Shown: positions 1 through 64,000 of the stretch, in pieces | Numbering within the stretch: the first letter of the stretch is position 1 | How the letters are laid out: each line of letters opens with the position of its first letter | Assembly: GCA_035529855.1 (NCBI GenBank) | Contig: DATKVX010000044.1 | Location: forward strand, 12,189 to 76,188 | Source: a bacterium | GTDB lineage: Bacteria > RBG-13-66-14 > B26-G2 > WVWN01 | DNA length: 64,000 nt | Reading direction: 5' to 3' | Notes under the pieces: model-generated | What the model was told of the DNA's origin: nothing | Database searches by the model: none | Seen by the model: the letters and a program-made list of their open reading frames with translations, nothing else | Program-made: the position numbers and the translations under genes

Positions 1-179
1 GCAGTAGGAATATTATCGTCCCTTTGGATGCGTTATCGGGCCGCGTACACGCCTATAATATATTGGACCGCGAAGAAATTAAGGCCGACAATGGATATCG
101 ATACAATTTTGACGCGGAGAGGGCTCGTAAATGGATCGAGCTAAGGAAGCGACGTTTAGCCGAACACGGCATCGAATAA
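1..179 (+). CDS. 3'-terminal fragment of an unidentified gene running in from upstream of the window (…NFDAERARKWIELRKRRLAEHGIE*)
   Basis: Frame 3 is open from position 3 to a TAA at 177-179 and has no start codon, so it is a partial ORF not shown in the ORF track. A hairpin terminator follows immediately. The region is AT-richer than the rest of the window. Confidence 0.3.
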   Translation, partial: SRNIIVPLDALSGRVHAYNILDREEIKADNGYRYNFDAERARKWIELRKRRLAEHGIE

Positions 180-185
180 AATCGG

Positions 186-213
186 CGGCCTCGCGGCCGC
201 CTTCTTTCTGTGA
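186..213. terminator. GC hairpin (GGCGGCC-tcgc-GGCCGCC) followed by a TTCTTTCT run. Probably a bidirectional terminator between the upstream gene fragment and the convergent bCerS-like gene.
   Basis: Inverted repeat read directly; T-rich tract on the plus strand; the gene on the minus strand ends at 231. Confidence 0.5.
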
Positions 214-230
214 AAATCCCCCGGCCGAAA

Positions 231-1355
231 CTAAATCTCCTTCTCGTAAATTCTGTATCTCTTATAAGGCCGCGCGCCCAACATCTTCGCCGCGCGCTTG
301 GTCATTTCGTTCTCCTCCAGCACCCACGAGAACTCGGCCTCGCGGTAGCCGAGCTCGAGCGCCGCGCGCTGGTTGGAGGCCATGAGGACGGCGTCGATGC
401 CGCGCTTGCGGTACTCCGGGCAGACGCCGAAAAGCATCACGCGGCAGCTTCTAATCTTCCGCCTGCCCGTCAGAAATTTCAGGAGGCTTAGCGGCCCCAG
501 CGAACCTCCCATCCCGGCCAAGACCTCGTTGTAGTTCGGAATCGTCACGATGAAGCCGGCCGGCTCGCCGTCGACGAAGGCGATGGGGACGAGTTCCGGG
601 ACGGCGAGCGATTTAAGACGGTCGGCGGTGCTGTCGAACTCCTCCGGCGTCGGCGGCACGAAGCCCCAGTTGTCGTCCCAGGCGCGGTTGTAGACCTCGC
701 GGATTAATCGGAGTTCGGCCGCGAAGTCGCGGAGGTTGACGCAGCGGACGGTGAGGCCCGGGTCGCGCGCCCGCGCCCGAGCCGCGACGCGCTCGAGGCG
801 CTCGAGCCGCGCCGGCGAGATGCCCAACACGAAAGCGAACAAGTCGCGCGCCTTGCGAAAGCCGTACTCCTCCGCCAACGCCGCGTAATACGGCGGGTTG
901 TGCGTCATCATAATGTACGGCGGCCGGTCGAACCCCTCCACCAGGAACGCGCACTCCTCGTTGGTAGAGGGGTTCATAGGGCCGATGAATTTGGTAAGGC
1001 CCCGGCCGCGGAGCCAGCTTGCGGCCGCGTCCCACAGCGCCGCGGCGGCCTCGCCGTCCTCCTCCGCCTCGAAGAAGCCGAAGTAGCCGCACGGCTCGCC
1101 GGCGAATTTTATGTAATCGTCGTCTTGGATGGCGGCGACGCGGCCCACGACGCGGCCCTCCCGGCGCGCGACGAAAAGCGCCCGTTCGGCGTGACGCCAG
1201 AACGGGTTCTTCGGACCGAACGTGAACTTGACGTCGCGTTTGAGGGGCGGCACCCAGTTGGCGTCGTCGCGGTACAAACGATACGGGAAAGCTATGAACT
1301 CCGCCAGGGCGCGGCGCGACGCCGCCTCGTCGACCGTTATCACGCGCGCCCCCAT
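231..1355 (-). CDS. bcerS: GNAT-fold N-acyltransferase, candidate bacterial ceramide synthase (bCerS-like)
   Basis: ORF 231..1529. The start is trimmed to the ATG at 1355 (MGARVITVDE…), which overlaps the stop of the upstream Spt-like gene by 16 nt. Acyltransferase-like core. Tight operon context with a serine-palmitoyltransferase-like alpha-oxoamine synthase and an NAD-dependent epimerase-family reductase. Confidence 0.55.
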   Translation of the reverse strand: MGARVITVDEAASRRALAEFIAFPYRLYRDDANWVPPLKRDVKFTFGPKNPFWRHAERALFVARREGRVVGRVAAIQDDDYIKFAGEPCGYFGFFEAEEDGEAAAALWDAAASWLRGRGLTKFIGPMNPSTNEECAFLVEGFDRPPYIMMTHNPPYYAALAEEYGFRKARDLFAFVLGISPARLERLERVAARARARDPGLTVRCVNLRDFAAELRLIREVYNRAWDDNWGFVPPTPEEFDSTADRLKSLAVPELVPIAFVDGEPAGFIVTIPNYNEVLAGMGGSLGPLSLLKFLTGRRKIRSCRVMLFGVCPEYRKRGIDAVLMASNQRAALELGYREAEFSWVLEENEMTKRAAKMLGARPYKRYRIYEKEI

Positions 1356-2563
1356 CCCCCGATAACGCTCATCTCGTGCCCCACCTTGTCGAACACCTCC
1401 AGAACTTTGTCCACTTGCTCGTCGGTTTGCGTCGCCATACAGCTCACGCGGATGAGCGCGCGGTTCTCCGGGACGGCCGGCGTCATAATGGGCGTCGTGA
1501 ATATCCCTGCGTCGAAGAGCTTGCGCCACATCGTGCGCGCGGTGAGGTCGTCGCCCACGATGACCGGTATGATGGGCGTCGTACTCTCGCCGGTATCGAA
1601 ACCCAGGTTCTGCAGGCCGGTGCGCATCTTATCGCCGACCGCCGCGAGCCGTTCGCGCCGCTCGGGCTCCGTTTCGATGATGTCGAGCGCGGCCAGGACG
1701 GAGGCGACGTTCGCCGGGGGAAGGCTGGCCGAGAATATCATCGACCGGGCGAAATGCTTGAGGTAATGGACGACCGGCTCCGACGCGGCGACGAAGCCGC
1801 CCACACAGGCGAAGGACTTGCTGAAGGTGCCGATTATTATGTCCACCTCGTCCTCGAGGCCGAAGTGGTCGGCGACGCCGGCGCCCCGCGAGCCGAGGAC
1901 GCCGATGCCGTGGGCGTCGTCGACCAGGACCCGCGCGCCGTATTTTTTCGCCAGCTCGACGATGGCGGGCAGGTTGCAGACGTCGCCTTCCATGCTGAAG
2001 ACGCCGTCCACCGCGATCAGGGCGCCGCCGCCGTCGGCAGGCGACTGAAGGACGCGCTCGAGGTCGTGCATGTTATTGTGGCGGAAGCGCTTCATGTGGC
2101 CGAAGCTCAACCGGCAGCCGTCGATGATGCTGGCGTGGTCGTACTTGTCGGTCACGATGACGTCGCGTTTGCCGGCCAGCGCGGAGATGGCACCCAAATT
2201 GGTCTGCATACCGGTGGAGAAGACCAGCGCCGCCTCCTTGCGGCAGAACTTGGCGAGTCTCTCCTCCAGCTCTATGTGCAGCGTGAGGGTGCCGTTCAAG
2301 AACCTCGAGCCCACGCACCCGACGCCGAACTCCCGCGTCGCCTTGATGGCCGCTTCCTTGAGCTTGGGGTGGGAGGTCAAACCCAGGTAATTGTTCGACC
2401 CCAGCATGATCATCTTGCGCCCCTCGACCATAACCTCGGGGTCCTGGCCCGATTCGATGACGTGGAAGTACGGATACACGCCGGCGGCGATCGCGGCTCG
2501 AGCCGCGGTGAACTTCTCGCACTTCTCAAATATATCCGGCCGGTATTGTCGTTGCTCGGTCAT
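1340..2563 (-). CDS. spt: Alpha-oxoamine synthase (8-amino-7-oxononanoate synthase family), PLP-dependent. Candidate serine palmitoyltransferase.
   Basis: 418-aa ORF; likely start MTEQRQYRPDIF at 2563. Characteristic AOS-family motifs (GSNNYLGL, DDAHGIGVLG, GTFSKSF with the PLP lysine). Confidence 0.7.
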   Translation of the reverse strand: MTEQRQYRPDIFEKCEKFTAARAAIAAGVYPYFHVIESGQDPEVMVEGRKMIMLGSNNYLGLTSHPKLKEAAIKATREFGVGCVGSRFLNGTLTLHIELEERLAKFCRKEAALVFSTGMQTNLGAISALAGKRDVIVTDKYDHASIIDGCRLSFGHMKRFRHNNMHDLERVLQSPADGGGALIAVDGVFSMEGDVCNLPAIVELAKKYGARVLVDDAHGIGVLGSRGAGVADHFGLEDEVDIIIGTFSKSFACVGGFVAASEPVVHYLKHFARSMIFSASLPPANVASVLAALDIIETEPERRERLAAVGDKMRTGLQNLGFDTGESTTPIIPVIVGDDLTARTMWRKLFDAGIFTTPIMTPAVPENRALIRVSCMATQTDEQVDKVLEVFDKVGHEMSVIGGWGRA

Positions 2564-2568
2564 AACGG

Positions 2569-3573
2569 TCACAACCACCCTTGACCGCGATACCACGCGG
2601 TCGTTAACTTCGCGCCTTCGGCAAAACCGACGCGAGGCGCGAAACCCAATTCCGTCTTGGCTTTACTCGCATCGCACACCCATAATTCTTCCAACATAAC
2701 GCGGGCGCGCTCGCGGTTGAGGGTAGCCACCTTTCCCGAAAGAGTAGCGGCGAGCTCCGCTATCGTCGCCGCACCGAAGAGAACCACCTTGGGGACCCGG
2801 ACCTTCCTCGTCTTCACCCCCAACGCCGCCGCGGTTTCCCGCGCGACGCCGCGCCAATCCCAGACCTCGTCGTGGGCTACGAAGTACACTTCGCCCCGGG
2901 CCCGCTCGCAGCTTCCGGCAAGGATTAGCGCCTCCACCAAATCGGTCACGTAACAAAGGCTCACGTACCGGTCGTCCCACCCCAACGCGGGCTCGACGCC
3001 CTTGTTAATAAATTTGAAGAACAAAAACATCTCGGTATCGCGGGGGCCGTAGACGGCCGAAGGCCTGAGTATAACGAAAGGCAACTCGGCGGCGCGTTTC
3101 TGCAGCGCGCGTTCGCCCCCCAGCTTGCTGCGGCCATAGTCGCTTACGGGGGCGCACTCGTCGGCTTCGCGGCGAACGCCGTCCGCCCCGCAAGGCCCCG
3201 CCGCGGCCTGGCTCGAGACGTAAACGAGAAACGGCGGCACAGGGCGCACCAAGCACGCCTCGGCCAGGTTTGCGGTCCCCTCAGCGTTAACGCGGTATAA
3301 CAGCTCGGCCTTACGCGCTTTGGTCGCGCCCGCGCAATGGTAAACCACGTCCGCCCCGACTACGGCCCGCGCGAGCGAGTCCTCGTCATCGAGGGTGCCC
3401 AACACCGGTTCGTAGTCCAGCCCGTCCAACCAGCGCCGGTCCGACGTGGGGCGGAGCAAACACCTGACGTCGGCGCCCTTGGAGAGTAGGGCCTCGACGA
3501 GGTGGCTCCCTATGAAGCCGTTGCCGCCTGTCACTAAAACTCTCAAAGTCGCGTAGCTTAAATACGAATTCAT
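2569..3573 (-). CDS. cerR: NAD-dependent epimerase/dehydratase family protein. Candidate 3-ketosphinganine/ceramide reductase (CerR-like).
   Basis: N-terminal Rossmann motif VLVTGGNGFIGSHL; 334 aa; sits immediately upstream of spt in the same operon. Confidence 0.6.
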   Translation of the reverse strand: MNSYLSYATLRVLVTGGNGFIGSHLVEALLSKGADVRCLLRPTSDRRWLDGLDYEPVLGTLDDEDSLARAVVGADVVYHCAGATKARKAELLYRVNAEGTANLAEACLVRPVPPFLVYVSSQAAAGPCGADGVRREADECAPVSDYGRSKLGGERALQKRAAELPFVILRPSAVYGPRDTEMFLFFKFINKGVEPALGWDDRYVSLCYVTDLVEALILAGSCERARGEVYFVAHDEVWDWRGVARETAAALGVKTRKVRVPKVVLFGAATIAELAATLSGKVATLNRERARVMLEELWVCDASKAKTELGFAPRVGFAEGAKLTTAWYRGQGWL

Positions 3574-3664
3574 ATATTACCAAAAACGGCACCCTATGAC
3601 AAGCATAAGGGTGGCGGCGTTTTCTTGTTGCGGGCGTCGTAATTTCAAGGTATTATAAACCGCC

Positions 3665-4264
3665 GTGGGAACGCGTTCAAAACGCCCGCGCCCTAACTTT
3701 TACAGCGCGTCTATCGTTTTCGCCGCGTGCGTGATGTGGCTGGCGTTTGCCGGCTGCCGCGCGGTTAAAGGGCCGTCGCAAATCAAGGCCGCCTCGGCCT
3801 ACCGCGCCGACCTATTCCACATTACGGAAAAAATTAACGCCTACCTCGCCGAAAATACGCCCGAGGATACGCAGCGCCGGGAGCTCCAGCAAACGGTAGG
3901 CGCGACGGCGCACGAATACGCCATGCTCGCGGCGGAGGCCGGCCCGCTCCAGGGCAAGACCGGCGACGCCGAATACGGCGAAATAGCCGCGCGGGCCGAG
4001 GACGGCGAAATCGTCGCGGGGAACCTGGCCGGCGCGTTGGCCGCCGACCCCGCCCAAAAGCCGGAGGCCGTACCGACCCTCGCCGCCGCGGTCGACGACT
4101 GGGTCGCGTATAACGACGAACTCGCCTCCCGCGGTAACGCCGACGCACCTTTCAAGCCGAATCGTTGGTGGGAAACGCCGCCGTGGCGCCGCACGCTGGG
4201 TACCGGAGGCGAGCCCGGCCTCGGCACCGAGCACGGCGAGAAAGGGGCTCCGTCGGTAGATTGA
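3665..4264 (+). CDS. Hypothetical lipoprotein
   Basis: GTG start. Signal peptide ending in the lipobox LAFAG-C. No recognisable domain. Confidence 0.5.
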   Translation: MGTRSKRPRPNFYSASIVFAACVMWLAFAGCRAVKGPSQIKAASAYRADLFHITEKINAYLAENTPEDTQRRELQQTVGATAHEYAMLAAEAGPLQGKTGDAEYGEIAARAEDGEIVAGNLAGALAADPAQKPEAVPTLAAAVDDWVAYNDELASRGNADAPFKPNRWWETPPWRRTLGTGGEPGLGTEHGEKGAPSVD

Positions 4265-4476
4265 CCGCCGCGCCGGCCCGGAAGCGACGCAGCGTGGCCA
4301 CGTATTGGTCGAAAGTACCGGGGGGCTCTTTTACTTCCACTTCCCCCATTCCTCAATAAAACGGGGTAAAGCGAATTAACGGTTAAGCCCTTACGGCCCG
4401 GCGCCGTACCGGCCTAACCGCCGGCGTTAAACATTATAAAGTATAAACGTTAACCTCTAAAACCGGTAGTGCAGGA

Positions 4477-5013
4477 ATGGGAGACCAAAGGGAAAACGGA
4501 GAAAATATGGCGCGCTTGCGCGCCAAAGTGCACCTCGAGCGAGGCCGCCACTACTTCAACGCCAACCGCTTTGCGGAGGCGTTGGCGGCACTCGAGGAAG
4601 CCATAGCGGCGGACCCCGAATTTGTACGCGCGTATACCGCCAAAGCCAACACGCTGGCCATGTTGGGACGGGCCGAGGAAGCTATCGCCATTTGCGACGA
4701 AATAATAGCGAAGAACCCTACCTTCGCGTTGGCGTATACGACCAAGGCGTCGTCGCTCCACCGCGCCGGCCGGTCGGCCGAAGCGGCCGAAAACTACCGC
4801 CGCGGCATCGACCTCGCCCCCGACGAACACTTGACCCATTACAACTTCGCATGCTTCTGGGCGTTGGAGGGCAACGAAGAAGAGTGCGCGAAATACTTGC
4901 GGCGCGCGCTCGAGCTCGAGCCCAGGTCTAAACCCAAGGCGGCCACCGACGACGACTTCGCTTCGGTGCGGGGAAAAGAGTGGTTCCAAAACCTCGTCGC
5001 TTTCGGGAGCTAA
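4477..5013 (+). CDS. TPR-repeat protein
   Basis: Several 34-aa TPR-like repeats (AEALAALEEAIAADPEF…, AYTTKASSLHRAGRSAEAAENYRRGIDLAPDE…). Confidence 0.7.
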   Translation: MGDQRENGENMARLRAKVHLERGRHYFNANRFAEALAALEEAIAADPEFVRAYTAKANTLAMLGRAEEAIAICDEIIAKNPTFALAYTTKASSLHRAGRSAEAAENYRRGIDLAPDEHLTHYNFACFWALEGNEEECAKYLRRALELEPRSKPKAATDDDFASVRGKEWFQNLVAFGS

Positions 5014-5054
5014 AGGCCGGTACGCGCCGGCCGCAGCGGCGCACGAACTAAAAG

Positions 5055-5085
5055 GAAACGCCCCTCGTCCGAGGGGCGTTTACTA
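5055..5085. terminator. Bidirectional rho-independent terminator (AAACGCCCCTCG-tcc-GAGGGGCGTTT) between convergent genes
   Basis: Perfect GC-rich inverted repeat flanked by A/T runs on both sides. Confidence 0.7.
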
Positions 5086-5108
5086 TCTTTAACGGATGTG
5101 GCGGGTTA

Positions 5109-5753
5109 TTAATTAAATAACGTCTTGACCCTACCAAGGCTGGTCGGGCTGACGGCGGGATTGCCGATCGTAACCCTCGCGACATGGCCTTGGTTCGCCA
5201 ACAGCTTGCCTGTTTCCCCGGTCGCGTTGAACACCCGGAGGCGGCCCGGCTGGTCGGCAGCGGATATGAAGGTTTTGGTGGTAGTACCCGTGGCCTTAGT
5301 CCAGGAAATTTCCATCAGCAAGTTGTTCCGGTTGTTGTAGACGAAGTTATCGGGTTCGGCGAGCGTGAACCAATCGCCTTCCTTGAGACCTTCCGGTACG
5401 GTATACTTCCCGCTGAAGACCTGGACCGGGGTTTTGAAGTCGTAGTTCTTCTTGAAGGTGTTGGTAAGCTTTTCCTTGCTGGAGTGGCACAGGATCATCT
5501 TGCAGCCTTCGAGCGCGGTCGGCGTGGCGCCGCCCGATTGGAACATAAACTCGATCCGGGCTACGCTACCCTTCTCATCTATCTCTGCCTGCAACCACAT
5601 ACACTGGAACCGCATCGCCGGGGCGGTGGTATAGAAGGGCACGGTGTGTCCCTTTTCCGGTCCACCGCCTACTTCGTGCTCGCTGCCCGTCGCAAAAACG
5701 GTCCCTGTCGTAGCCAAGCCTAACGCCAACGTAAAGAGAAGCACGTTCCTCAT
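5109..5753 (-). CDS. Secreted hypothetical protein (signal peptide)
   Basis: N-terminal signal peptide MRNVLLFTLALGLATTGTVFA. No recognisable domain. The gene and its upstream region (5754-5925) are noticeably AT-richer than the window average. Confidence 0.5.
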   Translation of the reverse strand: MRNVLLFTLALGLATTGTVFATGSEHEVGGGPEKGHTVPFYTTAPAMRFQCMWLQAEIDEKGSVARIEFMFQSGGATPTALEGCKMILCHSSKEKLTNTFKKNYDFKTPVQVFSGKYTVPEGLKEGDWFTLAEPDNFVYNNRNNLLMEISWTKATGTTTKTFISAADQPGRLRVFNATGETGKLLANQGHVARVTIGNPAVSPTSLGRVKTLFN

Positions 5754-5925
5754 CTTGTTACCTCCTCTTCGCCGATAATCGAAACGTTATTAATCGCAGT
5801 TACGAGTACCCTATATTTATAAATTAAAATGGGAAAAATATCAAGTTAAATTTTTAGCGGTACGCGCGCTTTACTTCGGCCTACTTTAACCCTATAATAA
5901 ACGGAAAACGCGAGGTAAAACCGCT

Positions 5926-6489
5926 ATGGACGTCTTCGACGTTATCGCCGACCGCCGTTCCGTAAGGAAATACCTGCCGGACCCGGTCCCGGAAAGGGTT
6001 TTAGCACGCGTCCTCGAGGCGGGCAGCCTCGCCCCTTCGGGCCACAACCGCCAACCGTGGCGCTTCGTCGTCGTCCGCGAAGAAGGCCGACGGCGCGCCC
6101 TGGCCGACGCCGCCGCTTCCCACAACGGCTTCATCGCCGAGGCTCCGGTCGTGCTCGCTTTCTTGGGGTTTCTGGCGTACGGCGGCGCGCCCGCGCCCGA
6201 CGCGCGTACCCGCGGCAGCTGGACGTGGGACATGTACGTACGCTACAACGTCGCCATCGCCGCGGCGTACGTCACGCTGGCCGCGACGGCCAAAGGGCTC
6301 GGCACCTGCTGGATAAATAACTACGACGAGGAACGGGTGCGCGCGGTTCTGAACGTCCCGGAGCAGTACGCGCTCGTTTGCCTGATGACGGCGGGCTATC
6401 CCGCCGAGGAACCGGCGGCGAAGCAACGTCTGCCCTTGGCCGAGCTCCGCTTCGACGAGGAGGTGCCGCCGGCTCGAGATGGACAATAG
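5926..6489 (+). CDS. Nitroreductase family protein
   Basis: RSVRKY…PSGHNRQPWRFVVV motif typical of the NADH/FMN nitroreductase fold. Confidence 0.8.
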   Translation: MDVFDVIADRRSVRKYLPDPVPERVLARVLEAGSLAPSGHNRQPWRFVVVREEGRRRALADAAASHNGFIAEAPVVLAFLGFLAYGGAPAPDARTRGSWTWDMYVRYNVAIAAAYVTLAATAKGLGTCWINNYDEERVRAVLNVPEQYALVCLMTAGYPAEEPAAKQRLPLAELRFDEEVPPARDGQ

Positions 6490-7648
6490 AGTCTGCATCG
6501 CCCGCTGCCCCTCCTACGGCGACGCCGACGTCGCTCGCGCCCTCGCCGAAGCCGCGGCGCCGTGGGGCGGCTTCCGCGAGTTGTTCAAACCCGGCCGGCG
6601 CGTGGTCCTTAAAGTGAACCTGCTGCGCGGCTCGCGTCCCGAGGAAGCGGTAACGACGCATCCGGCGGTCGTGAAGGCCGTGGCGGCGGCGGTGCGGGAA
6701 ACGGGCGCAACGCCCGTACTGGCCGACAGCCCGGGCTCGGGCCTTCCGTATACTAAAAGAACTCTCGAGAAGTGCTACCGCCGCTCCGGTTATTTCGGCC
6801 TCGCCGACGAGGTAGGCCTGGAGCTCAACTACGACACCACCTCGCGTGAAGCACTCTTCGACGACGGCCGCGTCGCCAAAAAGTTCAACGTCATCACGCC
6901 GGTCCTGGAGGCGGACGCGGTCGTCAACCTGTGCAAATTAAAAACCCACACCTTCACCATCCTTACCGGCGCCGTCAAGAACCTCTTCGGCGTTCTCCCC
7001 GGCTTCGATAAACCCGGTTATCACGCGCGTACCCGAACGGTGGACAACTTCGCCGATATGCTGCTCGACGTCGCGCTTTTCGTCAAACCGGTTTTTAATA
7101 TTATGGAGGCCGTGGTCGCGATGGAGGGCAACGGCCCGGGCCTGGGCGAGCCGCGGAACGTGGGCCTTATCCTGGCCGGCGCGTCGCCGCTGGCGGTGGA
7201 CGCGGCCGCGGGGGCCATAACGGCGTTGCCGCCCGAAAACCACCCGGTGCTCCGGGCGGCGGCGGCTCGAGGCGTTGAACCCAACCGGCCCGAGGACCTC
7301 GACGTCGTCGGGCCCGCGCTCGAGGCCCTGCGCATTCCCGATTGGAAATGGCCCCCCACCATCCTCACGGAGGGCGGCTTCGCCGGTTACGGGCCGTTCC
7401 AGGGGATTTTACGGACGCTGCTGCGCAACGGCCTGTCGGTTCAGCCGCGGGTGCGACGCGAGCGCTGCACCGGCTGTGGCCTGTGCCGCGAGGGCTGCCC
7501 CGTCGCCGCGATTAGCGTCATCAACGACAAATCCTATATCGACGAGAAGCTCTGCATCCGCTGCTACTGCTGCCACGAGGCCTGCGCCTACGACGCGATT
7601 CAGCTGCACCGCTCGCTGCTGCACCGGTTGGTGGGCGGGAGGGTTTAA
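6479..7648 (+). CDS. DUF362-family protein with a C-terminal 2x[4Fe-4S] ferredoxin domain
   Basis: C-terminal CTGCGLCREGCP … CIRCYCCHEAC cysteine motifs. N-terminal region resembles DUF362. Confidence 0.6.
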   Translation: MDNRVCIARCPSYGDADVARALAEAAAPWGGFRELFKPGRRVVLKVNLLRGSRPEEAVTTHPAVVKAVAAAVRETGATPVLADSPGSGLPYTKRTLEKCYRRSGYFGLADEVGLELNYDTTSREALFDDGRVAKKFNVITPVLEADAVVNLCKLKTHTFTILTGAVKNLFGVLPGFDKPGYHARTRTVDNFADMLLDVALFVKPVFNIMEAVVAMEGNGPGLGEPRNVGLILAGASPLAVDAAAGAITALPPENHPVLRAAAARGVEPNRPEDLDVVGPALEALRIPDWKWPPTILTEGGFAGYGPFQGILRTLLRNGLSVQPRVRRERCTGCGLCREGCPVAAISVINDKSYIDEKLCIRCYCCHEACAYDAIQLHRSLLHRLVGGRV

Positions 7649-7676
7649 ATACGATTTAAACACGGGAGGTTCGCCG

Positions 7677-8876
7677 ATGGGGAATCGACTGAAATGCGCT
7701 CTCATAGTTACATGCGCGGCATACGGCACGGCGTCCGCGAACGTCGGGAATTACGAGGTCCTCAACGGCCCCCCGTATTTAGCCGACGCGGAACACGCCA
7801 CCGTAGCCATGGCCCGCGAACGCGTAACGTGCGTACTCGAAAAAGACTACGTTAACGTCGAAGCAACCTTCACGTTTAAAAACGACGGCCCGGCGATGGA
7901 CGTGAAGATGTATTTCCCCCTGGGGATCGACTCGCTCGATATGCCGGTTAATAGACCGAGCAAAGTGGACTGGGAGAGATATTGGGATTTTTACGGCGTC
8001 AACGCCGAAAACCCCGTGAACGAGGTGATAATTACGAAACCTTTTGAGGAATCTGTAATATACGTGAATAATCGGGAGACGGGAGGAGGAGCGGGGGGAG
8101 GAGTAGGGCGAACGTTCCCCTGGGATACGGAACTCGTGGATTTATACAGGGGGTTTAAGGCTTCCGCCGACGGCGAGCCACTACGTATCCGCACCGTGAT
8201 GCGGTTTTCGCTGGCCGTCGAACCGACCGAAGACCCGTATTACCTCGAGCGAGGGTATACCGATATAATCATATTAACTCGGGAAATACTCGACTATTGG
8301 TCGGTACCGTTCTCTGCGGGAGCGACGCGCGTAATAACGTGCGCGTACCGCAATAAATACGATGACCCCTATGATACTAAAGAAATCGGTACGTTCACCT
8401 ACCCGGTATTCACGGGGAAGGGTTGGGCCGGGCCTATCGGCGAAGGCGAAATCGAAATCTCTTATATAACAGACGAAGCGCCCGGCGCCGTATTCTTCTC
8501 GTCTCCCGGCTTGCCCCCCGCGGTAACCTCGTATAGCGAAAGCACGACGCGATTGACGTGGAGTTTTAAGGGATTAGAACCGGAAGAAGAAGCGGCGGTC
8601 AACGTCCGCGTGGGAGGCCGAACCGGCCGCGGTACGCCGGCGGAAATGCTCGTCGAACCCGGGATATTAAAAACCTCCCTCGACGACTCCTCCGGGATCG
8701 AAGTCACAACTGCATATGGGGGAAAAAACGAATTCGCCGTATTGGAATCCCGCGGCGAATGGTGGTACGTAAAACTCAACGACGGCGCCGAGGGCTGGCT
8801 CCGCTGGCGGGAAGTGGACGCCGCCACGGGCGAGGAACATATTAACGCCGCTTTCGCTTACTACCTTACCGAATAG
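7677..8876 (+). CDS. Secreted hypothetical protein with a C-terminal bacterial SH3-like domain
   Basis: The true start is the ATG at 7677, preceded by GGGAGG. The 7275 start in the ORF track is an out-of-context extension overlapping the previous gene. Signal peptide. C-terminal SH3b-like segment (EFAVLESRGEWWYVKLNDGAEGWLRW). Confidence 0.55.
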   Translation: MGNRLKCALIVTCAAYGTASANVGNYEVLNGPPYLADAEHATVAMARERVTCVLEKDYVNVEATFTFKNDGPAMDVKMYFPLGIDSLDMPVNRPSKVDWERYWDFYGVNAENPVNEVIITKPFEESVIYVNNRETGGGAGGGVGRTFPWDTELVDLYRGFKASADGEPLRIRTVMRFSLAVEPTEDPYYLERGYTDIIILTREILDYWSVPFSAGATRVITCAYRNKYDDPYDTKEIGTFTYPVFTGKGWAGPIGEGEIEISYITDEAPGAVFFSSPGLPPAVTSYSESTTRLTWSFKGLEPEEEAAVNVRVGGRTGRGTPAEMLVEPGILKTSLDDSSGIEVTTAYGGKNEFAVLESRGEWWYVKLNDGAEGWLRWREVDAATGEEHINAAFAYYLTE

Positions 8877-8921
8877 CCCCGTACCGAAGTTGCCGCCGGC
8901 CCCGAAAAGTGGTAGAATTAA

Positions 8922-8950
8922 AATAGAAACGCCGGGCCTTGCGACCCGGC
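8922..8950 (-). terminator. Rho-independent terminator downstream of tRNA-Ala (GCCGGGtcgcaaggCCCGGC followed by GTTTCTATTTT on the minus strand)
   Basis: Hairpin and T-rich tract read on the minus strand directly after the tRNA 3' end. Confidence 0.6.
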
Positions 8951-8954
8951 GGGT

Positions 8955-9027
8955 TGGAGCAGATCGGATTCGAACCGACGGCCTCCTCCGTGCGAGGGAG
9001 GCGCTCTTCCAGCTGAGCTACTGCCCC
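8955..9027 (-). tRNA. tRNA-Ala (anticodon CGC)
   Basis: Folded by hand into a 73-nt cloverleaf: acceptor stem GGGGCAG/CTGCTCC with the G3:U70 alanine identity pair and discriminator A; anticodon loop CTCGCAC; T-arm GGTTCGAATCC. CCA is not encoded. Confidence 0.85.
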
Positions 9028-9037
9028 GTCGGCGGAT

Positions 9038-9066
9038 ATTATAAATGAAACGCCCTCGCCTGTCAA
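9038..9066 (-). promoter_or_regulatory. Consensus sigma70 promoter for tRNA-Ala: TTGACA-N17-TATAAT
   Basis: Minus-strand read is TTGACAggcgagggcgtttcattTATAAT with a 17-nt spacer. The tRNA 5' end lies about 11 nt downstream of the -10 element. Confidence 0.75.
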
Positions 9067-9076
9067 GGAGTCTGCC

Positions 9077-9721
9077 GTGGAAGTCGAGCTTATAGCGGTT
9101 ACGCCCGACGCGGAGGAGTTAATCGAGGCCGCGGCCCGGACCTGCTACGACACCGGCGACCGCGCCGGCGCCGACTCCGCCGCCAAGTTCATCCGCATGT
9201 TAATCCGCCGCGGCCACCTCTCGGTCCTCGAGCACGCCGCCGCGACCTTCCGCGTCACCGGCGTCTCGCGCGCCCTCACCCACCAGCTCGTCCGCCACCG
9301 GTTGGCCTCCTACTCCCAGCGCAGCCAGCGCTACGTCGGCGAGGCCGGCTTCCCGTACGTCACGCCGCCGTCCGTAGCGGGGAACGCCGACGGCCACCGC
9401 GCGTTCGACGACGCCGTCGAGAACGCCCGCGCCGCGTACGAGAGACTAATCGGGATGGGCGTACCCCGCGAGGACGCGCGCTTCGTCCTCCCCAACGCGA
9501 CGGCCACCGAGATAGTCATGACCGCCGATTTCCGCGAGTGGCGCCACGTACTCGCGCTCCGCGGCCACGCGTCGGCGCAGTGGGAGATACGCCGGCTGGC
9601 AATCGCCATCCTGAAAGAATTAAAGAGACAAGCGCCGGCGACTTTCGCCGACTTCGAAATCGACGAAACTAAGGAAACGATAACCGTCGTCAAGGAAAAG
9701 GGTGGTGGGAATAATGTTTAA
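9077..9721 (+). CDS. thyX: FAD-dependent thymidylate synthase ThyX
   Basis: GTG start with AAGGAG 6 nt upstream. ThyX signature RHR…SQRSQRY. 214 aa. Confidence 0.85.
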   Translation: MEVELIAVTPDAEELIEAAARTCYDTGDRAGADSAAKFIRMLIRRGHLSVLEHAAATFRVTGVSRALTHQLVRHRLASYSQRSQRYVGEAGFPYVTPPSVAGNADGHRAFDDAVENARAAYERLIGMGVPREDARFVLPNATATEIVMTADFREWRHVLALRGHASAQWEIRRLAIAILKELKRQAPATFADFEIDETKETITVVKEKGGGNNV

Positions 9722-10175
9722 ATCGAAGTGGGCCGTAGCCGCGGCGGCGCTCGCGTTGCTGGCCGCGGCCGCGGCGGCGGAGATATCCGAGGCCGACGCG
9801 CAATACTACGACGACTTCGGCGCCGCGGCCAAGCGCATCGGCAAACAGCTCGATAAACTCGGCGAACTCTTCGTCAAAGCGTCCTCCGGCAAGGATTATT
9901 CCATCGACTGCGAGGACCGCGCCGCGGAACTGGCCGACGCCTACCACTTCCTCGCGGACCGCGTGCCGCCGGCCGAAGCTATAACGGCCCAAAAGGACCT
10001 TACGGCCAGCGCCGAGCTCGGCGCCGAGGCCGCGCTGAGCCTGGCCGAATACTTCGACGCCGAGTTCGCCCACAAAAATAATAAGGCGAGCGCTCTCGAC
10101 GTCTACGAACAAGCCATCGCCAAGTACGCCGACGCCCTGGCCGCAGCCCCGCCCGAAGTGTTAAAAAACCCGTAG
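9717..10175 (+). CDS. Secreted hypothetical protein
   Basis: Signal peptide MFKSKWAVAAAALALLAAAAAA. Ala/acidic-rich. No recognisable domain. Confidence 0.45.
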   Translation, partial: FKSKWAVAAAALALLAAAAAAEISEADAQYYDDFGAAAKRIGKQLDKLGELFVKASSGKDYSIDCEDRAAELADAYHFLADRVPPAEAITAQKDLTASAELGAEAALSLAEYFDAEFAHKNNKASALDVYEQAIAKYADALAAAPPEVLKNP

Positions 10176-10203
10176 CGCCGGACCACCGACCGTCTAGCCG
10201 CCC

Positions 10204-11856
10204 GTGGCGAACGCTTTTGACGTTACCGAGCTGACTTTTACGTACCGCGGCCGGTCCCGGCCGGCCCTCTCCCACGTTACCCTCGGCCTGGAGGAAGACC
10301 GCACCCTCGGCGTCTTAGGCCATTCCGGCGCCGGCAAATCGACGCTGCTGGCGGCGCTCGCCGCCGTCGTACCCGCCGTTAAAAAGGGAACGATGAGCGG
10401 CGATGTTACTTTACGCGGCGCCTCCCTCGCCGGTAAAAAGCCCCGCGACGTCGCCGGCGACGTGGCTTTCGTCTTCGAGGACTTCGACGCCGCGCTGGTG
10501 GCAACGACGGTCGAAGACGAAGTCGCGTTTGGGCCGCGGCACCTCGGCGTACCCGCCGGGGATATAGGCGGCCGCGTCGGCGACGCGCTGGCCGCCTGCG
10601 GCCTGGCCGGCCTCGAGGCCCGGCGCGTCGAAACGCTGTCGGGCGGCCAAAAACAGCGGCTCGCCGTCGCCGCGGCGCTGGCCACCGACGCGCGCCTGCT
10701 GCTCTTCGACGAGGCCGCGACCGATTTGGACCCGGCCGGCAAGGCAACGCTGCAGGCTATTATAACGGACCTCGGCCCTCGCGGCCGTACGGCCGTCGTC
10801 GCCGACAACGAAGCGGCGCAAGCGCTCACGTGGAACGAAGTAGCGCTGCTGGGCGGAGGCGAGCTCGTCGCCCGCGGCTCCCCCCTGCGAACGCTGGCCG
10901 ACGAGGAGCTTTGCCGGCGCGCCGGCGTCGCCGCGCTAAACTTTTTGAATTATTTTGAACGACGCGGCGACGGCTTCCGCCTTCTTCCCGGGGTGGAAAT
11001 CGGGCGGTTAAAATACGACGAGCCGCCGCCCGCGGCGGGGCCGCCGGCGGTCGTCGCGGATGACCTTACGCTAACGTACGCCAGCGGCGTAACCGCCCTA
11101 TCGGGTTTTAACCTCGCGATACGCGAGGGCGACTTCGTCGCGCTCGTGGGCGAGAACGGCGGCGGTAAGACGACGTTCGCCAAAGCGGCCGCGGGTCTAC
11201 TGAGCCCGACCGCCGGCGAGGTTCTCGTCGGGGGCCGGCCGCCGACGAAGCTATCGGCGAAGCAGCGCGCTCGAGCCGTCGGCTACCTCTTCCAAAACCC
11301 GGACCACCAGATATTTCAACCGACGGTCCGCGAAGAAGTCGCCTTCGGCCCGCGCCAGCTCGGTTTACCGGGGTACGATATCGAACGCCGCGTAGCGGCC
11401 GCGGTCGCCGCGGTGGACCTGGAGGAGCGCGAGGACGAAGACCCGTTCACGATGCCCAAAGGAGACCGCCAGCGCGTCGCGTTGGCCTCCGTCCTCGCCG
11501 TGGAACCCGAAATCCTGGTGATGGACGAGCCGACGACGGGGCTCGACCGCCGCGAAGTCGCCTCACTCATGGACGCCGTTACGGCGCTCAACCGGCGCGG
11601 CACCACCGTAATCTTTATAACCCACGCCATGGACGTCGTGGCCGGCTACGCCCGGCGCGTCGCCGTCGTCGCCGGCGGCCGCGTCGCGGGCGAGGGTACG
11701 CCTCGCGAGGTCCTGGCCGACGACGAACTTTTATCGCGAGCGGGTTTGAGGCCGCCGGTGGCGGCTCGCCTCGCCCGCGACCTGGGCCTCGACGCCGTAA
11801 CGGGGGACGAGCTAACGCGGGCGCTGCGGATACCGGGCCGTCGAACCGAGATATGA
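10204..11856 (+). CDS. Fused tandem ABC ATPase, energy-coupling-factor (EcfA1-EcfA2-like) type
   Basis: Two Walker A motifs (GHSGAGKST and GENGGGKTT), two LSGGQ-like signatures (LSGGQKQR and KGDRQR), and Walker B motifs. Confidence 0.8.
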   Translation: MANAFDVTELTFTYRGRSRPALSHVTLGLEEDRTLGVLGHSGAGKSTLLAALAAVVPAVKKGTMSGDVTLRGASLAGKKPRDVAGDVAFVFEDFDAALVATTVEDEVAFGPRHLGVPAGDIGGRVGDALAACGLAGLEARRVETLSGGQKQRLAVAAALATDARLLLFDEAATDLDPAGKATLQAIITDLGPRGRTAVVADNEAAQALTWNEVALLGGGELVARGSPLRTLADEELCRRAGVAALNFLNYFERRGDGFRLLPGVEIGRLKYDEPPPAAGPPAVVADDLTLTYASGVTALSGFNLAIREGDFVALVGENGGGKTTFAKAAAGLLSPTAGEVLVGGRPPTKLSAKQRARAVGYLFQNPDHQIFQPTVREEVAFGPRQLGLPGYDIERRVAAAVAAVDLEEREDEDPFTMPKGDRQRVALASVLAVEPEILVMDEPTTGLDRREVASLMDAVTALNRRGTTVIFITHAMDVVAGYARRVAVVAGGRVAGEGTPREVLADDELLSRAGLRPPVAARLARDLGLDAVTGDELTRALRIPGRRTEI

Positions 11857-12623
11857 ACCAACCGCCGCTAAAAAGGCTCCACCCCGCGACGCGCCTGGCG
11901 CTGCTCGTACTAACGCTCGTACTCCTCACGACGTTCAACCACCCGGCGTACGTGACGCCGCTGGTCGCCGGCGTCACGTTAGCCGCGCTATACCTCTGCG
12001 GGGCCGGGACGTCGCTGCGCCGGACGGCGCCGCTAGCCGCGGCCTTCGTCGTGCTGAGCGCCCTCCTATGGCCGCCTTTCATAAAGACGGGCGAACCCTG
12101 GGCGCACGTTTGGGTGTACCGGGCGACGAACCTGGGCGTGCTTTACGGCCTAGCCGTCGGCCTGCGCACCGTCGGCATGCTAGTCGCGGGGTTGGCGTTC
12201 CTGGCGGTTACGACGCCGGAAGAATTCAGCGAGGCGCTCCGCACTTACCGCGTGCCGCGAGGCGCGACCGTTACGCTCACGCTCGCGTTTCGCCTTTTGC
12301 CCGTAATGTTCGAGACCAGCGCCCGGGCGCTGGAGGCCCAACGCGCGCGGGGGCTAGACTTCGGCTCGAGCTTCCTATCGCAGGCGCGCCGGGCGCTGCC
12401 GCTCGTCGTACCGGTTTTCCTGTACAGCCTTCGCTCGGCCGACCAGCTCGCGACGTCGCTCGAGCTCCGCGGTTACCACACGACGAAGAGGCCGACGCCG
12501 TACGGCGCCCGGCCGGCGTCGGCGTGGGATTGGGGGGTATGGACGGCTATGGTGGCCGTCGTAGCGGCGGCCGTATTTATTAGATTGAGCGGCCACGGCG
12601 CCGTCCTGCCCGGGCGATTATAA
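11853..12623 (+). CDS. ECF transporter transmembrane component (EcfT/CbiQ family)
   Basis: Polytopic membrane protein directly overlapping the stop of the fused ATPase. Conserved Arg-rich loops as in the CbiQ family. Confidence 0.65.
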   Translation: MNQPPLKRLHPATRLALLVLTLVLLTTFNHPAYVTPLVAGVTLAALYLCGAGTSLRRTAPLAAAFVVLSALLWPPFIKTGEPWAHVWVYRATNLGVLYGLAVGLRTVGMLVAGLAFLAVTTPEEFSEALRTYRVPRGATVTLTLAFRLLPVMFETSARALEAQRARGLDFGSSFLSQARRALPLVVPVFLYSLRSADQLATSLELRGYHTTKRPTPYGARPASAWDWGVWTAMVAVVAAAVFIRLSGHGAVLPGRL

Positions 12624-12698
12624 CTACGGATTTCGGTTGACAGAGAGCCGGCTATCGGCTACTATTACGCGCCCCCGGCAAAGGGGGCATTATGGCAT

Positions 12699-13988
12699 AT
12701 GGGTAAGTTTCTTAGATATTGGAAATACGTAACGGGGGCGCTTGCGGTAACATGCGGGGCCGGCCCCGCCGCGGCCCAGTACGTCCCGGCGCCATACGAT
12801 ATCGAGGAGGAGTTCGACAAAGAGTACGCCATGGACCTGGTGCAGCTCTCGTACGACCGCGACTGGGACCGCATCTGGGACGAAAACGATATCGGCGTCC
12901 GCATCGCGATGGGCAGCCTTAACGTGCGGCAATGGTTTCTGGACCAAGAGGTCAAAGTCGCCGCCGATTTTACCGACTGGTTCCGCTTCCTCTACCGCTA
13001 CGACCGCTACGAGGGGCTCGAGCCGCTGTGGGACGAACGCCAGCTAAACGAATTCGAACTCGAGTTCGGCCTGTGGCGCTGGTTCAAGTTGGGCTTGCGG
13101 ACGCAACCCACGTTCTGGAAACGTTACTCCGACGCCGGCTTCACGGCCAAGTTCCGCTACGACCGCGACCGCTACGTCGAGGTAGGCTACACCGCCATCG
13201 ACTTCGACAACAACTACTCGTTTAGGCGCTCGTCGTACGACGAGGGTTACGAGGAGATGTTCGAAGAAAGCCCCCAACGTTACGAGGCCTCCGGCTCCTG
13301 GTCGTTCCCTTGGGGTTTAAGAATCAAGGGGGAGGGTCTTTGGCGGACGCCGTCGATTAAAAACTACACCTATTTCTACGGCCAGCGGCCCAATTGGGTG
13401 CGGCGGTACGTCGAACGATACGGCTCCGTCACCGTTCGGAAGGCGCTGCCGGCGAACCTGGAGGGGTACTACCGCGGCACGACCAACTCGTGGGAAGAGA
13501 CGCGGCGCCTTACGGGCCCCCCCGCGGGCGAGGCGCAGTTGGAAGAGGACTTCGACGGCCGATTGACGCTAGGTTCCCACGGCGGCGGCGTTTACTACCA
13601 ACCGCCGGGGCGGCACCGCCTCCGCGTCGGCTTCCAGCGACGTCACCAAACGCGCCGCTTTAACTTCGGCGGCAGGCCGCTCGAAAGTTACCTTTACGAA
13701 AAAACGGAATTGGTTTATCATATACTTTGGCGTTTACGCACCTGGCGCGAGCTATACCTCGAAACCGGCTATATGGGGGAGAGGATCGACGTCGATAAAA
13801 ACCTACCCGCCGCTAAATACGCCGAAACGTGGAGTTGGTACGAGAACCGGGTACCGATTTCGCTGGAATACAAGTTCGGCGAGAACTACGCCTTTAAATT
13901 GGCCTCGGGCATCGATATAGACAAACGCGACTGGGGAGATTACTTGATTTACGATAAGGCGTACGCGTTCGTAATCGCCTGTTTCTGA
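12699..13988 (+). CDS. Outer-membrane beta-barrel-like hypothetical protein
   Basis: Signal peptide. Trp/Tyr/Arg/Asp-rich with alternating amphipathic strands. Ends in aromatic …VIACF. Confidence 0.45.
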   Translation: MGKFLRYWKYVTGALAVTCGAGPAAAQYVPAPYDIEEEFDKEYAMDLVQLSYDRDWDRIWDENDIGVRIAMGSLNVRQWFLDQEVKVAADFTDWFRFLYRYDRYEGLEPLWDERQLNEFELEFGLWRWFKLGLRTQPTFWKRYSDAGFTAKFRYDRDRYVEVGYTAIDFDNNYSFRRSSYDEGYEEMFEESPQRYEASGSWSFPWGLRIKGEGLWRTPSIKNYTYFYGQRPNWVRRYVERYGSVTVRKALPANLEGYYRGTTNSWEETRRLTGPPAGEAQLEEDFDGRLTLGSHGGGVYYQPPGRHRLRVGFQRRHQTRRFNFGGRPLESYLYEKTELVYHILWRLRTWRELYLETGYMGERIDVDKNLPAAKYAETWSWYENRVPISLEYKFGENYAFKLASGIDIDKRDWGDYLIYDKAYAFVIACF

Positions 13989-14030
13989 GTAACGCGGCCG
14001 AAGGTGGCGCAACTAATCAGGGGTAAAGGT

Positions 14031-14576
14031 ATGGCCGACGAACTCGCCGTTGGCGATGCGGTGGTCGAACTTACGCAAGGGGACATTACCGCCTGGCGCG
14101 GGGACGCCATCGTGAACGCGGCCAACACGTCGCTCGTATTGGGCGCCGGCGTGGCGGGCGCCATAGCGAAGCGAGCCGGCCCCACGGTGCAGCGCGAAGC
14201 CCTCGAGAAAGCCCCCGTCGGCCTGGGCGAGGTCGCACGCACCAGGGCCGGCTTGTTGCCGGCGAAGTTCGTCATCCACGCCGCGGTTATGGGAGAAGAC
14301 CGCAAGACCGACGCCGGGGCCATCTCCCGGGCGACGAGGGCCGCGCTCGAGAACGCCGAGGCCATCGGCCTGAAGTCGATCGCCTTCCCGGCTTTGGGCA
14401 CCGGCGTGGGGGGGATGCCGTACGACGAAGCCGCCCGGGCCATGCTCCGGACGACCCTGAAGTATCTCTCCGCGCGCGAAACGTCGCGGCTCAAGCGCGT
14501 CGTCTTCGTTCTCTACGACGACGCGGCGGCGGAGAGCTTCCGAAAAGTATTAAGCGCTATTCGCGAGAATTCGTAA
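14031..14576 (+). CDS. Macro-domain protein (ADP-ribose binding / O-acetyl-ADP-ribose deacetylase family)
   Basis: GDITAWRGDAIVNAANTSLVLGAGVAGAI motif typical of macro domains. ATG at 14031 with an AGGGG ribosome-binding site. Confidence 0.8.
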   Translation: MADELAVGDAVVELTQGDITAWRGDAIVNAANTSLVLGAGVAGAIAKRAGPTVQREALEKAPVGLGEVARTRAGLLPAKFVIHAAVMGEDRKTDAGAISRATRAALENAEAIGLKSIAFPALGTGVGGMPYDEAARAMLRTTLKYLSARETSRLKRVVFVLYDDAAAESFRKVLSAIRENS

Positions 14577-14590
14577 AGGAGAAATGCCTT

Positions 14591-15946
14591 ATGGGCGCCC
14601 GTTCGGTAGCAATCGCTTTTTTAATCCTCTTAACGGCGGCCTGTTGGGCCGCGGAAGTCGAAGTATACGGCCATCTGTACGGGGCCGTAACCGACGACTT
14701 CGCGGAAGGCGACGTCGGACCCACGTCTATCCCCGAACCCGCCGCGGAAGAAAGCAGCGCCGACGATATCGTAAAGGACGGCGACCCCGCGTACAACTTC
14801 CGCTTGGAAGCGGACGTAGGCATCCGCGCCGTCTTCGACGAAAACGTAGCCGCGAACCTCGAGTTCACGTTCGACGACCGCAAGCAATCGGAATACTACC
14901 GTTACGTACTCCTCGAGCCGGAAGAAGGCGCGTATTACCTGACCGAGCAAGGGGAAAGTAAGTACGTATACGCGTCGCTGGAACAAGTCAACGTAGAGCT
15001 GAGTGACTTATGGCGCGCGACCGACGTAACGCTGGGCGGCTTCGACGTACGCTACGGCCACGGCGGGTATTACAACAACCTCGTCAACCGCATCGACCCC
15101 GTTTCCTTCGTGGCGTACCTCGACCCGTTCGGCGCGCGCGTCGGCGGCGAATTCGGGCCGGTTAAGGCTTCGTTGGACGTAGGCGCGGGGCTCGAGCACC
15201 AGGCCGTCGTCGCGGCCGATTGCCACGTGCGCAACTTCGGCCTGTTCTGCGCGACGGAGGGAAGAACGTACGACCTGAAATCGCTGTGGGATACGCACTT
15301 CGCGCCCGCCCTCCCCAAGTTCTGGCGCCAACTTTATTGGCGGGAGAAGAGGCTGGCCCCCGAACCCCGCGGGAGATTGGGGACGTTGGGGGATACGGTC
15401 CACGCCGGCGTCGAGGCGTCGTGGAAGTATTCGACGTGGGACCTCTACGCCGTCGCCGCGTACCACGTCTTCGCCGACGAGAGCGGTATGGAAAACCCGA
15501 CCGGCGGCCAGCTCGTCCAATTCTACCCCGACTTCGGCGTACGCGTAATACCGCCGCGGTTGTGGCTCCGGGGGGCCGCGCTATACGAGGCGTGGCGAGC
15601 CAACTACCACGGCACTTTCGGCGACGGCATAGATGCGGACGACTACCTGATGCTCTTCGGCGAACCGCAGCTCTTCCTGACGGAAAACCTATTCTTCGGC
15701 GTAGGGGGCCGTTACGTCAACCCGAACCGCCGCGCCGTAGACGACCCCCAAAGCTCGACCCGGGAAGACACCGTACTCAGCGTCGCTTTTATCCCCCATT
15801 TATCGTACGCCCCGAACGAGAACGTAAAAATCGACTTGAGCCACGCCGAGATATGGTGGGACCCGAGCTACGATTTAAAAACGACGGAGGGCTTCGAAGA
15901 AAACCGCGGGCACGAATTAAAACTGGAAATCGAGGCCGCTTTCTAG
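14591..15946 (+). CDS. Secreted / outer-membrane beta-barrel-like hypothetical protein
   Basis: Signal peptide. Aromatic-rich, with a C-terminal …EIEAAF. Confidence 0.4.
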   Translation: MGARSVAIAFLILLTAACWAAEVEVYGHLYGAVTDDFAEGDVGPTSIPEPAAEESSADDIVKDGDPAYNFRLEADVGIRAVFDENVAANLEFTFDDRKQSEYYRYVLLEPEEGAYYLTEQGESKYVYASLEQVNVELSDLWRATDVTLGGFDVRYGHGGYYNNLVNRIDPVSFVAYLDPFGARVGGEFGPVKASLDVGAGLEHQAVVAADCHVRNFGLFCATEGRTYDLKSLWDTHFAPALPKFWRQLYWREKRLAPEPRGRLGTLGDTVHAGVEASWKYSTWDLYAVAAYHVFADESGMENPTGGQLVQFYPDFGVRVIPPRLWLRGAALYEAWRANYHGTFGDGIDADDYLMLFGEPQLFLTENLFFGVGGRYVNPNRRAVDDPQSSTREDTVLSVAFIPHLSYAPNENVKIDLSHAEIWWDPSYDLKTTEGFEENRGHELKLEIEAAF

Positions 15947-15961
15947 TATAATCGAAAAAGG

Positions 15962-17881
15962 TTGCAAATGGGCCCGCGGTATTACATAAAGCGCTTAACA
16001 ATTTCCTGCGTCGCGACGTTGGCGGCGGCGTGGGCCGCTACCGGGAACCCCCAGTACCTCCCCGGTTGGCCCGCGACCGGCGGTTCTTATCACGGCTCGT
16101 CCCCCGCGGTCGCGGACGTCGACGGCGACGGCCGCCGCGAAATCGCGATCGCCACCTGGGACGGCAAGCTGAACTTATTCAACGCCGGCGGCCAACTCCT
16201 GGCCGGGTTCCCGGTCTCTACGGGCGTGCGGAGCGGGGAGCGCAATTCGCCCGCCCTTGCCGACCTGGACGGCGATAAGACGTTGGAGGTTATCCACGTC
16301 TCCGCCGACGGCCGCATCTACGCCTTCGACAAGCGAGGAACGCCGCTCGCCGGTTGGCCCAAGGAATTAGCCGCCGGCGCCGCGGGGCCCGCCATTCAGG
16401 ACTTCACGAGTTACGGCGGCCTCGAAATATTCGCCGCCGCCGGCGCTACGCTGTTCGGCCTCCACGGCAACGGCACGGTCGTAGGCGGGTGGCCCGTTTC
16501 GCTCGAAGGTTCGGCGGCGGGGCCGCCGGCGGTGGGCGACCTCGACGGCGACCACCGGCCGGAAGTCGTCGTCGCGGCCGACCGGCAGGTCTACGCCTTC
16601 TCGACCTCGGGCGGCGCCGTTCCGGGCTGGCCGGCGGCGGTGGACGGGAAAGTGGTCGGCGCGCCGGTTTTAGCCGACGTAGACGGCGACGGCCGAACGG
16701 AGGTTCTGGTAGGGACCACCGCCGGTTCGACGTACGTCATCGACGCGACCGGGAACATCCGGGCGGGGTGGCCGCAATCCCTCGAGCCGAAGCCGATAAC
16801 GACCCCCGCGGCCGTGGGCGACGTAGAAGGGCGCGGCGCATTAACGTTGGTATTCGTCGGCGGCGCGACCCACATTAATAGCGCGACGCTCGCGGCCTTC
16901 GACGCCGACGGCAGGCCGCGACCGGGCTTCCCCAAACAAATAAACCGCACCGTAGCCGCGGCCCCGCTTATAGTCGACGCCGACGGCGACGGCCTCCCCG
17001 AAATATTACTCGCCACGTACGACGGCTCGCTTTTGGCCTTCGAGAAAAACGGGGCGCTTACCGGCGGGTTTCCTCTTAAACTCCAAGGGAACGGCGTAAC
17101 GTCGACGCCGGCGGCCGCGGACGTGGACGACGACGGCTTCATGGACCTCGTCGTGGCCGCGCAGAACGGCTTCCTCGAGGTCTTCCGTACCGACGCGGCC
17201 TACGACCCCTCCGTCAACCCCTGGCCTATGTACGGCGGCAACCACTGGCGTACCGCTAAATACCGCGCGCCGGCGGCGAATCGCCAAACGTTCGAATTAT
17301 CCGCCCGCGGCGGCGGGATCACCGTTCGGTGGAAAGCCGACCCGCGAACCGGCCGTTTGGGATGGGCCGTATTCAAGGGCATAAAAGACACCGTGAGCGG
17401 CAACGTCGTGTATTTCGAGTTGGCGTACGTCGACGAACAGCCGACGCCCTCATACAGCTACCGCGACGATAAAATCGACGACGGCGTAATTTATTACTAC
17501 AAACTCGAGGAGCGCGTATCCTCCGGCGCGTCCTACACCTACGGGCCCAAAGCCATACGGGCCGTAGGCGGCAGCGCGACGAAAGCCCGAAGCGCTATCA
17601 CGAGTTGTTACCCTAACCCCTTCGCGACGCGGATTAGCATCGCCTACGAAGTCGCCCCGGTCGAAGACCGGGAATCTAAAACGTCGATAGCGGTATACGA
17701 TATTTCCGGGAAATTAATACGCACCATCGTGAACGAGGCCAACCCGCCCGGCAAGTACGTCGCGGAGTGGGACGGCACCGACAGCCGCGGCGTACCGGTG
17801 GCCAGCGGCGTATACTTGGCGAACCTCCGCGCCGGCGAAGGCACGCCCCCTTCCACCAAGACGCTCGTCCTCGTGCGGTGA
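15962..17881 (+). CDS. FG-GAP/VCBS repeat beta-propeller protein with a C-terminal T9SS (Por) sorting domain
   Basis: Repeated DVDGDGRxE / DLDGD / DADGDG calcium-binding-like FG-GAP motifs. The C-terminal ~85 aa (CYPNPF…IAVYDISGKLIRTI…WDGTDSRG…SGVYLANL) match the type IX secretion C-terminal domain pattern. Confidence 0.7.
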   Translation: MQMGPRYYIKRLTISCVATLAAAWAATGNPQYLPGWPATGGSYHGSSPAVADVDGDGRREIAIATWDGKLNLFNAGGQLLAGFPVSTGVRSGERNSPALADLDGDKTLEVIHVSADGRIYAFDKRGTPLAGWPKELAAGAAGPAIQDFTSYGGLEIFAAAGATLFGLHGNGTVVGGWPVSLEGSAAGPPAVGDLDGDHRPEVVVAADRQVYAFSTSGGAVPGWPAAVDGKVVGAPVLADVDGDGRTEVLVGTTAGSTYVIDATGNIRAGWPQSLEPKPITTPAAVGDVEGRGALTLVFVGGATHINSATLAAFDADGRPRPGFPKQINRTVAAAPLIVDADGDGLPEILLATYDGSLLAFEKNGALTGGFPLKLQGNGVTSTPAAADVDDDGFMDLVVAAQNGFLEVFRTDAAYDPSVNPWPMYGGNHWRTAKYRAPAANRQTFELSARGGGITVRWKADPRTGRLGWAVFKGIKDTVSGNVVYFELAYVDEQPTPSYSYRDDKIDDGVIYYYKLEERVSSGASYTYGPKAIRAVGGSATKARSAITSCYPNPFATRISIAYEVAPVEDRESKTSIAVYDISGKLIRTIVNEANPPGKYVAEWDGTDSRGVPVASGVYLANLRAGEGTPPSTKTLVLVR

Positions 17882-17957
17882 CTCCAAGCGAGCGGCGCAC
17901 GTGAAAAAGGCCCCCGTGACGGGGCCCTTTCTTATACGCGTTGCCGCGGGGCGTATC

Positions 17958-19706
17958 TCATTCCGGGCCGTATTCCGCCTTCCACGCGTTTATGGCGGCC
18001 TCGACCTCTTCCCGTATCGCGGAGCCCGGCGCGAATTTGGGAAGCCAACCCTCGACCGTCTCCACGATATCCTTACTCTTCGGGGATTCGGGCTCAAGCT
18101 TGATGTACTGCACGTAATGGTAACTCGCCTTTTCCACGTCCTCGAAGATTTTATATACCGAGGCCAAGTTGTAATGACAAGCCGCAAAGTCGGGGTCGAC
18201 GGACAACGACTTCTCGTAGGACTCGATCGCCGCGCGCAGAAGAGACTTCCAGTCCGAGTTATCCCTACCCATGAGCCACAACGTGTTGCCGAGGGCGTAG
18301 TAACCGTCCTTGTTCGTGGGCCAGACGGCAATGAAATTATCGTAGTTCTCACGCGCTTTCTCGTAGTCGCCGGCGGCGAAGTACATTCCGCCCAGGCCGT
18401 CGAAGGCGGGCGCGTAAGAGGAGTCGACGGCCAGCGCTTCCAAGTAGAAGTACCCCGCCGCTTCCGTGTCCTCCGGCTTTTCTTTACGCGAGCCGGCGGC
18501 TAACCCCACCGCGGCGGAGGGATAAAAGTCGGCGAGGCCGCGGGATTCCTCGAGTTCCGCCGCGGCGTCGGCGTACGCCTTCTCCTTCAGGTACGCCAAC
18601 CCTAAACGTAAATGGGCTTCGGCGAACGTGGGGTCCTTGTCGGCGGCGCGCAGGAAGAAGCTTATCTGCTCGCCGGTGTAGTATCGGGAAGCGCCCTTCG
18701 CGAACCATTTGAACGCCTCCATATCCGAGGTCGGTTGGCGCGTCACGTAGCCCGCCGTTTCGGCGCCGGTCGCCTCGAGCACGAACTTGGCCGCTTCGTC
18801 GGTCAACGCGAACAGGTCGTCCGCGCCGCCGGCGAATTCCTTGGACCGCCCTTTGGGGATGACGACGACGATTTCAGCTATCCCCTCGGCCGCCTCCCGG
18901 ATCTTGGCCCGTAAGACTTCGGCGCGGCGCTGCTTCTCATCCATTTTTATCCCCGGGTCGGTAAGCATTTCGGCCAGTTCGTCCGCCAGTTCGTCCAACT
19001 CCTCCAGCCGCACCCGGTTTACCTCCACCGCGTATTCGGCGGGGGGAACGGATTTCTTTATCTCTGCGGCGATTTCGGCCATCCGCGCGTTCTTCGCGTC
19101 CATCTCGTCGCGGATCGCCGCGGCCCGGTCCTTCTTCGCTTCCCAGGCGAGAGACGGGTCCGTCATGAGCTTCCTGAGCTCTTCGCCCGATTCCGTCAAC
19201 TCCCGGCCCAGGCGTTCCAGCTCGGCCTTGCTTTCCTCTAAAACCTCGAGCTGAGGGACGCGGAGGACCTCCTCGCCGACGGGCCATACCCGTACCTTGA
19301 ACGAGAGGTCCTTACCTTCTTTGTAGAAATACCCGGCCACGACGTGCGTCACGCCCTCTCGCTTCGCGACGTCGCTAACGTCCCCCACCGGCGTATCAGG
19401 CGCGAGCTCCAAATCCCGGTTTCTCTTAAGGCCCAGCGCCAGGTCCGCCCGCCGCAACAGGTTGACCGCGGCCGAGCGCTCGAGCGCGAGCTCCAATAAG
19501 GCGGGAATGCCGTCGCCGAGCCACGGCATCGGCGCCTCGACGTCGAACGGCATCCCGGGAACGGGCGGCACCTCCGCGCCGGAGCCGGGCGACTCGTCGG
19601 CAAAGGGCATAAAGGTCAAGGCCGGCCGCGCGGAAGGCGGCGCCTCCTGCGCAAAGGCCCACGTCGCCGCCGCGACGGCTATCGCTATCAAGGTTAAGTT
19701 ACGCAT
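17958..19706 (-). CDS. Secreted TPR-repeat / coiled-coil protein
   Basis: Start trimmed to the ATG at 19706, which has an AGGAGG 8 nt upstream. The 172 codons of Arg-rich N-terminal extension in the ORF track lie over a terminator and were rejected. Signal peptide MRNLTLIAIAVAAATWAFA. Central coiled-coil; C-terminal TPR repeats. Confidence 0.65.
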   Translation of the reverse strand: MRNLTLIAIAVAAATWAFAQEAPPSARPALTFMPFADESPGSGAEVPPVPGMPFDVEAPMPWLGDGIPALLELALERSAAVNLLRRADLALGLKRNRDLELAPDTPVGDVSDVAKREGVTHVVAGYFYKEGKDLSFKVRVWPVGEEVLRVPQLEVLEESKAELERLGRELTESGEELRKLMTDPSLAWEAKKDRAAAIRDEMDAKNARMAEIAAEIKKSVPPAEYAVEVNRVRLEELDELADELAEMLTDPGIKMDEKQRRAEVLRAKIREAAEGIAEIVVVIPKGRSKEFAGGADDLFALTDEAAKFVLEATGAETAGYVTRQPTSDMEAFKWFAKGASRYYTGEQISFFLRAADKDPTFAEAHLRLGLAYLKEKAYADAAAELEESRGLADFYPSAAVGLAAGSRKEKPEDTEAAGYFYLEALAVDSSYAPAFDGLGGMYFAAGDYEKARENYDNFIAVWPTNKDGYYALGNTLWLMGRDNSDWKSLLRAAIESYEKSLSVDPDFAACHYNLASVYKIFEDVEKASYHYVQYIKLEPESPKSKDIVETVEGWLPKFAPGSAIREEVEAAINAWKAEYGPE

Positions 19707-19795
19707 CTTTCCTCCTGCGTTGTATTCTGCGGCGTTACGCACCCCCTTCGCGAAGTATAACAAACGCCGGCCGAAAATCAAGGTTCCGCCTAAAA

Positions 19796-19826
19796 AACCC
19801 CGCCGAGGGCGGGGTTTTTTGGCATA
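19796..19826. terminator. Bidirectional rho-independent terminator (AAAAAACCCCGCCgagGGCGGGGTTTTTT)
   Basis: Perfect hairpin with flanking A and T runs, between two minus-strand genes. Confidence 0.8.
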
Positions 19827-19837
19827 GCGTAAAAAAC

Positions 19838-21271
19838 CTAGCGGGCTTTGACCCGTTGCTTTTTCTTCTTCGACGGCGGCACCCACCCCGTCTGCTCGAC
19901 CTCGCCGAACTCGCAATAAGGGTCGCCGTCGTACTTCCGGCTGTACTCGTCGACCTCGGCCTCGAACTTCTCGGCGTAGGCGTCGAGGTCTTCCGCCAAC
20001 TCCGTAATCAACTTTATATTGGCGTCGTACGAGGGCCGGGCGCCGCACTTCCGGACGCACTCGCGGAGTACGCCGGGATTGTCGATGATGGCGCAGGGCC
20101 GCCGTAAGTCCTTGCTGAACGGTTGGCGGTTGCGGAACTCGCGGAAGAAGTCGCTGCGCAGGCACTCGACCAGCGGCTTGTCGCGCACGTTGTCGACGGT
20201 GAATTGGGCGAAGACGCACGGCTCGACGTCCCCGTGGACGTTGACGTGGAAGTACCGCTTGCCGCCCATGATGCAGCCGTCGACGTGGGGGCCGTCGTTC
20301 CAGAAGTCGGCGGCGAAGACGGTGCGGGTCTCGCGGACGCGGCGGATGCGCGCGCCCAGCGTGTACCGCTGCGCCGGCGTCGGCATGAGCGACGTGTCCG
20401 GGTCGCGGCCTATGGGGATATACGTGAAGTACCAGCCCAGCGTACAGCCCTTACGCTCCACGAAGTCGATGAACTCCGGGCTGGTAATGGCGTCCAGGTT
20501 GTAGCGGGTGCAGGTGGCGCTGAAGCCGAAGCACACGCCCTCTTTTCTCATATAATCGAACGCCTCCGAGCACTTCTCGAAGACGCCCTCGCCGCGGCGA
20601 TTGTCGGTCTCCTCTTTGAGGCCCTCCAGGCTGATGCACGGAATTAAATTGCCGGTCTTCGCGATGCGTTTGGCCATCTTCTCGTCAATGAGGGTCCCGT
20701 TGGTATACATCTGGAAGCCGATGTCGGCGTGCTTCTCGATTAGGTCCATCATGTCGGCGTGGAAGAGCGGCTCGCCTCCCGAGATGACGATTAAGTGGAT
20801 GCCCATCTCCTTGGCCTCGGTGAAGATGCGGTCGATGAGCTCCGGCTCCATCTCGTACTTCTTGGGATACTGCGCCGCGTAGCAACCGGTGCAGGTTATG
20901 TTGCAGCGCATCGTCGGCGAGATGACGAGAAGCGTCGGCGGGTAGAAGCCGATCTTCTCCTCGACCTTGTGCCGCTTGTCGGCGCCGACGAGGCCCTCCT
21001 TCACGACCAAGTTGGTTAAAAGCCGCCGGCGCACGTTGGGGTTGAACTCCTTCATGAAGCGCCGGGCTATTTCCATCAGCGGGTGGTTAATGTCGAGGCG
21101 GTACTTGAAGCCCTGGATGGCGTCCACCCACAGCGGGTCGCTGGTTATCTTCTCGCCGAGCTTTATAATGCGCCTTAAATTTTTGTCCGGGTCGCCTTTG
21201 GTGGCCAGGTCCGCCATCCGGTTTATAGTCTGGTTTAACGCGAACTCCCGGACTTTGTCTTTAAAGCCCAT
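19838..21271 (-). CDS. Radical SAM enzyme with an N-terminal extension and a Cys-rich C-terminal (SPASM/twitch-like) domain
   Basis: CNITCTGC (Cx3Cx2C) motif near residue 120. Seven further Cys in the last 120 aa. 477 aa. Confidence 0.75.
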   Translation of the reverse strand: MGFKDKVREFALNQTINRMADLATKGDPDKNLRRIIKLGEKITSDPLWVDAIQGFKYRLDINHPLMEIARRFMKEFNPNVRRRLLTNLVVKEGLVGADKRHKVEEKIGFYPPTLLVISPTMRCNITCTGCYAAQYPKKYEMEPELIDRIFTEAKEMGIHLIVISGGEPLFHADMMDLIEKHADIGFQMYTNGTLIDEKMAKRIAKTGNLIPCISLEGLKEETDNRRGEGVFEKCSEAFDYMRKEGVCFGFSATCTRYNLDAITSPEFIDFVERKGCTLGWYFTYIPIGRDPDTSLMPTPAQRYTLGARIRRVRETRTVFAADFWNDGPHVDGCIMGGKRYFHVNVHGDVEPCVFAQFTVDNVRDKPLVECLRSDFFREFRNRQPFSKDLRRPCAIIDNPGVLRECVRKCGARPSYDANIKLITELAEDLDAYAEKFEAEVDEYSRKYDGDPYCEFGEVEQTGWVPPSKKKKQRVKAR

Positions 21272-21343
21272 GGTTCCTCCTAAAACGGAAATACGCTTAC
21301 GGCCGCGTAGATGCGGCGCTTATTATCGTTACGCTTTGGCCGT

Positions 21344-21372
21344 ATTATATATAAACGCTTCCCTAAAATCAA
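21344..21372 (-). promoter_or_regulatory. Sigma70-like promoter for the radical-SAM gene (TTGATT-N17-TATAAT)
   Basis: Read on the minus strand. A roughly 70-nt leader with a short GCCGC/GCGGC hairpin precedes an AGGAGG ribosome-binding site. Confidence 0.45.
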
Positions 21373-21490
21373 GGGCAAACGCGGGGGGTTAACGGCGTCA
21401 AGAAAAATACCCACGGCCGCCGCGGCACTCCCAAGGGTAAGATATCCCTCGAGTAACGCGCCCGGGATAAACGCCTTAAAAAGTTGGGGT

Positions 21491-22141
21491 TTATCCCTCG
21501 CCTTCATCGTCCTTCGCGGCCCGGCGGCGCAACCGGGCGCGGAGCCACGAGGCAAACGCCGGCAGCGCCAGCACGACGGCCACGACGCCGATGGCCCATA
21601 TCGGCGGCTCGAATAATTCCCCCGCCACAGCCAGGACGGCGTAGCGCGCGGTCCGGCCTATGAACGTGGCCGCGGCGTACTTCGCCCGCGGATACTTTGC
21701 CGCGATGGCAACCAACCGGACCAGGTCCCACGTAAACAGAACGAAGTTAACGGCCACCAGCGTCGGGAAAGCCACCCGCGAAAAGGCCCGGATGCTGGCC
21801 TGGGAATGTTCGCTCTCCTTTATCCTGCGCAGCAGTTTCGTCTTGAAGACGCTAGAGAAGACCTCGTAGTCGAGGAGGTTGGCCAGCGACGTCGCCGCGC
21901 CGCCCAAGAGCGCCACCACTACCCAAGGGTATTCCCGCCCCATATATATCACTAACGGCGTCGCCGGCAGCGGGATAGTGTTGGAGGCCAGCGACATATA
22001 GGCGAAGAAGCGCGTCAACCCGCGCGCCGCGGGGGGCATTAGGAAGCTTGCGGCGAAGAGCGCGGCCAAAGACGCGGCCAACGCCAACAGGTACTTGTTG
22101 CGGGCGATTTCGGCGAGGACTTTCACGCGGCATATTACCAC
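21491..22141 (-). CDS. DedA/VTT-family membrane protein
   Basis: Four or five TM segments with a SNTIPLP…YPRAKY-type signature reminiscent of the DedA/TVP38 family. Confidence 0.55.
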   Translation of the reverse strand: MVICRVKVLAEIARNKYLLALAASLAALFAASFLMPPAARGLTRFFAYMSLASNTIPLPATPLVIYMGREYPWVVVALLGGAATSLANLLDYEVFSSVFKTKLLRRIKESEHSQASIRAFSRVAFPTLVAVNFVLFTWDLVRLVAIAAKYPRAKYAAATFIGRTARYAVLAVAGELFEPPIWAIGVVAVVLALPAFASWLRARLRRRAAKDDEGEG

Positions 22142-22206
22142 AACGGCTCGAGCCGTAAAATTAAAAAAGCCGGCGCGGCCGGCGCCGGCTTCCTAAAAGG
22201 AGCTGC

Positions 22207-22590
22207 CTACTTAACGTCGATCCCCGAAGCCGTTAAACGGGGCGTCCCGGTATCCTTTTCGAGTACGATCTTCCCCTCGGCCGTAGTAAGATGGTACTTG
22301 GCCCCGCTCGATATCTTGAAATCGCCGGCGACCTCCACGTAAAGCAAGCTGCCGAGGCCGTTGTCCAATTGGAAGCCGAGGCCGTCGTCGTCCACCGTCG
22401 CCACCTGGCCCTTCACCATAACCGTCTTGCCCTCGAAGGACGCCGGGTTGTCCAGGATGTCCGAGATGGCGGTCTCATCCTTGGCTATTACCGGGGCCCC
22501 GAATTTCCCCGACGGGCTGCAGCCGGTCAGCAAAAGGGGCGCACTTACCGCGACGAAACACAACCCGGTCAATAATACCTTTAGCTTCAT
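22207..22590 (-). CDS. Small lipoprotein (OB-fold-like)
   Basis: Lipobox LLTG-C, 127 aa. Confidence 0.5.
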   Translation of the reverse strand: MKLKVLLTGLCFVAVSAPLLLTGCSPSGKFGAPVIAKDETAISDILDNPASFEGKTVMVKGQVATVDDDGLGFQLDNGLGSLLYVEVAGDFKISSGAKYHLTTAEGKIVLEKDTGTPRLTASGIDVK

Positions 22591-22594
22591 ATAT

Positions 22595-23419
22595 TTACCC
22601 CTTTCGATCTACGGCCCCGGCCAGCGGGTGCTGGCGTCGGAACTCGTAAAGGGTTACGGCCGCCGCGGCGGCCACGTTTAGCGACGGTACGTTGCCGGCG
22701 AGCGGGATGGCCACGACGGCGTCGCACTCCCTCCGCGCCGCCGCGCTCAGGCCTACGCCCTCGCCGCCGAGGACGAACGCCGCGCCCCGGCCGAACTCGA
22801 GCTCATCCATCCGCGCCTCGCCGTCCGCTTCCAAACCGTAACACCAAATCTCTGCCTCTTTTACTTGCCGCAAAAACTGAGCGACGTTGGCCACCGGTAC
22901 CACCGGCACGTATTCCAAACCGCCCTCCGCCACTTTGGCTACCGAAGGGGTAACCTGAACCTGGCGTCGAGGCGGGAAGAAGACGCCTCCCGCGCCGAAC
23001 GCCGCCGCCGAGCGGACGACCGAGCCTAAATTGCGTGGGTCCTCCACGTGGTCCAGCACCACGAACGGCTTTCCGCCCCGCGACTCGGCCACGAGCTCCT
23101 CCCAGGCCGGCGTCTGTTTTTTAGCGACGTACGCGGCGACGCCCTGGTGAAAATCTCCGCCCGCGAGTTCCGTCAGCTCCCGATTCGCGACCACGTTTAA
23201 TTCCGCGCCCACCTCCCGGGCGAGCCGCCTTATCTCATCCACCGCTTCGCCGCCGCCGGTACGGTCCACTATCACCGTGTGCACGGTACGCGTCCCGGCC
23301 CCGAGCGCCGCCAGAACGCTGTTCCGGCCTACCACGATGTCGAAAGGCGCGCTCGGGCGGCGTTTGCGACGCGCCACTACTTGGGAACCTCCACGCCCCG
23401 GCCGTGTTCCCATAACCAC
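22595..23419 (-). CDS. rlmB: SpoU/TrmH-family rRNA 2'-O-methyltransferase (RlmB-like)
   Basis: N-terminal L30e-like segment, then SPOUT motifs (LDHVEDPRNLGSVVRSAAAFG…, AIPLAGNVPSLNVAAAAAVTLYE). The start is uncertain: ATG at 23419 or GTG at 23377. Confidence 0.75.
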   Translation of the reverse strand: MVMGTRPGRGGSQVVARRKRRPSAPFDIVVGRNSVLAALGAGTRTVHTVIVDRTGGGEAVDEIRRLAREVGAELNVVANRELTELAGGDFHQGVAAYVAKKQTPAWEELVAESRGGKPFVVLDHVEDPRNLGSVVRSAAAFGAGGVFFPPRRQVQVTPSVAKVAEGGLEYVPVVPVANVAQFLRQVKEAEIWCYGLEADGEARMDELEFGRGAAFVLGGEGVGLSAAARRECDAVVAIPLAGNVPSLNVAAAAAVTLYEFRRQHPLAGAVDRKG

Positions 23420-24126
23420 TTGACCGCGGCCTCCCGCCTCGCCTGGTCCCGGCCGGCGCGCTTCAGGTACCGCACGTAGTAATCCCCCGCCTTCCCCTCC
23501 TCGCCCAAATATTTATAGGCCTCGGCCAGGCCGTAATAGGCTTCGGCCTGGGCGGCGTCAAGCGCTATGGCCTTCTCGAAGGCCGCGACGGCGGCCGCGG
23601 CATCGCCCTCGCGCAGCTCGACGTTGCCGAGGTTGACGTGCGCCGAAGCGAAGCTCGGCTCGAGGGCCACCGCCCGTTCGGCCGCGGCGCGCGCGTCGGC
23701 GACTTTGCCTTGCCGTAGGTACGCTATGGAGAGGTTGTTCCACCCCTTACAATGGTCCGGGTCCGCGGCCACGGCGTTCGACAACGTTTTGGCGGCCATA
23801 TCGACGTCGCCCACGCGGAGGTACGCCAACCCCAGGCTCACCTTCGAATCGGTCGAGGGGTTCCGCGCGACGATGCGCTGATAACGCTCGATGGCGCCGT
23901 CGTAGTCCCCCTGCAGAATCAAGATATGCGCGATCCACTCGTGGGCCTCGACCAGGTTGGGGTCTTCGGTCAAGCTTTTCTCGAACGCGGCCACGGCCTC
24001 CTCGTAGCGGCCCGCGTTCGTCTTCGCGACGCCGTCGTTGAAGAAAGCCGCGGCCTCGGGCGTCGTCTGCGTCGCCCCGGCCGCGGCCGCTAAAGCCACA
24101 AAACCGTATATGGCAAATTTCCTCAT
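23377..24126 (-). CDS. Secreted TPR-repeat protein
   Basis: Signal peptide plus at least five TPR repeats. Confidence 0.7.
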   Translation of the reverse strand: MRKFAIYGFVALAAAAGATQTTPEAAAFFNDGVAKTNAGRYEEAVAAFEKSLTEDPNLVEAHEWIAHILILQGDYDGAIERYQRIVARNPSTDSKVSLGLAYLRVGDVDMAAKTLSNAVAADPDHCKGWNNLSIAYLRQGKVADARAAAERAVALEPSFASAHVNLGNVELREGDAAAAVAAFEKAIALDAAQAEAYYGLAEAYKYLGEEGKAGDYYVRYLKRAGRDQARREAAVKWLWEHGRGVEVPK

Positions 24127-24293
24127 ATACCGTTCACCAACCCCGGCCCTCGTATTTCGTCATTAAATAAAACTTTTTACCCCCCTTGGCTCTTCCGTAT
24201 AATTTAAAGCGGTCGCCTTTTTTTCAACTTATCCCCTCGCGGATATTATATTATAGTCTACGTCAAAAAACCACCAAAAAGGGGGCCGCGGTT

Positions 24294-25034
24294 ATGAAAC
24301 GTTCGGACTGGTTACTATATCTGGCCGTCGCGCTGGTCGCGTTGTCTACCCTCGTTTACGTAATCCACTTCGCCATCTTCCGCGACGCCCACCACATATT
24401 CATCTATCTCGTCGGCGACATCGCCTTCGTCCCGATAGAGGTCCTGCTCGTAACCGTCATCATACACCGGCTGCTCGGCCAACGCGAGAAGCGCGCCCTG
24501 CTCAATAAATTGAATATGGTCATCGGCGCCTTCTTCAACGAAGTCGGAACCGACCTCCTGAAACGTATTATCGCCCTCGACGAAGACTTCGACGATGTCC
24601 GCCAAAACTTGCTCTTGAACAAGGAATGGACGCATCGCGACTTCGTCCAGGCCGGTAAACGGATGGCCGAATACGACTACACCATCGAAGTCGGGCCGGA
24701 AGCCCTGGACGAGCTTCGGGACTTCCTCCTCGCCAAAAGGGAATTCCTGCTAAGGTTGCTGGAGAACCCCAACCTGTTGGAACACGAATCGTTCACCGAT
24801 TTGCTGTGGGCCGTAACCCACCTCGCCGAGGAACTGGCGCACCGCGACGGGGCGTACGGCCTGCCGGCCGCGGACTACGAACACCTCGCCGGCGACATCA
24901 GGCGGGCGTACGTGCGGATCATCGGCGAGTGGCTCCAATATATGGAGCACCTCCAGCGGAAGTACCCGTACCTGTTCTCGCTCGCGGTCCGGACCAACCC
25001 CTTCGACCCGGCGGCCTCGGCCGAAATTAAATAA
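24294..25034 (+). CDS. Hypothetical membrane-anchored protein
   Basis: ATG at 24294 with an AAAGGGGG ribosome-binding site. Two N-terminal TM helices followed by a helical soluble domain. Confidence 0.45.
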   Translation: MKRSDWLLYLAVALVALSTLVYVIHFAIFRDAHHIFIYLVGDIAFVPIEVLLVTVIIHRLLGQREKRALLNKLNMVIGAFFNEVGTDLLKRIIALDEDFDDVRQNLLLNKEWTHRDFVQAGKRMAEYDYTIEVGPEALDELRDFLLAKREFLLRLLENPNLLEHESFTDLLWAVTHLAEELAHRDGAYGLPAADYEHLAGDIRRAYVRIIGEWLQYMEHLQRKYPYLFSLAVRTNPFDPAASAEIK

Positions 25035-25064
25035 AAAGCCCGCCGCGGCGCCGCGCCGCAAACC

Positions 25065-25307
25065 CTACCCGCCGCCGGCCGCCGACCTCTTGCGGATAAC
25101 TATCTTGTACCCCTCGTCGGCCTCCTCCAACGAGACCAGCTCGTGGCCGGTCACGCGGCACCAATTCGGGAAGTCGTTCTCCACGCCCGGGTCGTCGGCC
25201 AGGATCGTAACCGTCTCGCCCTCCGCGACGCCTCCTATCGCCTCCGCCGCCCGGGCGATGGGCACCGGGCAGTAGAGCCCTATGCAATCCACGGTTTTAT
25301 CGGCCAT
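25065..25307 (-). CDS. tusA: TusA-like sulfurtransferase
   Basis: Conserved CPVP motif within DCIGLYCPVPIARA; 80 aa. Confidence 0.8.
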   Translation of the reverse strand: MADKTVDCIGLYCPVPIARAAEAIGGVAEGETVTILADDPGVENDFPNWCRVTGHELVSLEEADEGYKIVIRKRSAAGGG

Positions 25308-25346
25308 ACCGAACCCCGCTATCTCCGGCTGCGCCGGCGCCGACGT

Positions 25347-25874
25347 TTAAATGAAAAGATGTACGTCGCTCTCGAGCGCCTCGGCCAGAAAGGTCGCCAC
25401 GCCCGCGAATTCCGTTACCTCCGGCCGCACGTTGGCGCGCGGGGTACCCAGCGCCTCGAGCGACGTCGTGCACGCGATGAACCGTACGCCCAAACTCGCG
25501 CCCAGCTTGATAAGCTCGTCGAGGTTCGCCATACGCGAGTCGCGCATCAGCCGCGCCGTCAACCGCCGGCCCAAACCCCAAAACGAGAACCGGCTCGGGT
25601 TCATGTACTTGCCGCCGCCCGGGTTAAGATAAGCGAACGCCCGCCGGAGGGCTCGGGCGCCGAAGAGGCCGATACGCTTCGGCTCCTCCCCGGGCGCGGG
25701 CGCCGGCGCCACGCCGTCCTTGCGGACGGCGTTCAGGCCGAAGAAGGTGCAGAAGACGGCCACCTCCATACCCATCGACGCGCCGCCGACGGCGATATTC
25801 ATACAGGCCAGCGCGCGGTCCAGCTCCCCGGCGCACAACACCAACGCCATCTTTCTCTTCTTCTCGTCGACCAT
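25347..25874 (-). CDS. DsrE/DsrF-like family protein
   Basis: Start trimmed to MVDEKKRKMALVLCAG. DsrE-like fold motifs. Adjacent to tusA, as is typical for sulfur-relay pairs. Confidence 0.6.
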   Translation of the reverse strand: MVDEKKRKMALVLCAGELDRALACMNIAVGGASMGMEVAVFCTFFGLNAVRKDGVAPAPAPGEEPKRIGLFGARALRRAFAYLNPGGGKYMNPSRFSFWGLGRRLTARLMRDSRMANLDELIKLGASLGVRFIACTTSLEALGTPRANVRPEVTEFAGVATFLAEALESDVHLFI

Positions 25875-26110
25875 ATCGCCCCTGCCTTTTTTACGCCGGT
25901 CGTAACATGACGAGCCGCCGCCCTCCACCGGGCGGGTAACGCGACGTTCTTATAACATAATTATAATTACTCCTGTCAAACATAACCGGCCTGACGCCCT
26001 TGCCGCGGGACGGCATTTTAAACGCCGGCCGCGAGGCCGGCGTCGTCGAGCGAACTTATATGGCTCCATTTAAGCCGAGGCCGAAGTCCGTCGGCGCGAA
26101 ACGCCACCGC

Positions 26111-26419
26111 CTAATCCCAGTCGCGCCATTCGTCCTCCCGTTCCTTACGTTCGGCCTTCTCGGGTTTCGGCGCGCGCCTGCGGCCCGGGCGCCGCTCGCT
26201 CGAGGCGCGAGCGCCGGCCAACTCCTCCCTTAACGCCCTCCAATCCACGGCCGCGTCGGGGAAGCGGCGCTCCACCTCCACGATAACGGCGTCGTCTATG
26301 GCCGGCTCGCGGCCCAGGTAGCAGAGGACGCGCTGGTGGACGTAACTCCTGCCGCCTACCTTCCGTCGCTCGTTCTCCACCAGGTACGCGTACGGCCCTT
26401 TGAAGCGTATGAAGGCCAC
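26111..26419 (-). CDS. Small hypothetical protein (basic, Arg/Glu-rich C-terminus)
   Basis: 102-aa ORF with a hairpin terminator downstream at about 26022-26045. Confidence 0.35.
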   Translation of the reverse strand: MAFIRFKGPYAYLVENERRKVGGRSYVHQRVLCYLGREPAIDDAVIVEVERRFPDAAVDWRALREELAGARASSERRPGRRRAPKPEKAERKEREDEWRDWD

Positions 26420-26425
26420 GGAACG

Positions 26426-26932
26426 TTAGAAACCGCCGGCGCCGAGGCTGAACCTGAACGCGGGGTACCCGCTGTCGAAATTGCCGGCGTCGGGAACGAC
26501 GTACTCCACGCCGACGCCCAGGCCCAAGTTCTTCGTCGCCGCGACGTTTAACCCGACCGAGCCGGCGTACCCCCACATATTGTCCGAACCTTCGAGCGCG
26601 CCGCTCCACCATTTCCGGGCGTAGACCAGCCCCAGGCCGGCGTACGGGTCGAAATTCTTCGTCAATACGAAGTGATAGGCCACGCGCGGGATTATAGGCA
26701 TGAAGTTGTACGTCGTATCGTTAAGAGAATAGCGCGCGTAGCCGACCTCGAGCGACGGCACGACGTGTTTATTCACCCAGTAATAGCCGTTCCCGGTAAA
26801 CATCGGCGTGTACGAAGAGTCCTCTTCCGCCGGTTTGAAGATAGTTACGCCCAGGCCGAAGCCGAGGCGCCCGGCCGAGGCCGTGGACGCCAGCGCGATA
26901 CTCAATAAGGCCGGAAGGACGGTCCGTTTCAT
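26426..26932 (-). CDS. OmpW/OmpA-like small outer-membrane beta-barrel
   Basis: Start trimmed to MKRTVLPALL…ASA. Alternating aromatic strands. C-terminal …GAGGF. Confidence 0.6.
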   Translation of the reverse strand: MKRTVLPALLSIALASTASAGRLGFGLGVTIFKPAEEDSSYTPMFTGNGYYWVNKHVVPSLEVGYARYSLNDTTYNFMPIIPRVAYHFVLTKNFDPYAGLGLVYARKWWSGALEGSDNMWGYAGSVGLNVAATKNLGLGVGVEYVVPDAGNFDSGYPAFRFSLGAGGF

Positions 26933-26988
26933 AAACGTACCTCCTGCGTTCGATTTAATAATTCCGGCTTGCTTCGCCACCCGGTGCG

Positions 26989-28590
26989 TTAGCCGTACGA
27001 CGCGAACAAATTATCCAAACCCGGGTCGCCCTCGCCCGGGCCTTCCTCTATCACTCGGAACGCGGCCGGCAGCGCCTCCAGGACGTCGCAGGCCACCAGC
27101 GACCGCTCGCCCGAGGCCTCCGCGGCGATGTCGGCGGCGAGGCCGTGGACGTACGCGCCGGCCCGCGCGGCCGCCGCGGGGGACGCGCCCCCCGCCAGGA
27201 ACGCGAGGACCACGCCCGTCAGTACGTCGCCGCTGCCGCCGCTGGCGAGGCCCGGGTTGCCGGTCGGGTTAAGCCACGTCTCCTCGCCCGGCGCCGCGAT
27301 TACGCTCAGGTAACCCTTCAATATGACGGCCATACCGGTACGGGCGGCGAGCTCGCGGGCCCACCGCGGCCTGTCGCGCTGCACGTCGTCCGCGCCCACG
27401 CCGAAGAGCTGCGCCATCTCGCCCGGGTGAGGCGTCAATACGCCGCGGAGCCGCGACGCCGTCAACCCGTCCAGGCCGAGGAGGTACAGGCCGTCGGCAT
27501 CGACGACGACCGGGCACTTAACGCGGCGCGTCACGTCGCGCAACAACGCCGCGGTTTCGCCCGCGCGGCCCAGCCCCGGGCCGATAGCGACGGCGTCCGC
27601 CGCGGCCGTCTTCTCTACGACGGCGCGCGCGGCCCCGGCCGCGAGCGCGCCCTCCGGCGTCTGCGGCAGCGGGTGCGACAGACATTCCAGCGTCGCGGCG
27701 CTGAAGATGACGTCGAGCTCGGCCGGCAGGCCCACTTCCACCAGACCCGCGCCGGCCCGTAAACAGGCTTGCGCCGCCAACGCCGCGGCGCCGCTCATAC
27801 CGCGCGAGCCGGCCAATACGTACGCCCGGCCCGCGGCCCCCTTATGTAAATTAAGCGGCCTTAACGGCAGTAAACCCGCGACTTCTTCCACCGCCGGTAT
27901 CCGCGCTACGTAGCCCGGCGCTTCGCCCGAAGGCTCGAAGGCCAGCTCGTCGACGGCGGCGCCGGGGTAGCCGACGGCGGCCACGTGGATATCTCCGGCG
28001 TAGCCCCGCCCGGGAAATTGCAGCAGGCCTATTTTAGGCAGGCCGAACGTTACCGTGGCGTCCGCGGCGACCGCCACGTCCGGCACGGCACCCGTGGCGG
28101 CGTCAACGCCGGAGGGTACGTCGACCGCGACCACCGGCCCGCCCGCCCGGCGCAGCGCCGCCGCCGCTTCCGCAAACGGGCCGGCCAGGCCGCCGCGGCT
28201 GCCGGTCCCCAACATGGCGTCCAGCGCTACGCCGGCCCGGCCTACGTCGCGGCCGAAACGGCGACGCTCGTACTCCTCGAGCTGGCCGCCGCAATTGACG
28301 AACGACTTACAATTCGCGGCCGCGTCGCCCTTCAACCGGGCCGCCGGCCCGAGCAAGTGCACGGCGACGTCGAAGCCGGCGTCGGCCAAATACCTCGCGG
28401 CCACGAAACCGTCGCCGCCGTTGTTGCCCGGGCCCGCGGCGACGGCGACCCGGTTTCCTTCCGCCAACGCCAGCGCGACCACGGCCACGGCCGCGCCCGC
28501 CCGGTCCATCAAGACCGAAGACGGGACGCCGAAGCCGTCGATGGCGCGACGGTCGACGTCGCGCATCTGCAGCGGCGTTACTACCTTCAC
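26989..28590 (-). CDS. nnr: Bifunctional NAD(P)H-hydrate epimerase/dehydratase (YjeF N- and C-terminal domains)
   Basis: YjeF_N motif GPGNNGGDG; C-terminal carbohydrate-kinase-like GPGLG…GGSGDVLTG. The start is set to the GTG at 28590 because the ATG at 28674 would abut the divergent aroB. Confidence 0.8.
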   Translation of the reverse strand: MKVVTPLQMRDVDRRAIDGFGVPSSVLMDRAGAAVAVVALALAEGNRVAVAAGPGNNGGDGFVAARYLADAGFDVAVHLLGPAARLKGDAAANCKSFVNCGGQLEEYERRRFGRDVGRAGVALDAMLGTGSRGGLAGPFAEAAAALRRAGGPVVAVDVPSGVDAATGAVPDVAVAADATVTFGLPKIGLLQFPGRGYAGDIHVAAVGYPGAAVDELAFEPSGEAPGYVARIPAVEEVAGLLPLRPLNLHKGAAGRAYVLAGSRGMSGAAALAAQACLRAGAGLVEVGLPAELDVIFSAATLECLSHPLPQTPEGALAAGAARAVVEKTAAADAVAIGPGLGRAGETAALLRDVTRRVKCPVVVDADGLYLLGLDGLTASRLRGVLTPHPGEMAQLFGVGADDVQRDRPRWARELAARTGMAVILKGYLSVIAAPGEETWLNPTGNPGLASGGSGDVLTGVVLAFLAGGASPAAAARAGAYVHGLAADIAAEASGERSLVACDVLEALPAAFRVIEEGPGEGDPGLDNLFASYG

Positions 28591-28679
28591 GAAAGCGATT
28601 ATAGGGCTTCGCCCCGAAGAGGTCAAGAATATCTTGCCCCGCGGAAGCCGTTGTGGTATTTTCACGCGAGGCAAAGGCT

Positions 28680-29777
28680 ATGTACGATATAGAAGTCAAA
28701 CATGCGGGCGCGTCGTACCGCGTACACGGCGAACGCGGCGCCCTCGCGCGCGCCGGCAGCCTCCTTCGCGAGGCCGCGCCGGACGCGCGCCGGACCTTCA
28801 TCGTCACGGACGAACACGTCAGGCCGCTGTACCTCAAAGCGCTCGCCCCCGCGCTCGAGCGCGCGGGTTTCGCCGTCAGGTCCGCCGCCGTACCCGCGGG
28901 CGACGATGCCAAAAGCCTCGCCCAACTCGCGGACTTATACCGGGATTTCACCGCGGCGGTGGTCAGCCGGTCGGACGTGGTGGTGGCGTTCGGAGGCGGC
29001 AGCGTGTGCGACGTCGCCGGCTTCGCCGCGGCCACCTTCAAACGCGGCGTGCCCTGGGCCGTGGTCCCCACGACCCTTTTGGCCCAGCTCGAGCTGTGTC
29101 TGGGCGGCGACGTGGGCATCGACGTCGACAACCTAAAAAACCAGGTCGGTACGTTCCACCAACCGCGGGCGGTAATAGTCGACGCCGAGCTGTTGGCGAC
29201 GCTGCCGGCCAAGCATCTCTCCGCCGGCCTCGCCGAAGCGGTAAAATACGCCGTACTCGGCGGCGAGGAAGCCTTCGCATATCTCGAAAACAACGCGCCG
29301 TTGCTTTTGCGGGCAAGCGTCGAATTGGACGCCGTCGTCGAGAGGGGCCTGAGGTATAAGGCTTCGGTGCTGGCCTCGAGAGAACGCGGCCCCGGCGAAT
29401 ACCACCTCCTCGAGCTGGGGCGTACGCTGGGCCGCGCCTTCGAGAGCGCGAGTCGGTTCGCCCTTAACCACGGCGAGGCGTTGGCCGTGGGCCTGATATA
29501 CACCGCTCTCCTCTCGGAGCTGCGAGGCGAAATCGCGACCGAGGCCGTCATACGCGTCGCGGCGCTTCTGCGGCGCTTTAACCTCCCCACTTACTTGCCC
29601 ACTTTAAACCTGGATAAAACGCTCGAGGCGCTGGTCGCCGGAAAGCCGACGGCGGGCGGCGAAATTTACGTGGCTATGCCGCGTGATATCGGACAAGTCA
29701 TCGTGGAACCCGTCGCCGTACGCACCGTGGCCGAGCTCCTTCCGCAGATCCACCGCCTGGCCCGGAGTATGCCGTAG
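28680..29777 (+). CDS. aroB: 3-dehydroquinate synthase
   Basis: DHQS motifs (FGGGSVCDVAGFAAATFKRGVPWAVVPTTLLAQ…). ATG at 28680. Confidence 0.8.
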   Translation: MYDIEVKHAGASYRVHGERGALARAGSLLREAAPDARRTFIVTDEHVRPLYLKALAPALERAGFAVRSAAVPAGDDAKSLAQLADLYRDFTAAVVSRSDVVVAFGGGSVCDVAGFAAATFKRGVPWAVVPTTLLAQLELCLGGDVGIDVDNLKNQVGTFHQPRAVIVDAELLATLPAKHLSAGLAEAVKYAVLGGEEAFAYLENNAPLLLRASVELDAVVERGLRYKASVLASRERGPGEYHLLELGRTLGRAFESASRFALNHGEALAVGLIYTALLSELRGEIATEAVIRVAALLRRFNLPTYLPTLNLDKTLEALVAGKPTAGGEIYVAMPRDIGQVIVEPVAVRTVAELLPQIHRLARSMP

Positions 29778-30003
29778 CGCCGCCTAACGGGCCGGCCCGA
29801 CGTGGTCCCGAAAAGGGAAAACCCTAAGGCGTATCATCCTCGAGCGGGACGTCGCGAGACACCGGCCGTTCGGTAAGGGCGGCCCGAAGCGCGCGCGCGA
29901 CGTCGCGCAATACAATCCCCGGGTGAATCGGCACGGCCGCGCATGCTTTATAAACCTTGCCCGCGTCGCGCCGTTATGGTAGTAATTGAAGCAATCTAAA
30001 TTT

Positions 30004-30744
30004 ATGGTAAAAAAGCTCGAAAACGTCAAACCCTCGATAACCGTAATATTCCCCGCCTTCAACGAGGAGGCCAACGTCGTCGCGTCGGTGGAGGGCGCGC
30101 GCGAGGCGCTGGCGACGCGCCACGGGGATTTCGAGATCGTCGTTGTGGACGACGGCTCGACGGACCGGACGCCGGCGCTGGCCGACGAGCTCGCGGTCAA
30201 ATACGCCGAGGTAAAAGCGATACACCACGACCGCAATTACAAGCTGGGCCGGACGCTGCGCACCGGCTTCGCCGCGGCCACCAAGGACCTCGTCTTCTAC
30301 ACCGACGCCGACCTCCCCATAGACTTCCGCGACGTCCACCGCGGCGTCGATTTACTGCTCCGGGACGGTGCCGACGTCGTGGCGGGCTACCGGCTCGAGC
30401 GCGGCGACAGCTGGTGGCGCAGCATATATTCGGTCGCGTATAACCGATTGATTAACGCGCTCTTCCGGCTGGGCGTGCAGGACGTCAACTTCTCGTACAA
30501 GCTGTTCACCAAAAAGGCCTTGCAAAAGCTTCCGCTGACGTCGGAGGGGTCCTTCATTGACGCGGAAATGCTCGCCCGGGCGAAGTTGGCGGGATTGCGC
30601 GTTACCCCGCTCGGCGTCCACTACTTCCCCAGGCGCGCCGGGCGGTCGACCCTCGCGTCGCCGGGAGTTATCTTGAAAATATTGGCCGAAATGAGCCGGT
30701 TTTGGTGGCGGGCGTGGCGACCCCGGAGCAGGCGTGCGGACTAA
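30004..30744 (+). CDS. GT2-family glycosyltransferase (dolichyl-phosphate mannose / polyprenol-phosphate glycosyltransferase-like)
   Basis: ITVIFPAFNEE…VVDDGSTDRT…DADL motifs. ATG at 30004 preferred over the TTG at 29986. Confidence 0.75.
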   Translation: MVKKLENVKPSITVIFPAFNEEANVVASVEGAREALATRHGDFEIVVVDDGSTDRTPALADELAVKYAEVKAIHHDRNYKLGRTLRTGFAAATKDLVFYTDADLPIDFRDVHRGVDLLLRDGADVVAGYRLERGDSWWRSIYSVAYNRLINALFRLGVQDVNFSYKLFTKKALQKLPLTSEGSFIDAEMLARAKLAGLRVTPLGVHYFPRRAGRSTLASPGVILKILAEMSRFWWRAWRPRSRRAD

Positions 30745-30784
30745 CGGAGGCCGTAAATCATCATTTTTAAAGGACGAAGGTTTG

Positions 30785-30813
30785 TTGACCAAAAAGCTGC
30801 TGTGTGATAGAAT
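30785..30813 (+). promoter_or_regulatory. Sigma70-like promoter TTGACC-N17-TAGAAT upstream of the membrane/cyclase module
   Basis: Hexamers and 17-nt spacer read directly. An AGGAGG ribosome-binding site follows before the ATG at 30862. Confidence 0.5.
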
Positions 30814-30861
30814 GTTGTTGAACGAAAGCAGGAGGCGCGGACGCAACGCGGGACGGTAACG

Positions 30862-31497
30862 ATGGGATTTCGCTTGTTCGACGTACTGTTCGCGGTGGTA
30901 CTCGTCTTGGCGGCGGTCGCCGTTGCCGCCGCATTTTACCTCGTTTCGCCCTACCCGGCCGTAATAGTCGCGGCCTTCGCCGCGGGCGCTACGACCTTCC
31001 TTTACTTAACCGTACGGGCTAAACTGGGCGGCATCTTGGAGACGGTGGAGCGGCGGCTCGCGACGCAAGAGCACGAGGCCGCGGAGCACCGCGCCGCCCT
31101 CGACAAATCGTTCGCCGAAATCGAACGCCTGACGCGCACGATACGGGAACAGGTCCAAGCGGCGAACGAGAAGAGCGCCCGGGAAAATGAGGCGCTGCGG
31201 AAGAACGTAAACGACGTACTCGCCCGATTCGCCGCCCAGATCGAAAAAACGACCTCGACGGTGGACGACACCAAACAGGTTCTGGACAAGAAGGCGGCGG
31301 TACTTCACGAACGAGTAAGGGAACTGGAGCATTACCGGGAAGAGACGGCGAAGCTGCTCGCCGGCTTCCGGGAGGAGTTCGACACGTTCACTACCGACGA
31401 ACAGCACTTCCGCGAAGTTATGGAAGCCAGCCTGGCCGAGAGGGTCTCGTACCTGGAAGATTTCATCCGCGAAAAACGTAAGAGCTTGCAGATCTAA
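30862..31497 (+). CDS. Membrane-anchored coiled-coil protein (2 N-terminal TM helices)
   Basis: Hydrophobic N-terminus, then about 150 aa of heptad-rich helix. Confidence 0.5.
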   Translation: MGFRLFDVLFAVVLVLAAVAVAAAFYLVSPYPAVIVAAFAAGATTFLYLTVRAKLGGILETVERRLATQEHEAAEHRAALDKSFAEIERLTRTIREQVQAANEKSARENEALRKNVNDVLARFAAQIEKTTSTVDDTKQVLDKKAAVLHERVRELEHYREETAKLLAGFREEFDTFTTDEQHFREVMEASLAERVSYLEDFIREKRKSLQI

Positions 31498-31505
31498 CAA
31501 CGGGC

Positions 31506-32732
31506 ATGGCAGAGGAAGGAAATAACAACGAAATCCGGGCCACGGTCCTATTCGTGGACATCATAAACTCGACCGGGATATCGGGCGTCCAGGACGCGGT
31601 CAGCTACAACAAGATGCTCACCGAATTCCAGTCGCTGATGTTCGACGTTATCGTAGACCACGTCCTACGCTACCGCTACGTACCGCGCGAAAGCATGTCC
31701 GGCCGCGGCGTAGACATACGAGTGGGCGAAGATTACGAATGGGACATCGAGGGCGACGAGGTGCGCGTATTCCTGTACTCGGGGAATACCGAGTACGACG
31801 TGCGCTCCGCGCTGCAACTGGGCGCGAAGATGAAACTGGCCTGGCTCACTTCGGACTTCAATTACGGAGCCTTCGAGGACAAGGGGCTCGTATTCGACGT
31901 CGGCATAGGGGTGCATACCGGGAAAGTAATCCGCGAAACCAAGGACTGGCGGGTGCGCAGCCGCGACGCCGTGCCCCGCATCGACGGTTTTACGATAAAC
32001 ATCGGGAAAAAGGTAGAGCAATATTCCCGCTCGGGCCAGGTCTACGAATTCTTCGTAAGCGGAAACGTCCGTTCGATACTCGAGCAAAGCAAAAATTTCG
32101 CCGTCAAGTTCTCCTCGGACAAACAACAGAAACTTAAAGATTCCGCGATTACCATCGCCATCTTCGAGGTGGTCTCATTTCTCGACCACGAGATATTCGT
32201 TTTCCTCCCGGAAGCGCTCAAGAAGCGCACCCTCGACCGCGCCTTGGAGTTGGTCCAAACCGCCCACCTGCGCCGCGACCTCTTCTGGTTGTATTTGCTC
32301 GTCATGAGGTTCTGGCTGATGGACGTTACGGGCAAGGAGGAATCGCGGGACGCGGCGGACCGCATCATCCGCCTGGGCTCCGCGGTGATGAACTTCGCCT
32401 CGCAGCTGAGTAAACCGGAACAGACGTACGTGCGGGATTACCTTTCCTCGGTCAACAATATGATCGCGCTCGCCTATACCGCCCGCGGCCTCGAGTCCGA
32501 CCAGCTCTTCGCACGGAAGATCTTCAATATGACGCTGGGTAAAATCGACCGGCAAAACATACCGGCGCGCCTCCACCTCGCCCGTTACCTGCTGGAAGCG
32601 GGCGACTTTAAGGCGGCCACGAAACACTGCGCGGACATACTAATGCTCGACCCCGGCAACCCGACGGCGAAAGCGATCATAGGCAGGGCCGCGGGCGAAG
32701 CGGCGCGCCACGGCGCCGAAACGCCGCGGTAA
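31506..32732 (+). CDS. Class-III nucleotidyl cyclase (CHD) domain protein with a C-terminal TPR-like helical domain
   Basis: TVLFVDIINSTGI (metal-binding Asp), EGDEVRVF (second Asp), GIGVHTGKVI and GFTINIGKKVEQ match the adenylyl/guanylyl cyclase catalytic core in the correct order and spacing. About 200 aa of helical repeats follow. Confidence 0.6.
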   Translation: MAEEGNNNEIRATVLFVDIINSTGISGVQDAVSYNKMLTEFQSLMFDVIVDHVLRYRYVPRESMSGRGVDIRVGEDYEWDIEGDEVRVFLYSGNTEYDVRSALQLGAKMKLAWLTSDFNYGAFEDKGLVFDVGIGVHTGKVIRETKDWRVRSRDAVPRIDGFTINIGKKVEQYSRSGQVYEFFVSGNVRSILEQSKNFAVKFSSDKQQKLKDSAITIAIFEVVSFLDHEIFVFLPEALKKRTLDRALELVQTAHLRRDLFWLYLLVMRFWLMDVTGKEESRDAADRIIRLGSAVMNFASQLSKPEQTYVRDYLSSVNNMIALAYTARGLESDQLFARKIFNMTLGKIDRQNIPARLHLARYLLEAGDFKAATKHCADILMLDPGNPTAKAIIGRAAGEAARHGAETPR

Positions 32733-32740
32733 AACCCGCT

Positions 32741-33334
32741 ATGGGTAAACGGTTTAACACGCTAATAATACTCCCGGCGCTCGTCGCGCTCGTCGGCCTC
32801 GCCGGGGCCGAAACCGGGCCGCTGCCCAAAGGCGTAATAAAAGCCAAAAAGGTCGGAACCGTCCCCACCGCGGTTTGGCTCGCCGAGTGCCAGACGGTAT
32901 TCGAAGACTTCCTGGAAACGCGGAAGGACCTGGACGAGCTGGTGGAAGCGGGCGGCTTCGCCGACGCCCCGGGCCGGTTGGAGCAAGCTATTATTAACCA
33001 AACGGTGCCGGCGGCCAAGGCCGCGGTCGACTTCTGCGCCGCGTACGTCCCCGATACGAAATGGGGCGAGCAACTCCGCCTCGAGATCATCGACGCCACG
33101 GTAAGCTCGCTGGCGGCGGACGCTCACGTCGTCGACGTCTTGCAAGGCAAGGCCGAATCCAAGGTTCCCGTCGCCGATATGCTTATGGAGCAGCGGGAGG
33201 TCAGCAGCGACCTTATCGCCCGCGTTCACCAGCGCATCTTAAACGCGCCCAAGAAATACCGCTCCAAGCCGGAGGAGCTGGCGCCGTCGCGGGAATACTA
33301 CTTCCAGGACTTCCACTATCGCGCCCGGCGTTAA
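32741..33334 (+). CDS. Secreted hypothetical protein
   Basis: Signal peptide MGKRFNTLIILPALVALVGLAGA. No recognisable domain. Confidence 0.45.
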   Translation: MGKRFNTLIILPALVALVGLAGAETGPLPKGVIKAKKVGTVPTAVWLAECQTVFEDFLETRKDLDELVEAGGFADAPGRLEQAIINQTVPAAKAAVDFCAAYVPDTKWGEQLRLEIIDATVSSLAADAHVVDVLQGKAESKVPVADMLMEQREVSSDLIARVHQRILNAPKKYRSKPEELAPSREYYFQDFHYRARR

Positions 33335-33365
33335 ACGTCCTGAATTAACCGTACTCGGATTTCCC

Positions 33366-33390
33366 GGCCCGCCGCGGCCGGTTTTTAACG
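33366..33390 (+). terminator. Rho-independent terminator (CCGGCCcgccgcGGCCGG-TTTTT)
   Basis: Hairpin plus T-run after the 32741..33334 gene. Confidence 0.7.
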
Positions 33391-33481
33391 TACGCCACGG
33401 CCGGAAAACACTTTATCGGCGGCGGCCGTTATGTTATAAATTCGAGTTTGGACGCCGGCCTTCTACCCGCGCCTGCGAACG

Positions 33482-35425
33482 ATGCCCGCCATAACAAACG
33501 TCAAACCCTTCGGCACGCTAGCCGACGACGACTACCGCGAGATAGGCTTCCGCGGCGGCCTCGAGATCCACCAACAACTCCTGACCGCCTCCAAGCTCTT
33601 CTGCCGCTGCCCCGCGGGCCTTTACTCGTACGACTACGACGCCAAGATCCTGCGCCACATGCGGCCTACCCTCTCCGAAATGGGCGAGTACGACGGCACC
33701 GCGCTCATGGAATTCAAGACTCGCAAGAACATAATCTACCGCACCAAGCAGAAGAGCTGCTGCACCTACGAGATGGACGATACGCCCCCCTTCGATATGG
33801 ACGAGGAATCCATCGACGCCGGCCTGAAGGTCTCGCTGCTGTTGAATTGCAACGTCGTCGCCGAGATGCACATCATCCGCAAACAATACCTCGACGGCTC
33901 CATCCCCACCGGTTTCCAACGTACCGCCATCGTGGGCGTCGAAGGTTACGTGCCGTATCGGGGCCGGCGCATCGGCATCAAACAGCTCGCGGTGGAGGAA
34001 GACTCTTGCCGCGAGGTGAGCGACGAGGGCCACGAACGGACCTACCTCACCGACCGCCTGGGCATGCCGCTCATCGAAACCGTTACCCACCCCGATATGG
34101 AGACGCCGTGGGAAATCGCCGAGGTGGGGCAACTCCTGCGCCGCCTCACCCGTTCCACCGGCCTCGTGCGCACCGGCATCGGCGCGGCCCGCGAGGACGT
34201 AAACGTGTCCGTCGCCGGCGGCACCCGCGTCGAGATCAAAGGCGTGCCGCGCCTCAAGGCCATACCGCGCCTCGTCCACAATGAGGCCATGCGGCAGCGG
34301 GCCCTACTCGACATACGCGCCGAGCTGAAGCGCCGAGGGATAACGGCCAGGTCTTTCCGAGCCGCGGTGGAGGACGTGTCGGGCGAATTCGCGAAAAATG
34401 CGCGCCGGCCCCCCGGCCGGGCCGTCCTGGACGGCGGCCGCGTCTACGCCGTGGCGCTCCGCGGTTACCGCGGCATCCTCGGCGCCCGCACCCAGGAGAC
34501 CAAGCACTTCGTGGACGAGATATCGGACCGGGTACGCGTCGTAGCATGCCTCGACCGGCTGCCGAATATCTTCGACGACGAGACCTCGCGCCGTCGTATG
34601 GACGGAGCTATCTGGCGCCGCCTGCGCCGCAAGCTTAAAACCGACCGCGGCGACGTCGTCGTGCTGGTGTGGGGGCCGCCGGCCGACGCCCGCCTGGGCG
34701 CCGACGAGGTCGTACTCCGCGCGCGGGAGGCCACGCTGGGCGTGCCGTCCGATACGCGCCAGGCCCTGGCCGACGGCACCAACGGCTTCGAACGGATCTT
34801 GCCCGGGCCGGACCGGATGTACCCCGATACCGACCGGCCGCCCATCACAATATCGGAAGAACGCGTCGCCGCGCTGGCGGCGGACCTCCCGGAACCGATC
34901 TGGGCGCGCGAAGAGCGCTACCGGGAGGGGGGCGTCCCGGAGGATTGCATCGCGCCGCTCGCCGCGTCGCGTTGGGTCCGTACGTTCGAAAAAGCCGTAA
35001 ACGAGTACGGCGTCGAGGCCAAATTCGCGGCCACGGTATTCATGCACAAGTTGAAGGGGTGGCGGCGGCGGGGGCGGCCCGTGGACGAGCTGGCCGAGGG
35101 CGACGTCGAAAGGGCGTTTTCCCTTTATGGCCGGGGAAAGATTACGCGGGAAGGCGTCGTCGCGGCGCTCGAGGCTCACGTGTCCCGCGGCGTGCCGCTG
35201 CGCCGCGCCCTCAACGACCTGCGACACGGCCGGGAAGCGAGGGAACGCGTCGCCGCCGCCGTAAAAAGAGTAAAACGAAAAGTCAAAAGACGCCGCTTCC
35301 CCGCCGGCCCCGCGGCGGTAAAGCGCTTCGCCATGGGCGAGCTAATGGCCGAGTTCCGGGGGCTGATACCCGGCGCCGAGTTGGCCCAAATCGCGACGGA
35401 AGAAATATCGCCGGCTGCTGGATAA
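33482..35425 (+). CDS. gatE: Archaeal-type Glu-tRNA(Gln) amidotransferase subunit E
   Basis: N-terminal GLEIHQQL…KLFCRCP GatB/E catalytic signature. 647-aa length with a large central insertion and a GatB_YqeY-like tail, which fits GatE rather than the roughly 480-aa GatB. Partner gatD lies downstream. Confidence 0.7.
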   Translation: MPAITNVKPFGTLADDDYREIGFRGGLEIHQQLLTASKLFCRCPAGLYSYDYDAKILRHMRPTLSEMGEYDGTALMEFKTRKNIIYRTKQKSCCTYEMDDTPPFDMDEESIDAGLKVSLLLNCNVVAEMHIIRKQYLDGSIPTGFQRTAIVGVEGYVPYRGRRIGIKQLAVEEDSCREVSDEGHERTYLTDRLGMPLIETVTHPDMETPWEIAEVGQLLRRLTRSTGLVRTGIGAAREDVNVSVAGGTRVEIKGVPRLKAIPRLVHNEAMRQRALLDIRAELKRRGITARSFRAAVEDVSGEFAKNARRPPGRAVLDGGRVYAVALRGYRGILGARTQETKHFVDEISDRVRVVACLDRLPNIFDDETSRRRMDGAIWRRLRRKLKTDRGDVVVLVWGPPADARLGADEVVLRAREATLGVPSDTRQALADGTNGFERILPGPDRMYPDTDRPPITISEERVAALAADLPEPIWAREERYREGGVPEDCIAPLAASRWVRTFEKAVNEYGVEAKFAATVFMHKLKGWRRRGRPVDELAEGDVERAFSLYGRGKITREGVVAALEAHVSRGVPLRRALNDLRHGREARERVAAAVKRVKRKVKRRRFPAGPAAVKRFAMGELMAEFRGLIPGAELAQIATEEISPAAG

Positions 35426-35449
35426 GGGTACAGCCGGGAGGATGCCGAT

Positions 35450-36289
35450 ATGGAACCGCTTACGAAAGCGTCGGAATACGTCATCGGGGCTGGGAAGGCA
35501 TATCACCTTCTCGAGCTCAGCCTCGCCGGCGTCGACGTACCGCGAGCCCTGGCCGACCTCGTCGCCGAAATCACCGGCTCCCAAAACGACGACGGCTCCT
35601 TCGTCGGCACGCGCGCCACAGGGGAACCGGGGAGCGTCCCCGTCACCGCCGGCGTGGTGGAAATACTCGCCCGGGAGGGCGCCGCCGACGCCGCGACGAA
35701 GGGCGCGGCCTGGCTCGCGGCGATGCAGCGGCCCGACGGCGGCTTCTGCGAGAACCCGGCGCTGGCGGCCGACCTCAAACCGGAATGGGATTGGTTCTCG
35801 GCCCAAAACGCGGTGACGTGGATAACGGGCGACGCGATCGTGGCGCTCGCGGCCGTAGGCGTTTTCGATAAAAATATTACCCTCGCCCGGAATTTCCTGT
35901 TGCGGACGCGTAACAAGGACGGCGGTTGGCCGGGGCAGGTGGCGCCGGACTACCCGGACCGGACGGACTTGTGGACCATCCCGGGCGTCGTGCGGGGCCT
36001 CCTGGCGGCGGGGATCGCCCCCAACCACGACGCCTTCGCCGGCCTATCCGCAGCGCTGGCCCGTCAGAAGGAACGCTGGCGCAACCCGGTCGAAAATCCG
36101 CTGCCGGCCTTCCTCGCCCTCGGCCGGCGCGGGACCGACGGCGACGTCCAAGAATGTTTAAAGTTACTGGCCCAAACGCAAAACGACGACGGCGGTTGGC
36201 CGTACCTCGCGGGCGACGAATCGCATCCCGACCCGACAACGGCCGTCGTCGCGCTGCTCGCGAAGTATAGGCTCTCGTTACCCGCTTGA
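35450..36289 (+). CDS. Prenyltransferase/squalene-oxidase-repeat (alpha/alpha-toroid) protein
   Basis: Repeated QNDDGSF / QRPDGGF / RNKDGGW / QNDDGGWPY motifs, the canonical terpenoid cyclase / protein prenyltransferase beta-subunit repeat. 279 aa. Confidence 0.65.
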   Translation: MEPLTKASEYVIGAGKAYHLLELSLAGVDVPRALADLVAEITGSQNDDGSFVGTRATGEPGSVPVTAGVVEILAREGAADAATKGAAWLAAMQRPDGGFCENPALAADLKPEWDWFSAQNAVTWITGDAIVALAAVGVFDKNITLARNFLLRTRNKDGGWPGQVAPDYPDRTDLWTIPGVVRGLLAAGIAPNHDAFAGLSAALARQKERWRNPVENPLPAFLALGRRGTDGDVQECLKLLAQTQNDDGGWPYLAGDESHPDPTTAVVALLAKYRLSLPA

Positions 36290-36336
36290 AGAACCGGGCG
36301 CGTACTACCCCCACTCTTTATATGAGGTAACGCGGC

Positions 36337-37740
36337 ATGGCGAAAAAGGAAACGGAGCAAGACCTTTACAAAGGCTACCGCGGCGCCGCGCTCAAATGCC
36401 TTAAGAAATACGGCGTCAAGGTTTGGAGCGACGTCGTCATCGACTCGGGCCGGGGCCGCTTCGAGGGAAGGGTACTACCCCGCGCCGAGTCCGGTGACGA
36501 CCAGCACATCGTCATCAAGATCGCCTCCGGGTACAACGTCGGCGTCGCCGCCGCTTCTATAACCGGCATAGAAGAAACCGGCCGCACCGTCGCCCATTAC
36601 AAGATTCCCGAGAAGGAGTTCCCGTTTAAAAAAGGCCAGCCGTTCGTGAAGCTTCTGGGTACCGGCGGCACCATCGCCTCCCGCCTGGACTACCGCACCG
36701 GCGCCGTCATCCCGGCCTTCACGCCCGGCGAGCTCTACGGCGCGGTCCCGGAATTGGCCGACATCTGTAACCTCCGGACCGAAAAGCTCTTCGGCGTCTT
36801 CTCCGAAAACATGGGCGCCGAGGAATACGTCGTCCTGGCCGAGGCCATCGCCCGCGAGATCAAGAAGGGCGCGGACGGCATCGTCGTAGGCCACGGCACC
36901 GATACCATGCACCACACCGCGGCGGTCCTATCGTTCATGGTGCAGAACCCCCCCGTCCCCATCGTCCTCGTCGGCAGCCAGCGCTCCAGCGACCGCCCCT
37001 CCTCCGACGCCGCGCTCAACCTCATCCACGCCGTCAAGGCCGCCGCGGAATCGGACATCGCCGAGATAATGGTATGCATGTTCGGGCCTACCTCGGACAT
37101 CTACGGCCTCCTCCACCGCGGCACCCGCGTCCGCAAGATGCACTCGTCCTACCGGTCGACCTTCCGCACCATCGCCGACGTCCCTCTAGCGACGGTGGAC
37201 CGCGAGTGCATCACGCCGCTGCGCGACGACTACGCCCGCCGCCGCCCGGGCGACCGCAAATGCGTCCTGAACACCGCCTTCGAAGAACGAGTGGCGCTTA
37301 TATATTATTACCCCAACATGCACCCCGACATCTTCGACGCGCTCGTCGACCTGGGCTACCGCGGCATCGTCATCGCCGGGACCGGCCTGGGCCACGTCAA
37401 CAAGCCCTGCTATCCGGCGCTCAAGCACGCCCGGGAGGCCGGCGTCGCCGTCTATATGACGGTTCAGACGCTGTGGGGTTACGTCCACATGGACGTCTAC
37501 GAGACGGGGCGCGATATGCAAACCCTAGGCGTCATCCCGGCCGAGAATATGCTGCCCGAAGTCGCGTACGTCAAGCTGTGCTGGGCGCTGGGCCAGACCG
37601 ACGACCTCGACGAAGTCAAGCGGATAATGCTCACCCCGGTCGCCGGCGAAATCACCGCCCGGGAACCCACCAACGGCTACCTCATCCTCCAGGGCGGCCT
37701 ACCCGAGGTCGAGGAGTTCATCAGCGGCCACTGGAAATAG
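36337..37740 (+). CDS. gatD: Archaeal-type Glu-tRNA(Gln) amidotransferase subunit D (asparaginase-like)
   Basis: About 90-aa N-terminal domain containing SGYNVGV, then the L-asparaginase threonine motif LLGTGGTIAS and the second Thr/Lys/Asp motifs. 467 aa. Confidence 0.7.
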   Translation: MAKKETEQDLYKGYRGAALKCLKKYGVKVWSDVVIDSGRGRFEGRVLPRAESGDDQHIVIKIASGYNVGVAAASITGIEETGRTVAHYKIPEKEFPFKKGQPFVKLLGTGGTIASRLDYRTGAVIPAFTPGELYGAVPELADICNLRTEKLFGVFSENMGAEEYVVLAEAIAREIKKGADGIVVGHGTDTMHHTAAVLSFMVQNPPVPIVLVGSQRSSDRPSSDAALNLIHAVKAAAESDIAEIMVCMFGPTSDIYGLLHRGTRVRKMHSSYRSTFRTIADVPLATVDRECITPLRDDYARRRPGDRKCVLNTAFEERVALIYYYPNMHPDIFDALVDLGYRGIVIAGTGLGHVNKPCYPALKHAREAGVAVYMTVQTLWGYVHMDVYETGRDMQTLGVIPAENMLPEVAYVKLCWALGQTDDLDEVKRIMLTPVAGEITAREPTNGYLILQGGLPEVEEFISGHWK

Positions 37741-37756
37741 CGGCCGCGCCGCGGAA

Positions 37757-37787
37757 TAAAAAGGCCGGCCCGCGGGCCGGTTTTTTA
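37757..37787 (+). terminator. Rho-independent terminator (AAAAAGGCCGGCCCgcgGGCCGGTTTTTT)
   Basis: Perfect hairpin with a T-run after gatD. Confidence 0.8.
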
Positions 37788-37976
37788 CGTTAAAAACGAT
37801 TCCCTATAATTGGGGTTCGTCGAGGGCGATGACGGCCAACTCGTCGCCCGCCTCCAACCGGAAGCCGATGTCCGGGTTGACGTGCGCCTTCTCCTCGCGA
37901 TCTAAAAACTTTATACGCCTTGACAACGCCGTAGCCCAACCTTAACCTTGGCCGCGTATCGCGACGTTAAAGGAGG

Positions 37977-39137
37977 ATGCAAATGCGCGCCGTAATCATA
38001 GGCGCGGGCCGGATGGCCGAAGCGGTACTGCGCGATTTCGCGACCCACGGGCCGTTCGACGAGGTGACCGTCGCCGACGTGGACGCCGCGCGCGCGGAGG
38101 AGCTCGCGCGCGCGCGGGGAGGCGGCCTGGCGCGGGCCGTCGCGGTCGACGCCGGCGACGAGGAAGCCGCGGCTCGAGTAATCGCCGGCCACGACGTATG
38201 CGCGTCCGCGGCGCCGTACCGATATAACCTCACCCTCGCCCGAGCCGCTATAGCGGCCGGCGCCCACTTCGTCGATATGGGCGGCAACAACGACGTCGTC
38301 GCCGCCGAGCTCGCGCTGGACGGGGATGCGAAGGCCGCGGGCGTGACCGTCGTCCCGGATATGGGCCTGGCGCCGGGGATGACGAACGTTCTGGCCGCGG
38401 CGCTGATATCCGGGTTCGACGACGTTCGCGACGTGCACCTCCGCGTCGGCGGCCTGCCCCGCGACCCCCAACCGCCGCTCGGCTACGCCCTCGTCTTCTC
38501 GGTATACGGCCTGATTAACGAATACGCCGAGCCGTGCCTGATATTAAAAGACGGCGACGTCGCGACGGCTCCGCCGCTAACCGGCGTCGAGGAATTCGAG
38601 TTTCCGCCGCTGGGCCGGCTCGAGGCGTTCCACACCTCGGGCGGCTCCTCGACGCTGCCGCATACGTACCGCGGCCTGGTGCGCGAGCTGGACTATAAAA
38701 CGATAAGGTACCCGGGCCACTCCGCCGCGGTCAAACCGCTCTTCGACCTCGGCCTGGCGAGCGAGGAAGAAGTCTCCGTCGGCGGCGTACGGTTCAAACC
38801 CCGCGACGTGCTCGCCGAGCGCCTCGCCTCGGTCCTACCCGAAGGCGAAGACGACGTCGTGCTGGTAAGGTGTTGGGCTGCGGGCACGGCTCGAGGCGAG
38901 GAGAAGGCCGCGTCGCTCGAGCTGGTCGACTACGCCGACGCCGCGAGCGGCCTTACGGCGATGCAGCGGACCACCGGTTTCCCGGTCGCCGTGGCCGCGG
39001 CGACGCTGGCTTCCGGCGGCGCAAAAAAAGCCGGCGCCTTCCCGCCGGAAGTCGCGCTCGAGCCCGGGCCGTTCATAGCGGCGTTGCGGGAGCGGGGGTT
39101 GGATATCCGATACGGCGGACTTAAGGCCAACGGGTAA
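37977..39137 (+). CDS. Saccharopine dehydrogenase NADP-binding family protein
   Basis: N-terminal Rossmann motif VIIGAGRMA. Sacchrp_dh-like C-terminal domain. Confidence 0.65.
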   Translation: MQMRAVIIGAGRMAEAVLRDFATHGPFDEVTVADVDAARAEELARARGGGLARAVAVDAGDEEAAARVIAGHDVCASAAPYRYNLTLARAAIAAGAHFVDMGGNNDVVAAELALDGDAKAAGVTVVPDMGLAPGMTNVLAAALISGFDDVRDVHLRVGGLPRDPQPPLGYALVFSVYGLINEYAEPCLILKDGDVATAPPLTGVEEFEFPPLGRLEAFHTSGGSSTLPHTYRGLVRELDYKTIRYPGHSAAVKPLFDLGLASEEEVSVGGVRFKPRDVLAERLASVLPEGEDDVVLVRCWAAGTARGEEKAASLELVDYADAASGLTAMQRTTGFPVAVAAATLASGGAKKAGAFPPEVALEPGPFIAALRERGLDIRYGGLKANG

Positions 39138-39213
39138 AAAATCCCCGAACGGGCCGAAAGAAACAACAGAAGCGGCGGATTTTAAATCCGCCGCTTCGCT
39201 TAATTTTCGTCCG

Positions 39214-39750
39214 TTAACCCAAGCAAGCGCCGTAGGCGAAGAGGTCGCCCGCCAGATAGATGTCCATCTGTACGCGCGAGAACGGCCTCGCCGCCGCGAG
39301 CTTACCGCGCGTCCGATTTTCCAACTCGCCCGTCTGAAAGTTGACCCTCAAAACGTCGCCCGCCGCGAGCTCCAATTTAACCAAGTCGGGGCATTCCACC
39401 AAAGGCCAGCCGGCGTTTATCGCGTTCCGCTTGTAGATGGCGCCGAAGGAGATGCCGACGATGCCGGCGACGCCCAGCGCGCGGAAGCAGTCGACGGCGT
39501 GCTGTCGGCTCGAGCCCGCGCCGAAGTTCGCGCCCACCGCCAAGATGTCGCCGCGCTTCGCCTCCGCCGGGAAATCTTCCCAGCCCGCGAGGTTGCCGAA
39601 AGCGTACCGGCCCATTTCGCCGACTTCCGTTTCGGCGAGGTAGGCGTTGTGGTAGATCTGGTCCGTATCGACGTCGTTCAGATAAGCCCCCGACGCGTCG
39701 ACGACGGGCCACACGCGGCCCTCTATTACCAGCGGCCCCGCCACAATCAC
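39214..39750 (-). CDS. leuD: 3-isopropylmalate/homoaconitate dehydratase small subunit (type 2, archaeal-like)
   Basis: Only the C-terminal 178 codons of ORF 39214..40494 are real. The GTG start overlaps the leuC stop (GTGA) and GGGAGGTG lies upstream. LeuD motifs GANFGAGSSRQHAV…ISFGAIYKRNAINAG. Confidence 0.7.
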   Translation of the reverse strand: MIVAGPLVIEGRVWPVVDASGAYLNDVDTDQIYHNAYLAETEVGEMGRYAFGNLAGWEDFPAEAKRGDILAVGANFGAGSSRQHAVDCFRALGVAGIVGISFGAIYKRNAINAGWPLVECPDLVKLELAAGDVLRVNFQTGELENRTRGKLAAARPFSRVQMDIYLAGDLFAYGACLG

Positions 39751-40994
39751 GCCACCTCCCGCGGGTCGGTAATGCTCCCCATCAGCGCCGAGGCCGCGGC
39801 CGTAGCCGGCGAACAGAGGTACGTCTCGCCGGCGCCCTGTTTGCCGGGGAAGTTGCGATTGGAGGTCGAGACCTGGACCTCTCCTTTGCCGGTCATACCG
39901 ATTTGGCCCTGGGCGCAGCCGCCGCAGCCGGCGTTGGAGACGACGAATCCGTAGCCGAAGAGCTCCGCGGCCAGCCCCTCCGCCAGCATCGCGCCGTAGA
40001 CGCGACGCGTCGCCGGGACGGCGTACGCCACCACGCCGCCGGCGACGGGCCGACCCGACATCACCCGGGCGACGGCGCGGAAGTCCTCCACCCGACCGTT
40101 GGTGCACGAGCCGAAGAAGGCCGAGCCTATTTCCTTCCCGGCGACCTCGCTCGCGGCTTTGACGTTGGCCGGCGACGGCGGGCACGCCACCAGCGGCTCG
40201 AGGCCGTCGACGTCGAGCTCGTACGTCGCCTCGTAGGAGGCATCCTCGTCGGCATAGACGCCCCGCACTTCCGCCCCCGCGGCCCCCTCGCACCACGCGA
40301 GCACCTCCTCGCTCGGCGGGATGAAAATAGCTATGGCGCCCATCTCCGTCGCCATCGACGCGACGGTGACCCGCTCCTCGACGGAGAGGGCGTCCGCGGC
40401 GGGCCCGTACAACTCCACCGCCTTGCCCAACAGGCCGCTCGAGCCGAACTCGCGGAGCATCGCGAGCGCCACGTCCTTGGCCGTCGTAGGCCACTTGTAT
40501 TTACCTTTCAATACGACTTTTACCGAAGGCGGGACCTCGAGCCAGGTACGGCCGGTGCGGAAGGCGAACGTTATGTCGGCGTCGCCCATCCCCTGGCCCA
40601 GGCAGCCGACGGCGCCCACGACGTTCATGTGGCTGTCGGTATTGACCACCGTCCCGCCCGGGCGCGCCAGCCCCTCCTCCATCAAGACGTGCGAGCCTAT
40701 GCCGGCGTCGACGTCGTATACCTTAATGCCCTGCCGCGCGGCGAACTCGCGGCAGAGTTGTTGGTTGTTGGCGTAGGGGATATCCTTGGCGGGGACGACG
40801 CAGTCGAAGGTAAAGAACGTCCGCGAGGCATCGGCCACCGGCATAGAGGTATAATGTCGGTCGAAGCTTCTAACGACGCTCGCGCCGCCGAAGTCGCGCG
40901 CGGCGCGGACGTCAAGCTCGAGCCAGACGGTAGCGCCCGGGTAAACCTCGTCGCCCGAGTGAGCGGCGATGATTTTTTCTATAATAGCAGGCAC
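39747..40994 (-). CDS. leuC: 3-isopropylmalate/homoaconitate dehydratase large subunit (type 2, ~415 aa)
   Basis: Aconitase-family motifs (NTDSHMN, FGSCTNGR, CGGCAQGQ, SNRNFPGKQG). Confidence 0.8.
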   Translation of the reverse strand: MPAIIEKIIAAHSGDEVYPGATVWLELDVRAARDFGGASVVRSFDRHYTSMPVADASRTFFTFDCVVPAKDIPYANNQQLCREFAARQGIKVYDVDAGIGSHVLMEEGLARPGGTVVNTDSHMNVVGAVGCLGQGMGDADITFAFRTGRTWLEVPPSVKVVLKGKYKWPTTAKDVALAMLREFGSSGLLGKAVELYGPAADALSVEERVTVASMATEMGAIAIFIPPSEEVLAWCEGAAGAEVRGVYADEDASYEATYELDVDGLEPLVACPPSPANVKAASEVAGKEIGSAFFGSCTNGRVEDFRAVARVMSGRPVAGGVVAYAVPATRRVYGAMLAEGLAAELFGYGFVVSNAGCGGCAQGQIGMTGKGEVQVSTSNRNFPGKQGAGETYLCSPATAAASALMGSITDPREVA

Positions 40995-41016
40995 TTCTAT
41001 CGGGGGTAAATCGCGC

Positions 41017-41451
41017 CTATCTCTTTTTTAAATTTTCGGTTCCCACTTTCGTACTGCCTTTCCCCGCCCACGTGCCGTCGAGGGAGCCGTCCGCCTTTAC
41101 CGCGTACGCGACGACGCCGTAGCCCTGCGGCCCGGCGAAGCCGACCACGAAGGTATTCCCCTTCAGGATGCCGGCGCCCTCGTAGCCGAGCTTCCCGTCG
41201 AAGTACCACATCACGCCGTACGCGTCGCCCTTGCGGGAAACCGTCACGTCGCACTCGTAGGAGCCGCCTTCGGGGTTGGTGCCGGAGCCGGTATACTTGC
41301 CCGCGACGCCGGCGGCGCTTACCGGTTCCTTCCCGCCCTCGCCGAAGGGCAACGGCCCACCCGGGCCCTCTCTCATCTCCTTCAACTTTTTACAGGCGCA
41401 AAAGGAGCACGCCAGGGCGAGCACCGCCGCCAAGCGTAACCACTTCTCCAC
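41017..41451 (-). CDS. Small lipoprotein, tandem paralog A
   Basis: Lipobox LALAC-S. Shares KYTGSGTNPEGGSYECDV…GDAYGV.W.FDG.LGYEG.GI…GYGVV.Y…DGSL.G.W with the downstream ORF. Confidence 0.55.
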   Translation of the reverse strand: MEKWLRLAAVLALACSFCACKKLKEMREGPGGPLPFGEGGKEPVSAAGVAGKYTGSGTNPEGGSYECDVTVSRKGDAYGVMWYFDGKLGYEGAGILKGNTFVVGFAGPQGYGVVAYAVKADGSLDGTWAGKGSTKVGTENLKKR

Positions 41452-41472
41452 CGTCTTCCTCCGTTCCCGAAG

Positions 41473-41826
41473 CTATTTCTTCGTCAGCGTCTCCCGGCCC
41501 AGGCCGTCGAAACCGGGCGTCGTCCAGATACCTTCCAACGCGCCGTCGCCCTTGATTTCATATACCACCACGCCGTACCCTTGGCCGGAGGCGTAGCCCA
41601 CGCAGAAGAGGCCGTCCTTCACGATGCCGACGCCCTCGTAGCCGAGCGCGCCGTCGAATAACCATTGGACCGCGTATGCGTCGCCCGTCCTGGTTATCTT
41701 GACGTCGCAGGCGTACGAGCCCTGGCCGCCCGGGTTGGTGCCGGCCCCCTTGTACTCGCCGACGACGTCGCCGAAGGCCGCCGCGGCGAGGGCGCACGTT
41801 AAAATCAAAAATCCGAAAACTCTCAT
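41473..41826 (-). CDS. Small secreted protein, tandem paralog B
   Basis: Signal peptide. Clear paralog of 41017..41451. Confidence 0.55.
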   Translation of the reverse strand: MRVFGFLILTCALAAAAFGDVVGEYKGAGTNPGGQGSYACDVKITRTGDAYAVQWLFDGALGYEGVGIVKDGLFCVGYASGQGYGVVVYEIKGDGALEGIWTTPGFDGLGRETLTKK

Positions 41827-41868
41827 CGAAGACCTCCTACATTCGATATCCCGTCGATAGGGATAACC

Positions 41869-42768
41869 TCAGCGCCACTCTACCTCGGGCGCGCCGCGGC
41901 CTATGGCGCGGCGGTATTTATATTTGGGATAGCCGAGCGCTAACGCGGCGTAGACGGCGTGGTCTTCCGGCAAACCCAGCGCTTCCCTGACCTCTTCGCT
42001 GCGGGCCGCGGCCGCGGTGAGCCAACCGACGAAGCACGTCCCCAGGCCCATGGCCGTCGCCATCATGACGAGCTGGGCGGCGGCGTAGTACGCCGTTTCC
42101 CGCGGCATTATCGCCGCCACCGGCGCGTGGAGGACGAGGACCACCGGCGCGTCGTGGAAGAGGTCGTCGCGGCCCGCGTCGTACGCCTCGACCAACCGCT
42201 TCATATCGTCCACCAAGGCGTAGGCTCCCAGCTTATCCTCGCGTTCGGCCACGGCGCCGTAAACGGTGCGGAGTATGGGGTTCTTCAGGCGCCGCACCGC
42301 TGTCCGGTGCCACTCCGCCGTCGCGTCGCGGACGCGGCGGATGCGCTTGGCCTCGCTCAGCGCAAGCACGCGAACCGGCCTGAGGTTGTGCGCGCTGGGG
42401 TACGACGACAGCGCCCGGCGTACCAACTCCTCCACCGCTTCGCGCGTAACCGGCTTGTCGCGGAAGACGCGGACCGAGCGTCGCGCGCGCAAGAGCGTCT
42501 CCAGCGCCGCCACGGTGGGGACCTTCCTGGCGCCGAGGGTCTTTATCGTGCCCTCCGGGTAGGCCTCGTGTTCGATGGCTTCCTCCGGGCACAGCGCGAC
42601 GCAGTGGCCGCAGCTGATGCAACGCTCCGGGTACGACGCTACGGCGAACTCCTCCAGCTCGTAGACGTCCTGGGGGCACGCCTCGACGCAGACGCCGCAG
42701 GCGTTGCATTTTACTTCGTCGACGTTTATGGCCGGCGGCTCGAGCGCCGGCTGGCTTTTATCAGTCAT
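41869..42768 (-). CDS. Ferredoxin-nitroreductase fusion protein (N-terminal 2x[4Fe-4S], C-terminal nitroreductase fold)
   Basis: CNACGVCVEACP and CISCGHCVALCP motifs, then a nitroreductase-like domain. Confidence 0.7.
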   Translation of the reverse strand: MTDKSQPALEPPAINVDEVKCNACGVCVEACPQDVYELEEFAVASYPERCISCGHCVALCPEEAIEHEAYPEGTIKTLGARKVPTVAALETLLRARRSVRVFRDKPVTREAVEELVRRALSSYPSAHNLRPVRVLALSEAKRIRRVRDATAEWHRTAVRRLKNPILRTVYGAVAEREDKLGAYALVDDMKRLVEAYDAGRDDLFHDAPVVLVLHAPVAAIMPRETAYYAAAQLVMMATAMGLGTCFVGWLTAAAARSEEVREALGLPEDHAVYAALALGYPKYKYRRAIGRGAPEVEWR

Positions 42769-42849
42769 ATCCCTGCGTAACGTAAGTCCCGTAAGTTCTC
42801 TTCGGAACGGTTTTAATAAGGAAGAGTTAACCTCCGGCGTTAGCCGATT

Positions 42850-43074
42850 CTATAACTCTAAAAATTCCCGTACCGTCAAACCGGCCTGTTTAATAATCGC
42901 TCGCAACGTCCCCTCCGTTATGTCGCCCCCGCGGTGGAGTACCATCGTACGCCGACGGCTAGCCGGGTTCCGCCAAATTTTGCGACTACCTTTGGCGCTT
43001 CGGTCGAACTTGAAGCCGGCTCGCCGTAATTTCGCCGCTACGTCGGCGTACTTACAACCCGCCAGTCGCCCCAC
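42850..43074 (-). CDS. hicA: Type II toxin HicA (mRNA interferase)
   Basis: 74 aa, YcfA/HicA-like (…GSRKIWRNP…HRGGDI..GTLRAIIKQAGLT). Confidence 0.75.
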   Translation of the reverse strand: MGRLAGCKYADVAAKLRRAGFKFDRSAKGSRKIWRNPASRRRTMVLHRGGDITEGTLRAIIKQAGLTVREFLEL

Positions 43075-43316
43075 TAAACCGCCACCGGCACCAGCAGCTC
43101 AAACTCGCCTTCGGCCGCCTCTTTCAACTTGGGCGGCACCGGGTCGCCGTGCTCCAGGTACGACTCGTACAGCTTACGCACCGCGTCCTGGGCGAACTCC
43201 ACCGTTTCGGCGATGGTCCGCCCTTCGACCACCAGCCCCGGGACGTCGTCGCTGGTGGCGACGTAACCCCCGTCGCCGAGGGGCTCGAGATGCAGTTTTA
43301 TTAATACTTCCGCCAT
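43074..43316 (-). CDS. hicB: Type II antitoxin HicB (UPF0150 fold)
   Basis: 80 aa, HicB-like N-terminal RNase-H-like fold (MAEVLIKLHLEPLGDGGYVATSDDVPGLVVEGRTIAE). Its stop overlaps the hicA start. Confidence 0.7.
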   Translation of the reverse strand: MAEVLIKLHLEPLGDGGYVATSDDVPGLVVEGRTIAETVEFAQDAVRKLYESYLEHGDPVPPKLKEAAEGEFELLVPVAV

Positions 43317-43335
43317 TTCCGACTCCTCGGATTTA

Positions 43336-44454
43336 TCAAACCCGCGCCGCCACAGCTTCCGCCATCTCCAGCGTGGAGCTTGAGCCGCCCATATCGTACG
43401 TGCGGACGCGGCCCTCCGCGATGACCGCGGCGACGGCGTTCTCCAAGGCCGCGGCCTTGTCCTCCTCGCCCAGGTACTCCAGCATCATCCGCGTCGCGAG
43501 CAGCGTCGCCGTCGGGTTGACCTTGGACTGGCCCGCGTACTTGGGCGCCGAGCCGTGCGTGGGCTCGAAGACGGCGTAGTCGTCGCCTATGTTGCCGGCG
43601 CAGGCGAAGCCCAGGCCGCCGACGAGCTGCGCGGCCTCGTCCGAGATGATGTCGCCGAACATGTTCTCGGCCACCAACACGTCGTAGTCCTGCGGGTTCT
43701 TGACGAGCCACATCGCCATAGCGTCGACGTTGGCCTCCCACAGTTCGACGTTCGGGTAGTCCTTCGCCACCTCGCGCGCGGTCCGGACCATCAGGCCGCC
43801 GGTCTCCCGCAGGACGTTGGGCTTCTCCACAATCGTTACCGAGCGGCGGCCTTTCTTCTCCGCGAACTCGAACCCGGCGCGCACGATGCGCGCGCACGCC
43901 TTCTTCGTCATTATCCGCGTCGAGATGGCGAGCTCGTCCAGCGGCACGCCCGCGAACGCCGCCATCTTCTTGTGGTTGGCCATAAGGCAATCGTAGACCG
44001 CCGGCGGGACCGGAGACCACTCCACGCCGGCGTACAGGCCCTCGGTATTCTCGCGGAAGATGACGAGGTCGACGTCGTCGCGGTAGTTGAGCGGGTTGCC
44101 GGCGTACGCCTTGCACGGCCGCATGTTGACGTAAAGGTCGAACTCCTGGCGCAGGCGGACGATGGGCGAATAGTAGACGTAGCCCTTATCCTGCAGCTCG
44201 GGCGCGAGCTCGCGCGCGGCCTCGTCCTTGGGCTTGGAGGTGATGGCGCCGAATAGCGCGCAATCGGTTCCGCGCATAAGGTCCTTGGTGCGTTCGGGCA
44301 GCGGGTTGCCCTCCGTGCGCCAGAACTCCCAGCCGATGTCGCCGCCGACGTACTCGGCGTCGAGCGCGAGGCGCTCCAGCACGAGCCGCGCCGCCTCCAT
44401 AACGTCGCGGCCTATGCCGTCGCCCGGCAGCCACGCAATTCTGTATTTGGCCAT
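43336..44454 (-). CDS. Isocitrate/isopropylmalate/homoisocitrate dehydrogenase family protein
   Basis: Beta-decarboxylating dehydrogenase motifs (NMFGDIISDEAAQLVGGLG…). 372 aa. Confidence 0.75.
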   Translation of the reverse strand: MAKYRIAWLPGDGIGRDVMEAARLVLERLALDAEYVGGDIGWEFWRTEGNPLPERTKDLMRGTDCALFGAITSKPKDEAARELAPELQDKGYVYYSPIVRLRQEFDLYVNMRPCKAYAGNPLNYRDDVDLVIFRENTEGLYAGVEWSPVPPAVYDCLMANHKKMAAFAGVPLDELAISTRIMTKKACARIVRAGFEFAEKKGRRSVTIVEKPNVLRETGGLMVRTAREVAKDYPNVELWEANVDAMAMWLVKNPQDYDVLVAENMFGDIISDEAAQLVGGLGFACAGNIGDDYAVFEPTHGSAPKYAGQSKVNPTATLLATRMMLEYLGEEDKAAALENAVAAVIAEGRVRTYDMGGSSSTLEMAEAVAARV

Positions 44455-44544
44455 AAAACCTCTCGGGGGAACTTGCTTTGGCGTATATATTAAATTAAAA
44501 TAGGCCGGTTCTCAATTACTTTCCGAGCCGGCAGGGGTGCCCCT

Positions 44545-45237
44545 ATGACGGACGACGTTAAAAAAGCGGCTCTGGCCGCTTCGCCGCTCTTCAAAAACCT
44601 CGCCCCGGCGGACGTGGGCCGCGTCGTCGGATTCTCCGTCTTCCGCGAGCTGGAGAAGGGAGAAGTCGTCTTCCGCGAGGGGGACGACGCAGCGGCCTTC
44701 TACGTCGTCGCCTCGGGCCGGGTCAAGGTTTTCAAGGAATCGGTCGACGGCCGTGAGCTTATCATAAAAATTATGCGCGCGGGGGACCTGGTAGGCGAGG
44801 CCGCCGCGCTGGCGGGCGTCCCCTACCCGGCGACGGCCCAGGCCCTCGACGACGCGGCCGCGGTAGAAATCCCGCGCCGCGAGTTCGTGGCGTTGATCGA
44901 AAACGAGCCGGACTTAGCGCTCAACATCATCGCCGCCCTCTCGGTCCGTCTGAACCAGATAAGCGCGGTACTCGAGAAGCTCACCCTTAAAGACGTGCCG
45001 GCGCGGCTGGCGTCGTACCTTCTGGAACGGGCGCGGGCCGGCGCCGACGGCCGGGAGTCCGTCGAGCTGGACGTGACTAAGACGTCGCTCGCGGCGGAAT
45101 TGGGAACGGTCCCGGAGACGCTGAGCCGGGCGCTAAGGCGGTTCGCCGAAGCGGGCCTGGTAGCGTCCAAGGGCAGGCGTATAATCATTTTAGATAAAGC
45201 CTCGCTCGAGCTCGTCGCCGGCAGTCCGAACGGCTAG
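44545..45237 (+). CDS. Crp/Fnr-family transcriptional regulator
   Basis: cNMP-binding-like beta-roll (VFREGD…FYVVASGRVKV) and a C-terminal HTH (TKTSLAAELGTVPETLSRALRRF). Confidence 0.8.
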   Translation: MTDDVKKAALAASPLFKNLAPADVGRVVGFSVFRELEKGEVVFREGDDAAAFYVVASGRVKVFKESVDGRELIIKIMRAGDLVGEAAALAGVPYPATAQALDDAAAVEIPRREFVALIENEPDLALNIIAALSVRLNQISAVLEKLTLKDVPARLASYLLERARAGADGRESVELDVTKTSLAAELGTVPETLSRALRRFAEAGLVASKGRRIIILDKASLELVAGSPNG

Positions 45238-45250
45238 CGGCCGGCCCGGA

Positions 45251-45277
45251 AAAACTACGAGCCTTGACCCAGGTCAA
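45251..45277 (+). promoter_or_regulatory. Perfect palindrome cCTTGACccagGTCAAGg, a TTGAC-N4-GTCAA FNR/CRP-type box centred about 41.5 bp upstream of a putative TATACT -10. It also forms the stem of the crp-gene terminator (followed by TTTTTT).
   Basis: Inverted repeat and T-run read directly. Spacing to the TATTATACT element was counted. Confidence 0.55.
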
Positions 45278-45352
45278 GGCTTTTTTATCCCCGGCCTATT
45301 ATACTGGATACGACGTTAAGGGAATAATCGAATCCGAAACAGGAGGTCCGTA

Positions 45353-46150
45353 ATGACCAAAGCAACCAGAAAAATCGTCGAAATAGACGAAGGACTTTGC
45401 GACGGCTGCGGCCTGTGCGTTCCGTCCTGCGCCGAGGGCGCCATCCGGATCGTCGACGGCAAGGCCCGGCTGGCGAGCGAAATTTATTGCGACGGCCTGG
45501 GCGCCTGCCTGGGCGAGTGTCCGCAAGGCGCCATTACCCTGGAGGAACGGCCCGCCGAGGAGTTCGACGCCGCCGCGGTGGAAGAACACCTACAAGGGCT
45601 CGGCCGCGAAGGAGGCACGGACCGGCACGAACACGAGGCCGCGGACGCGGCCACCGGGAGCCACACCGCCGACCACACCTTCAGCTGCCCGGGCGCGCGT
45701 ACGATGGTCTTGAAGCCGCGCGAAGACGAAGAGGGCACCGAGGTCGAGGCGACCGTAGAGGAGAAGTTGAAATCGGAACTCGGCCAGTGGCCCGTCAAGC
45801 TCTACCTCGTCGACCCCAACGCGCCGTATTTCCGGGACGCCGAGCTGCTGGTCTCCGCCGATTGCGCCCCCTTGGCCTACGCCGCCTTCCACCCCGACTT
45901 CCTCCGGGGGAAGGCCGTCGTCATCGGTTGCCCCAAGTTCGACGACGTCGCGCTCTACCGCGACAAGCTGACGGCCATACTGCGAGAAAACGACGTCCGC
46001 AAAGTCACGATCCTGCACATGGAAGTGCCCTGCTGCTTCGGCCTGGTCCAGGTGGCGAAGGAGGCGGTCGCGGCCTCGGGCAAGGATATACCCTTCGAGG
46101 ACGTGACGGCGACGATACGGGGCGAGGCAACGTCCGCCGCTGGCGTTTAA
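45353..46150 (+). CDS. 4Fe-4S ferredoxin-domain protein with a C-terminal Cys-containing domain of unknown function
   Basis: CDGCGLCVPSC…CDGLGACLGECP motifs. C-terminal GCPKFDD…EVPCCFG. Confidence 0.55.
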   Translation: MTKATRKIVEIDEGLCDGCGLCVPSCAEGAIRIVDGKARLASEIYCDGLGACLGECPQGAITLEERPAEEFDAAAVEEHLQGLGREGGTDRHEHEAADAATGSHTADHTFSCPGARTMVLKPREDEEGTEVEATVEEKLKSELGQWPVKLYLVDPNAPYFRDAELLVSADCAPLAYAAFHPDFLRGKAVVIGCPKFDDVALYRDKLTAILRENDVRKVTILHMEVPCCFGLVQVAKEAVAASGKDIPFEDVTATIRGEATSAAGV

Positions 46151-46169
46151 CCCCGGCCGAGGGTAACGA

Positions 46170-46200
46170 AAAGCCCGCCGCGACGGCGGGCTTTTTAAAT
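46170..46200. terminator. Bidirectional terminator (AAAAGCCCGCCGcgaCGGCGGGCTTTTT)
   Basis: Perfect hairpin between convergent genes. Confidence 0.8.
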
Positions 46201-46215
46201 CGTCCCTGAAAACCG

Positions 46216-46695
46216 CTACTCCTCGCCGGCAAAGGCGTCAACGAACTTCGCCAGCGCGTCCCTCTTGGCGTCGGCGTCCTCCGTGGGGTCGTAGTACGCC
46301 ACGAGGACGAGCGCGCCGTTGGTCGCGACGGCGAATTCGCGTAGGACGTCCATCGCCAGCAGCTCGGCGTTGCGCTCGGCGCCGTACTCCCGGGCGAGGC
46401 CGTCGTCCGTGAAAGCGAACGCCTCGAGGATCACTTCGGGCCCCGCGCTGCTGTAGACGGCGTGCCACACGCACCCCTCCGGGAATTCGCGCGTGAGGTC
46501 GCCGCGGTTTTCGATGGGAATACCGGCCGACTTGAGCAGCGTCTCCGCGCGCGCCGCCTCCGGGAAGATGAGCTGCGCGGGCCGGGCCGTCTCCGCGACG
46601 GCGGCCTCGTCCCCGCCGGCCTGGCGGCCGTCGCCCTTGCCGCAGGCCGCCGCGATTAAAACGCACGTTACGGTTATGACTGCGAAGTCCCTCAT
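46216..46695 (-). CDS. Hypothetical lipoprotein
   Basis: Lipobox IAAAC-G, 159 aa. Confidence 0.45.
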   Translation of the reverse strand: MRDFAVITVTCVLIAAACGKGDGRQAGGDEAAVAETARPAQLIFPEAARAETLLKSAGIPIENRGDLTREFPEGCVWHAVYSSAGPEVILEAFAFTDDGLAREYGAERNAELLAMDVLREFAVATNGALVLVAYYDPTEDADAKRDALAKFVDAFAGEE

Positions 46696-47186
46696 TTATG
46701 CGCCAACTCCTTTTTAACGTAGGGCACCAGGCCGCCCGCCTCGAGTATGCCGAGCACCTCGGGCGGCAGCGGCGCGAATTCGTACTTCGAGCCGTCCGCG
46801 GCGGTCAGCTCGCCCGTCTCGAAATCAATAGTTATCTCGTCGCCGCCATTTATATATGGTATCGCTTCGGGGGCCGCGACCGTCGGTAGGCCGGCGTTGA
46901 TGGCGTTGCGGAAAAATATCCGCGCGAACGACGCCGCTACCACCGCGGCCACGCCGGCGTACTTCAGGCACAACGCCGCCTGCTCGCGGCTCGAGCCGCA
47001 GCCGAAGTTCTTCCCGGCGACGACGATATCCCCCGGCTTCACGTTCTTCGCGAAACCGGCGTCGAGGTCCTCGAGGGCGTGCGAAGCTATTTCGCCCGGA
47101 TCCGTAACGGTATAGGTGTACCGCCCGGGGAAGATGACGTCGGTGTTGACGTCGTCGCCGTACTTCCAGACCTTACCTTTTATCAT
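46692..47186 (-). CDS. leuD: 3-isopropylmalate/homoaconitate dehydratase small subunit, second copy (type 2)
   Basis: GKNFGCGSSREQAALCL…SFARIFFRNAINAG; 164 aa. Confidence 0.8.
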   Translation of the reverse strand: MIKGKVWKYGDDVNTDVIFPGRYTYTVTDPGEIASHALEDLDAGFAKNVKPGDIVVAGKNFGCGSSREQAALCLKYAGVAAVVAASFARIFFRNAINAGLPTVAAPEAIPYINGGDEITIDFETGELTAADGSKYEFAPLPPEVLGILEAGGLVPYVKKELAHK

Positions 47187-47301
47187 CCCGCTTCCCCCGC
47201 AGCGACAACCACGTCGTCAGCATCACGGCGCCGAGGCCGACGAAGAGCAAAAAGGCCAGGACTACCAAGATAATTACGATTAAAAACACCAACGACTCCA
47301 T
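47173..47301 (-). CDS. Candidate 42-aa hydrophobic micro-protein between leuC and leuD (MESLVFLIVIILVVLAFLLFVGLGAVMLTTWLSLRGKRDDKR)
   Basis: ATG 5 nt after the leuC stop. GC3 is about 80% despite AT-rich first and second codon positions. One predicted TM helix. The stop overlaps the leuD start. Not in the ORF track, which omits ORFs under 60 aa. Confidence 0.35.
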   Translation of the reverse strand: MESLVFLIVIILVVLAFLLFVGLGAVMLTTWLSLRGKRDDKR

Positions 47302-47305
47302 GCCA

Positions 47306-48562
47306 TCACGCCCTTACCGTCCGCGGGTCCGTAATCTTCCCATACAAAGCCGAGGCCGCGGCGGTCGCCGGCGAGCACAGATATACCTCGGCCTCGCTCG
47401 AGCCCATGCGGCCGCGGAAGTTGCGATTGGCGGTCGAGAGGCAGACTTCGCCCGCGGCCAATATCCCCTCGTGGGCGCCAAGGCACGGCCCGCAACCCGG
47501 GTTCATAATTACGCAGCCCGCCGCCGCCAGCGTCGCCAGCGCGCCGATGCCCAACGCCTCCAGGTACGTCGCCCGGCTGGCCGGGAAGACGAGGATCCGC
47601 ACGCCGCGCGCCACGCGCCGGTTCCGCAAGATATCCGCCGCCGCCACCAGGTCGTCGACGCGGCCGTTGGTGCACGTCCCGACCACGACCTGGTCCACGC
47701 GCGTCCCGGCGACCTCCGCAACCGGCACGACGTTATCGACCGTATGCGGACACGCCACCCGGGGCCCGAGGCCGGCGACGTCGTAGCTCAGTACGCGTTC
47801 GTACGCGGCGCCGTCGTCCGGCAAGACTTCGTCGTATTCACGGCGCGCCCGTCCGTCGAGGAAGGCGCGCGTCTTCTCGTCCGGCGCGACGTACGCGTTC
47901 TTGGCCCCCATCTCCGCGGCCATGTTGCACAGCGTCATCCGCCCGGACACCGACGTCGCCGCCGCCGTCGCCCCGGCGAACTCCACCGACCGGTAAAGCG
48001 CGCCGTCCGCGCCCTGGTCGCCGATTATATAAAGGATTAAATCCTTGGGGTAAACGTCGGCGCCGAACTCCCCCGCTACTTCCACCCGCAGCGATTCGGG
48101 GCACCGGAGCCACAGCTTGCCGGTGGCGTAGAGCGCCGCCATCTCGGTCCGCCCGATGCCCGCGGCGAACGCGCCCAATGCGCCGTACGACGTCGTATGG
48201 CTGTCCGCCCCCAGAATCAGTTCGCCCGGCAGCGCGAAGCCCTGCTCCGCGAAGACCTGGTGGCATATCCCCTCGCTTATGTCGAAGAAGTGTTCGATGT
48301 CGTTCGCCGCGACGAATTCCCGGATCTCGAGGTGGTTCCGGGCGTACTTCTCCGACGCCGCGGGGACGCAGTGGTCCAGGACGACGACGGCCTTACCCGG
48401 GTCGGCGACGCGCTTCAGGCCGAACGAGGCGAAGGTCTTCGCGATGGCCGCGGTATTGTCGTGGGAAAGGAGGCGGTCCGGCTCGAGCGTGACGATTTCG
48501 CCGGCGGCCACGGGCCGGCCGGCCTTACGAGAAAATATCTTTTCGGCGAAGCTTTGAGGCAT
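47306..48562 (-). CDS. leuC: 3-isopropylmalate/homoaconitate dehydratase large subunit, second copy (type 2)
   Basis: Aconitase-family motifs (GADSHTTSYGALGAFAAGIG, VGTCTNGR, NPGCGPCLG, STANRNFRGRMG). 418 aa. Confidence 0.8.
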   Translation of the reverse strand: MPQSFAEKIFSRKAGRPVAAGEIVTLEPDRLLSHDNTAAIAKTFASFGLKRVADPGKAVVVLDHCVPAASEKYARNHLEIREFVAANDIEHFFDISEGICHQVFAEQGFALPGELILGADSHTTSYGALGAFAAGIGRTEMAALYATGKLWLRCPESLRVEVAGEFGADVYPKDLILYIIGDQGADGALYRSVEFAGATAAATSVSGRMTLCNMAAEMGAKNAYVAPDEKTRAFLDGRARREYDEVLPDDGAAYERVLSYDVAGLGPRVACPHTVDNVVPVAEVAGTRVDQVVVGTCTNGRVDDLVAAADILRNRRVARGVRILVFPASRATYLEALGIGALATLAAAGCVIMNPGCGPCLGAHEGILAAGEVCLSTANRNFRGRMGSSEAEVYLCSPATAAASALYGKITDPRTVRA

Positions 48563-48623
48563 ATCGGCCTTTACAACTTAAACGGCTTTCCCATGCGGTC
48601 AGGTGTTACCACCTGACCGGAGC

Positions 48624-49160
48624 TCACTTCAATTTAAACGGCTCGAAATTTATAAAGTCCGCGTGGTGTATTATTATGGCCTCCGGCGTCGCCCGGGCGC
48701 CCTCGCCCTCGCGGGCGTGCGTCGCGACGACGTGTACCACCGCCGGCGGCAGGCCGAACTCGTAGGCCAGCGCCGCCCCCGAGAACGGGTGCCGGAGCAT
48801 CCGGCCCAGCTCCGACTTGACGAACGCGCCGCCCTCCTCGCGATACTCCAGCAGCTTGCCGACGTCGTGCAGCAGCGCCCCGGCGAGCAAGTGGTCGCGG
48901 TTTATATCCAGCCGGGAACCGTACGTCTCGGCCACCACGGCCGCGACGGCGGCCGCGCATCGCGTTACGGCGCGGGTGTGCTCGAGGTACGTCGCCGGGC
49001 ACGGCTCGAGCAGCAGCGTGAACGGCATCCGCGCCATATCCTCGGGTTGCCAGCCGCCGCGCTCGAGCGCGGCCTCGTAGGCCGCGACGACCTTACCGCG
49101 CAGCGCGTCGTCTTCTATCTCCGCCAACTCCGGCAGGAGCTCGCTTATTTTTTCTTCCAT
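48624..49160 (-). CDS. HD-domain phosphohydrolase
   Basis: H…HD…D metal-binding pattern (LHDVGK…HHADF). Confidence 0.65.
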   Translation of the reverse strand: MEEKISELLPELAEIEDDALRGKVVAAYEAALERGGWQPEDMARMPFTLLLEPCPATYLEHTRAVTRCAAAVAAVVAETYGSRLDINRDHLLAGALLHDVGKLLEYREEGGAFVKSELGRMLRHPFSGAALAYEFGLPPAVVHVVATHAREGEGARATPEAIIIHHADFINFEPFKLK

Positions 49161-49173
49161 AATGCACCTCGAG

Positions 49174-49950
49174 CTAAGTTAAATGCCTTTCGTCCGGGCC
49201 GTCGTACGCCCACGCCGACGGCTCGAGGCGCCGCATAGGCCGCTCGCGCGCCCGCTCCTCGAGAACGTGCGCCAGCCACCCGGGCATGCGCGCCAGGATG
49301 AAGAAGGCGTTGGCGGCGTACGGCTCGAAACCCAGGTCGAAGAGGCACGCCGCGATGGCGCCGTCGACGTTCAGCGGCAGCGCCTTGCCGGTAACGCTCG
49401 CCAGCGGCGCCTCGAGCGCGCGGACCATCGGAATACCCTCGCGCGCCAGGCCCAGCTCCTCCGCCAGCGCGAAGAGCCGCGCCGCCCGCGGGTCGTCGTC
49501 GTGGAGGCGGTGGCCGAAACCCTCCACCCGCCGGCCCGCCTCGCGGTAGCGTTCCACTATCGCCGCCGCGGCCTCCTCCCGTAAGACGCCCGCCTCCTTC
49601 ATCTCGGCTAGCGCCTCGGCCAGCGCGTTCATACATCCCTCGACCGCGCCGCCGTGGAAGCGGTTGACGGCCAGGACCCCGGAGGCCAACGCGGCGTTGA
49701 CCGGCGCGCCGGTAGAGGCCGCCGTGCGCGCCGCCAGCGTGGACGGCGGCGTTACGCCGTGGTCCACCGACGACACCAGTATGGCGTCGAGCAGCTTCCC
49801 CTCAGCCTCGCCGGGCAGCTCGCCCCGCAGCGCGAGCCATACGACCTCGGCGAAGCTCTTGCGGCCCATCAGCTCCTCGATGGGGTATCCGCGGAGGCGG
49901 ATTTTATTCGGGCCGACGTCGGTGATTGCCGTGTGCCATTTATCAACCAT
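49174..49950 (-). CDS. Short citrate-synthase-family protein (citryl-CoA lyase-like)
   Basis: 258 aa, homologous to the citrate synthase C-terminal catalytic domain (…GFGHRLH…DPRA…, PNVDGAIAA). This is the same size class as citryl-CoA lyase from split ATP-citrate-lyase systems. Confidence 0.55.
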   Translation of the reverse strand: MVDKWHTAITDVGPNKIRLRGYPIEELMGRKSFAEVVWLALRGELPGEAEGKLLDAILVSSVDHGVTPPSTLAARTAASTGAPVNAALASGVLAVNRFHGGAVEGCMNALAEALAEMKEAGVLREEAAAAIVERYREAGRRVEGFGHRLHDDDPRAARLFALAEELGLAREGIPMVRALEAPLASVTGKALPLNVDGAIAACLFDLGFEPYAANAFFILARMPGWLAHVLEERARERPMRRLEPSAWAYDGPDERHLT

Positions 49951-49981
49951 AAAAATCTCCCGTTAACAACGCTATGACCTG

Positions 49982-50290
49982 CTACCCCCGCTCGGGCGAG
50001 TAGACGACGCGGCCTTCGCGCATCGCGTGCTGCACGAGGGGGCTCTCTCTTTTAGCGCGGTTGAACTCCGCGGGCGTGTACACGATCATATTCACCCTTT
50101 CACGGCTCTTGAGTTTTTCTTCGAAATATATCTGGCGCTCCTTGAACGGCAACTCGCTCGGGGCGACGACGATGAGACATATCTTCGAGTCGGCCCGGGC
50201 TTCGCCGCGGGCGACGGCGCCGTGGACGACGACGAACGTCGCCCCCGACATCACGAGGCGCGGGACGAGGAAATTAATCTCGGCCTCCAT
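49982..50290 (-). CDS. Nucleotidyltransferase-domain protein (MNT-like, minimal)
   Basis: 102 aa with GS…h[DE]h-type Pol-beta NTase features. No HEPN partner adjacent. Confidence 0.5.
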   Translation of the reverse strand: MEAEINFLVPRLVMSGATFVVVHGAVARGEARADSKICLIVVAPSELPFKERQIYFEEKLKSRERVNMIVYTPAEFNRAKRESPLVQHAMREGRVVYSPERG

Positions 50291-50351
50291 CTCGCGCTGC
50301 CGCGTTATCTTGGGCTTCTCGGCCGTCGTTCACCTCTTGCCCGGCGGTTAC

Positions 50352-50759
50352 CTACGGGCCGTCGAGTTCGTTTAAAAAGGCTTCCACCCGGGCGCGGATT
50401 TCGTCGCGCGCGCGGCGGTAATCATCCAAGGCCAGGCGGTACGGGTCGTCTATAGGCCAGTGGAGACGTTTGCCCTCGCCCGGGAAGTACGGGCACAACT
50501 CCCGCGCATTATCGCATAGCGTAATAACGTAGTCAAACTCTTCGCCGAGGAATTCGTCGACGCCCTTGGAGCGCTGGTGCGATATGTCCACGCCGGCCTC
50601 CGCCATGACCTCCACCGTCAGCCGCACGACGTCGAAGGGGTTCACGCCGGCGGAGTGGGCCTCGAGGCGGCCCGCGCCCAGGCGGTTCGCCCACCCCTCC
50701 GCCATCTGCGAGCGGCACGAGTTCCCGGTGCAAACGAAAAGTATTTTTATCTTCTTCAT
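50352..50759 (-). CDS. arsC: Low-molecular-weight phosphotyrosine-phosphatase-family arsenate reductase
   Basis: CTGNSCRS P-loop and downstream Cys; 135 aa. Confidence 0.75.
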   Translation of the reverse strand: MKKIKILFVCTGNSCRSQMAEGWANRLGAGRLEAHSAGVNPFDVVRLTVEVMAEAGVDISHQRSKGVDEFLGEEFDYVITLCDNARELCPYFPGEGKRLHWPIDDPYRLALDDYRRARDEIRARVEAFLNELDGP

Positions 50760-50775
50760 CCGACGAGCTGTTCCG

Positions 50776-52230
50776 TTATTTCCCGGGGCCGGGCCGAAAC
50801 CGCAGAAGCCACAGCCGCGCGTCCGCGGCCACGGCGCGCATCATGTGGTGGAAGGGCACCGCCCGCGGTTCCTTCACCCAATACATCGGGAAGTGCGAGA
50901 CCGCGCGTAACACCGTCGTTATCAGGAAGGCGACCTTCATGTCGAGTATTCGCCACCCGCCGAGCGAGACGTAACGCGGCAGCATCGCGACGAACTGGCC
51001 CGAGCCGATGGTCGCGACCAGGCCCCCCGCGCCGGCGACGACGGCGTAGACCGCGACGTAGTTATCCCGCTTGGCCTCCGGGCTCAGGCGGATGATGAGG
51101 TTCGTCGTCGCGACCATAGCCCCGCCCCACATCGCGCCCGACGTGACGGCCTCCAGCCAAACCCACCAGTAAAGGTCCGGCCGCATGAAAACGTACACGA
51201 ACGAGTTAACCGTCGCCATCAGGATAAGGCCCCGGAAAACGGGCTTGTTGCCAAAGCGGTCTATCAGACGACCCCACAGCGCCGCCGTCGCCGCCATCGC
51301 GATTATCAAAAGCGAGTTGTATATCTGAACGGCGGTTAGCGACATGCGCAACACTTCGAGGTAGAACGGCTGCCAGAACGGCGCCCCGAAAGATACGGCG
51401 AACCACCACCATCCGAAGAAATATACCAGGCGGCGGAAGCGGCGGTCGCGGAGGGGCTCGGCCAACGAGCGGAACGAAAAGCGTACGACCGGCGCCGGGC
51501 GGTCGCGCTGCCGCAACAGCAGCAGCGTAGAGGCGAGGCCCGCGACGCCGGCAAAGGCGAATATTATAAAGTAGGCGTACCGTTCTCCCCCCGGGCCCCA
51601 CAGGCCGCCGGCAACGCCGAACAGGCGGCGAAAGAACCCCGTCAGGCCCGTTTCGCCCCCCGGCACGGAAAGGTCTTTAAAAATGCTGGCGGCGAAGGCG
51701 ACGACCAACCCCAGCGCCATCATCAGCTGCGTCCGCTTGCCGAGGAAACGGCCGCGGATGCGCTCCGGGACGACGGCGCCGATCCAGCTCGTCCACACGC
51801 TGGTCATGACGCCGGTGAGAACTTGCGAGGCCAGGAAACAGACGATAAAGACGACGAGCGCCGCCTCCGGCTCGAGCCAAAGCACCACCGCCGGAATGAA
51901 GAAGATTACGCCGCGCGCGGCCGCGCTGGCCGCGACGACCAGCCGACGGCGCGAGCCGCCGAAGAGCGGCAGTAGCACCGGCCCCAATACCTGCGAAAAC
52001 GCAATGACCGGGCCCGCGGCGAAGATCAAGCCGAACGCCCGGCTCCCGGCGCCCAGGCTTAACGCCAGCGCCGTGATGAACGCCGACCAGGCGCCGGCGA
52101 GGTTTAAGAACATCTGGCCGAAGAGGCCCTCGCATACCGAGGCCCGCATGTCCGGTCGGGGCCGTAGTTTGGCTAACGCCGGCGACGCCGGCGTACAAGT
52201 CAAACCATCTCTTCGCTTTTCGTCGCTCAT
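50776..52230 (-). CDS. MFS transporter
   Basis: Twelve predicted TM segments. The N-terminal extent is uncertain; an alternative start is the MRASVCEG… codon. Confidence 0.65.
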   Translation of the reverse strand: MSDEKRRDGLTCTPASPALAKLRPRPDMRASVCEGLFGQMFLNLAGAWSAFITALALSLGAGSRAFGLIFAAGPVIAFSQVLGPVLLPLFGGSRRRLVVAASAAARGVIFFIPAVVLWLEPEAALVVFIVCFLASQVLTGVMTSVWTSWIGAVVPERIRGRFLGKRTQLMMALGLVVAFAASIFKDLSVPGGETGLTGFFRRLFGVAGGLWGPGGERYAYFIIFAFAGVAGLASTLLLLRQRDRPAPVVRFSFRSLAEPLRDRRFRRLVYFFGWWWFAVSFGAPFWQPFYLEVLRMSLTAVQIYNSLLIIAMAATAALWGRLIDRFGNKPVFRGLILMATVNSFVYVFMRPDLYWWVWLEAVTSGAMWGGAMVATTNLIIRLSPEAKRDNYVAVYAVVAGAGGLVATIGSGQFVAMLPRYVSLGGWRILDMKVAFLITTVLRAVSHFPMYWVKEPRAVPFHHMMRAVAADARLWLLRFRPGPGK

Positions 52231-53135
52231 ACCTCGCCCAGGTCCTTCAAGACTCCCAACGCGTACTCGGCTACCTTATCGTAGTCCTCCACGACTATGG
52301 CCCCCGCCTCGCGCAGCGCCTTCACCTTGCCCTCGTACGTGCCGCGGCCGCCCTCGACGATGGCGCCGGCGTGCGAGAAGCGCGTCCCCGCCGTCGCGGC
52401 CTTGCCGCCTATGAACGCCACCACCGGCTTCGTAACCACGCCTTCGGAAATAAGCTCGGCGACCTTCTCTTCCTGGCTGCCGCCTATTTCGCCGAACATC
52501 ACGACGGCCTTGGTGTCGGCATCCTCCTGGAACAACCGAACGACGTCCTGGTGAGGCGTGCCGACGATGGGGTCGCCGCCGACGTGCACGAGAGTGGTCG
52601 CGCCGACGCCCGCCCGGCCGAGGTAGTACGCCAGCGACGACGTTATTCCGCCCGAGCGCGACGAGATGCCGACCGGCCCGGGTTTGAACCACTCCCGCGC
52701 CGACTCGGGCCGGCCGCCGACCATACCCAGCACGGCCTTGTCCACCGAGAGCACGCCCAACGTGTTGGGGCCCACGTAGCGCGCGCCGGCTTCGCGCGCC
52801 GCCGCGTCTATGGCCATCACGTCCCATATCGGTACCCGGTCGGGGACCAGCACGGCCAGCTTGACGCCGCCGGCGAAGGCCTCCAACGCGGCCTCCTTCA
52901 CCGCGGGCCCGGGCACGAAGACGACCGCCGCGTAGATCTCCCCTACCGCCTCGGCCGCCGCGGCCACCGTATCGAAGACCGGGACGCCCTCCACCTCCTC
53001 GCCGCCGTGGCCCGGCGAGACGCCGGCGACAACGTTGGTCCCGTAGCCCTTCATGAGGCGGGTGCGCGCCCGCCCCTCGCGGCCGGTAATGCCGGCGACG
53101 AGGACTTTATCCTCTTTACTTACTAAGATTGACAT
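52227..53135 (-). CDS. Succinyl-CoA synthetase alpha-subunit family protein (CoA-binding; SucD / citryl-CoA-synthetase small-subunit-like)
   Basis: CoA-binding Rossmann N-terminus and the phospho-His loop region (SRSGGITSS…GGD…GEIGG). Confidence 0.7.
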   Translation of the reverse strand: MSILVSKEDKVLVAGITGREGRARTRLMKGYGTNVVAGVSPGHGGEEVEGVPVFDTVAAAAEAVGEIYAAVVFVPGPAVKEAALEAFAGGVKLAVLVPDRVPIWDVMAIDAAAREAGARYVGPNTLGVLSVDKAVLGMVGGRPESAREWFKPGPVGISSRSGGITSSLAYYLGRAGVGATTLVHVGGDPIVGTPHQDVVRLFQEDADTKAVVMFGEIGGSQEEKVAELISEGVVTKPVVAFIGGKAATAGTRFSHAGAIVEGGRGTYEGKVKALREAGAIVVEDYDKVAEYALGVLKDLGEV

Positions 53136-53136
53136 A

Positions 53137-54684
53137 TCAACGCGTCTTCTTCAAATAATCGTCCAACCCGGGGATAGGCAGCGTTATCAGGCCGCCGCCG
53201 TTGCCGCGCGCCCGGCACTCCACCTCGCACGCCAGGCACTCGCTACAGCGCCCGCGCGCCGCCTCGTCGGCGCCGATATTCAAGACCGGCCTGCCGTCCT
53301 CCAGCGTAAGGATTCGCGGGACGCATTCCGCCACGCATACTTTGGAATCGCATCCTTCGCATCGCGCGTAATCGTAGGAGACGGTCCCGCCCGTAACCGT
53401 CTTAAAAGAATAAGAAGACTTATGTTGCACCCGGGGCGGCTTCTCGCGGCGAGCGCCGTAGTCGTAGCCGTCCACGAGCTCGCGCAGTCGCGCCGCGCAG
53501 TACCGCGCCGGCGTATCCTTGCCGTAGCACTCCACCGGCGCGGGCAAGTCCTCCGTATATTCGGTCAGTATCCGGATGGCGCGCTCTTCCTGGTTGCCGC
53601 CCAGCCGCTCGACGCAGGGGACGTCGAGCCAAACCTCGCGGAAGGCCTTGACCAGGCCCCGGGCGGAGTGGAATTGTTCCTGGCTCGCGACGCCGGAGCC
53701 GGAGCCGAAGTAACCGACGAGGTTCCTCTGGGCCAGCAATATGCGTGCCGCGCGGTAGACTTTACTCGCCGGCGGGTTGCCGGAGGTGTCGCAAAAGTCG
53801 GCTATCTTAAAACCCTCGGCCAGCGCGGCGTCCATCGACATCATCGAGCCGCCGCCGCCGGCGCCGTGGAACGCGACGTAGCGTTCTTCCCGCTCGAAGC
53901 CCTCCGCGAGCTGGACGAAATAAAACGTGCCGCGGTAGTCGTCCTTCTCGACGTTGTAGGCGATGAGGTCCAGCTCGGTGGGCGGCCGGTCGAACTCGCG
54001 GGCGACCTCCACGCCGAGCTCCGGGTGCCGGTATACGGCGTAGTCGTCCACCGTAACGCGGCAGTCCGCGGCCACGACCTCGCCGGCGTCGGTCACGACC
54101 AGCGGGTTTATCTCCGCCGCCCGGGCCTCGGCGTCGCGGGCGACGCGCCACAGCTTCACCAAGACGTCCGCTACGGCCACGAGCTCGCGGCCCCGCAGGC
54201 CCGCGCGCCGCGCCAACTCCCGCGCGTCGTAACCGTAAAGGCCGCGCGCCGGCTCGACGTACATTCTTACCAGCGCCTCCGGGTGGGCGGCGGCTATCTC
54301 CTCGACGCCGCTGCCGCCGACGGACGAAAATATGAGGAGGGGTTTGCGGGCGTCGTTGTCGACGACGACCGCGGCGTACATCTCCCGGGCGACGTCCAAC
54401 TTCCGCTCGACCAGGACGACGTCGCAGCGCTGGCCCTTGAACTTGCGGCCCAATAAGTCGCGGCCGGCGACGCGTTCCGCGGCCATGGCGTTTTCGGCGA
54501 ACTGGATGCCGCCCACGGCCGCCCGGCCGGTTATGAAGACCTGGGCCTTCAGAACGACCGGCGCGCCGATCTCCCGGGCGATGACCGCGGCCTCGGCGCC
54601 GGAACGAACGGCACGTCCCGGCGGGACATCCACGCCCGCCCGCCGCAGGAGCTCTTTACCCTGGTATTCGTATAAACGGGCCAT
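53137..54684 (-). CDS. ATP-grasp succinyl-CoA-synthetase beta-subunit-like protein fused to a C-terminal 2x[4Fe-4S] ferredoxin domain
   Basis: N-terminus MARLYEYQGKELLRRAGV (SucC-like ATP-grasp). C-terminal CEGCDSKVCVAEC and CSECLACEVEC motifs. 515 aa. Confidence 0.65.
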   Translation of the reverse strand: MARLYEYQGKELLRRAGVDVPPGRAVRSGAEAAVIAREIGAPVVLKAQVFITGRAAVGGIQFAENAMAAERVAGRDLLGRKFKGQRCDVVLVERKLDVAREMYAAVVVDNDARKPLLIFSSVGGSGVEEIAAAHPEALVRMYVEPARGLYGYDARELARRAGLRGRELVAVADVLVKLWRVARDAEARAAEINPLVVTDAGEVVAADCRVTVDDYAVYRHPELGVEVAREFDRPPTELDLIAYNVEKDDYRGTFYFVQLAEGFEREERYVAFHGAGGGGSMMSMDAALAEGFKIADFCDTSGNPPASKVYRAARILLAQRNLVGYFGSGSGVASQEQFHSARGLVKAFREVWLDVPCVERLGGNQEERAIRILTEYTEDLPAPVECYGKDTPARYCAARLRELVDGYDYGARREKPPRVQHKSSYSFKTVTGGTVSYDYARCEGCDSKVCVAECVPRILTLEDGRPVLNIGADEAARGRCSECLACEVECRARGNGGGLITLPIPGLDDYLKKTR

Positions 54685-54897
54685 AGTTACGATTTATCCA
54701 CGTGATAAAATCGACAACGCGGGGCCGCCGCGACGACGCAACGGCGCCAATTATAAGATTATCACGAACGACGCCGCAATAAAAATAAGGGGGAATTGCC
54801 GCGCGGCGGCGCGCCGGCCTAAAGTAATTTCGCAATAAGGCGTAGGTTTTCTTTTGACAGGCATTAATATATAATGTTATATTCGCAACGGTCGGCG

Positions 54898-55170
54898 ATG
54901 CGGCTCGACAAATTCCTTACGGTCGCGCGGTTGGTGAAGCAGCGCGCACGGGCGAAAGAAATGTGCGACGCGGGCCACGTTAAAATCGGCGGCAAGAGCG
55001 CCAAAGCGGGCCGGGACGTCAACGAGGGCGAAACGGTCGAGCTTACGTTCCCGCGCCGGCGCCTGGTCGTACGAGTTGCGACGGTACCGGCGGCGAAATC
55101 CGTTTCTAAAGAAGCGGCTCGTACGCTGTACGACGTCATGGCCGAAGAACGGACCGGCGCATTGGAATGA
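54898..55170 (+). CDS. S4-domain RNA-binding protein (Hsp15/YbcJ-like)
   Basis: MRLDKFL…ARLVKQR…AGHVKIGG motif. Start chosen at MRLDKFL rather than the ATG at 54874. Confidence 0.65.
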   Translation: MRLDKFLTVARLVKQRARAKEMCDAGHVKIGGKSAKAGRDVNEGETVELTFPRRRLVVRVATVPAAKSVSKEAARTLYDVMAEERTGALE

Positions 55171-56201
55171 CCGAGGACGCGAAAAAATTCTTAGCCGAAG
55201 CAACGGCGTTAAAAACCGCGGCCGAGAAAGCGGCGGCCGCCGTTTCCGACCGAAAAGCGCTCGAGCACTGGCGCATAGAATTCCTCGGCCGGAAATCGCC
55301 GCTAAGCCGGCTGAGTAAAAACCTTTCCTCGCTGGCTGAGGGCGACAGACCCGCGGCGGGCCAAGCGCTCAACGAGCTCCGGGCGGGCCTCGAGGCCGAG
55401 TACGAATCGCTTCAAAAACGGCTCGGCCCGCGAAAAGCGGACGCCGGCGAGGCGCGCATCGACTACACGCTGCCCGGCGTAACACCGCCCATCGGCACGC
55501 TTCATCCGTTAACCAAAACCTACTACGAGATAACGGCGTTCTTCGCCTCCCTGGGGTTCTCCATCGCGCACGGCCCGGAGGTGGAGGACGAGTTCCACAA
55601 CTTCGGCGCGCTCAACTTCCCGCCCGACCACCCGAGCCGCGACGCCCAGGACACGTTGTACGTAAACGACGACTGGCTGCTGCGAACCCACACGTCGCCG
55701 GTGCAGATACGGGTAATGCTCGAGCAGCAGCCGCCGCTGCGCGTAATCGTCCCGGGCCGCTGCTTCCGCGCCGACGCGGTGGACGCGTCCCACTACCCCG
55801 TCTTCCACCAGGTGGAGGGCCTATTGGTGGACGAAAACGTATCGCTGGGCGACCTCAAGGGGACGCTGGCCGCCTTCGCCGCGTACATCTTCGGCCCGGA
55901 CACCGGGATGCGTTTCCGGCCGCACTTCTTTCCCTTCACCGAGCCTTCCGCGGAAATCGACGTCTCGTGCGCGGTATGCGAAGGCGAGGGTTGCGGGACC
56001 TGCGGCGGCACGGGTTGGCTCGAAATAGCGGGCGCCGGTATGGTCCACCCCAACGTCTTCCGCAACGTCGGCTACGACCCCGAACAATGGGCGGGTTACG
56101 CGTTCGGCATGGGCGTGGAACGCATCGCTATGCTCAAGTACGGCATCGACGACATCCGGCTCTTCTACGAAAACGATTTCGCGTTCCTGAAACAATTTTA
56201 A
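55167..56201 (+). CDS. pheS: Phenylalanine--tRNA ligase alpha subunit
   Basis: Class II aaRS motifs (FRPHFFPFTEPS, GAGMVHP, GFAFGMGVERIAML). Confidence 0.9.
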   Translation: MTEDAKKFLAEATALKTAAEKAAAAVSDRKALEHWRIEFLGRKSPLSRLSKNLSSLAEGDRPAAGQALNELRAGLEAEYESLQKRLGPRKADAGEARIDYTLPGVTPPIGTLHPLTKTYYEITAFFASLGFSIAHGPEVEDEFHNFGALNFPPDHPSRDAQDTLYVNDDWLLRTHTSPVQIRVMLEQQPPLRVIVPGRCFRADAVDASHYPVFHQVEGLLVDENVSLGDLKGTLAAFAAYIFGPDTGMRFRPHFFPFTEPSAEIDVSCAVCEGEGCGTCGGTGWLEIAGAGMVHPNVFRNVGYDPEQWAGYAFGMGVERIAMLKYGIDDIRLFYENDFAFLKQF

Positions 56202-56205
56202 AACG

Positions 56206-58200
56206 ATGAAGTACAGCCTGAAATGGCTCCGCGACTACTGCCCGGCCAACGTGCCGGCCGACAAGCTTGCCCGGCAGCTCACGATGGCCGGCCTGGAAGT
56301 CGAGTCGCTCGGCCGCGTCGGCGACGACGTCGTCTTCGACGTGGACGTCGTCCCGGTGCGCAGCGACTGCCTCTCGATGGTGGGCCTGGCGCGGGAGATA
56401 TCCTTCCTCACCGGCGCGCCGCTCACGCTACCGCCGGTATTCATTAAAGAAGTAAACATCCCTAAGGACTTCTCCGTCGACGTGGACCTCGTCGACCGGG
56501 ACTTGTGTCCCCGCTACTCCGCCCGCGTCGTAACCGATTTGCGCGTGGGCCCGTCGCCGCCGTGGCTCGCCGAGCGGCTGGAGGCGGTCGGCGTCCGTTC
56601 GCTCAACAACGTCGTAGACATCACCAACTTCGTGAACTTGGAGACGGGGCAGCCGCTGCACGCCTTCGACGTCGCCCATCTCCGGGGACGCAAACTCGTC
56701 ATCCGGCGGGCGGCCGCCGGCGAAAAACTCGTCCTCATCGACGGCCGGGAACTCGCGCTGTCGCCCGAAGACCTCGTAATCGCCGACGCCGAGGGGCCGG
56801 TGGCGCTGGCGGGCGTTATGGGCGGCCTGGACAGCGAGGTATCGTCTTCCACCGAGGCGGTCGTTATAGAGAGCGCGCACTTCGACCCGGTGAACACCCG
56901 CCGCACCGCGCGGCGCTACGGCTTGTCGACCGAGTCGTCGTACCGGTTCGAACGCGGCGCCGACCCCACCGCGACGCTGACGGCGGCGGACCGCGCCGCG
57001 GGGCTCACGGCGGAGTTGGCGGGCGGTACCGTACTCGGGCCGCCGGTCGACGAAGGTCAGACCGAGTGGTCGCGGCCGGCTATCGTCCTCCGGCCCGCCC
57101 GGGCCAACATGCTGCTGGGAACGAGCCTCACCGGCGAGGACATGGCGGTGCTCCTCCGGCGCCTTTACTTCGACGTGGGGTTGGACCGGATGGAGAACCT
57201 CGTTATCTCGGCGCCGTCGTACCGGCGCGACGTGAACGCCGAAATAGACGTAGTCGAAGAAGTGGGTCGGGCCTACGGCTATGACGACGTCGAGGCCACG
57301 CTACCCGGGGGAAGGTTGCCGGCGCCGGCGCGCGTCCCGCGCGAGGAGTTGGAACGCGCCGCGCGCGAAGTCCTGACGGCGGCCGGGTTCGCTGAAGTCT
57401 ACACGCCGAGCTTTACCGACCCCGAAAAGCTCGCGGCGTACGGCCTGGACGCCGCGGCCGCCGTCCGGGTCGCCAACCCGACGGTGAGCCAGTTTTCGCA
57501 CCTGCGTCCCGCGCTCTGGCCCGCGCTGGCGGAAGTCGCCACCCGCAACGGCCGCCTGGGCGCGCCGTCGGTACTCGTCTTCGAGCTGGGTACCGTATTC
57601 GAACCGGGCGAAGAGGGCCGCGTCGTCGAGCGACACCGCCTCGCGGCGTTGGCGGCGGGCGAAGCCGCACCCCGGCACTGGTCGCGGCCGCCCCCCCGCG
57701 CCGATTTCTTCTTCGTCAAGGGCGTGGTGGAAGCCCTGGCGCGCCCCCTCGACGTACCGTTGACCTGGCAAGGCGAGAGCTTCCGGCTCGGCGAAGGCGA
57801 GGGGAAGTACCTTCGCTTGCCGCTGGAGCCGTTCGGCGAGGGCCACGTCGTCGAGATGGACGTCGCGCCGCTGTACGACCACGCCGCGGCGCCGGGCCGC
57901 CGCTACCACCCGGTTTCACGCTTTCCGTCGGTAGTGCGTGACCTGGCGGTAGTAGTCGACGACGGCACGGCCGCAGCGGACGTCGTCGCCGCGCTGCGCG
58001 ACTCGAGCGAGCTGGCACGCGACGTATCGGTATTCGACGTCTTCGCCGGCGAGGGCTTGCCGCCGGGGCGAAAAAGCCTGGGGATACGAATTCGCTATCA
58101 GGCCGACGACCGGACGTTGACCGACGAGGAGGCCAACGCCGCTCGCGAAGACGCGATTAAAATACTAACCGAACGGTTCGACGCAACGCTACGCAGCTAG
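56206..58200 (+). CDS. pheT: Phenylalanine--tRNA ligase beta subunit (short form, 664 aa)
   Basis: B1 N-terminus MKYSLKWLRDYC; B3/B4 and C-terminal FDX-ACB-like domains. The region corresponding to the usual EMAP/tRNA-binding domain appears absent. Confidence 0.85.
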   Translation: MKYSLKWLRDYCPANVPADKLARQLTMAGLEVESLGRVGDDVVFDVDVVPVRSDCLSMVGLAREISFLTGAPLTLPPVFIKEVNIPKDFSVDVDLVDRDLCPRYSARVVTDLRVGPSPPWLAERLEAVGVRSLNNVVDITNFVNLETGQPLHAFDVAHLRGRKLVIRRAAAGEKLVLIDGRELALSPEDLVIADAEGPVALAGVMGGLDSEVSSSTEAVVIESAHFDPVNTRRTARRYGLSTESSYRFERGADPTATLTAADRAAGLTAELAGGTVLGPPVDEGQTEWSRPAIVLRPARANMLLGTSLTGEDMAVLLRRLYFDVGLDRMENLVISAPSYRRDVNAEIDVVEEVGRAYGYDDVEATLPGGRLPAPARVPREELERAAREVLTAAGFAEVYTPSFTDPEKLAAYGLDAAAAVRVANPTVSQFSHLRPALWPALAEVATRNGRLGAPSVLVFELGTVFEPGEEGRVVERHRLAALAAGEAAPRHWSRPPPRADFFFVKGVVEALARPLDVPLTWQGESFRLGEGEGKYLRLPLEPFGEGHVVEMDVAPLYDHAAAPGRRYHPVSRFPSVVRDLAVVVDDGTAAADVVAALRDSSELARDVSVFDVFAGEGLPPGRKSLGIRIRYQADDRTLTDEEANAAREDAIKILTERFDATLRS

Positions 58201-58223
58201 TAGCCCATCGAGGAGCGAGGTTT

Positions 58224-58550
58224 ATGGACAACCTCGAAAGTCTCGAAGAGAAAGTCATGCTCCTGGTACAAACGGTGCGGAAACACCAGGAAGGGAACGC
58301 GCGCTTGCGGGGCGACATCGAACGCAAAGAGGAAGCGTTGGAGGCCGCCGCTCGCGAGAAAGAGGAATTCGCCCGCAAGATAGACGAGTATAAAAAATTC
58401 GCCGTCGAGAACGAACAGCTGCGCACCCAGCAACAGGAAGCCCGCACGCGTATCGAACAGATGTTAAGCAAACTGGAAAAGTTCGAAGAAGAGTTGGAAC
58501 GAGGCGAAAGCGGCCAAGCGGAACTAATGCCCGGAGAAGAAGGCGAATAG
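58224..58550 (+). CDS. ZapB-like coiled-coil protein
   Basis: 108 aa, Glu/Lys/Arg-rich continuous coiled coil directly upstream of zapA. Confidence 0.45.
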   Translation: MDNLESLEEKVMLLVQTVRKHQEGNARLRGDIERKEEALEAAAREKEEFARKIDEYKKFAVENEQLRTQQQEARTRIEQMLSKLEKFEEELERGESGQAELMPGEEGE

Positions 58551-58586
58551 CGCCCTAGCCGCCGGCCGGAACCGACGGGGGTCGAT

Positions 58587-58877
58587 ATGGCGCAAGGCAA
58601 ACAAACGACAAAGGTTACCATCTTCGGCGTCGAATACTCGATTACGAGCGACCGCAATCCCGACGAAGTACGCCGGATCGCGAAGTTCGTGGACGACAAG
58701 ATGTGGGAGATCTCGGAGAACAACAACCTCATCTCGACCGAGAAAGTCGCCATACTCACCGCCCTGAACATCGCCGAAGACTACCTCCGAACCCTCGAGC
58801 AACGAAAGCGCGAAACGGAGCGGGTCGAACGTAAGACGTCGAGCATCATTAAATTAATCGACGAATCGCGTACCTAA
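58587..58877 (+). CDS. zapA: Cell division protein ZapA
   Basis: VTIFGVEYSITSD…FVDDKM…TEKVAILTALNIAED, the typical ZapA fold. Confidence 0.75.
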   Translation: MAQGKQTTKVTIFGVEYSITSDRNPDEVRRIAKFVDDKMWEISENNNLISTEKVAILTALNIAEDYLRTLEQRKRETERVERKTSSIIKLIDESRT

Positions 58878-58899
58878 TGCGGCGCCGCACATAAAGGCT

Positions 58900-59826
58900 T
58901 TGCGTACGTCGGCGCGCTACACGTTGGGCATCGACCTCGGCGGCACTACTACGTCGCTGGCGGTAGTCGATGCCCGAAACTATGTCGTCGAAGAACAGAG
59001 CTTTCCCACTCGGGCCGAGGCCGGGTTCGACGACGTCTTGCGTAGGATGTGCGAGGCCGCGGCGGCGGCTTTAGAGCGATATCCGTGCGTCGCGGTAGGA
59101 GTAGCCGCGGCGGCCCAGGTCGACGCCGAAGCCGGCACGCTGGTCGCCTCGCCTAATTTGCGATTCGCGAACGAACCGTTGGCGGCCCGGCTTCGAGACG
59201 CCTTGGGACTACCGGTTATTTTGGAAAACGACGTCAACGCCGCGGCGTACGGCGAATACCTGGCGGAGGCCGAAGCCCGCGAGCCGCTACTCGCGGTATT
59301 CGTCGGCACCGGTATAGGCGGCGGCCTCGTCGCCGGCGGCGAGGTATTCCGGGGCGCGGACGGCTTCGCCGCGGAAATAGGCCACGTACCGGTCGTGCCG
59401 GCGGGAGGCGAACCGTGCGGATGCGGCCGGCGGGGATGCGTGGAGGCGTACGCCGGCGGCTCGGCCATCGTGCGACGCGCCAATACCCGGCGCCCGCCCG
59501 AAGCCCCGGCCTTCGCCGACGTCGACGGCGTCGCGGCGGCGGCCGCCGCGGGGGACGCCGGAAGCCGGGCGATTTTGGAAGAGGCGGCCGACTATCTGGG
59601 CGTAGCGCTAGCCGCCGCCGTAAACCTCCTGAACCCGGGTACGCTGGTCGTGGGCGGCGGCGTCGCCCGGGCGTGGCCGCCGCTGGTACCGCGAGCACTC
59701 GACAGGATGAAAGAGTCGGCGCTGCCGCCCGCGCTCGCCTCGCTGGCGACGCGCGAAGCGTTGTTCGGTACGTGGGCCGGCGCGATCGGCGCCGCGGCGC
59801 TCGCCCGGAAATCGGTTAAGCCGTAA
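58900..59826 (+). CDS. ROK-family sugar kinase / glucokinase
   Basis: LGIDLGGTTTSLAVVD, and the zinc motif GHVPV…CGCGRRGCVEAYAGG. Confidence 0.8.
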   Translation: MRTSARYTLGIDLGGTTTSLAVVDARNYVVEEQSFPTRAEAGFDDVLRRMCEAAAAALERYPCVAVGVAAAAQVDAEAGTLVASPNLRFANEPLAARLRDALGLPVILENDVNAAAYGEYLAEAEAREPLLAVFVGTGIGGGLVAGGEVFRGADGFAAEIGHVPVVPAGGEPCGCGRRGCVEAYAGGSAIVRRANTRRPPEAPAFADVDGVAAAAAAGDAGSRAILEEAADYLGVALAAAVNLLNPGTLVVGGGVARAWPPLVPRALDRMKESALPPALASLATREALFGTWAGAIGAAALARKSVKP

Positions 59827-59863
59827 AGGGCGGGGCTGGCCGCGGTTGCCTCTCGTCAATATA

Positions 59864-62632
59864 ATGCGTAAATTATTCCTAACAGCGACGGCGCTTTCGC
59901 TAATAACCGCGACGGCAGGGGCGTACACCTACTTCGGCAAGAATAAAGTACAATACTACGGACACGATTGGCAAATCATCAAAGGGGACCACGTCGACCT
60001 CTACTTCTACAGCGCCGAGCGCGAGTTGGCGGAGCGCGCCGTCGGAATGGCGGAGGAGACGTGGGAGTACCTCTCGGTACGCATGGCGTACACCCCGCGC
60101 GAACGCGTCCCGCTAATAATCTACAGCTCCCACAGCGAGTTTCAAGAGACCAACATCCTGCCGTACATCCTGCCCGAAGGGGTAGCCGGCTTCATAGAGC
60201 TGATGAGGCACCGCGTCGTGATACCGTTCGACGGTTCGTATCTCCGCCTCCGGCGGGTCATACGCCACGAGATGGCGCACTTCTTTATGTACCAGAAACT
60301 CCGCGACGTCTACAAAAGGCACAACAGGTACGACTACGGCCAGCCGCCGTTCTGGTACGTCGAGGGGTTAGCGGAATACATGTCGACGGATTGGGATAGC
60401 TTCTCGGAGTCGTTCCTGGCCGACGCCCTCTATAGCGATGCGCTCGTACCGCTCGAGGAATGGCGTAGCATCGCCGGAACGTACCTGGCGTACAGGGAAG
60501 GCGAGGCCGCGCTGCGCTACCTCGCCGAAACGTACGGCGAAGATAAAATCATGAAAATAACCGACGAGGGTTGGCTCGACCGCGATTACGACGAAGTAAT
60601 GGACCTCGTTCTGCCGGTCCCATTCCGCGAGTTCGACGAGGACTGGCAGCGTTGGCTCCGCAAGCGTTACTGGCCGCGCTACGCCGAACGCACCGAGCTA
60701 CGCGCCATGGGCGAGGAGTTGTCCGAAGGCCCGGGGATGAGAAGCGGCATCGCCTGGCTGGACGAACGGCGCCTGGCCTTCCTCTCCGGGGAAGAAGGTC
60801 ACTCAAGCCTGTACGTGATGACGGTCGAAGAGGACGGCCGGAGCGCCGAGGTCCGCAAGCTCGTCGCCGGCGAGGAATCGCCGTCTTACACCGTCGTGCA
60901 CGTTTACCGCGAACGGCTCGGCACCTACGGCGGCCGCTTCATAGCGTTCGCCGCGCGCGCCCACGACCAGGACCGCCTATACATATACGACGTCACGCGC
61001 GGCAAAGTCGTGGAAAACTACGAGTTCGAGGACCTCATCGTCCTGGGCTCGCCGGCCTTCTCCCCCGACGGCGAAGAGATCGTCTTCCGCGGCCTGGCGC
61101 GCCGGGGACAGGCGGACTTGTACGTCGTAACGCGCGCCACGGGCGAGCGGCGCGCGCTGACCGACGACCCGGCCGACGACGCCTACCCCTGTTGGACCGA
61201 GAAGGGAATAATTTTCGCCTCCGAGAGAAGCGTCGCCTCGCGTAAAGACTATTACAACCTTTATCGCCTCGAGCCGACTACGAACGAGGTCGAAAGGCTC
61301 ACCGCCGGCCCGTGGCGAGACCTCTACCCGAGCGCCGACGACGACGGCAACATCTATTTCGTCTCCGACCGCGGCGGCCGGTACGACGTGTACCTTTGGG
61401 AGGGGAGTAACGGAACGAGGTCGTTGTCGAATTCGCTGACGGGGGTGACGGAAGTCGCGCCGCGGCCCGGCGGCGCGCCGGGCGAGGTATCTTTCATCGG
61501 CCTCGCCGACCAGAGCTACAACATTTACCTGGGGACCCTCGAGCCGCAAGGCCCGGGCGAAGGGGAAGTAGCGGAACCCGCCGCGCCCGAACCCCCCATA
61601 GCGCTGCCGGTAAATAGCTTCCCCGTCCGAGGTTATAGAACCACGTTCGCCCTCGATTACTTCGCGGGCGCCGTAGCGTACGGGCCCGAATTCGGAACCG
61701 AGACCGGCATCGTGATATCGTTCACCGACGTCCTGAACGACAAGAACATCCTGGTCCAATTCGGCAACGACGCCAACACCGCGGACGAGTTTCTGGAGCG
61801 CACCAGCGTGGGCGTCGACTACTACGACCTCAGCCGTCGCGTGGGCTACGGCGTAGGCGCCTTCCGCTACGTCCAAGACCGATTCGACTATTTACACGGT
61901 ACGGCGGGCCGCTATTATACCGAGACGCGCGCCGGCGGCGGCGCTACGCTCGTATACCCGCTGGACCGGTTCCACCGCGTCGGCGGCAGCCTGTACCTCT
62001 ACGAGTTGGAGCGGACGTGGGAGATATCCGCGCCGCCCGAGGTGGGCACCAAGGTCTCGCCGTACCTCTCGGGGGCGCGGGATACCTCGCTCTGGTATGG
62101 CGACGGTCCCGTCGACGGCCAACGGCTCCACCTAACGGTAGGCTTGACGGAAGACATCAGGCGGCGCCGCCGCGACTACTTATACCTGTTGGGAGACCTG
62201 CGCCATTACTTACGCACGACGCGCACGCAGGCCTTCGCGTTCCGCGGCATCTTCGTGGGGACGTTCGGGCCGGACGCGAGGCCGGTGTACGGCGGCGGCA
62301 GCCTCTCCATGCGGGGGTACAAATGGTTTGACTTCCGCGGCCACCGCTTCGCGATGTTCAACGCCGAATACCGCTTCCCCATACTGGAACCCTTCGGCCT
62401 CCACACCGCCATCGGAACGGCGCCCATGCCGCCGGTGCGGGGGGCGCTATTCTTCGACGTCGGTGAGGCGTGGGACGAAAAATTGGGACGCGTACGGGGC
62501 GGCTTCGGCCTGGGGCTGCGGGTTATCCTGTGGGGATTCCTGGCGCTGCGGACGGACCATACCGTACTTACCGACTTTGAATCGCTGGGCCCGTTCGTGC
62601 CCATAAGATTCTTCATCGGTTGGAGTTACTGA
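59864..62632 (+). CDS. Large outer-membrane protein: N-terminal HExxH-containing domain, TolB-like PD40 beta-propeller, and a C-terminal Omp85/surface-antigen-like beta-barrel
   Basis: Signal peptide. VIRHEMAHFF motif. Repeated PD40-like motifs (PAFSPDGEEIVF, YPCWTEKGIIF, YFVSDRGG). Aromatic-rich C-terminal barrel. Confidence 0.55.
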   Translation: MRKLFLTATALSLITATAGAYTYFGKNKVQYYGHDWQIIKGDHVDLYFYSAERELAERAVGMAEETWEYLSVRMAYTPRERVPLIIYSSHSEFQETNILPYILPEGVAGFIELMRHRVVIPFDGSYLRLRRVIRHEMAHFFMYQKLRDVYKRHNRYDYGQPPFWYVEGLAEYMSTDWDSFSESFLADALYSDALVPLEEWRSIAGTYLAYREGEAALRYLAETYGEDKIMKITDEGWLDRDYDEVMDLVLPVPFREFDEDWQRWLRKRYWPRYAERTELRAMGEELSEGPGMRSGIAWLDERRLAFLSGEEGHSSLYVMTVEEDGRSAEVRKLVAGEESPSYTVVHVYRERLGTYGGRFIAFAARAHDQDRLYIYDVTRGKVVENYEFEDLIVLGSPAFSPDGEEIVFRGLARRGQADLYVVTRATGERRALTDDPADDAYPCWTEKGIIFASERSVASRKDYYNLYRLEPTTNEVERLTAGPWRDLYPSADDDGNIYFVSDRGGRYDVYLWEGSNGTRSLSNSLTGVTEVAPRPGGAPGEVSFIGLADQSYNIYLGTLEPQGPGEGEVAEPAAPEPPIALPVNSFPVRGYRTTFALDYFAGAVAYGPEFGTETGIVISFTDVLNDKNILVQFGNDANTADEFLERTSVGVDYYDLSRRVGYGVGAFRYVQDRFDYLHGTAGRYYTETRAGGGATLVYPLDRFHRVGGSLYLYELERTWEISAPPEVGTKVSPYLSGARDTSLWYGDGPVDGQRLHLTVGLTEDIRRRRRDYLYLLGDLRHYLRTTRTQAFAFRGIFVGTFGPDARPVYGGGSLSMRGYKWFDFRGHRFAMFNAEYRFPILEPFGLHTAIGTAPMPPVRGALFFDVGEAWDEKLGRVRGGFGLGLRVILWGFLALRTDHTVLTDFESLGPFVPIRFFIGWSY

Positions 62633-62687
62633 CGCTTGACGCGGTCGCGGCCATCGGTTATAATTAATCCACACAAAGGAGTGGAAG

Positions 62688-63386
62688 ATGAAGCTTAAAG
62701 CTTTCGTTACGTTATGCATAGCGGCGGTCCCCGCGTTAGCGCTGGTCAATTTCAAAGGCGGCTATACGTCCACCCTGGGCGAGCTGGGTGAACGGTATAC
62801 CGGCGGCCTGGGCGTCATGATGGAGCTGGAGATCGGCCTGCCCGGCCCGCTGGCCGTCGTGCCGATGGGCGGCTACACTCAGCTCGGGCAGGATAAGGAA
62901 TTTACGGACCTGCTAAACGAATACATTAATGAATATTGGCCGCGCCCGCTTCCCATCCCGGAACAGCTGCGCGAATTGGGCAAGATAAACTCCAGCATGT
63001 TTTATTTCGGCGGCGGCCTGCGTTTCTACGCCATAAAAAACTTAGCGGTCAAAGTACACGTCGAGGGCGGCGCCGGTTATTACTACCGCGATATGGAAGC
63101 CCAGGGCGTCCCACTGTCGCTCATCGCCGCCGCCATCCCGGAATTCGAGGAATTCGAGGAAGCGGTGAAACCTGAAAAGGGCGCCGGCCTCCACGCCGAC
63201 TTCGGCCTGGAACTCTTCCCCATATCGCCGGTCGCGCCCCAGGTGGGCGTACGCTACATCCACGCCTTCGGCATCGGCCGTACTCGTATAGACGAATTTA
63301 TGGCGGAAAACATACCGGGGTTTAAAGCGTCCAAAAGCAAGGACGTGGACATGTTCCTGTTCTACGCAGGCCTCGGGATTTTTTAA
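62688..63386 (+). CDS. Small outer-membrane beta-barrel protein
   Basis: Signal peptide. Alternating aromatic strands. C-terminal …GLGIF. Confidence 0.55.
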   Translation: MKLKAFVTLCIAAVPALALVNFKGGYTSTLGELGERYTGGLGVMMELEIGLPGPLAVVPMGGYTQLGQDKEFTDLLNEYINEYWPRPLPIPEQLRELGKINSSMFYFGGGLRFYAIKNLAVKVHVEGGAGYYYRDMEAQGVPLSLIAAAIPEFEEFEEAVKPEKGAGLHADFGLELFPISPVAPQVGVRYIHAFGIGRTRIDEFMAENIPGFKASKSKDVDMFLFYAGLGIF

Positions 63387-63403
63387 TATTAACCGTAAAA
63401 AAT

Positions 63404-63432
63404 TTACCCGGCCGCGGAGGCCGGGTTTTTAT
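63404..63432 (+). terminator. Rho-independent terminator (CCCGGCCgcggaGGCCGGG-TTTTTATTT)
   Basis: Hairpin plus T-run. Confidence 0.8.
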
Positions 63433-63449
63433 TTAGCGCGTTTTCCCGC

Positions 63450-64000
63450 TCACTTCCCTAATACGGTCGCCAGCGCGCGGAGGAAGGCGTCGTTCTCCTC
63501 GGGCCGCCCGACCGAGACCCGCAGCGCGTTCGGAAGGCCCCAGCCGGCCATAGGGCGGACGACGACCCCCAGCTTCAACAATCCCTCGAATACCGGCGCG
63601 GCCTCCCGTTCCAAGTCGACCAGGACGAAGTTAGCCTCCGACGGCACGTATTTCGCGCCCAATTCTTCCAGGCCGCGGTAAATTTGCTCGCGGCCGGCGG
63701 CGACCATCTCGCAGCTGCGCGCGAGGTGTTCGTCGTCTTCCAGCGCCGCGACGCCGGCGACTTGCGCCAGCCGGTTGGCGTTGAAAGGCTGGCGGATGCG
63801 GTGCATCGCGCCCACAAGTTCGGCGTCCGCGGCGCCCCAGCCCAACCGCAGGCCGGCGAGGCCGTAGTTCTTCGAGAAGCTGCGCAACGCCATCACCGGC
63901 CGCCCGGCCCTCACGTAGTCGAGCGCGTCGGGGTAGTCCTTCGCCGTTACGAAGTCGAAGTACGCCTCGTCCAGAACGACGAGCACGGTATCGGGCACGC
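63450..64000 (-). CDS. hisC: Histidinol-phosphate aminotransferase, 3' portion (gene continues beyond the window edge)
   Basis: Class-II aminotransferase PLP-lysine motif SFSKNYGLAGLRLGW. The reading frame is open to the end of the window. Confidence 0.7.
   Translation of the reverse strand, partial: VPDTVLVVLDEAYFDFVTAKDYPDALDYVRAGRPVMALRSFSKNYGLAGLRLGWGAADAELVGAMHRIRQPFNANRLAQVAGVAALEDDEHLARSCEMVAAGREQIYRGLEELGAKYVPSEANFVLVDLEREAAPVFEGLLKLGVVVRPMAGWGLPNALRVSVGRPEENDAFLRALATVLGK

Follow-up and report, generated by a model that had tools for sequence, protein, structure and literature searches.

Three tightly packed genes in a 64,000-nucleotide stretch of a Zixibacteria genome (contig DATKVX010000044.1; hereafter the window) probably constitute an operon that builds a ceramide-type lipid de novo, and the probability of this reading is estimated at about 0.85. 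The assignment of the DNA to Candidatus Zixiibacteriota follows from the genes around the trio. The genes encode a CerR-like extended SDR, an alpha-oxoamine synthase (AOS) of the serine palmitoyltransferase (Spt) type, and a tandem-GNAT N-acyltransferase of the bCerS/YghO family. In the proposed pathway, the Spt-like AOS would, judging from homology, join a long-chain acyl-CoA to an amino acid (L-serine being the likeliest), releasing CO2 and yielding a 3-keto long-chain base (3-ketosphinganine). A second fatty acyl chain would then be attached to the amino group by the tandem GNAT, and NAD(P)H-dependent reduction of the C3 ketone by the CerR-like SDR would yield dihydroceramide. Which of these two steps comes first is disputed even in Caulobacter. 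Sequence identity to proteins defined biochemically or genetically is moderate, with 49% for the AOS against Sphingobacterium Spt, 38% for the GNAT against YghO and 31% for the SDR against the E. coli CerR orthologue; the substrates, products and envelope role are predictions.

Organization of the operon

The three-gene cluster proposed in an earlier note on this DNA is present: ORF calling places the SDR, AOS and GNAT genes in tight succession on the minus strand across positions 231-3573 (Table 1), and they carry the Pfam domain types Epimerase (7.7e-36), Aminotran_1_2 (1.2e-64) and Acetyltransf_1 (4.5e-9), respectively. The SDR start is uncertain, with TTG 3546 as a further possibility and GTG 3534 chosen by gene callers; the AOS has an alternative GTG start at 2596. 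For the GNAT, the start in most homologues is four residues further downstream; the equivalent here is GTG 1343, with a product of 370 aa and a 4-nt GTGA overlap with the AOS gene.

Table 1. Coordinates of the operon genes and associated features in the window
Feature	Position	Strand	Remarks
Promoter-like site (TTGAAC, 17-nt spacer, TATAAT)	3652..3680	-	Sigma-70-like, 10/12 consensus matches; consensus match only
CerR-like extended SDR (putative 3-keto reductase)	2569..3573	-	334 aa from ATG 3573; Pfam Epimerase
Spt-like alpha-oxoamine synthase (AOS), serine palmitoyltransferase type	1340..2563	-	407 aa from ATG
Predicted PLP-binding lysine codon (Lys249, motif GTFSKSF)	1817..1819	-	Aligned with Sphingobacterium Spt Lys244
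bCerS-like tandem-GNAT N-acyltransferase, YghO/CC_1154 family	231..1355	-	374 aa from ATG
7-bp all-G-C hairpin with T-runs on both strands	184..201		Likely bidirectional terminator closing the operon

With the ATG start, the AOS and GNAT genes overlap by 16 nt (ATGGGGGCGCGCGTGA), as previously claimed; the second overlap claimed, of about 6 nt between SDR and AOS, is instead a 5-nt spacer (TGA ccgtt ATG), identical in the gene calls on public contigs. The promoter-like site lies about 80 nt upstream of the SDR, the first gene, and a convergent gene follows the operon on the public contig. The promoter-like site, the hairpin and this convergent neighbour together indicate that the three genes are a discrete unit. 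The 5-nt spacer, the 4- or 16-nt overlap, the single promoter-like site and the single terminator suggest co-expression and translational coupling.

Assignment of the three enzymes

Among NCBIfam models, the AOS scores highest against Spt-CFB (NF047600) with 530.9 bits, which lies under the 640-bit equivalog cutoff of a model with a narrower taxon; the next model, for the BioF/Kbl subfamily, gives 430 bits, followed by BioF (404) and Kbl (398). The best PDB match, and the closest characterised enzyme, is the acyl-CoA-dependent Spt of Sphingobacterium multivorum (3a2b, 8guh; 412.6 bits, ~49% identity), ahead of ThAOS as the next non-Spt structure (307 bits), cysteate acyltransferase (271 bits) and BioF (233 bits).

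This assignment is reinforced at the level of individual residues. Active-site residues of the solved Sphingobacterium Spt, including the PLP lysine, have been reported (PMC10196870), and K249, H143, D215, H218 and R372 of the AOS correspond to its K244, H138, D210, H213 and R367. The GTFSKSF motif named in the earlier note is present, with Lys249 aligned to the PLP lysine. Conserved positions in Sphingobacterium numbering are N52, G80-S81-R82, H138, S185, D210, A212, H213, T241, S243, K244, S273, A274 and R367, and the differences comprise Met271, a main-chain contact, which is replaced by Ile, and the neighbouring residues Ala79 and Phe114, replaced by Val84 and Met119. The G85-S86-R87 loop and Ala279 (Sphingobacterium 274) are common to all three Spt references and all 36 cluster-linked AOS proteins; both positions differ in BioF, Kbl and ThAOS, and SulA carries a Lys at the position of Ala274 (PMC9304779).

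In a distance-based neighbor-joining tree built on a small reference set with 200 bootstraps, BioF, Kbl and ThAOS were split from the remaining sequences in 172 replicates (86%), and the AOS fell into a clade with Sphingobacterium Spt and GNAT-linked AOS proteins. The earlier note had named membership in the BioF/Kbl group and a biotin-gene neighbourhood as grounds for abandoning its reading; the AOS groups instead with Spt, and no biotin genes were found near the operon among public-contig neighbours or in a Pfam scan of the window proteins. Taken together, the scores, signature residues and tree support a Spt-like enzyme and not a BioF/Kbl one.

The GNAT, for which membership in an unrelated acetyltransferase family had also been raised as an objection, shares homology along its whole length with E. 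coli YghO and with a Sphingomonas parapaucimobilis GNAT. A tblastn search of a 7.3-Gb database aligned it to YghO with 38.3% identity over residues 5-374 (99% coverage, 7e-50; 241 bits pairwise), and the Sphingomonas protein is 33.7% identical (3e-73 pairwise); the sequences align collinearly from one end to the other and share 30 invariant columns. Pfam Acetyltransf_1 spans residues 233-360. The AF2 model (pLDDT 89.8) has a tandem-GNAT fold, and Foldseek ranks tandem-GNAT proteins highest against it (E values down to 4e-15), MshD and glucosamine N-acetyltransferase among them. MshD exemplifies an amine N-acyltransferase with this fold.

The Sphingomonas GNAT lies in a locus whose AOS aligns along its entire length with the crystallised S. 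paucimobilis Spt (907 bits) and in which an NAD(P)H-binding reductase, an ACP and Spt are followed by lptF, lptG and the GNAT, a layout resembling that published for Caulobacter from CC_1164 to CC_1154 (PMC11324152). In the literature, CC_1154 is paired with yghO (ECD_02850) as aca and CC_1164 with ECD_02852 as epi (PMC9386255), and CerS and CerR are equated with CCNA_01212 and CCNA_01222 (PMC10865984). The link of the GNAT and SDR to Caulobacter runs through these literature-named orthologues; a published bCerS screen against CCNA_01212 used BLASTP with E <= 1e-30 and coverage >= 50%.

The SDR contains the motifs GGNGFIG (residue 16) and YGRSK (residue 146); in the alignments with the E. coli and Sphingomonas orthologues, YxxxK is matched as well. 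Full-length identities to the cluster reductases are 31% for E. coli (1e-40), 30% for Sphingomonas (4e-27) and 38% for Streptomyces. In two complete E. coli chromosomes its best match is the named CerR orthologue, ~2 kb from yghO; in an 11.85-Mb Nonomuraea record its single best match adjoins a GNAT gene; and a reverse search with the E. coli CerR orthologue returned the SDR as the sole match in the window, making the pair reciprocal best hits. Its sub-cutoff NCBIfam ranking (HpnA first, followed by OleD and SdmB) is similar to the profile of the named CerR orthologues, and HpnA is the best sub-threshold model both for the SDR and for all but one of five reference-cluster reductases, the two named CerR orthologues included. 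The SDR is 33% identical to HpnA, as close as to the proteobacterial CerR orthologues, so the CerR-like assignment leans largely on synteny and best-hit tests; its tree has one outgroup. Caulobacter CerR has been reported as a periplasmic, peripheral-membrane protein (PMC11087976); by eye no signal peptide is evident on the SDR, whose Rossmann motif begins at about residue 12, and this motif also opens the orthologues of E. coli and Sphingomonas.

Gene neighbourhood and relation to known systems

Among 80 GTDB species-representative genomes carrying the GNAT, a Spt-like AOS lies within 10 kb of it in 54 and directly adjacent in 47, and both AOS and SDR accompany it in 43. The commonest order, SDR-AOS-GNAT (24 loci), is identical to that of the present operon. 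Twenty of the 80 loci contain a PAP2_3 gene, which in most cases is ~1 kb or less from the GNAT; this Pfam family includes sphingomyelin/IPC-synthase-like enzymes.

No Pfam ACP or AMP-ligase family was found among the called genes within 10 kb on either side of the operon, several of which have no Pfam match. The downstream ceramide kinase or glycosyltransferase that the earlier note had suggested looking for did not appear, with no head-group, kinase or transport gene near the operon among public-contig neighbours or in the Pfam scan of the window. Nor was its description of the window as rich in outer-membrane-protein genes supported, with no outer-membrane family in the Pfam scan of the 40 other window proteins, 8 of which were matchless.

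The Caulobacter crescentus pathway comprises the same three enzyme families, Spt (CC_1162/CCNA_01220), CerR (CC_1164/CCNA_01222) and bCerS (CC_1154/CCNA_01212), and the chemistry proposed here is the same. However, the Caulobacter genes are spread over ~10 genes, whereas those of the window form one contiguous operon, and neither AcpR (ACP) nor AasR (acyl-ACP synthetase) genes, lptF/lptG paralogues or genes for head groups lie in its vicinity. The E. coli locus carries ACP and acyl-ACP-synthetase genes, and the Sphingomonas locus an ACP gene. The lack of a dedicated ACP or acyl-ACP synthetase therefore suggests that the operon is of the compact acyl-CoA-dependent type that accompanies Bacteroidota and deltaproteobacterial Spt, not the five-gene Caulobacter/E. 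coli type. The AOS also belongs to another bacterial Spt subgroup, the tree weakly splitting it from proteobacterial Spt (127/200 bootstraps); the subgroup of Sphingobacterium, Bacteroidota and deltaproteobacterial Spt likewise has no partner ACP gene. The GNAT has a stretch reading RKRGID that, in our reading, resembles the GNAT CoA-binding motif; its E. coli and Sphingomonas counterparts have a 3-residue insertion at this place. This difference in a putative motif from the ACP-linked E. coli/Sphingomonas type may possibly mark a switch of acyl donor in bCerS.

In Bacteroides the three genes are dispersed, in contrast to the single operon here (PMC11334938). Clusters in Black Sea metagenome-assembled genomes of uncultured lineages, which group a Spt-like AOS with homologues of bCerS and CerR, represent the same kind of prediction as the present one (PMC11334938).

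Candidate products and wider distribution

The alternative that survives best, although it is unlikely, is that enzymes of these three types produce a non-canonical, sphingoid-like aminolipid in place of a serine-derived ceramide, with alanine as the precursor of a 1-deoxy(dihydro)ceramide, glycine of another base, or cysteate of a capnine-type sulfonolipid. Bacterial Spt accepts L-Ala and Gly at lower efficiency (PMC10196870), and 1-deoxyceramides, which are abundant in anoxic waters, dominate the sphingolipids of the euxinic Black Sea and have been attributed to anaerobes with Spt-like genes (PMC11334938). The sub-cutoff Spt score of the AOS and its Val84 and Met119 near the substrate pocket would also be compatible with an altered substrate. 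On the other hand, the serine- and PLP-contacting residues of the solved Spt are conserved, apart from the main-chain contact at Met271, and no specific sign of alanine preference was seen. As for cysteate, the sulfonolipid enzyme SulA/CapB shares the AOS fold and an analogous chemistry; nevertheless, the SulA-specific Lys281 is replaced by Ala279 in the AOS (PMC9304779), and the SulA/CapB-type scores are lower (235-271 bits; 271 for the cysteate acyltransferase structure against 412 for Spt).

It is very improbable that the operon produces a diffusible N-acyl amino-ketone or amino-alcohol, acting as a CqsA/CAI-1-like signal or natural product, instead of a bulk membrane lipid. Quorum-sensing alpha-hydroxyketones are further products of the AOS family, the CqsA model gives 244 bits on the AOS, and in Streptomyces a condensation-domain gene follows the trio; yet the CqsA match is far weaker than that to Spt in the PDB (157 versus 412 bits), and both the PAP2_3 linkage and the lptF/lptG paralogues of the Sphingomonas and E. 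coli loci point to envelope lipids. Scarcely credible is a housekeeping BioF/Kbl-type AOS of biotin or threonine metabolism beside an unrelated acetyltransferase and a sugar epimerase: the BioF, Kbl and BioF/Kbl-family models are strong though sub-threshold (398-430 bits), the AOS is 44% identical to a Thermus BioF/Kbl enzyme and the top Pfam and NCBIfam names of the SDR are sugar-epimerase families, but Spt models and structures lie ~100 bits ahead, the G-S-R/Ala274 signature and the 86% split separate the AOS from BioF, Kbl and ThAOS, the operon has no bio or tdh neighbours, the trio travels together in many phyla, and the GNAT and SDR are homologous to genetically defined ceramide genes.

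If the ceramide-type reading is correct, Candidatus Zixiibacteriota would join the ceramide-capable bacteria. Zixibacteria are an uncultured, largely anaerobic phylum of sediment and soil. It is conceivable, albeit rather doubtful, that they make sphingolipids from a minimal acyl-CoA-type operon with non-canonical products such as 1-deoxy or 'headless' ceramides, an idea suggested by the lack of a head-group gene with the operon in this lineage; such ceramides would then be part of the unassigned environmental sphingolipid pool. A compact three-gene operon without an ACP system would also be convenient for heterologous reconstitution, which could help settle whether acylation precedes reduction and how wide a range of substrates bCerS and CerR accept.

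No link between Zixibacteria and sphingolipids was found in the paper titles and abstracts searched, and the phylum is not named in the text of the Black Sea study or in the supplements covered (PMC11334938). The general picture of bacterial sphingolipid synthesis is unchanged by the present operon, the spread of the pathway across uncultured phyla having been reported previously. The trio, described in the earlier note as patchily distributed, proves neither very patchy nor surprising: the GNAT occurs in at least 600 GTDB species, and clusters of Spt, bCerS and CerR have already been predicted in 38-40 phyla (PMC11334938). Phyla in which the trio recurs include Nitrospirota, Acidobacteriota, Ignavibacteria, Planctomycetota, Gemmatimonadota and Verrucomicrobiota, among others.

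Organisation and source of the operon

The three genes at window positions 231-3573 constitute a discrete unit, as the earlier note had proposed: open reading frames and Pfam domain types agree, a promoter-like site and a hairpin frame the genes, and in public contigs carrying identical genes the downstream neighbour is transcribed convergently, with unrelated genes on either side. The junctions it described hold in part. The stop of the alpha-oxoamine synthase (AOS) gene overlaps the start of the GNAT acyltransferase gene by 16 nt with an ATG start, or by 4 nt (GTGA) with the GTG start preferred by most homologues, whereas the supposed overlap of about 6 nt between the reductase (SDR) and AOS genes is a 5-nt gap between stop and ATG (TGAccgttATG).

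Features of the operon and of other parts of the window
Feature	Positions	Strand	Remarks
Extended SDR/epimerase	2569-3573	-	334 aa; domain type confirmed by Pfam
AOS	1340-2563	-	407 aa; domain type confirmed by Pfam
GNAT protein	231-1355	-	374 aa; domain type confirmed by Pfam
Sigma-70-like site	3680-3652		TTGAAC, 17-nt spacer, TATAAT
Hairpin	201-184		7 bp, all G-C, followed by T-run
GatE-like protein	33482-35425	+	647 aa; GatB_N domain, large insertion
Small ORF	35450-36289		Weak squalene-hopene-cyclase C-terminal match
GatD-like protein	36337-37740	+	Asparaginase and GatD_N domains
Citrate-related block	43336-54684	-	Isocitrate/isopropylmalate dehydrogenase, aconitase, short citrate-synthase C-terminal protein (258 aa), CoA-ligase and ATP-grasp_2 subunits
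ORFs without Pfam match	3665-4264, 5109-5753, 12699-13988, 14591-15946, 24186-25034, 25143-25910, 62688-63386		No match even at E <= 0.01

The GNAT protein is 100% identical to a protein in public MAGs, and the nearest relatives among species-representative genomes are Candidatus Zixiibacteriota MAGs (GNAT identity 78-82%). Of 11 neighbouring window genes tested, nine are matched collinearly in at least one of these MAGs (59-89% amino-acid identity), so the window is assigned by sequence to Zixibacteria. Past the window start, downstream of the operon, a 21-kb public locus of identical genes (L001) encodes CCG/Fer4_8 (HdrD-like), DsrC and class-V aminotransferase proteins (12347-15868), a set that suggests sulfur-related energy metabolism in the source organism.

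Proposed route and identities of the enzymes

A three-enzyme ceramide route is most likely how the operon works. The Spt-like enzyme would condense serine with acyl-CoA to 3-ketosphinganine, the GNAT protein would add the N-acyl chain, and the SDR would reduce the 3-ketone with NAD(P)H to dihydroceramide; substrates, chain lengths and lipid fate are predicted, and the order of acylation and reduction is debated for Caulobacter (PMC11087976, PMC11324152), where the pathway was defined. Co-localisation of Spt-like, CerR and bCerS genes has been reported in MAGs of 38 phyla from the Black Sea, for a total now of 40 (PMC11334938). Zixibacteria are not named in the text or examined supplements of that study, and a search of titles and abstracts in the literature collection used found no link between Zixibacteria and sphingolipids. 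The operon fits the known gene set, a correct and tidy result that is unsurprising given the reported phylum range.

The AOS is Spt-like rather than BioF/Kbl-like, in agreement with the earlier note. Among NCBIfam models it scores highest against the serine palmitoyltransferase of Bacteroidota type, at 530.9 bits; this falls short of that model's cutoff (640) but is about 100 bits ahead of the BioF/Kbl-family, BioF and Kbl models. Among solved structures, Sphingobacterium multivorum Spt scores best (412.6 bits), followed by the Thermus BioF/Kbl enzyme ThAOS (307), Sphingomonas-type Spt (284-299), cysteate acyltransferase (271), Kbl (263) and BioF (233). All PLP/serine contacts reported for Sphingobacterium Spt (Asn52, Gly80, Ser81, His138, Ser185, Asp210, Ala212, His213, Thr241, Ser243, Lys244, Ser273 and Ala274; PMC10196870) are kept in the window protein, as is the AOS-type arginine (Arg367 in Sphingobacterium numbering, Arg376 in SulA numbering; PMC9304779).

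A non-canonical product, whether 1-deoxy, glycine-derived or sulfono, is an unlikely alternative to ceramide, and its cysteate-dependent sulfonolipid form is disfavoured because SulA enzymes carry Lys in place of Spt Ala274 (PMC9304779) and the window protein has Ala279 at that position. A diffusible signal as the operon's product is poorly supported and highly improbable. Slightly less probable still is a BioF/Kbl housekeeping enzyme, rejected because, besides the lower scores, the G-S-R loop and Ala274 are common to every Spt reference and to each of the 36 cluster-linked AOS proteins and differ in BioF, Kbl and ThAOS, and a neighbour-joining tree splits these three from all others in 172 of 200 bootstraps, with the window AOS in a clade with Sphingobacterium Spt.

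The SDR carries the GxxGxxG and YxxxK motifs and shares full-length identity of 31% with the cluster reductase of E. coli, 30% with that of Sphingomonas and 38% with that of Streptomyces. Since HpnA proteins show comparable identity (33%), CerR and HpnA are not told apart by sequence alone, and the designation of the SDR as CerR-like leans largely on synteny and best-hit tests. Two complete E. coli chromosomes and an 11.85-Mb Nonomuraea record each have their single best SDR match directly beside the GNAT gene, and reverse searches of the window return the SDR gene as the only match. Against NCBIfam the SDR scores best with HpnA, followed by lipid 3-keto reductases of the OleD and SdmB types, all below cutoff, a pattern similar to that of the two named CerR orthologues. 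PMC11087976 mentions a resemblance between CerR and NDUFA9; this was not reproduced at sequence level, as no NDUFA9 structure is among the SDR matches in the PDB at E <= 1e-5.

The GNAT protein is one of a well-conserved family whose members are about 370 aa long, and the earlier proposal that it is bCerS-like is borne out through literature-named orthologues, by which the link to Caulobacter CCNA_01212 (CerS) and CCNA_01222 (CerR; PMC10865984) was made. In tblastn searches of plasmid records, several of which are actually chromosomes or chromosome fragments, its full-length matches include E. coli YghO (7e-50; 38% identity, 99% coverage) and, at 34%, an N-acetyltransferase of Sphingomonas parapaucimobilis. 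The window protein is collinear with these homologues along its whole length, with 30 invariant columns. The Sphingomonas locus, whose AOS gives a full-length match (907 bits) to the crystallised Spt of S. paucimobilis, runs reductase, ACP, Spt, ATP-binding protein, lptF, lptG, desaturase, GNAT, mirroring the Caulobacter map (CC_1164 cerR, CC_1163 acpR, CC_1162 spt, CC_1156/CC_1155 lptF2/lptG2, CC_1154 cerS; PMC11324152). The E. coli order is yghO, fatty acyl-AMP ligase, epimerase, ACP, AOS, lptG, lptF, and the equivalences "aca: CC_1154, yghO ECD_02850" and "epi: CC_1164, ECD_02852" are published (PMC9386255). An AlphaFold2 model (pLDDT 89.8) shows a tandem-GNAT fold closest to enzymes that N-acylate amines, mycothiol synthase and glucosamine N-acetyltransferase among them, with identities of no more than 16%. 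A PDB sequence search gave no significant match, and the lack of an NCBIfam match carries no weight because NCBIfam has no model for this protein or for YghO. Together, homology and predicted fold place it in the bCerS/YghO family.

Whereas Caulobacter and E. coli clusters contain genes for ACP and an acyl-ACP synthetase, the window operon has neither, and is therefore read as a simpler, putatively acyl-CoA-dependent type like the Sphingobacterium enzyme. Window-type GNATs carry YRKRGID at about residues 314-321 of the protein encoded here (alignment columns about 345-355), which to our reading resembles the GNAT CoA-binding motif. By contrast, three inserted residues and a different sequence (YQFSRIGPV and LQASRMAGQ) are seen at this site in YghO and in the Sphingomonas orthologue, whose clusters include their own ACP; the difference may reflect another acyl donor.

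Conserved neighbourhoods and head-group genes

When GTDB was scanned with a single genome for each species, at least 600 genomes had the GNAT, and the best 80 loci were compared. Lineages represented among them include Zixibacteria, Nitrospirota, Acidobacteriota, Ignavibacteria, Bacteroidota, Planctomycetota, Gemmatimonadota, Verrucomicrobiota, Elusimicrobiota, WOR-3, Desulfuromonadaceae and further deltaproteobacteria-type lineages. Among these 80, an Spt-like AOS lies within 10 kb of the GNAT gene in 54 and adjacent (<=300 bp) in 47; the SDR is present in 46, and together with the AOS in 43. The window order, SDR-AOS-GNAT, occurs in 24 of the 80, and a divergent SDR followed by AOS-GNAT in 12.

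In 20 of the same 80 loci a PAP2_3-type gene is present, usually near the GNAT gene. Sphingomyelin/IPC-synthase-like enzymes belong to this Pfam family, which fits a ceramide product, and PAP2_3/PAP2 genes beside the GNAT or SDR are candidate ceramide head-group transferases. Further PAP2_3/PAP2-family genes occur in public loci L007 (7114-8055), L008 (8311-9237) and L093 (20990-21955); in Bacteroides finegoldii such a gene adjoins the CerR-like SDR. No PAP2 homologue is present in the window or in L001, and the ceramide kinase or glycosyltransferase sought nearby did not emerge from a search across the window, the sole find being an unrelated GT2 gene 26 kb away.

On a Streptomyces sp. NBC_01001 plasmid (L092 10051-11298), the order AOS-GNAT-SDR is followed by a condensation-domain gene, which hints at further tailoring of a ceramide-like product in actinomycetes. 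Some E. coli strains have a complete cluster of sphingolipid type beside glcC; in PN43 (record NZ_MG591698.1; L091 3346-11125) it comprises yghO, acyl-AMP ligase, reductase, ACP and Spt genes with lptF/lptG paralogues. As it is also reported in BL21(DE3) (PMC9386255), BL21 is ill suited as a host in which to test spt operons from other organisms.

Other genes in the window

The earlier suggestion of many outer-membrane-protein genes was not confirmed by Pfam; seven ORFs without a match are sizeable and have high third-position GC. The GatE-like and GatD-like genes, which flank the small ORF, look like the tRNA-dependent amidotransferase pair GatDE of archaeal type, here on a bacterial contig. 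The citrate-related block resembles an ATP-citrate-lyase or citryl-CoA-type set and hints at a reverse TCA cycle; in a WOR-3 genome (L006), the AOS-GNAT pair is followed directly downstream by a closely similar block.

Follow-up and report, generated by a model that had tools for sequence, protein, structure and literature searches.

A recurrent gene pair encoding a predicted membrane-anchored coiled-coil protein and a class III cyclase homology domain-TPR protein in Zixibacteria and other bacteria

We observed that two adjacent genes, A and B, in the window analysed here (the whole 64,000-nucleotide stretch of contig DATKVX010000044.1 that was studied) belong to a gene pair that recurs in five bacterial lineages. 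B encodes a class III cyclase homology domain (CHD) fused to a TPR-type domain, and A encodes a predicted membrane-anchored coiled-coil protein with an invariant C-terminal tail. The pair looks like an uncharacterised housekeeping signalling pair of Zixibacteria and some other bacteria, and not like an anti-phage system. On balance, we believe that the two proteins work together as a conserved signalling unit, in which A would tether, and possibly dimerise, a soluble cyclase through its tail. A literature search did not find the pair or the tail motif described. As far as we found, neither the partner protein nor its tail motif has been described, while CHD-TPR cyclases are already known.

Results

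The open reading frame list places three tightly spaced genes on the + strand between a promoter-like and a terminator-like site. These are A (211 aa; 30862..31497), B (408 aa; 31506..32732) and C (197 aa; 32741..33334), with gaps of 8 nt at both A-B and B-C, and their coordinates and lengths are exactly those given in the initial annotation. The sigma-70-type promoter-like site (30785..30813, + strand) consists of a -35 element, TTGACC (30785-30790), a 17-nt spacer and a -10 element, TAGAAT (30808-30813). It has a TG extension at 30805-30806 and matches 10 of 12 consensus positions. A consensus scan returned 2 such sites in 3.8 kb, compared to 0.9 expected. The pattern TTGnnn-16/18-TAnnnT stands at the same position 5' of A in 16/16 orthologous loci, in which the surrounding intergenic DNA has diverged, and this positional conservation is stronger evidence than the consensus match by itself. 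The promoter proposed at this position is therefore borne out as a promoter-like site. Downstream of C, we found an intrinsic-terminator-like hairpin (33364..33386, + strand; CCGGCC...GGCCGG at 33364-33381, 6 G-C pairs with a 6-nt loop, followed by TTTTT), which is weak evidence taken alone because the consensus scan found 9 terminator-like sites in the region where 5.5 are expected. An Rfam scan of the whole window gave no match in or near the A-B-C module.

Gene B opens directly with a cyclase domain, as had been proposed. Foldseek and a family profile place the CHD at residues 9-225 (31530..32180, + strand), and in the AF2 model the first strand begins at residue 9, residues 1-8 being coil. 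The model that we used took 146 diverse relatives as input (pLDDT 94.4, pTM 0.92), in place of one made from 20 close homologs only (pLDDT 56, with the CHD core <50). Its best Foldseek matches in the PDB are all class III adenylyl or guanylyl cyclases (Cya2, Rv1900c, Ma1120 and CyaC), with a probability of 1.00 and target-normalised TM values of 0.70-0.82. B thus has the CHD fold with its beta-alpha-beta-beta-alpha-beta core, and this fold is neither GGDEF- nor DinB-like, the possibilities that the initial annotation had named as refuting its reading. The score of B against Pfam Guanylate_cyc (PF00211; 25.5 bits, curated cut-off 21.9) is marginal alone; the fold search and the family profile confirm the assignment. 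When built from the CHDs of diverse relatives only, a profile reached the cyclases Cya2 (E 1.6e-12) and CyaB (E 2e-11); the clade profile did not, and among PDB sequences it matched designed TPR proteins only (E 0.0013). The model, which is of a monomer, also shows a long beta4-beta5 hairpin at the dimerisation-arm site (strand 132-144, short helix 147-151, strand 158-160).

The remainder of B, residues 229-405 (32190..32720, + strand), is an all-helical TPR-type domain with 9 helices in the AF2 secondary structure, in which W261, R268 and N318 are conserved throughout the subfamily. The helical repeats that had been noticed in this part of the protein are accordingly ~180 residues of TPR-type helices, supported by AF2, the profile and the Pfam matches of the family. 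B itself scores 22.1 bits against Pfam TPR_19, under the cut-off of 25; across the sampled family, Guanylate_cyc was matched in 63/78 members and TPR families (TPR_19) in 42/78. An N-terminal CHD and TPR repeats are hence found in one polypeptide. Relatives of B comprise 311 representatives at E <=0.001 (98 at <=1e-10), and most of the best 150 of these 311 match via the CHD and continue for 140-540 further residues. JGI labels relatives of B 'class 3 adenylate cyclase'.

All active-site motifs listed for B in the initial annotation were found: LFVDIINSTGI with D18 (31557-31559), EGDEVRVF with D84 (31755-31757), IGVHTG (residues 134-139) and GFTINIGKKVEQ with N165 (31998-32000) and K169 (32010-32012, all + strand). 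IGVHTG had been taken for the transition-state loop; it is in fact the conserved beta4 motif, and the transition-state role belongs to N165 and the residue at 169. In a profile alignment, D18, in the F-x-D of beta1, and D84, in the G-D of the beta2-beta3 turn, align with the Asp residues of Cya2 and CyaB, and both metal Asp are present in 71/73 wider family members. From the transition-state pattern N-x-x-x-R of helix alpha4, B has the Asn, and the Arg is replaced by Lys. This replacement, which had been read correctly, is invariant in the clade; position 169 is Arg in 66/73 wider family members. Eight positions (D18, D84, E85, N165, K168, K169, E171 and R175) are invariant in 20 clade sequences; with 43% of CHD columns invariant, the chance of all eight being so is ~0.001. 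For the deltaproteobacterial sister clade, represented by 119 clusters, simple motif searches recovered the first Asp motif from 119/119, GDE from 105/119 and N-x3-R from 117/119.

The purine-specifying residues of characterised cyclases are the pairs Lys/Asp or Lys/Thr for ATP, and Glu/Cys, Glu/Gly and similar for GTP. The first position in B (4 before D84) is D80, with D in 15/20, E in 4/20 and N in 1/20 clade sequences, and the second (7 before N165) is R158 in 20/20. Cya2, with E at -4 and G at -7, served to check this register. The comparison with adenylyl, guanylyl and pyrimidine cyclase types that had been suggested thus gave a divided answer: the acidic first position is guanylyl-cyclase-like, but taken together the two residues match none of the characterised classes. 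Degenerate residues were seen in three partner-bearing sister lineages, namely P0021 (D->E, R->H), P0022 (N->S, R->K) and P0023, in which the first metal Asp has become Asn and the Arg Thr. Since these lineages are degenerate and keep the partner, the conserved function of the pair may not need catalysis.

From its open reading frame, hydropathy and composition, gene A is predicted to encode a 211-aa membrane-anchored coiled-coil partner protein, a length shared by every Zixibacteria ortholog examined. A Kyte-Doolittle window scan found two hydrophobic (TM) segments within residues 1-52 (30862..31017, + strand), split by S29-P30-Y31-P32. The flanking Arg and Lys residues suggest an N-in/C-in topology. 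After residue 52 the protein is 44% charged with 0.7% Pro+Gly, a composition that points to a coiled coil and probably an oligomer. In the ortholog alignment, residues 200-211 (DFIREKRKSLQI; 31459..31494, + strand), the extreme C-terminal motif DFIRE..., are 100% identical in 11 orthologs. The blocks covering residues 31-50 are ~90% conserved, and the central coiled coil is 51-65% identical per 10-residue block.

Matches of A in Pfam, NCBIfam and PADLOC were weak and confined to coiled-coil families. Those to the PADLOC models ZorA, JetC and LmuB (at most 20.3 bits) were rejected as generic coiled-coil similarity. The ZorA matches cover residues 58-199 of A and the ZorA tail only; with a two-segment anchor and 211 aa, A has no MotA/ExbB-type multi-TM stator domain of the kind expected of Zorya ZorA, and neither the ORF list nor Pfam revealed a ZorB-like neighbour at the locus.

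Next to the genes themselves, we compared their surroundings across lineages. In Zixibacteria, the group to which the genome of the window belongs, the order GT2, A-B-C, gatE-x-gatD is conserved in all clade members at 67-96% identity. The whole region is syntenic, so the A-B-C linkage inside this clade is uninformative. Relatives of B with ~30% identity occur in four other lineages with unrelated flanks, including a large deltaproteobacterial clade. In all five lineages, a gene encoding TM segments and a coiled coil lies directly upstream of the B homolog, and its end is 2-5 nt from the B homolog in the four other lineages, compared to 8 nt in the window. The pair stands between rsmB and an aldehyde dehydrogenase gene in L018, between tmk and queH in L022/L030, and between gltX and nusG in L032/L033; another A-B pair, in L023, has flanks unlike those of Zixibacteria. 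The proposed link of B to a membrane partner therefore goes well beyond what close kinship explains. A metagenome locus scan with a 6-sequence alignment returned 6 loci, all from lineages already found.

An hhalign comparison of Zixibacteria A with the distant partners aligned the last 16 residues only, at a probability of 94.8% and E 5e-8, and the two C-termini are in register. Judged by this alignment, what A and the distant partners have in common is the extreme C-terminal motif DFIRE... only, of which [DE]-[FDS]-[IL]-R-[ED] is a generalised form. Upstream DNA is visible for P0031, a CHD-TPR protein more distantly related to B, and no such partner lies there; the partner thus appears specific to the B subfamily. 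The contigs of P0021, P0026 and P0028 hold no DNA upstream of the B homolog. We looked for A-B fusions in 139 representative relatives and saw none; N-terminal extensions, where present, consist only of NTP_transferase domains or of unrelated sequence.

The initial annotation had grouped all three genes into one module and had called for an examination of neighbourhood conservation. This examination upheld the recurrence of an A-like gene beside B homologs but not the place of C, which occurs in Zixibacteria only and is absent beside every distant A-B pair examined. The conserved unit is A+B, not A+B+C. Gene C encodes a predicted exported protein with a single hydrophobic segment (residues 4-28 in a hydropathy scan) and a predicted signal peptide at approximately residues 1-23 (32741..32809, + strand). 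It matched no family in Pfam, NCBIfam or PADLOC. Its homologs form 42 clusters, all at least 53% identical, and those with an organism name are Zixibacteria. The apparent loss of C and of the end of B in L017 is an artefact of runs of N in the record. C would be a clade-specific exported protein that is co-transcribed with A-B.

Discussion

C-terminal peptides are common ligands of TPR domains, and a class III CHD is active only in a head-to-tail dimer. In membrane class III cyclases, a coiled-coil transducer element lies directly N-terminal to the CHD. We propose that B acts as a soluble class III nucleotidyl cyclase of minimal design, whose CHD has no N-terminal sensor or coiled coil and is fused to a protein-binding TPR domain, and that A supplies the membrane anchor and a long cytoplasmic coiled coil. 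The invariant DFIRE... tail of A would be the docking element for B, most likely in the TPR groove; alternatively, the tail may dock on the CHD and act as a transducer helix in trans. A dimeric A coiled coil that recruits two B molecules could bring about both membrane localisation of the cyclase and control of its dimerisation, and A-B would in effect be a membrane cyclase divided between two polypeptides. B would make a cyclic nucleotide. In the Zixibacteria clade, D/E/N80 stands at the position of the guanylyl-cyclase Glu, R158 at the second position and Lys in place of the transition-state Arg. That the pair is such a split cyclase, with its tail working in trans, and that the Zixibacteria enzyme also makes a nucleotide other than cAMP is a speculative combination to which we attach little probability. 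The candidate products under this joint reading, cGMP or a pyrimidine cNMP serving as a housekeeping and not an immune messenger, are similarly doubtful. No cNMP receptor linked to the module was seen. A Crp-family protein in the window (44545-45237) was considered as receptor and rejected, as the cyclic-phosphate-binding Arg is missing when judged against what we take to be the phosphate-binding motif.

A different reading takes B for a pseudo-cyclase whose CHD lost cyclase activity in this subfamily, or never possessed it, and serves ligand binding or scaffolding, so that A-B would be a structural or regulatory membrane complex without a cyclic-nucleotide product. The replacement of Arg by Lys at position 169 and the non-canonical D80 and R158 fit this reading, but Lys retains the positive charge and Rv1900c is reportedly active without the canonical Lys-Asp pair. 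The degeneration of three partner-bearing sister lineages, including the loss of a metal Asp in P0023, also speaks for a pseudo-cyclase; set against this, the largest sister clade retains the full D/D/N/R set, and the metal Asp pair, the Asn, the basic residue at 169 and all other active-site positions are invariant across the clade of B. Further points in its favour are that no cNMP receptor is linked and that the Crp-family protein of the window has no phosphate-binding Arg. A precedent exists in AdvA of Acinetobacter baumannii, in which a non-catalytic CHD-like domain takes part in a membrane-associated complex (bioRxiv 10.64898/2026.04.03.716176). We consider a pseudo-cyclase unlikely, though it is an alternative to be taken seriously. 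That the three genes have no functional relation and merely share the operon of one lineage would agree with the wholly syntenic Zixibacteria region and the confinement of C to that group. However, four more lineages, whose flanks are entirely different, have the A-like/B pair at a spacing of 2-5 nt, and a C-terminal motif is common to the partners. This recurrence and the common tail make the reading unlikely for A and B, and we give it little credence overall.

The initial annotation had compared the module to Pycsar and other cNMP-based immune systems. Nothing in the sequence supports this comparison, also when A or C is taken as the effector. Foldseek does find PycC (7r65 and 8jsf, ranks 17 and 47), and PADLOC gives a weak PycC match of 17.5 bits, but this match (E 5.8e-4) covers residues 7-51 with the first metal motif only, is not significant by PADLOC and lies far below those to ordinary cyclases. 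An N-terminal alpha-helix before the CHD is described as a hallmark of PycC cyclases (PMC11224242), and B, with its first strand at residue 9, does not have it. Some Pycsar effectors are membrane proteins, yet neither A nor C matches a cNMP_binding or TIR family in Pfam, NCBIfam or PADLOC, in line with the earlier remark that no such effector is recognisable, and the distant A-B pairs carry the coiled-coil partner only. Across the clade the locus keeps its synteny with gatDE and GT2, and in other lineages it has housekeeping neighbours; given the clade-wide synteny, it appears vertically inherited. A phage and plasmid search found no copies of the module. An anti-phage function of this type is, in our view, highly improbable.

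Class III cyclases belong to the signalling enzymes most widely distributed in bacteria. To our knowledge, regulation of the cyclases that have been studied comes mostly from domains of the same polypeptide. The A-B pair is a clean, recurrent case in which a membrane anchor and coiled coil are encoded as a separate protein beside a minimal CHD-TPR enzyme, and the partner is recognisable by a C-terminal motif of 12-16 residues. If docking of the tail to the TPR domain or the CHD is true, it would mean cyclase regulation by a separate partner protein. It would also assign a function to several hundred proteins from Zixibacteria, Desulfobacterota and other uncultured lineages that databases now list as 'hypothetical', 'TPR repeat protein' or 'class 3 adenylate cyclase'. 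The mere proximity of a small stand-alone cyclase and a membrane protein should not be read, tempting as this is, as evidence of Pycsar-like defence.

Several known systems share parts of this arrangement. XC_0250 of Xanthomonas campestris joins a class III cyclase domain to TPR repeats and has demonstrated guanylate cyclase activity (PMC3770947). Like B, it has an N-terminal CHD followed by TPR repeats and no N-terminal sensor domain. It is larger (886 aa, compared to 408 aa for B), its CHD and TPRs being separated by a long uncharacterised stretch, and its partner is the cNMP-GGDEF receptor gene XC_0249, whereas that of B is a membrane coiled-coil protein. B has Lys at the Arg position, and the likeness to XC_0250 is one of architecture, not of sequence comparison. 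PycC resembles B as a small stand-alone CHD enzyme with a significant fold match (7r65, 8jsf); unlike PycC, B has no hallmark helix, no adjacent cNMP-binding effector (PycTIR/PycTM) and no defence-island or mobile context. AdvA is without the catalytic residues and the dimerisation arm, whereas B retains D/D/N, the basic residue and a long beta4-beta5 arm.

Mycobacterial proteins of the Rv0386/Rv1358/Rv2488c type are composed of a CHD, an NB-ARC ATPase, TPR repeats and a LuxR HTH, in ~1,000 aa or more. The Rv0386 type shares with B an N-terminal CHD and TPR repeats in one protein, but B has neither the ATPase nor a DNA-binding output domain. The TPR domains of Hop and CHIP bind the tails of Hsp70/90. 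CHIP is also reported to bind the membrane-anchored CHIC2 (bioRxiv 10.1101/2023.07.17.549407). As in A-B, a TPR domain is combined with a partner that is most conserved at its extreme C-terminus, and CHIC2 is likewise anchored in a membrane; we regard this as a possible functional analogy and claim no homology. Membrane class III adenylyl cyclases of the Rv1625c type carry a TM anchor, a coiled-coil or transducer element and a CHD in one chain. A-B differs from these in that the anchor is a separate polypeptide (a stop codon, an 8-nt gap and a different frame lie between the two) and in the C-terminal TPR domain on the CHD. The order is nevertheless the same in both, running from the anchor through the coiled coil and a short conserved helix to a CHD that depends on dimerisation.

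A gene for a predicted coiled-coil membrane protein recurs directly upstream of B

The recurrent pairing of genes A and B is the main new result. On the forward strand, A (30862-31497, 211 aa, a membrane coiled-coil protein), B (31506-32732, 408 aa, a class III cyclase homology domain (CHD) followed by TPR helices) and C (32741-33334, 197 aa, a predicted exported protein) follow one another with spacings of 8 nt each, where the initial annotation had placed them. Residues 1-52 of A are hydrophobic and form two segments divided by SPYP; beyond residue 52, the protein is 44% charged with 0.7% Pro+Gly. B relatives with entirely different neighbourhoods are P0022, P0023 and P0024 (31-37% identity), together with genes from a deltaproteobacterial clade that numbers >180 clusters. 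Their A-B pairs lie next to rsmB and aldehyde dehydrogenase, tmk and queH, an epimerase, or uvrC-gltX and nusG. Wherever the upstream DNA could be read, a partner gene ends 2-5 nt before the B homolog, encoding 162-269 aa with one N-terminal hydrophobic segment, a long charged stretch and 2-6% Pro or Gly. The linkage to a membrane coiled-coil gene, first proposed for this locus, thus extends to distant B homologs amid unrelated flanks. Since P0031, a CHD-TPR protein further removed from B whose context can be seen, has no A-like upstream partner, the A-B pair defines a subfamily of CHD-TPR proteins.

A and the distant partners share no alignable sequence outside the extreme C-terminus. The window protein ends in ...YLEDFIREKRKSLQI, and other partners in ...LLKDFIREKRRSGEL, ...YIEDSLRERRRDLMA and ...MRDFIRERTIDLEL. 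Alignment of the Zixibacteria A set to the other partners with hhalign matched the last 16 residues only (probability 94.8%, E 5e-8), in register at both C-termini. In Zixibacteria A overall evolves faster than B. Across 11 of its orthologs the final 12 residues show 100% identity, compared to 51-65% per 10-residue block in the central coiled coil, and this tail is the one strongly conserved cytoplasmic feature of A. A literature search turned up no account of the partner protein or of the tail motif.

Protein B is predicted to fold as a class III cyclase homology domain

B narrowly passes the Pfam Guanylate_cyc cut-off (25.5 vs 21.9 bits), and a search of PDB sequences with a profile of the clade, the close Zixibacteria orthologs of B, returned TPR proteins only. 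An exhaustive profile search placed B in a far broader family, with 311 representatives at E <=0.001, whose members have a divergent N-terminal CHD followed by TPR repeats; 63 of 78 sampled members match Guanylate_cyc and 42 of 78 match TPR_19. We built an AF2 model of B from an alignment of 146 wider-family relatives (pLDDT 94.4, pTM 0.92). It shows the strands and helices of a CHD from residue 9 to 225, then nine helices spanning 229-405, in line with the helical repeats expected there. The top Foldseek matches in the PDB are class III cyclases, including Cya2, Rv1900c, Ma1120 and CyaC (target-normalised TM 0.70-0.82), and a CHD-only profile also picks up, from sequence, Cya2 at E 1.6e-12 and CyaB of P. 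aeruginosa at E 2e-11. Because these results agree, the modelled fold of B is a CHD, as originally called, and the GGDEF- or DinB-like fold considered as an alternative is ruled out. B lacks both a sensor domain and an N-terminal coiled coil.

Four distant CHD-TPR relatives (P0036, P0042, P0050 and P0058) appear by eye to carry a ~250-aa sugar-nucleotidyltransferase-type domain fused N-terminal to the CHD; P0048, also in this extended group, is a fragment. Several unfused members, too, have sugar-nucleotide or glycosyltransferase genes nearby: a family-2 glycosyltransferase (GT2) by A in the window, an epimerase at locus L023 and an NTP_transferase at L024. The CHD-TPR family may be linked to polysaccharide or sugar-nucleotide metabolism.

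The active site is conserved within the clade and degenerate in three sister lineages

When B is aligned to Cya2 and CyaB, D18 and D84 correspond to the metal-binding Asp residues, N165 to the ribose-orienting Asn and position 169 to the transition-state Arg. Both Asp and the Asn are present, but position 169 is Lys, as read initially; it is invariant in the clade, compared to Arg in 66 of 73 wider-family members. The base-specifying positions, in a register verified on Cya2 (Glu and Gly), are D80, four residues before D84 (D in 15, E in 4 and N in 1 of 20 clade members), and R158, seven residues before N165 and clade-invariant. The acidic D80 recalls guanylyl cyclases, but the D80/R158 pair matches no characterised class.

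All motifs quoted in the initial annotation are present. Since the fifteen active-site and motif positions examined are all invariant in the clade, with a chance expectation of ~0.001 for the eight most diagnostic, the pocket is under constraint. The overall evidence is mixed, because three sister lineages carry degenerate sets: P0021 (second Asp to Glu, Arg to His), P0022 (Asn to Ser, Arg to Lys) and P0023 (first metal Asp to Asn, Arg to Thr). By contrast, the D/GDE/N-x3-R set is complete in almost every member of the large sister clade from deltaproteobacteria. P0022 and P0023 keep the upstream coiled-coil partner, and the P0021 record has no flanks. These sequences suggest that the A-B pair has outlasted repeated losses of catalysis.

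The locus is clade-wide and flanked by housekeeping genes

A promoter-like TTGACC-17-TAGAAT (30785-30813, forward strand) agrees with the consensus at 10 of 12 positions and carries a TG extension. The proposed promoter gains support from TTGnnn-16/18-TAnnnT at the equivalent position 5' of A in 16/16 readable orthologous loci, whose remaining intergenic DNA has diverged. The proposed terminator corresponds to a terminator-like hairpin 3' of C (33364-33381, forward strand), but it is a consensus match only, one of 9 found vs 5.5 expected in the scanned region.

Close B homologs form only 20 clusters (>=67% identity). The genome records that carry them are mostly metagenome assemblies, of which three bear the name Candidatus Zixiibacteriota and one the label Coatesbacteria. 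The surrounding genes are housekeeping, including a YjeF-type NAD(P)HX repair fusion assigned by Pfam, a dehydroquinate synthase resembling AroB, whose 266 bits fall short of the equivalog cut-off (305), and GT2. C is followed by gatE, then a small alpha/alpha-toroid gene, then gatD. The order GT2 / A-B-C / gatE-x-gatD is retained down to ~70% B identity, and searches of phage and plasmid collections gave no match to B. GC falls slightly, to 0.60, at 30001-34000, compared to 0.67-0.69 in adjacent 2-kb bins; comparable lows (0.58-0.61) recur elsewhere in the window, so we did not infer a foreign origin from it. The A-B-C locus is clade-wide and appears to be vertically inherited.

Locus L017 (CP070633.1, 697057-714145), labelled 'Candidatus Coatesbacteria bacterium', carries GT2-A-B with 78% B identity; the other named carriers are Zixibacteria. 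Stretches of N interrupt B and genes close to it in this record, and the gene 3' of B is a different one, for a predicted membrane protein of 692 aa, so its label or assembly may be unreliable.

GatD and GatE are generally regarded as characteristic of archaea. In this Zixibacteria genome both gatE (33482-35425) and gatD (36337-37740) are encoded, passing NCBIfam equivalog cut-offs (505 vs 456 bits and 510 vs 324 bits); none of the papers searched mentions GatDE together with Zixibacteria. The 279-aa gene between them (35450-36289) has weak prenyltransferase / squalene-cyclase-like matches and a counterpart of equal size and Pfam match at loci L001 and L004. Two further small stand-alone TPR proteins are encoded at 4477-5013 (forward) and, with a hydrophobic signal-peptide-like N-terminus, at 23377-24126 (reverse); the genome seems rich in such proteins. 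Rfam matched nothing in the 64-kb window other than a tRNA gene (8955-9027, reverse; RF00005, 67 bits).

The only hydrophobic segment of C is N-terminal and fits a signal peptide, and C matches no family in Pfam, NCBIfam or PADLOC. It is a real gene, since its identity is 62-93% across loci where that of B is 72-93%. Its homologs form 42 clusters, all >=53% identical and, where organisms are named, from Zixibacteria; nothing C-like lies downstream of any distant A-B pair. Of the proposed three-gene module, the A-B pair is thus conserved, but C is a clade-specific third gene whose functional link to A-B is hypothetical. The predicted periplasmic loop of A, at ~4 residues, is a small target for an exported protein.

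A proposed tail-docking model and comparison with known systems

CHDs act only as dimers, and TPR domains bind short peptides, often C-termini. Given these properties, the conserved A tail and the lack of a sensor or coiled coil in B, the simplest model has A, probably dimeric through its coiled coil, holding two B molecules by its tails, which would place the cyclase at the membrane and dimerise it. Alternatively, the tail could dock on the CHD itself. Among representative relatives we found no fused A-B protein. Membrane class III cyclases have a short conserved transducer helix between coiled coil and CHD, an order mirrored here by coiled coil, tail, stop codon and CHD.

A Crp/Fnr-family regulator is encoded 11 kb downstream of the module (44545-45237, forward; cNMP_binding 89 bits, HTH_Crp_2 67 bits). 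Its phosphate-binding cassette reads GEAAALAGVPYPATA, in which the cyclic-phosphate position has no Arg, so this protein is probably not a cNMP receptor.

The initial annotation had likened the module to Pycsar defence. PycC structures do appear in the Foldseek list for B, ranked below the best class III cyclase matches, and the PADLOC PycC models match residues 7-51 only (17.5 bits). An N-terminal helix is described as a hallmark of PycC cyclases (PMC11224242), whereas B is without it. Because of the partial match, the missing helix, the lack of any effector found adjoining A-B and the housekeeping context, we rejected the defence reading. XC_0250 of Xanthomonas, a guanylate cyclase with a CHD and then TPR repeats, provides an experimental precedent (PMC3770947) and shares this domain order with B. 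In view of this precedent and of the JGI label 'class 3 adenylate cyclase' on many B relatives, B belongs, as a divergent member, to the already known CHD-TPR architecture.

Follow-up and report, generated by a model that had tools for sequence, protein, structure and literature searches.

A GatDE-type amidotransferase operon in a bacterium, with a clade-specific alpha/alpha-toroid gene between its two subunit genes

Within the GatDE amidotransferase, GatD hydrolyses glutamine (or asparagine) and releases ammonia. GatE is the subunit that binds Glu-tRNA(Gln): it uses ATP to phosphorylate the gamma-carboxyl group of the tRNA-linked glutamate and then amidates this group, so that Gln-tRNA(Gln) results. 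The archaeal enzyme, represented by the structures from Methanothermobacter thermautotrophicus (2D6F) and Pyrococcus abyssi (1ZQ1), recognises A1-U72 in its tRNA. Most bacteria use GatCAB or GlnRS instead (PMC2330236); GatCAB carries out the same chemistry on Glu-tRNA(Gln) and recognises U1-A72 together with the D-loop size of bacterial tRNA-Gln (PMC2330236). Reviews from 2020-2022 still describe GatDE as exclusive to archaea, and its standing as an archaea-only signature is used in arguments about LUCA, about co-evolution with archaeal tRNA-Gln and about why archaea lack GlnRS.

We analysed a 64,000-nucleotide stretch of a bacterial contig (the window) that carries a gatE-gatD pair separated by a third gene. 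Judged from sequence comparisons, the locus probably (a probability of about 0.7) encodes a functional bacterial GatDE along with a co-transcribed toroid protein whose own function would be independent of GatDE. The three open reading frames given in a preliminary description of this DNA (647, 279 and 467 aa) were confirmed, and the locus has the following features:

33364..33386, + strand: intrinsic terminator (hairpin) of the upstream 197-aa gene, marking the 5' boundary of the gatE transcription unit
33411..33441, + strand: conserved promoter-like element CTTTATC...GGCCGTTATGTTATAAAT, about 40 nt 5' of the gatE start codon
33482..35425, + strand: gatE (647 aa), encoding the tRNA-binding and kinase/amidotransferase subunit (E) of Glu-tRNA(Gln) amidotransferase
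35450..36289, + strand: toroid gene (279 aa), encoding an acidic, single-domain, clade-specific alpha/alpha-toroid with four QxxDGG(W/F) repeats
36337..37740, + strand: gatD, Glu-tRNA(Gln) amidotransferase subunit D (467 aa), the asparaginase-type glutaminase that supplies ammonia
37765..37786, + strand: intrinsic (bidirectional) terminator closing the three-gene unit

The genes share one strand and are enclosed by two intrinsic terminators, with gaps of 24 nt (gatE to the toroid gene) and 47 nt (the toroid gene to gatD), and a Shine-Dalgarno-like GGAGG/GAGG precedes both the toroid gene and gatD, all of which upholds the earlier proposal of a single operon. The terminator described after gatD is real and consists of the palindromic hairpin CCGGCCCGCGGGCCGG followed by TTTTTT. 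Its upstream counterpart is a GC-rich hairpin, CCGGCCCGCCGCGGCCGG, followed by TTTTT; a matching hairpin was seen in the window, in loci L013 and L035, and in a more diverged form in L012. The element CTTTATC...GGCCGTTATGTTATAAAT, a putative promoter, is kept 5' of gatE in the window, L012, L013, L025 and L027, and in L035, where gatE is absent, it sits immediately 5' of the toroid gene.

The 647-aa protein is GatE and not GatB, as had been proposed from its GLEIHQQL...KLFCRCP signature. It passed both GatE equivalog models (NF003107, 505.5 bits, cut-off 456; TIGR00134, 438.2 bits, cut-off 319.55) and failed all bacterial GatB equivalog models, the best of which reached 145.7 bits against a cut-off of 338. 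A GatB_N core spans residues 26-461 (161.6 bits), interrupted by the expected GAD/AspRS-like insertion and followed by a C-terminal YqeY-like tail, although these two are weak matches below the Pfam cut-offs (GAD at 314-399, 21.1 against 23.4 bits; GatB_Yqey at 501-641, 18.6 against 27 bits). The best PDB sequence matches were the archaeal GatE chains 1zq1_C and 2d6f_C (E ~1e-94), the former aligning end to end. The motifs GLEIH, YEMDDxPP, RKxxxDGS..GFQRT, RxDxNxS and EIKG are all present in the window; the HMMER alignment shows these active-site motifs to agree with P. abyssi GatE, and they are shared by all other bacterial loci with sequence over these positions, L027 excepted. The protein is identical to GenBank HUV86432.1, and its dN/dS of 0.17-0.26 indicates purifying selection.

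Likewise, the 467-aa protein is GatD and no plain asparaginase: in addition to TGGTIAS it has a GatD_N domain (PF18195, 43.4 bits, cut-off 25.7) ahead of the Asparaginase and Asparaginase_C domains, and it exceeded the cut-offs of TIGR02153 (510.5 bits, cut-off 324) and NF003217 (507.9 bits, cut-off 310). Its match to 2d6f_A (E 1.8e-120) far surpassed those to plain type I asparaginases (only ~1e-40). The motifs TGGTIAS, HGTDTM, GSQRSSDRPSSDA and RVRKMH are intact, retaining the asparaginase catalytic residues (Thr of TGGT, Thr-Asp of HGTDT and Lys of RKMH), and the gene is under strong purifying selection (dN/dS 0.085-0.15). In both window proteins, the catalytic motifs show no difference from 18 other bacterial loci and agree with the archaeal references.

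In subunits and domain architecture, the window pair thus resembles archaeal GatDE: GatD shares the N-terminal domain, the asparaginase fold and the catalytic Thr/Thr-Asp/Lys, and GatE shares the GatB-type core, the weakly matched GAD/AspRS-like insertion, the YqeY tail and the conserved GLEIH and R-D-N-S motifs. With GatCAB it has in common the GatB_N catalytic core, but GatE carries a large insertion domain and pairs with an asparaginase-type GatD rather than with the amidase GatA and GatC. Unlike the archaeal enzymes, the pair resides in a bacterium, and the bacterial proteins form a separate, tight clade in which GatD is 69-91% identical among phyla, as compared with 41-45% to the archaeal reference. 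Linked bacterial genes are ordered gatE then gatD, an order to which the window adds the inserted third gene.

Given the reviews that reserve GatDE for archaea, the gat genes might be archaeal contamination or a chimeric assembly with bacterial DNA; we regard this as virtually impossible. At least four independent samples and assemblers yielded an identical 14-kb gene order, with contigs reaching 111 kb, so the locus is not a chimera. GC content and codon-position GC of the gat genes match the neighbouring genes, homologues are embedded in bacterial contigs 0.4-3.7 Mb long, among them the complete chromosome CP070742.1, and the separate bacterial clade (for GatE, 33-37% identical to archaeal references) adds to this refutation. 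The surroundings had been called unmistakably bacterial, and this stands for the bacterial-type pheS/pheT with an FDX-ACB domain and for a SpoU/RlmB-like methylase, but the reported T9SS sorting domain is a weak, sub-threshold match (22 against 27 bits) at the tail of an FG-GAP/FlgD_ig protein.

The preliminary description also set the locus apart as an archaeal hallmark in a bacterium. A true GatD and GatE are indeed present, but their presence is not special: both are automatically annotated in metagenome-assembled genomes (MAGs) of more than ten bacterial phyla, mostly as adjacent gatE-gatD genes. The MAGs with homologues include Aminicenantes, Acidobacteria, Zixibacteria, Ignavibacteria, Kapabacteria and Bacteroidota, as well as Calditrichota, Marinimicrobia, Planctomycetes, Myxococcota and Chloroflexota, and the exact window proteins are already in GenBank under the GatE and GatD names. 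With this distribution, one complete chromosome and the bacterial context of the window, GatDE is not found exclusively in Archaea. Reviews have overlooked very many bacterial cases of GatDE, of which the window is one; taken alone, it adds little beyond one more, and the by-products of the analysis are of greater interest.

Genomic context points to the substrate. In the Zixibacteria chromosome CP070742.1 and two other loci, gatE adjoins a bacterial gltX (TIGR00464, 549 bits) and a tRNA-Gln(CUG) gene; these clusters (L017, L023 and L024) come from Zixibacteria and Ignavibacteria. In the clustered tRNA-Gln(CUG), the first pair is U1-A72 and the D-loop is shorter by one base than in the neighbouring tRNA-Glu. 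This clustering provides indirect support for ATP-dependent transamidation of Glu-tRNA(Gln) by GatE. A bacterial-type, non-discriminating GluRS would generate the misacylated Glu-tRNA(Gln) on a bacterial-type tRNA-Gln (U1-A72, short D-loop), and GatE would use the ammonia released by GatD to convert it into Gln-tRNA(Gln). The likely substrate thus differs from the A1-U72 tRNA of archaeal GatDE, as does the likely partner, a bacterial-type GluRS. Many bacterial phyla possess intact GatDE operons whose substrate appears to be U1-A72 tRNA-Gln aminoacylated by a bacterial GluRS, so the arguments built on GatDE as an archaeal signature need re-examination, and the bacterial enzymes offer a natural system for studying how GatE switched its tRNA identity rules.

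The 279-aa middle protein had been described as having five QxxDGGW/F repeats; we found four clear copies of [QR]xx[DE]G[GS][FW], at positions 45, 93, 154 and 244. Only SQHop_cyclase_C exceeded its Pfam cut-off (33.8 bits over part of the profile), while PF00432 Prenyltrans remained below it (22.2 against 26.5 bits). Class II terpene cyclases are disfavoured by the lack of any D.DD (the DxDD general-acid motif) in the protein and by its single 279-aa domain in place of paired beta/gamma domains, and protein prenyltransferase beta subunits by the sub-threshold PF00432 score and the lack of a conserved Asp/Cys/His zinc site, as neither of its two Cys residues (100 and 236) is conserved in a 25-sequence alignment. 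Identity to both groups, the former including squalene-hopene cyclase, drimenyl diphosphate synthase and MstE, is at most 24% (below 20% in Foldseek), and the toroid protein differs from them in being single-domain, cytoplasmic and acidic. Because (alpha/alpha)6 glycosidases and thioester domains score nearly as high, the resemblance is one of fold only. The protein is most likely an (alpha/alpha)6 module that is soluble and acidic and binds a ligand or another protein, and neither a terpene cyclase nor a prenyltransferase.

The preliminary description suggested that the middle gene could be a new accessory subunit or mark a repurposed system. A lineage-specific third subunit or adaptor, which might stabilise the complex as an acidic partner of GatE, link it to GluRS or control access of the tRNA, is in our view unlikely, though several observations favour it. 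The toroid gene lies 1-33 nt directly 3' of gatE in all seven distinct gatE-bearing loci examined, within one terminator-bounded unit in the window, and remains there where a radical-SAM gene separates gatD; the protein is strongly conserved (68 invariant alignment columns); it is acidic (pI 4.8) and GatE is basic (pI 9.4); and catalytically dead GatD, with dead GatE as well in L027, persists beside it. However, the gene is restricted to one narrow clade and is missing from every gatE-gatD pair examined outside it (Aminicenantes, Phycisphaerae and several unclassified MAGs). Within the clade, the upstream 211-, 408- and 197-aa genes are conserved too, so that inherited synteny explains the adjacency equally well. 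Linkage also breaks inside the clade: L035 is closely related, with 77-80% identity in its flanking proteins, but its locus shows no trace of gatE or gatD, and the toroid gene is kept behind the corresponding promoter-like element; gatDE might lie elsewhere in that genome, as L035 is a single 5.9-kb contig. The preliminary description had named a lack of conserved linkage in relatives as grounds for rejection, and such a lack was seen outside the clade and, in L035, within it. Two distant homologues of full length, P0161 and P0162, sit among unrelated genes away from gat genes, and none of ten distant relatives scanned is fused to a Gat domain. An obligate accessory would co-occur with GatDE across lineages and be lost or relaxed along with it; instead, the dN/dS of the toroid gene is unchanged, at 0.135-0.26 where GatDE is dead or absent and 0.145-0.31 where it is intact. 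The toroid gene looks like a lineage-specific passenger and not a new subunit; its insertion between the two gat genes probably dates from the ancestor of this single clade, which is related to Zixibacteria-labelled MAGs, and it would since be co-transcribed with both while acting independently of GatDE.

The sister lineages also bear on whether GatDE is made redundant by a GatCAB or GlnRS in the same organism, or is repurposed for non-translational tRNA-dependent amidation. Catalytic residues have been lost in L027 and L031-L034 (the asparaginase residues are gone from the GatD relatives P0310, P0311 and P0313), which, with the empty L035 locus, makes the pair dispensable there, and GatCAB or GlnRS is the usual bacterial route. 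In the window, by contrast, all catalytic motifs are intact under strong constraint on GatD, the operon has no biosynthetic or cell-wall genes beside it, and the gatE-gltX-tRNA-Gln clusters of other phyla indicate a canonical role, so we consider redundancy or repurposing quite improbable and retain a functional GatDE as the preferred reading.

Of the side results, the most unusual are the GatDE pairs that are catalytically dead and yet maintained. One clade contains GatDE that is intact, dead but maintained, or absent at the locus, a series for studying how an aminoacyl-tRNA pathway is lost or repurposed. It is conceivable, if distinctly doubtful, that GatE and GatD physically associate with the toroid protein in this clade, that the dead pairs, with every catalytic residue lost, have turned into a pseudo-enzyme complex without catalysis (such as a scaffold centred on the toroid protein that binds tRNA or GluRS) and, separately, that GatDE is the sole Glu-AdT of many phyla. 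The former would represent a new function derived from a tRNA-dependent amidotransferase; the latter would overturn the archaeal signature status of GatDE. The dead GatD genes beside the toroid gene are still full-length and under purifying selection (dN/dS 0.27-0.49), and GatE, GatD and the toroid protein could still cooperate there non-catalytically.

The three genes are encoded on the forward strand and are delimited by a terminator on either side, arranged as follows:

33364-33386, terminator of the preceding 197-aa gene (GC-rich hairpin and T-run)
33411-33441, promoter-like element CTTTATC...GGCCGTTATGTTATAAAT, between this terminator and gatE
33482-35425 (+), gatE ORF, 647 aa
35450-36289 (+), ORF of an alpha/alpha-toroid protein ("toroid gene"), 279 aa, with its own GGAGG/GAGG ribosome-binding site
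36337-37740 (+), gatD ORF, 467 aa, with its own GGAGG/GAGG ribosome-binding site
37765-37786, terminator after gatD (CCGGCCCGCGGGCCGG followed by TTTTTT)

The intergenic gaps measure 24 nt (gatE-toroid) and 47 nt (toroid-gatD). In six loci the motif CTTTATC...GGCC(G/T)TTATGnTATAAAT is kept ~40 nt 5' of the first operon gene, be it gatE or the toroid gene, and so represents a candidate promoter. The GC3 of the three genes (0.82–0.87) is the same as in the remaining window, as judged from codon-position GC, and overall GC is even along it. At least four independent samples yielded an identical 14-kb arrangement, on contigs of up to 111 kb. The gatE-toroid-gatD feature is real, and an assembly artefact is ruled out. 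Archaeal contamination, a possibility raised in the preliminary description, and a chimera are likewise excluded by the independent assemblies, the matching composition and long bacterial contigs.

Proteins encoded in the window identify the host as a bacterium: a bacterial-type PheS (TIGR00468), a PheT with an FDX-ACB domain, a Crp-family regulator and a SpoU/RlmB-like methylase. Of the bacterial markers proposed initially, the RlmB-like methylase is present, but the T9SS sorting-tail match of the FG-GAP/FlgD_ig protein is weak and sub-threshold (22 vs. 27 bits). Among named relatives, the nearest (80% identity in GatE) are MAGs carrying the label Zixibacteria or merely "bacterium". A tRNA scan detected tRNA-Ala(CGC) as the sole tRNA gene in the window, and no gatCAB, glnS or asnS was found among the ~35 of 57 predicted genes scanned in its 64 kb.

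Profile scores, together with the ORFs and terminators, bore out the three-gene feature as originally observed. GatE scored above both NCBIfam GatE equivalog cut-offs (505.5 bits vs. 456; 438.2 vs. 319.55) and below the cut-off of every GatB model (best 145.7 vs. 338). Pfam recognized the GatB/GatE core, with the GAD-type insertion and the YqeY tail as weak, sub-threshold matches, and the nearest solved structures are the archaeal chains 1zq1_C and 2d6f_C (E ~1e-94, end-to-end). GatD also exceeded its equivalog cut-off (510.5 vs. 324) and comprises GatD_N, Asparaginase and Asparaginase_C domains; its nearest structures are 2d6f_A and 1zq1_A (E ~1e-120), as compared to ~1e-40 for ordinary asparaginases. 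Given these equivalog scores and the presence of GatD_N, the pair is not a GatB with an ordinary asparaginase. The catalytic motifs are intact in both GatD (TGGTIAS, HGTDTM, GSQRSSDRPSSDA, RVRKMH) and GatE (GLEIHQQL, YEMDDTPP, RKQYLDGS..GFQRT, REDVNVSV, EIKGV), and dN/dS against relatives is 0.17–0.26 for GatE and 0.085–0.15 for GatD. GenBank holds entries identical to the window proteins: HUV86432.1 (GatE) and HUV86433.1. Some GatD calls in related loci have longer N-termini than the 467-aa window protein (525 aa at L025:6879-8456; 480 aa at L013:10348-11790), which may reflect miscalled start codons or genuine extensions.

The source names of the best 120 GatE matches (52–100% identity) and of the best GatD matches were all bacterial, covering Aminicenantes, Acidobacteria, Kapabacteria, Ignavibacteriales, Bacteroidota, Myxococcota, Chloroflexota, Planctomycetes, Calditrichales (among them a MAG assigned to Caldithrix abyssi), Marinimicrobia and Zixibacteria. 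Several homologues reside on contigs of 0.4–2.7 Mb or on the complete chromosome CP070742.1, with bacterial neighbours such as RecO, FtsX, RodZ, sigma-70 and an OM beta-barrel, and gatD lies directly 3' of gatE in most of these loci. Active bacterial GatDs share 69–91% identity across phyla, but 41–45% with M. thermautotrophicus GatD, and bacterial GatEs are 33–37% identical to P. abyssi GatE; the bacterial proteins therefore form their own clade. The NJ trees include only two archaeal references, rebuilt from PDB alignments, and the attachment point, donor and direction of transfer are not readable from them.

The preliminary description was right in recognizing a genuine bacterial GatDE, but the locus is an ordinary representative of a large bacterial clade that has already been annotated automatically. 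Surprise at a bacterial GatDE is legitimate, but it concerns a large class of bacterial genomes and not this locus specifically. Bacterial GatDE was not described anywhere in the full-text literature searched; an earlier description, for instance in subscription papers outside this coverage, is possible. As these proteins are annotated in databases and absent from that literature, the databases are now ahead of the reviews. That GatDE is not confined to archaea is the wider point; it matters and has apparently not been reviewed. The window contributes one more example and a pointer to lineages in which GatDE has lost its catalytic motifs.

Genomic context in favour of the canonical function of bacterial GatDE was found in three loci, where a small ORF, a bacterial-type gltX and tRNA-Gln(CUG) come after gatE:

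L024:2795-11099, Zixibacteria chromosome (gltX: TIGR00464, 549 bits)
L023:2927-12257, Zixibacteria MAG
L017:165-5016, Ignavibacteria MAG

An additional tRNA-Glu(CUC) lies upstream in L023 and L024, and no gatD was found within 6 kb of gatE in any of the three. The tRNA-Gln genes at these clusters combine U1-A72 with a 7-nt D-loop, against G1-C72 and a D-loop one base longer in the tRNA-Glu genes. Bacterial GatCAB selects Glu-tRNA(Gln) by U1-A72 and D-loop features, and archaeal GatDE uses the same kind of tRNA(Gln) recognition, but with A1-U72 (PMC2330236, PMC9499178). [quoted passage not shown]

We conclude that the toroid gene is probably a co-transcribed passenger with a function independent of GatDE. 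A partnership between its product and GatDE, proposed at first as a new accessory subunit, could explain why the gene lies 1–33 nt 3' of gatE in the window and in the related loci L006, L012, L013, L025 and L027, and why it keeps with gatE where an opposite-strand radical-SAM gene splits off gatD (L013, L027). However, the whole neighbourhood is syntenic in the narrow clade carrying the toroid gene (upstream GT2, 211-, 408- and 197-aa genes; downstream saccharopine dehydrogenase and aconitase), so this adjacency is expected from shared descent alone. All gatE-gatD pairs examined outside the clade are without the toroid gene, and its distant homologues P0161 and P0162 are surrounded by unrelated genes. 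A Rosetta-stone search detected Gat-domain fusions in none of the ten distant relatives scanned, one of which bears a GNAT fusion. In the related locus L035 (toroid region L035:1320-5372), gatE and gatD are missing: the toroid gene comes immediately after this same terminator and promoter-like element, and a convergent radical-SAM gene and then AsnA lie beyond it; the flanking proteins of 408 and 197 aa share 80% and 77% identity with those of the window, and tblastn on the locus found no gatE or gatD remnant. Toroid dN/dS is also the same with intact GatDE (0.145–0.31) as with catalytically dead or absent GatDE (0.135–0.26). These observations make a partnership unlikely, and the idea that the middle gene marks a repurposed amidation system is not supported either.

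The dead GatDE lineages retain the pair as full-length ORFs at the following loci:

L027:2614-8355, syntenic GatE-like and GatD-like ORFs
L031:376-1800, dead GatE/GatD locus
L032:502-1932, dead GatE/GatD locus
L033 and L034, dead GatE/GatD loci

The L027 ORFs are full-length (648/470 aa) and 36%/42% identical to those of the window, with essentially every catalytic motif lost.

Catalytic motifs of the window proteins and their counterparts in L027
GatD: TGGTIAS (window), FGGASPL (L027)
GatD: HGTDTM (window), HARATV (L027)
GatD: RKMH (window), RQLH (L027)
GatE: GLEIHQQL (window), AVVIRQPL (L027)
GatE: YEMDDTPP (window), YELGELPP (L027)
GatE: REDVNVSV (window), RGDIRLAV (L027)
GatE: EIKGV (window), TIRAF (L027)

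The Thr and Thr-Asp motifs are also degenerate in two GatD protein clusters, P0311 and P0313, the latter present in NCBI assembly GCA_964547385.1 as well as in two further samples. All three dead GatDs come directly after the toroid gene, with an AsnA gene next downstream. Their dN/dS among themselves is 0.27–0.49 at dS >1; by this estimate they are still under purifying selection, relaxed ~threefold relative to active GatD but not neutral. Together with L035, the clade forms a series from intact through dead but maintained to absent from the locus, which indicates that GatDE is dispensable in part of it. The dead proteins possibly constitute a pseudo-enzyme GatDE subfamily, and we speculate that the pair may have a residual non-catalytic role.

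The toroid family is narrow: a word-seeded search gave ~40 clusters at 57–100% identity and nothing beyond, and a full HMM search gave only nine representatives below 1e-30 and a handful of full-length relatives (277–302 aa). The alignment has 68 invariant columns, including DRTDLW, NHD, NP.ENPL and four Q/RxxDGG(W/F) repeats, not the five initially counted. The protein is acidic (pI 4.8), and no signal peptide was seen in it. Terpene cyclase/prenyltransferase activity is ruled out on motifs, and fold searches returned generic (alpha/alpha)6 neighbours only.

In three lineages the toroid gene faces a convergent radical-SAM/SPASM-type gene (475–489 aa) with weak NirJ/AhbD/mycofactocin-maturase-like matches, whose 3' end overlaps the toroid gene in two:

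L013:8827-10254 (-), radical-SAM/SPASM-type gene
L027:5387-6856 (-), radical-SAM/SPASM-type gene
L035:2350-3804 (-), radical-SAM/SPASM-type gene

Its window homologue (19838-21271 (-)) is 32% identical and located 14 kb away.

A conserved trio precedes gatE at 30862-33334, separated from it by a terminator, and recurs in L005, L006, L025, L027 and L035. Its products are a coiled-coil/DUF1664-like protein of 211 aa, a 408-aa protein whose adenylate/guanylate-cyclase and TPR matches are weak, and a 197-aa protein matching no family. Elsewhere in the window, an ATP-citrate-lyase-like set at 49174-54684 (-) comprises ATP-grasp_2/citrate-binding, CoA-ligase and citrate-synthase C-terminal domains; this span and 39214-48562 also include two large subunits of the aconitase/homoaconitase family and an AksF/LEU3_arch-like dehydrogenase, and these genes together suggest either a reductive TCA cycle or the chemistry of 2-oxoacid elongation.
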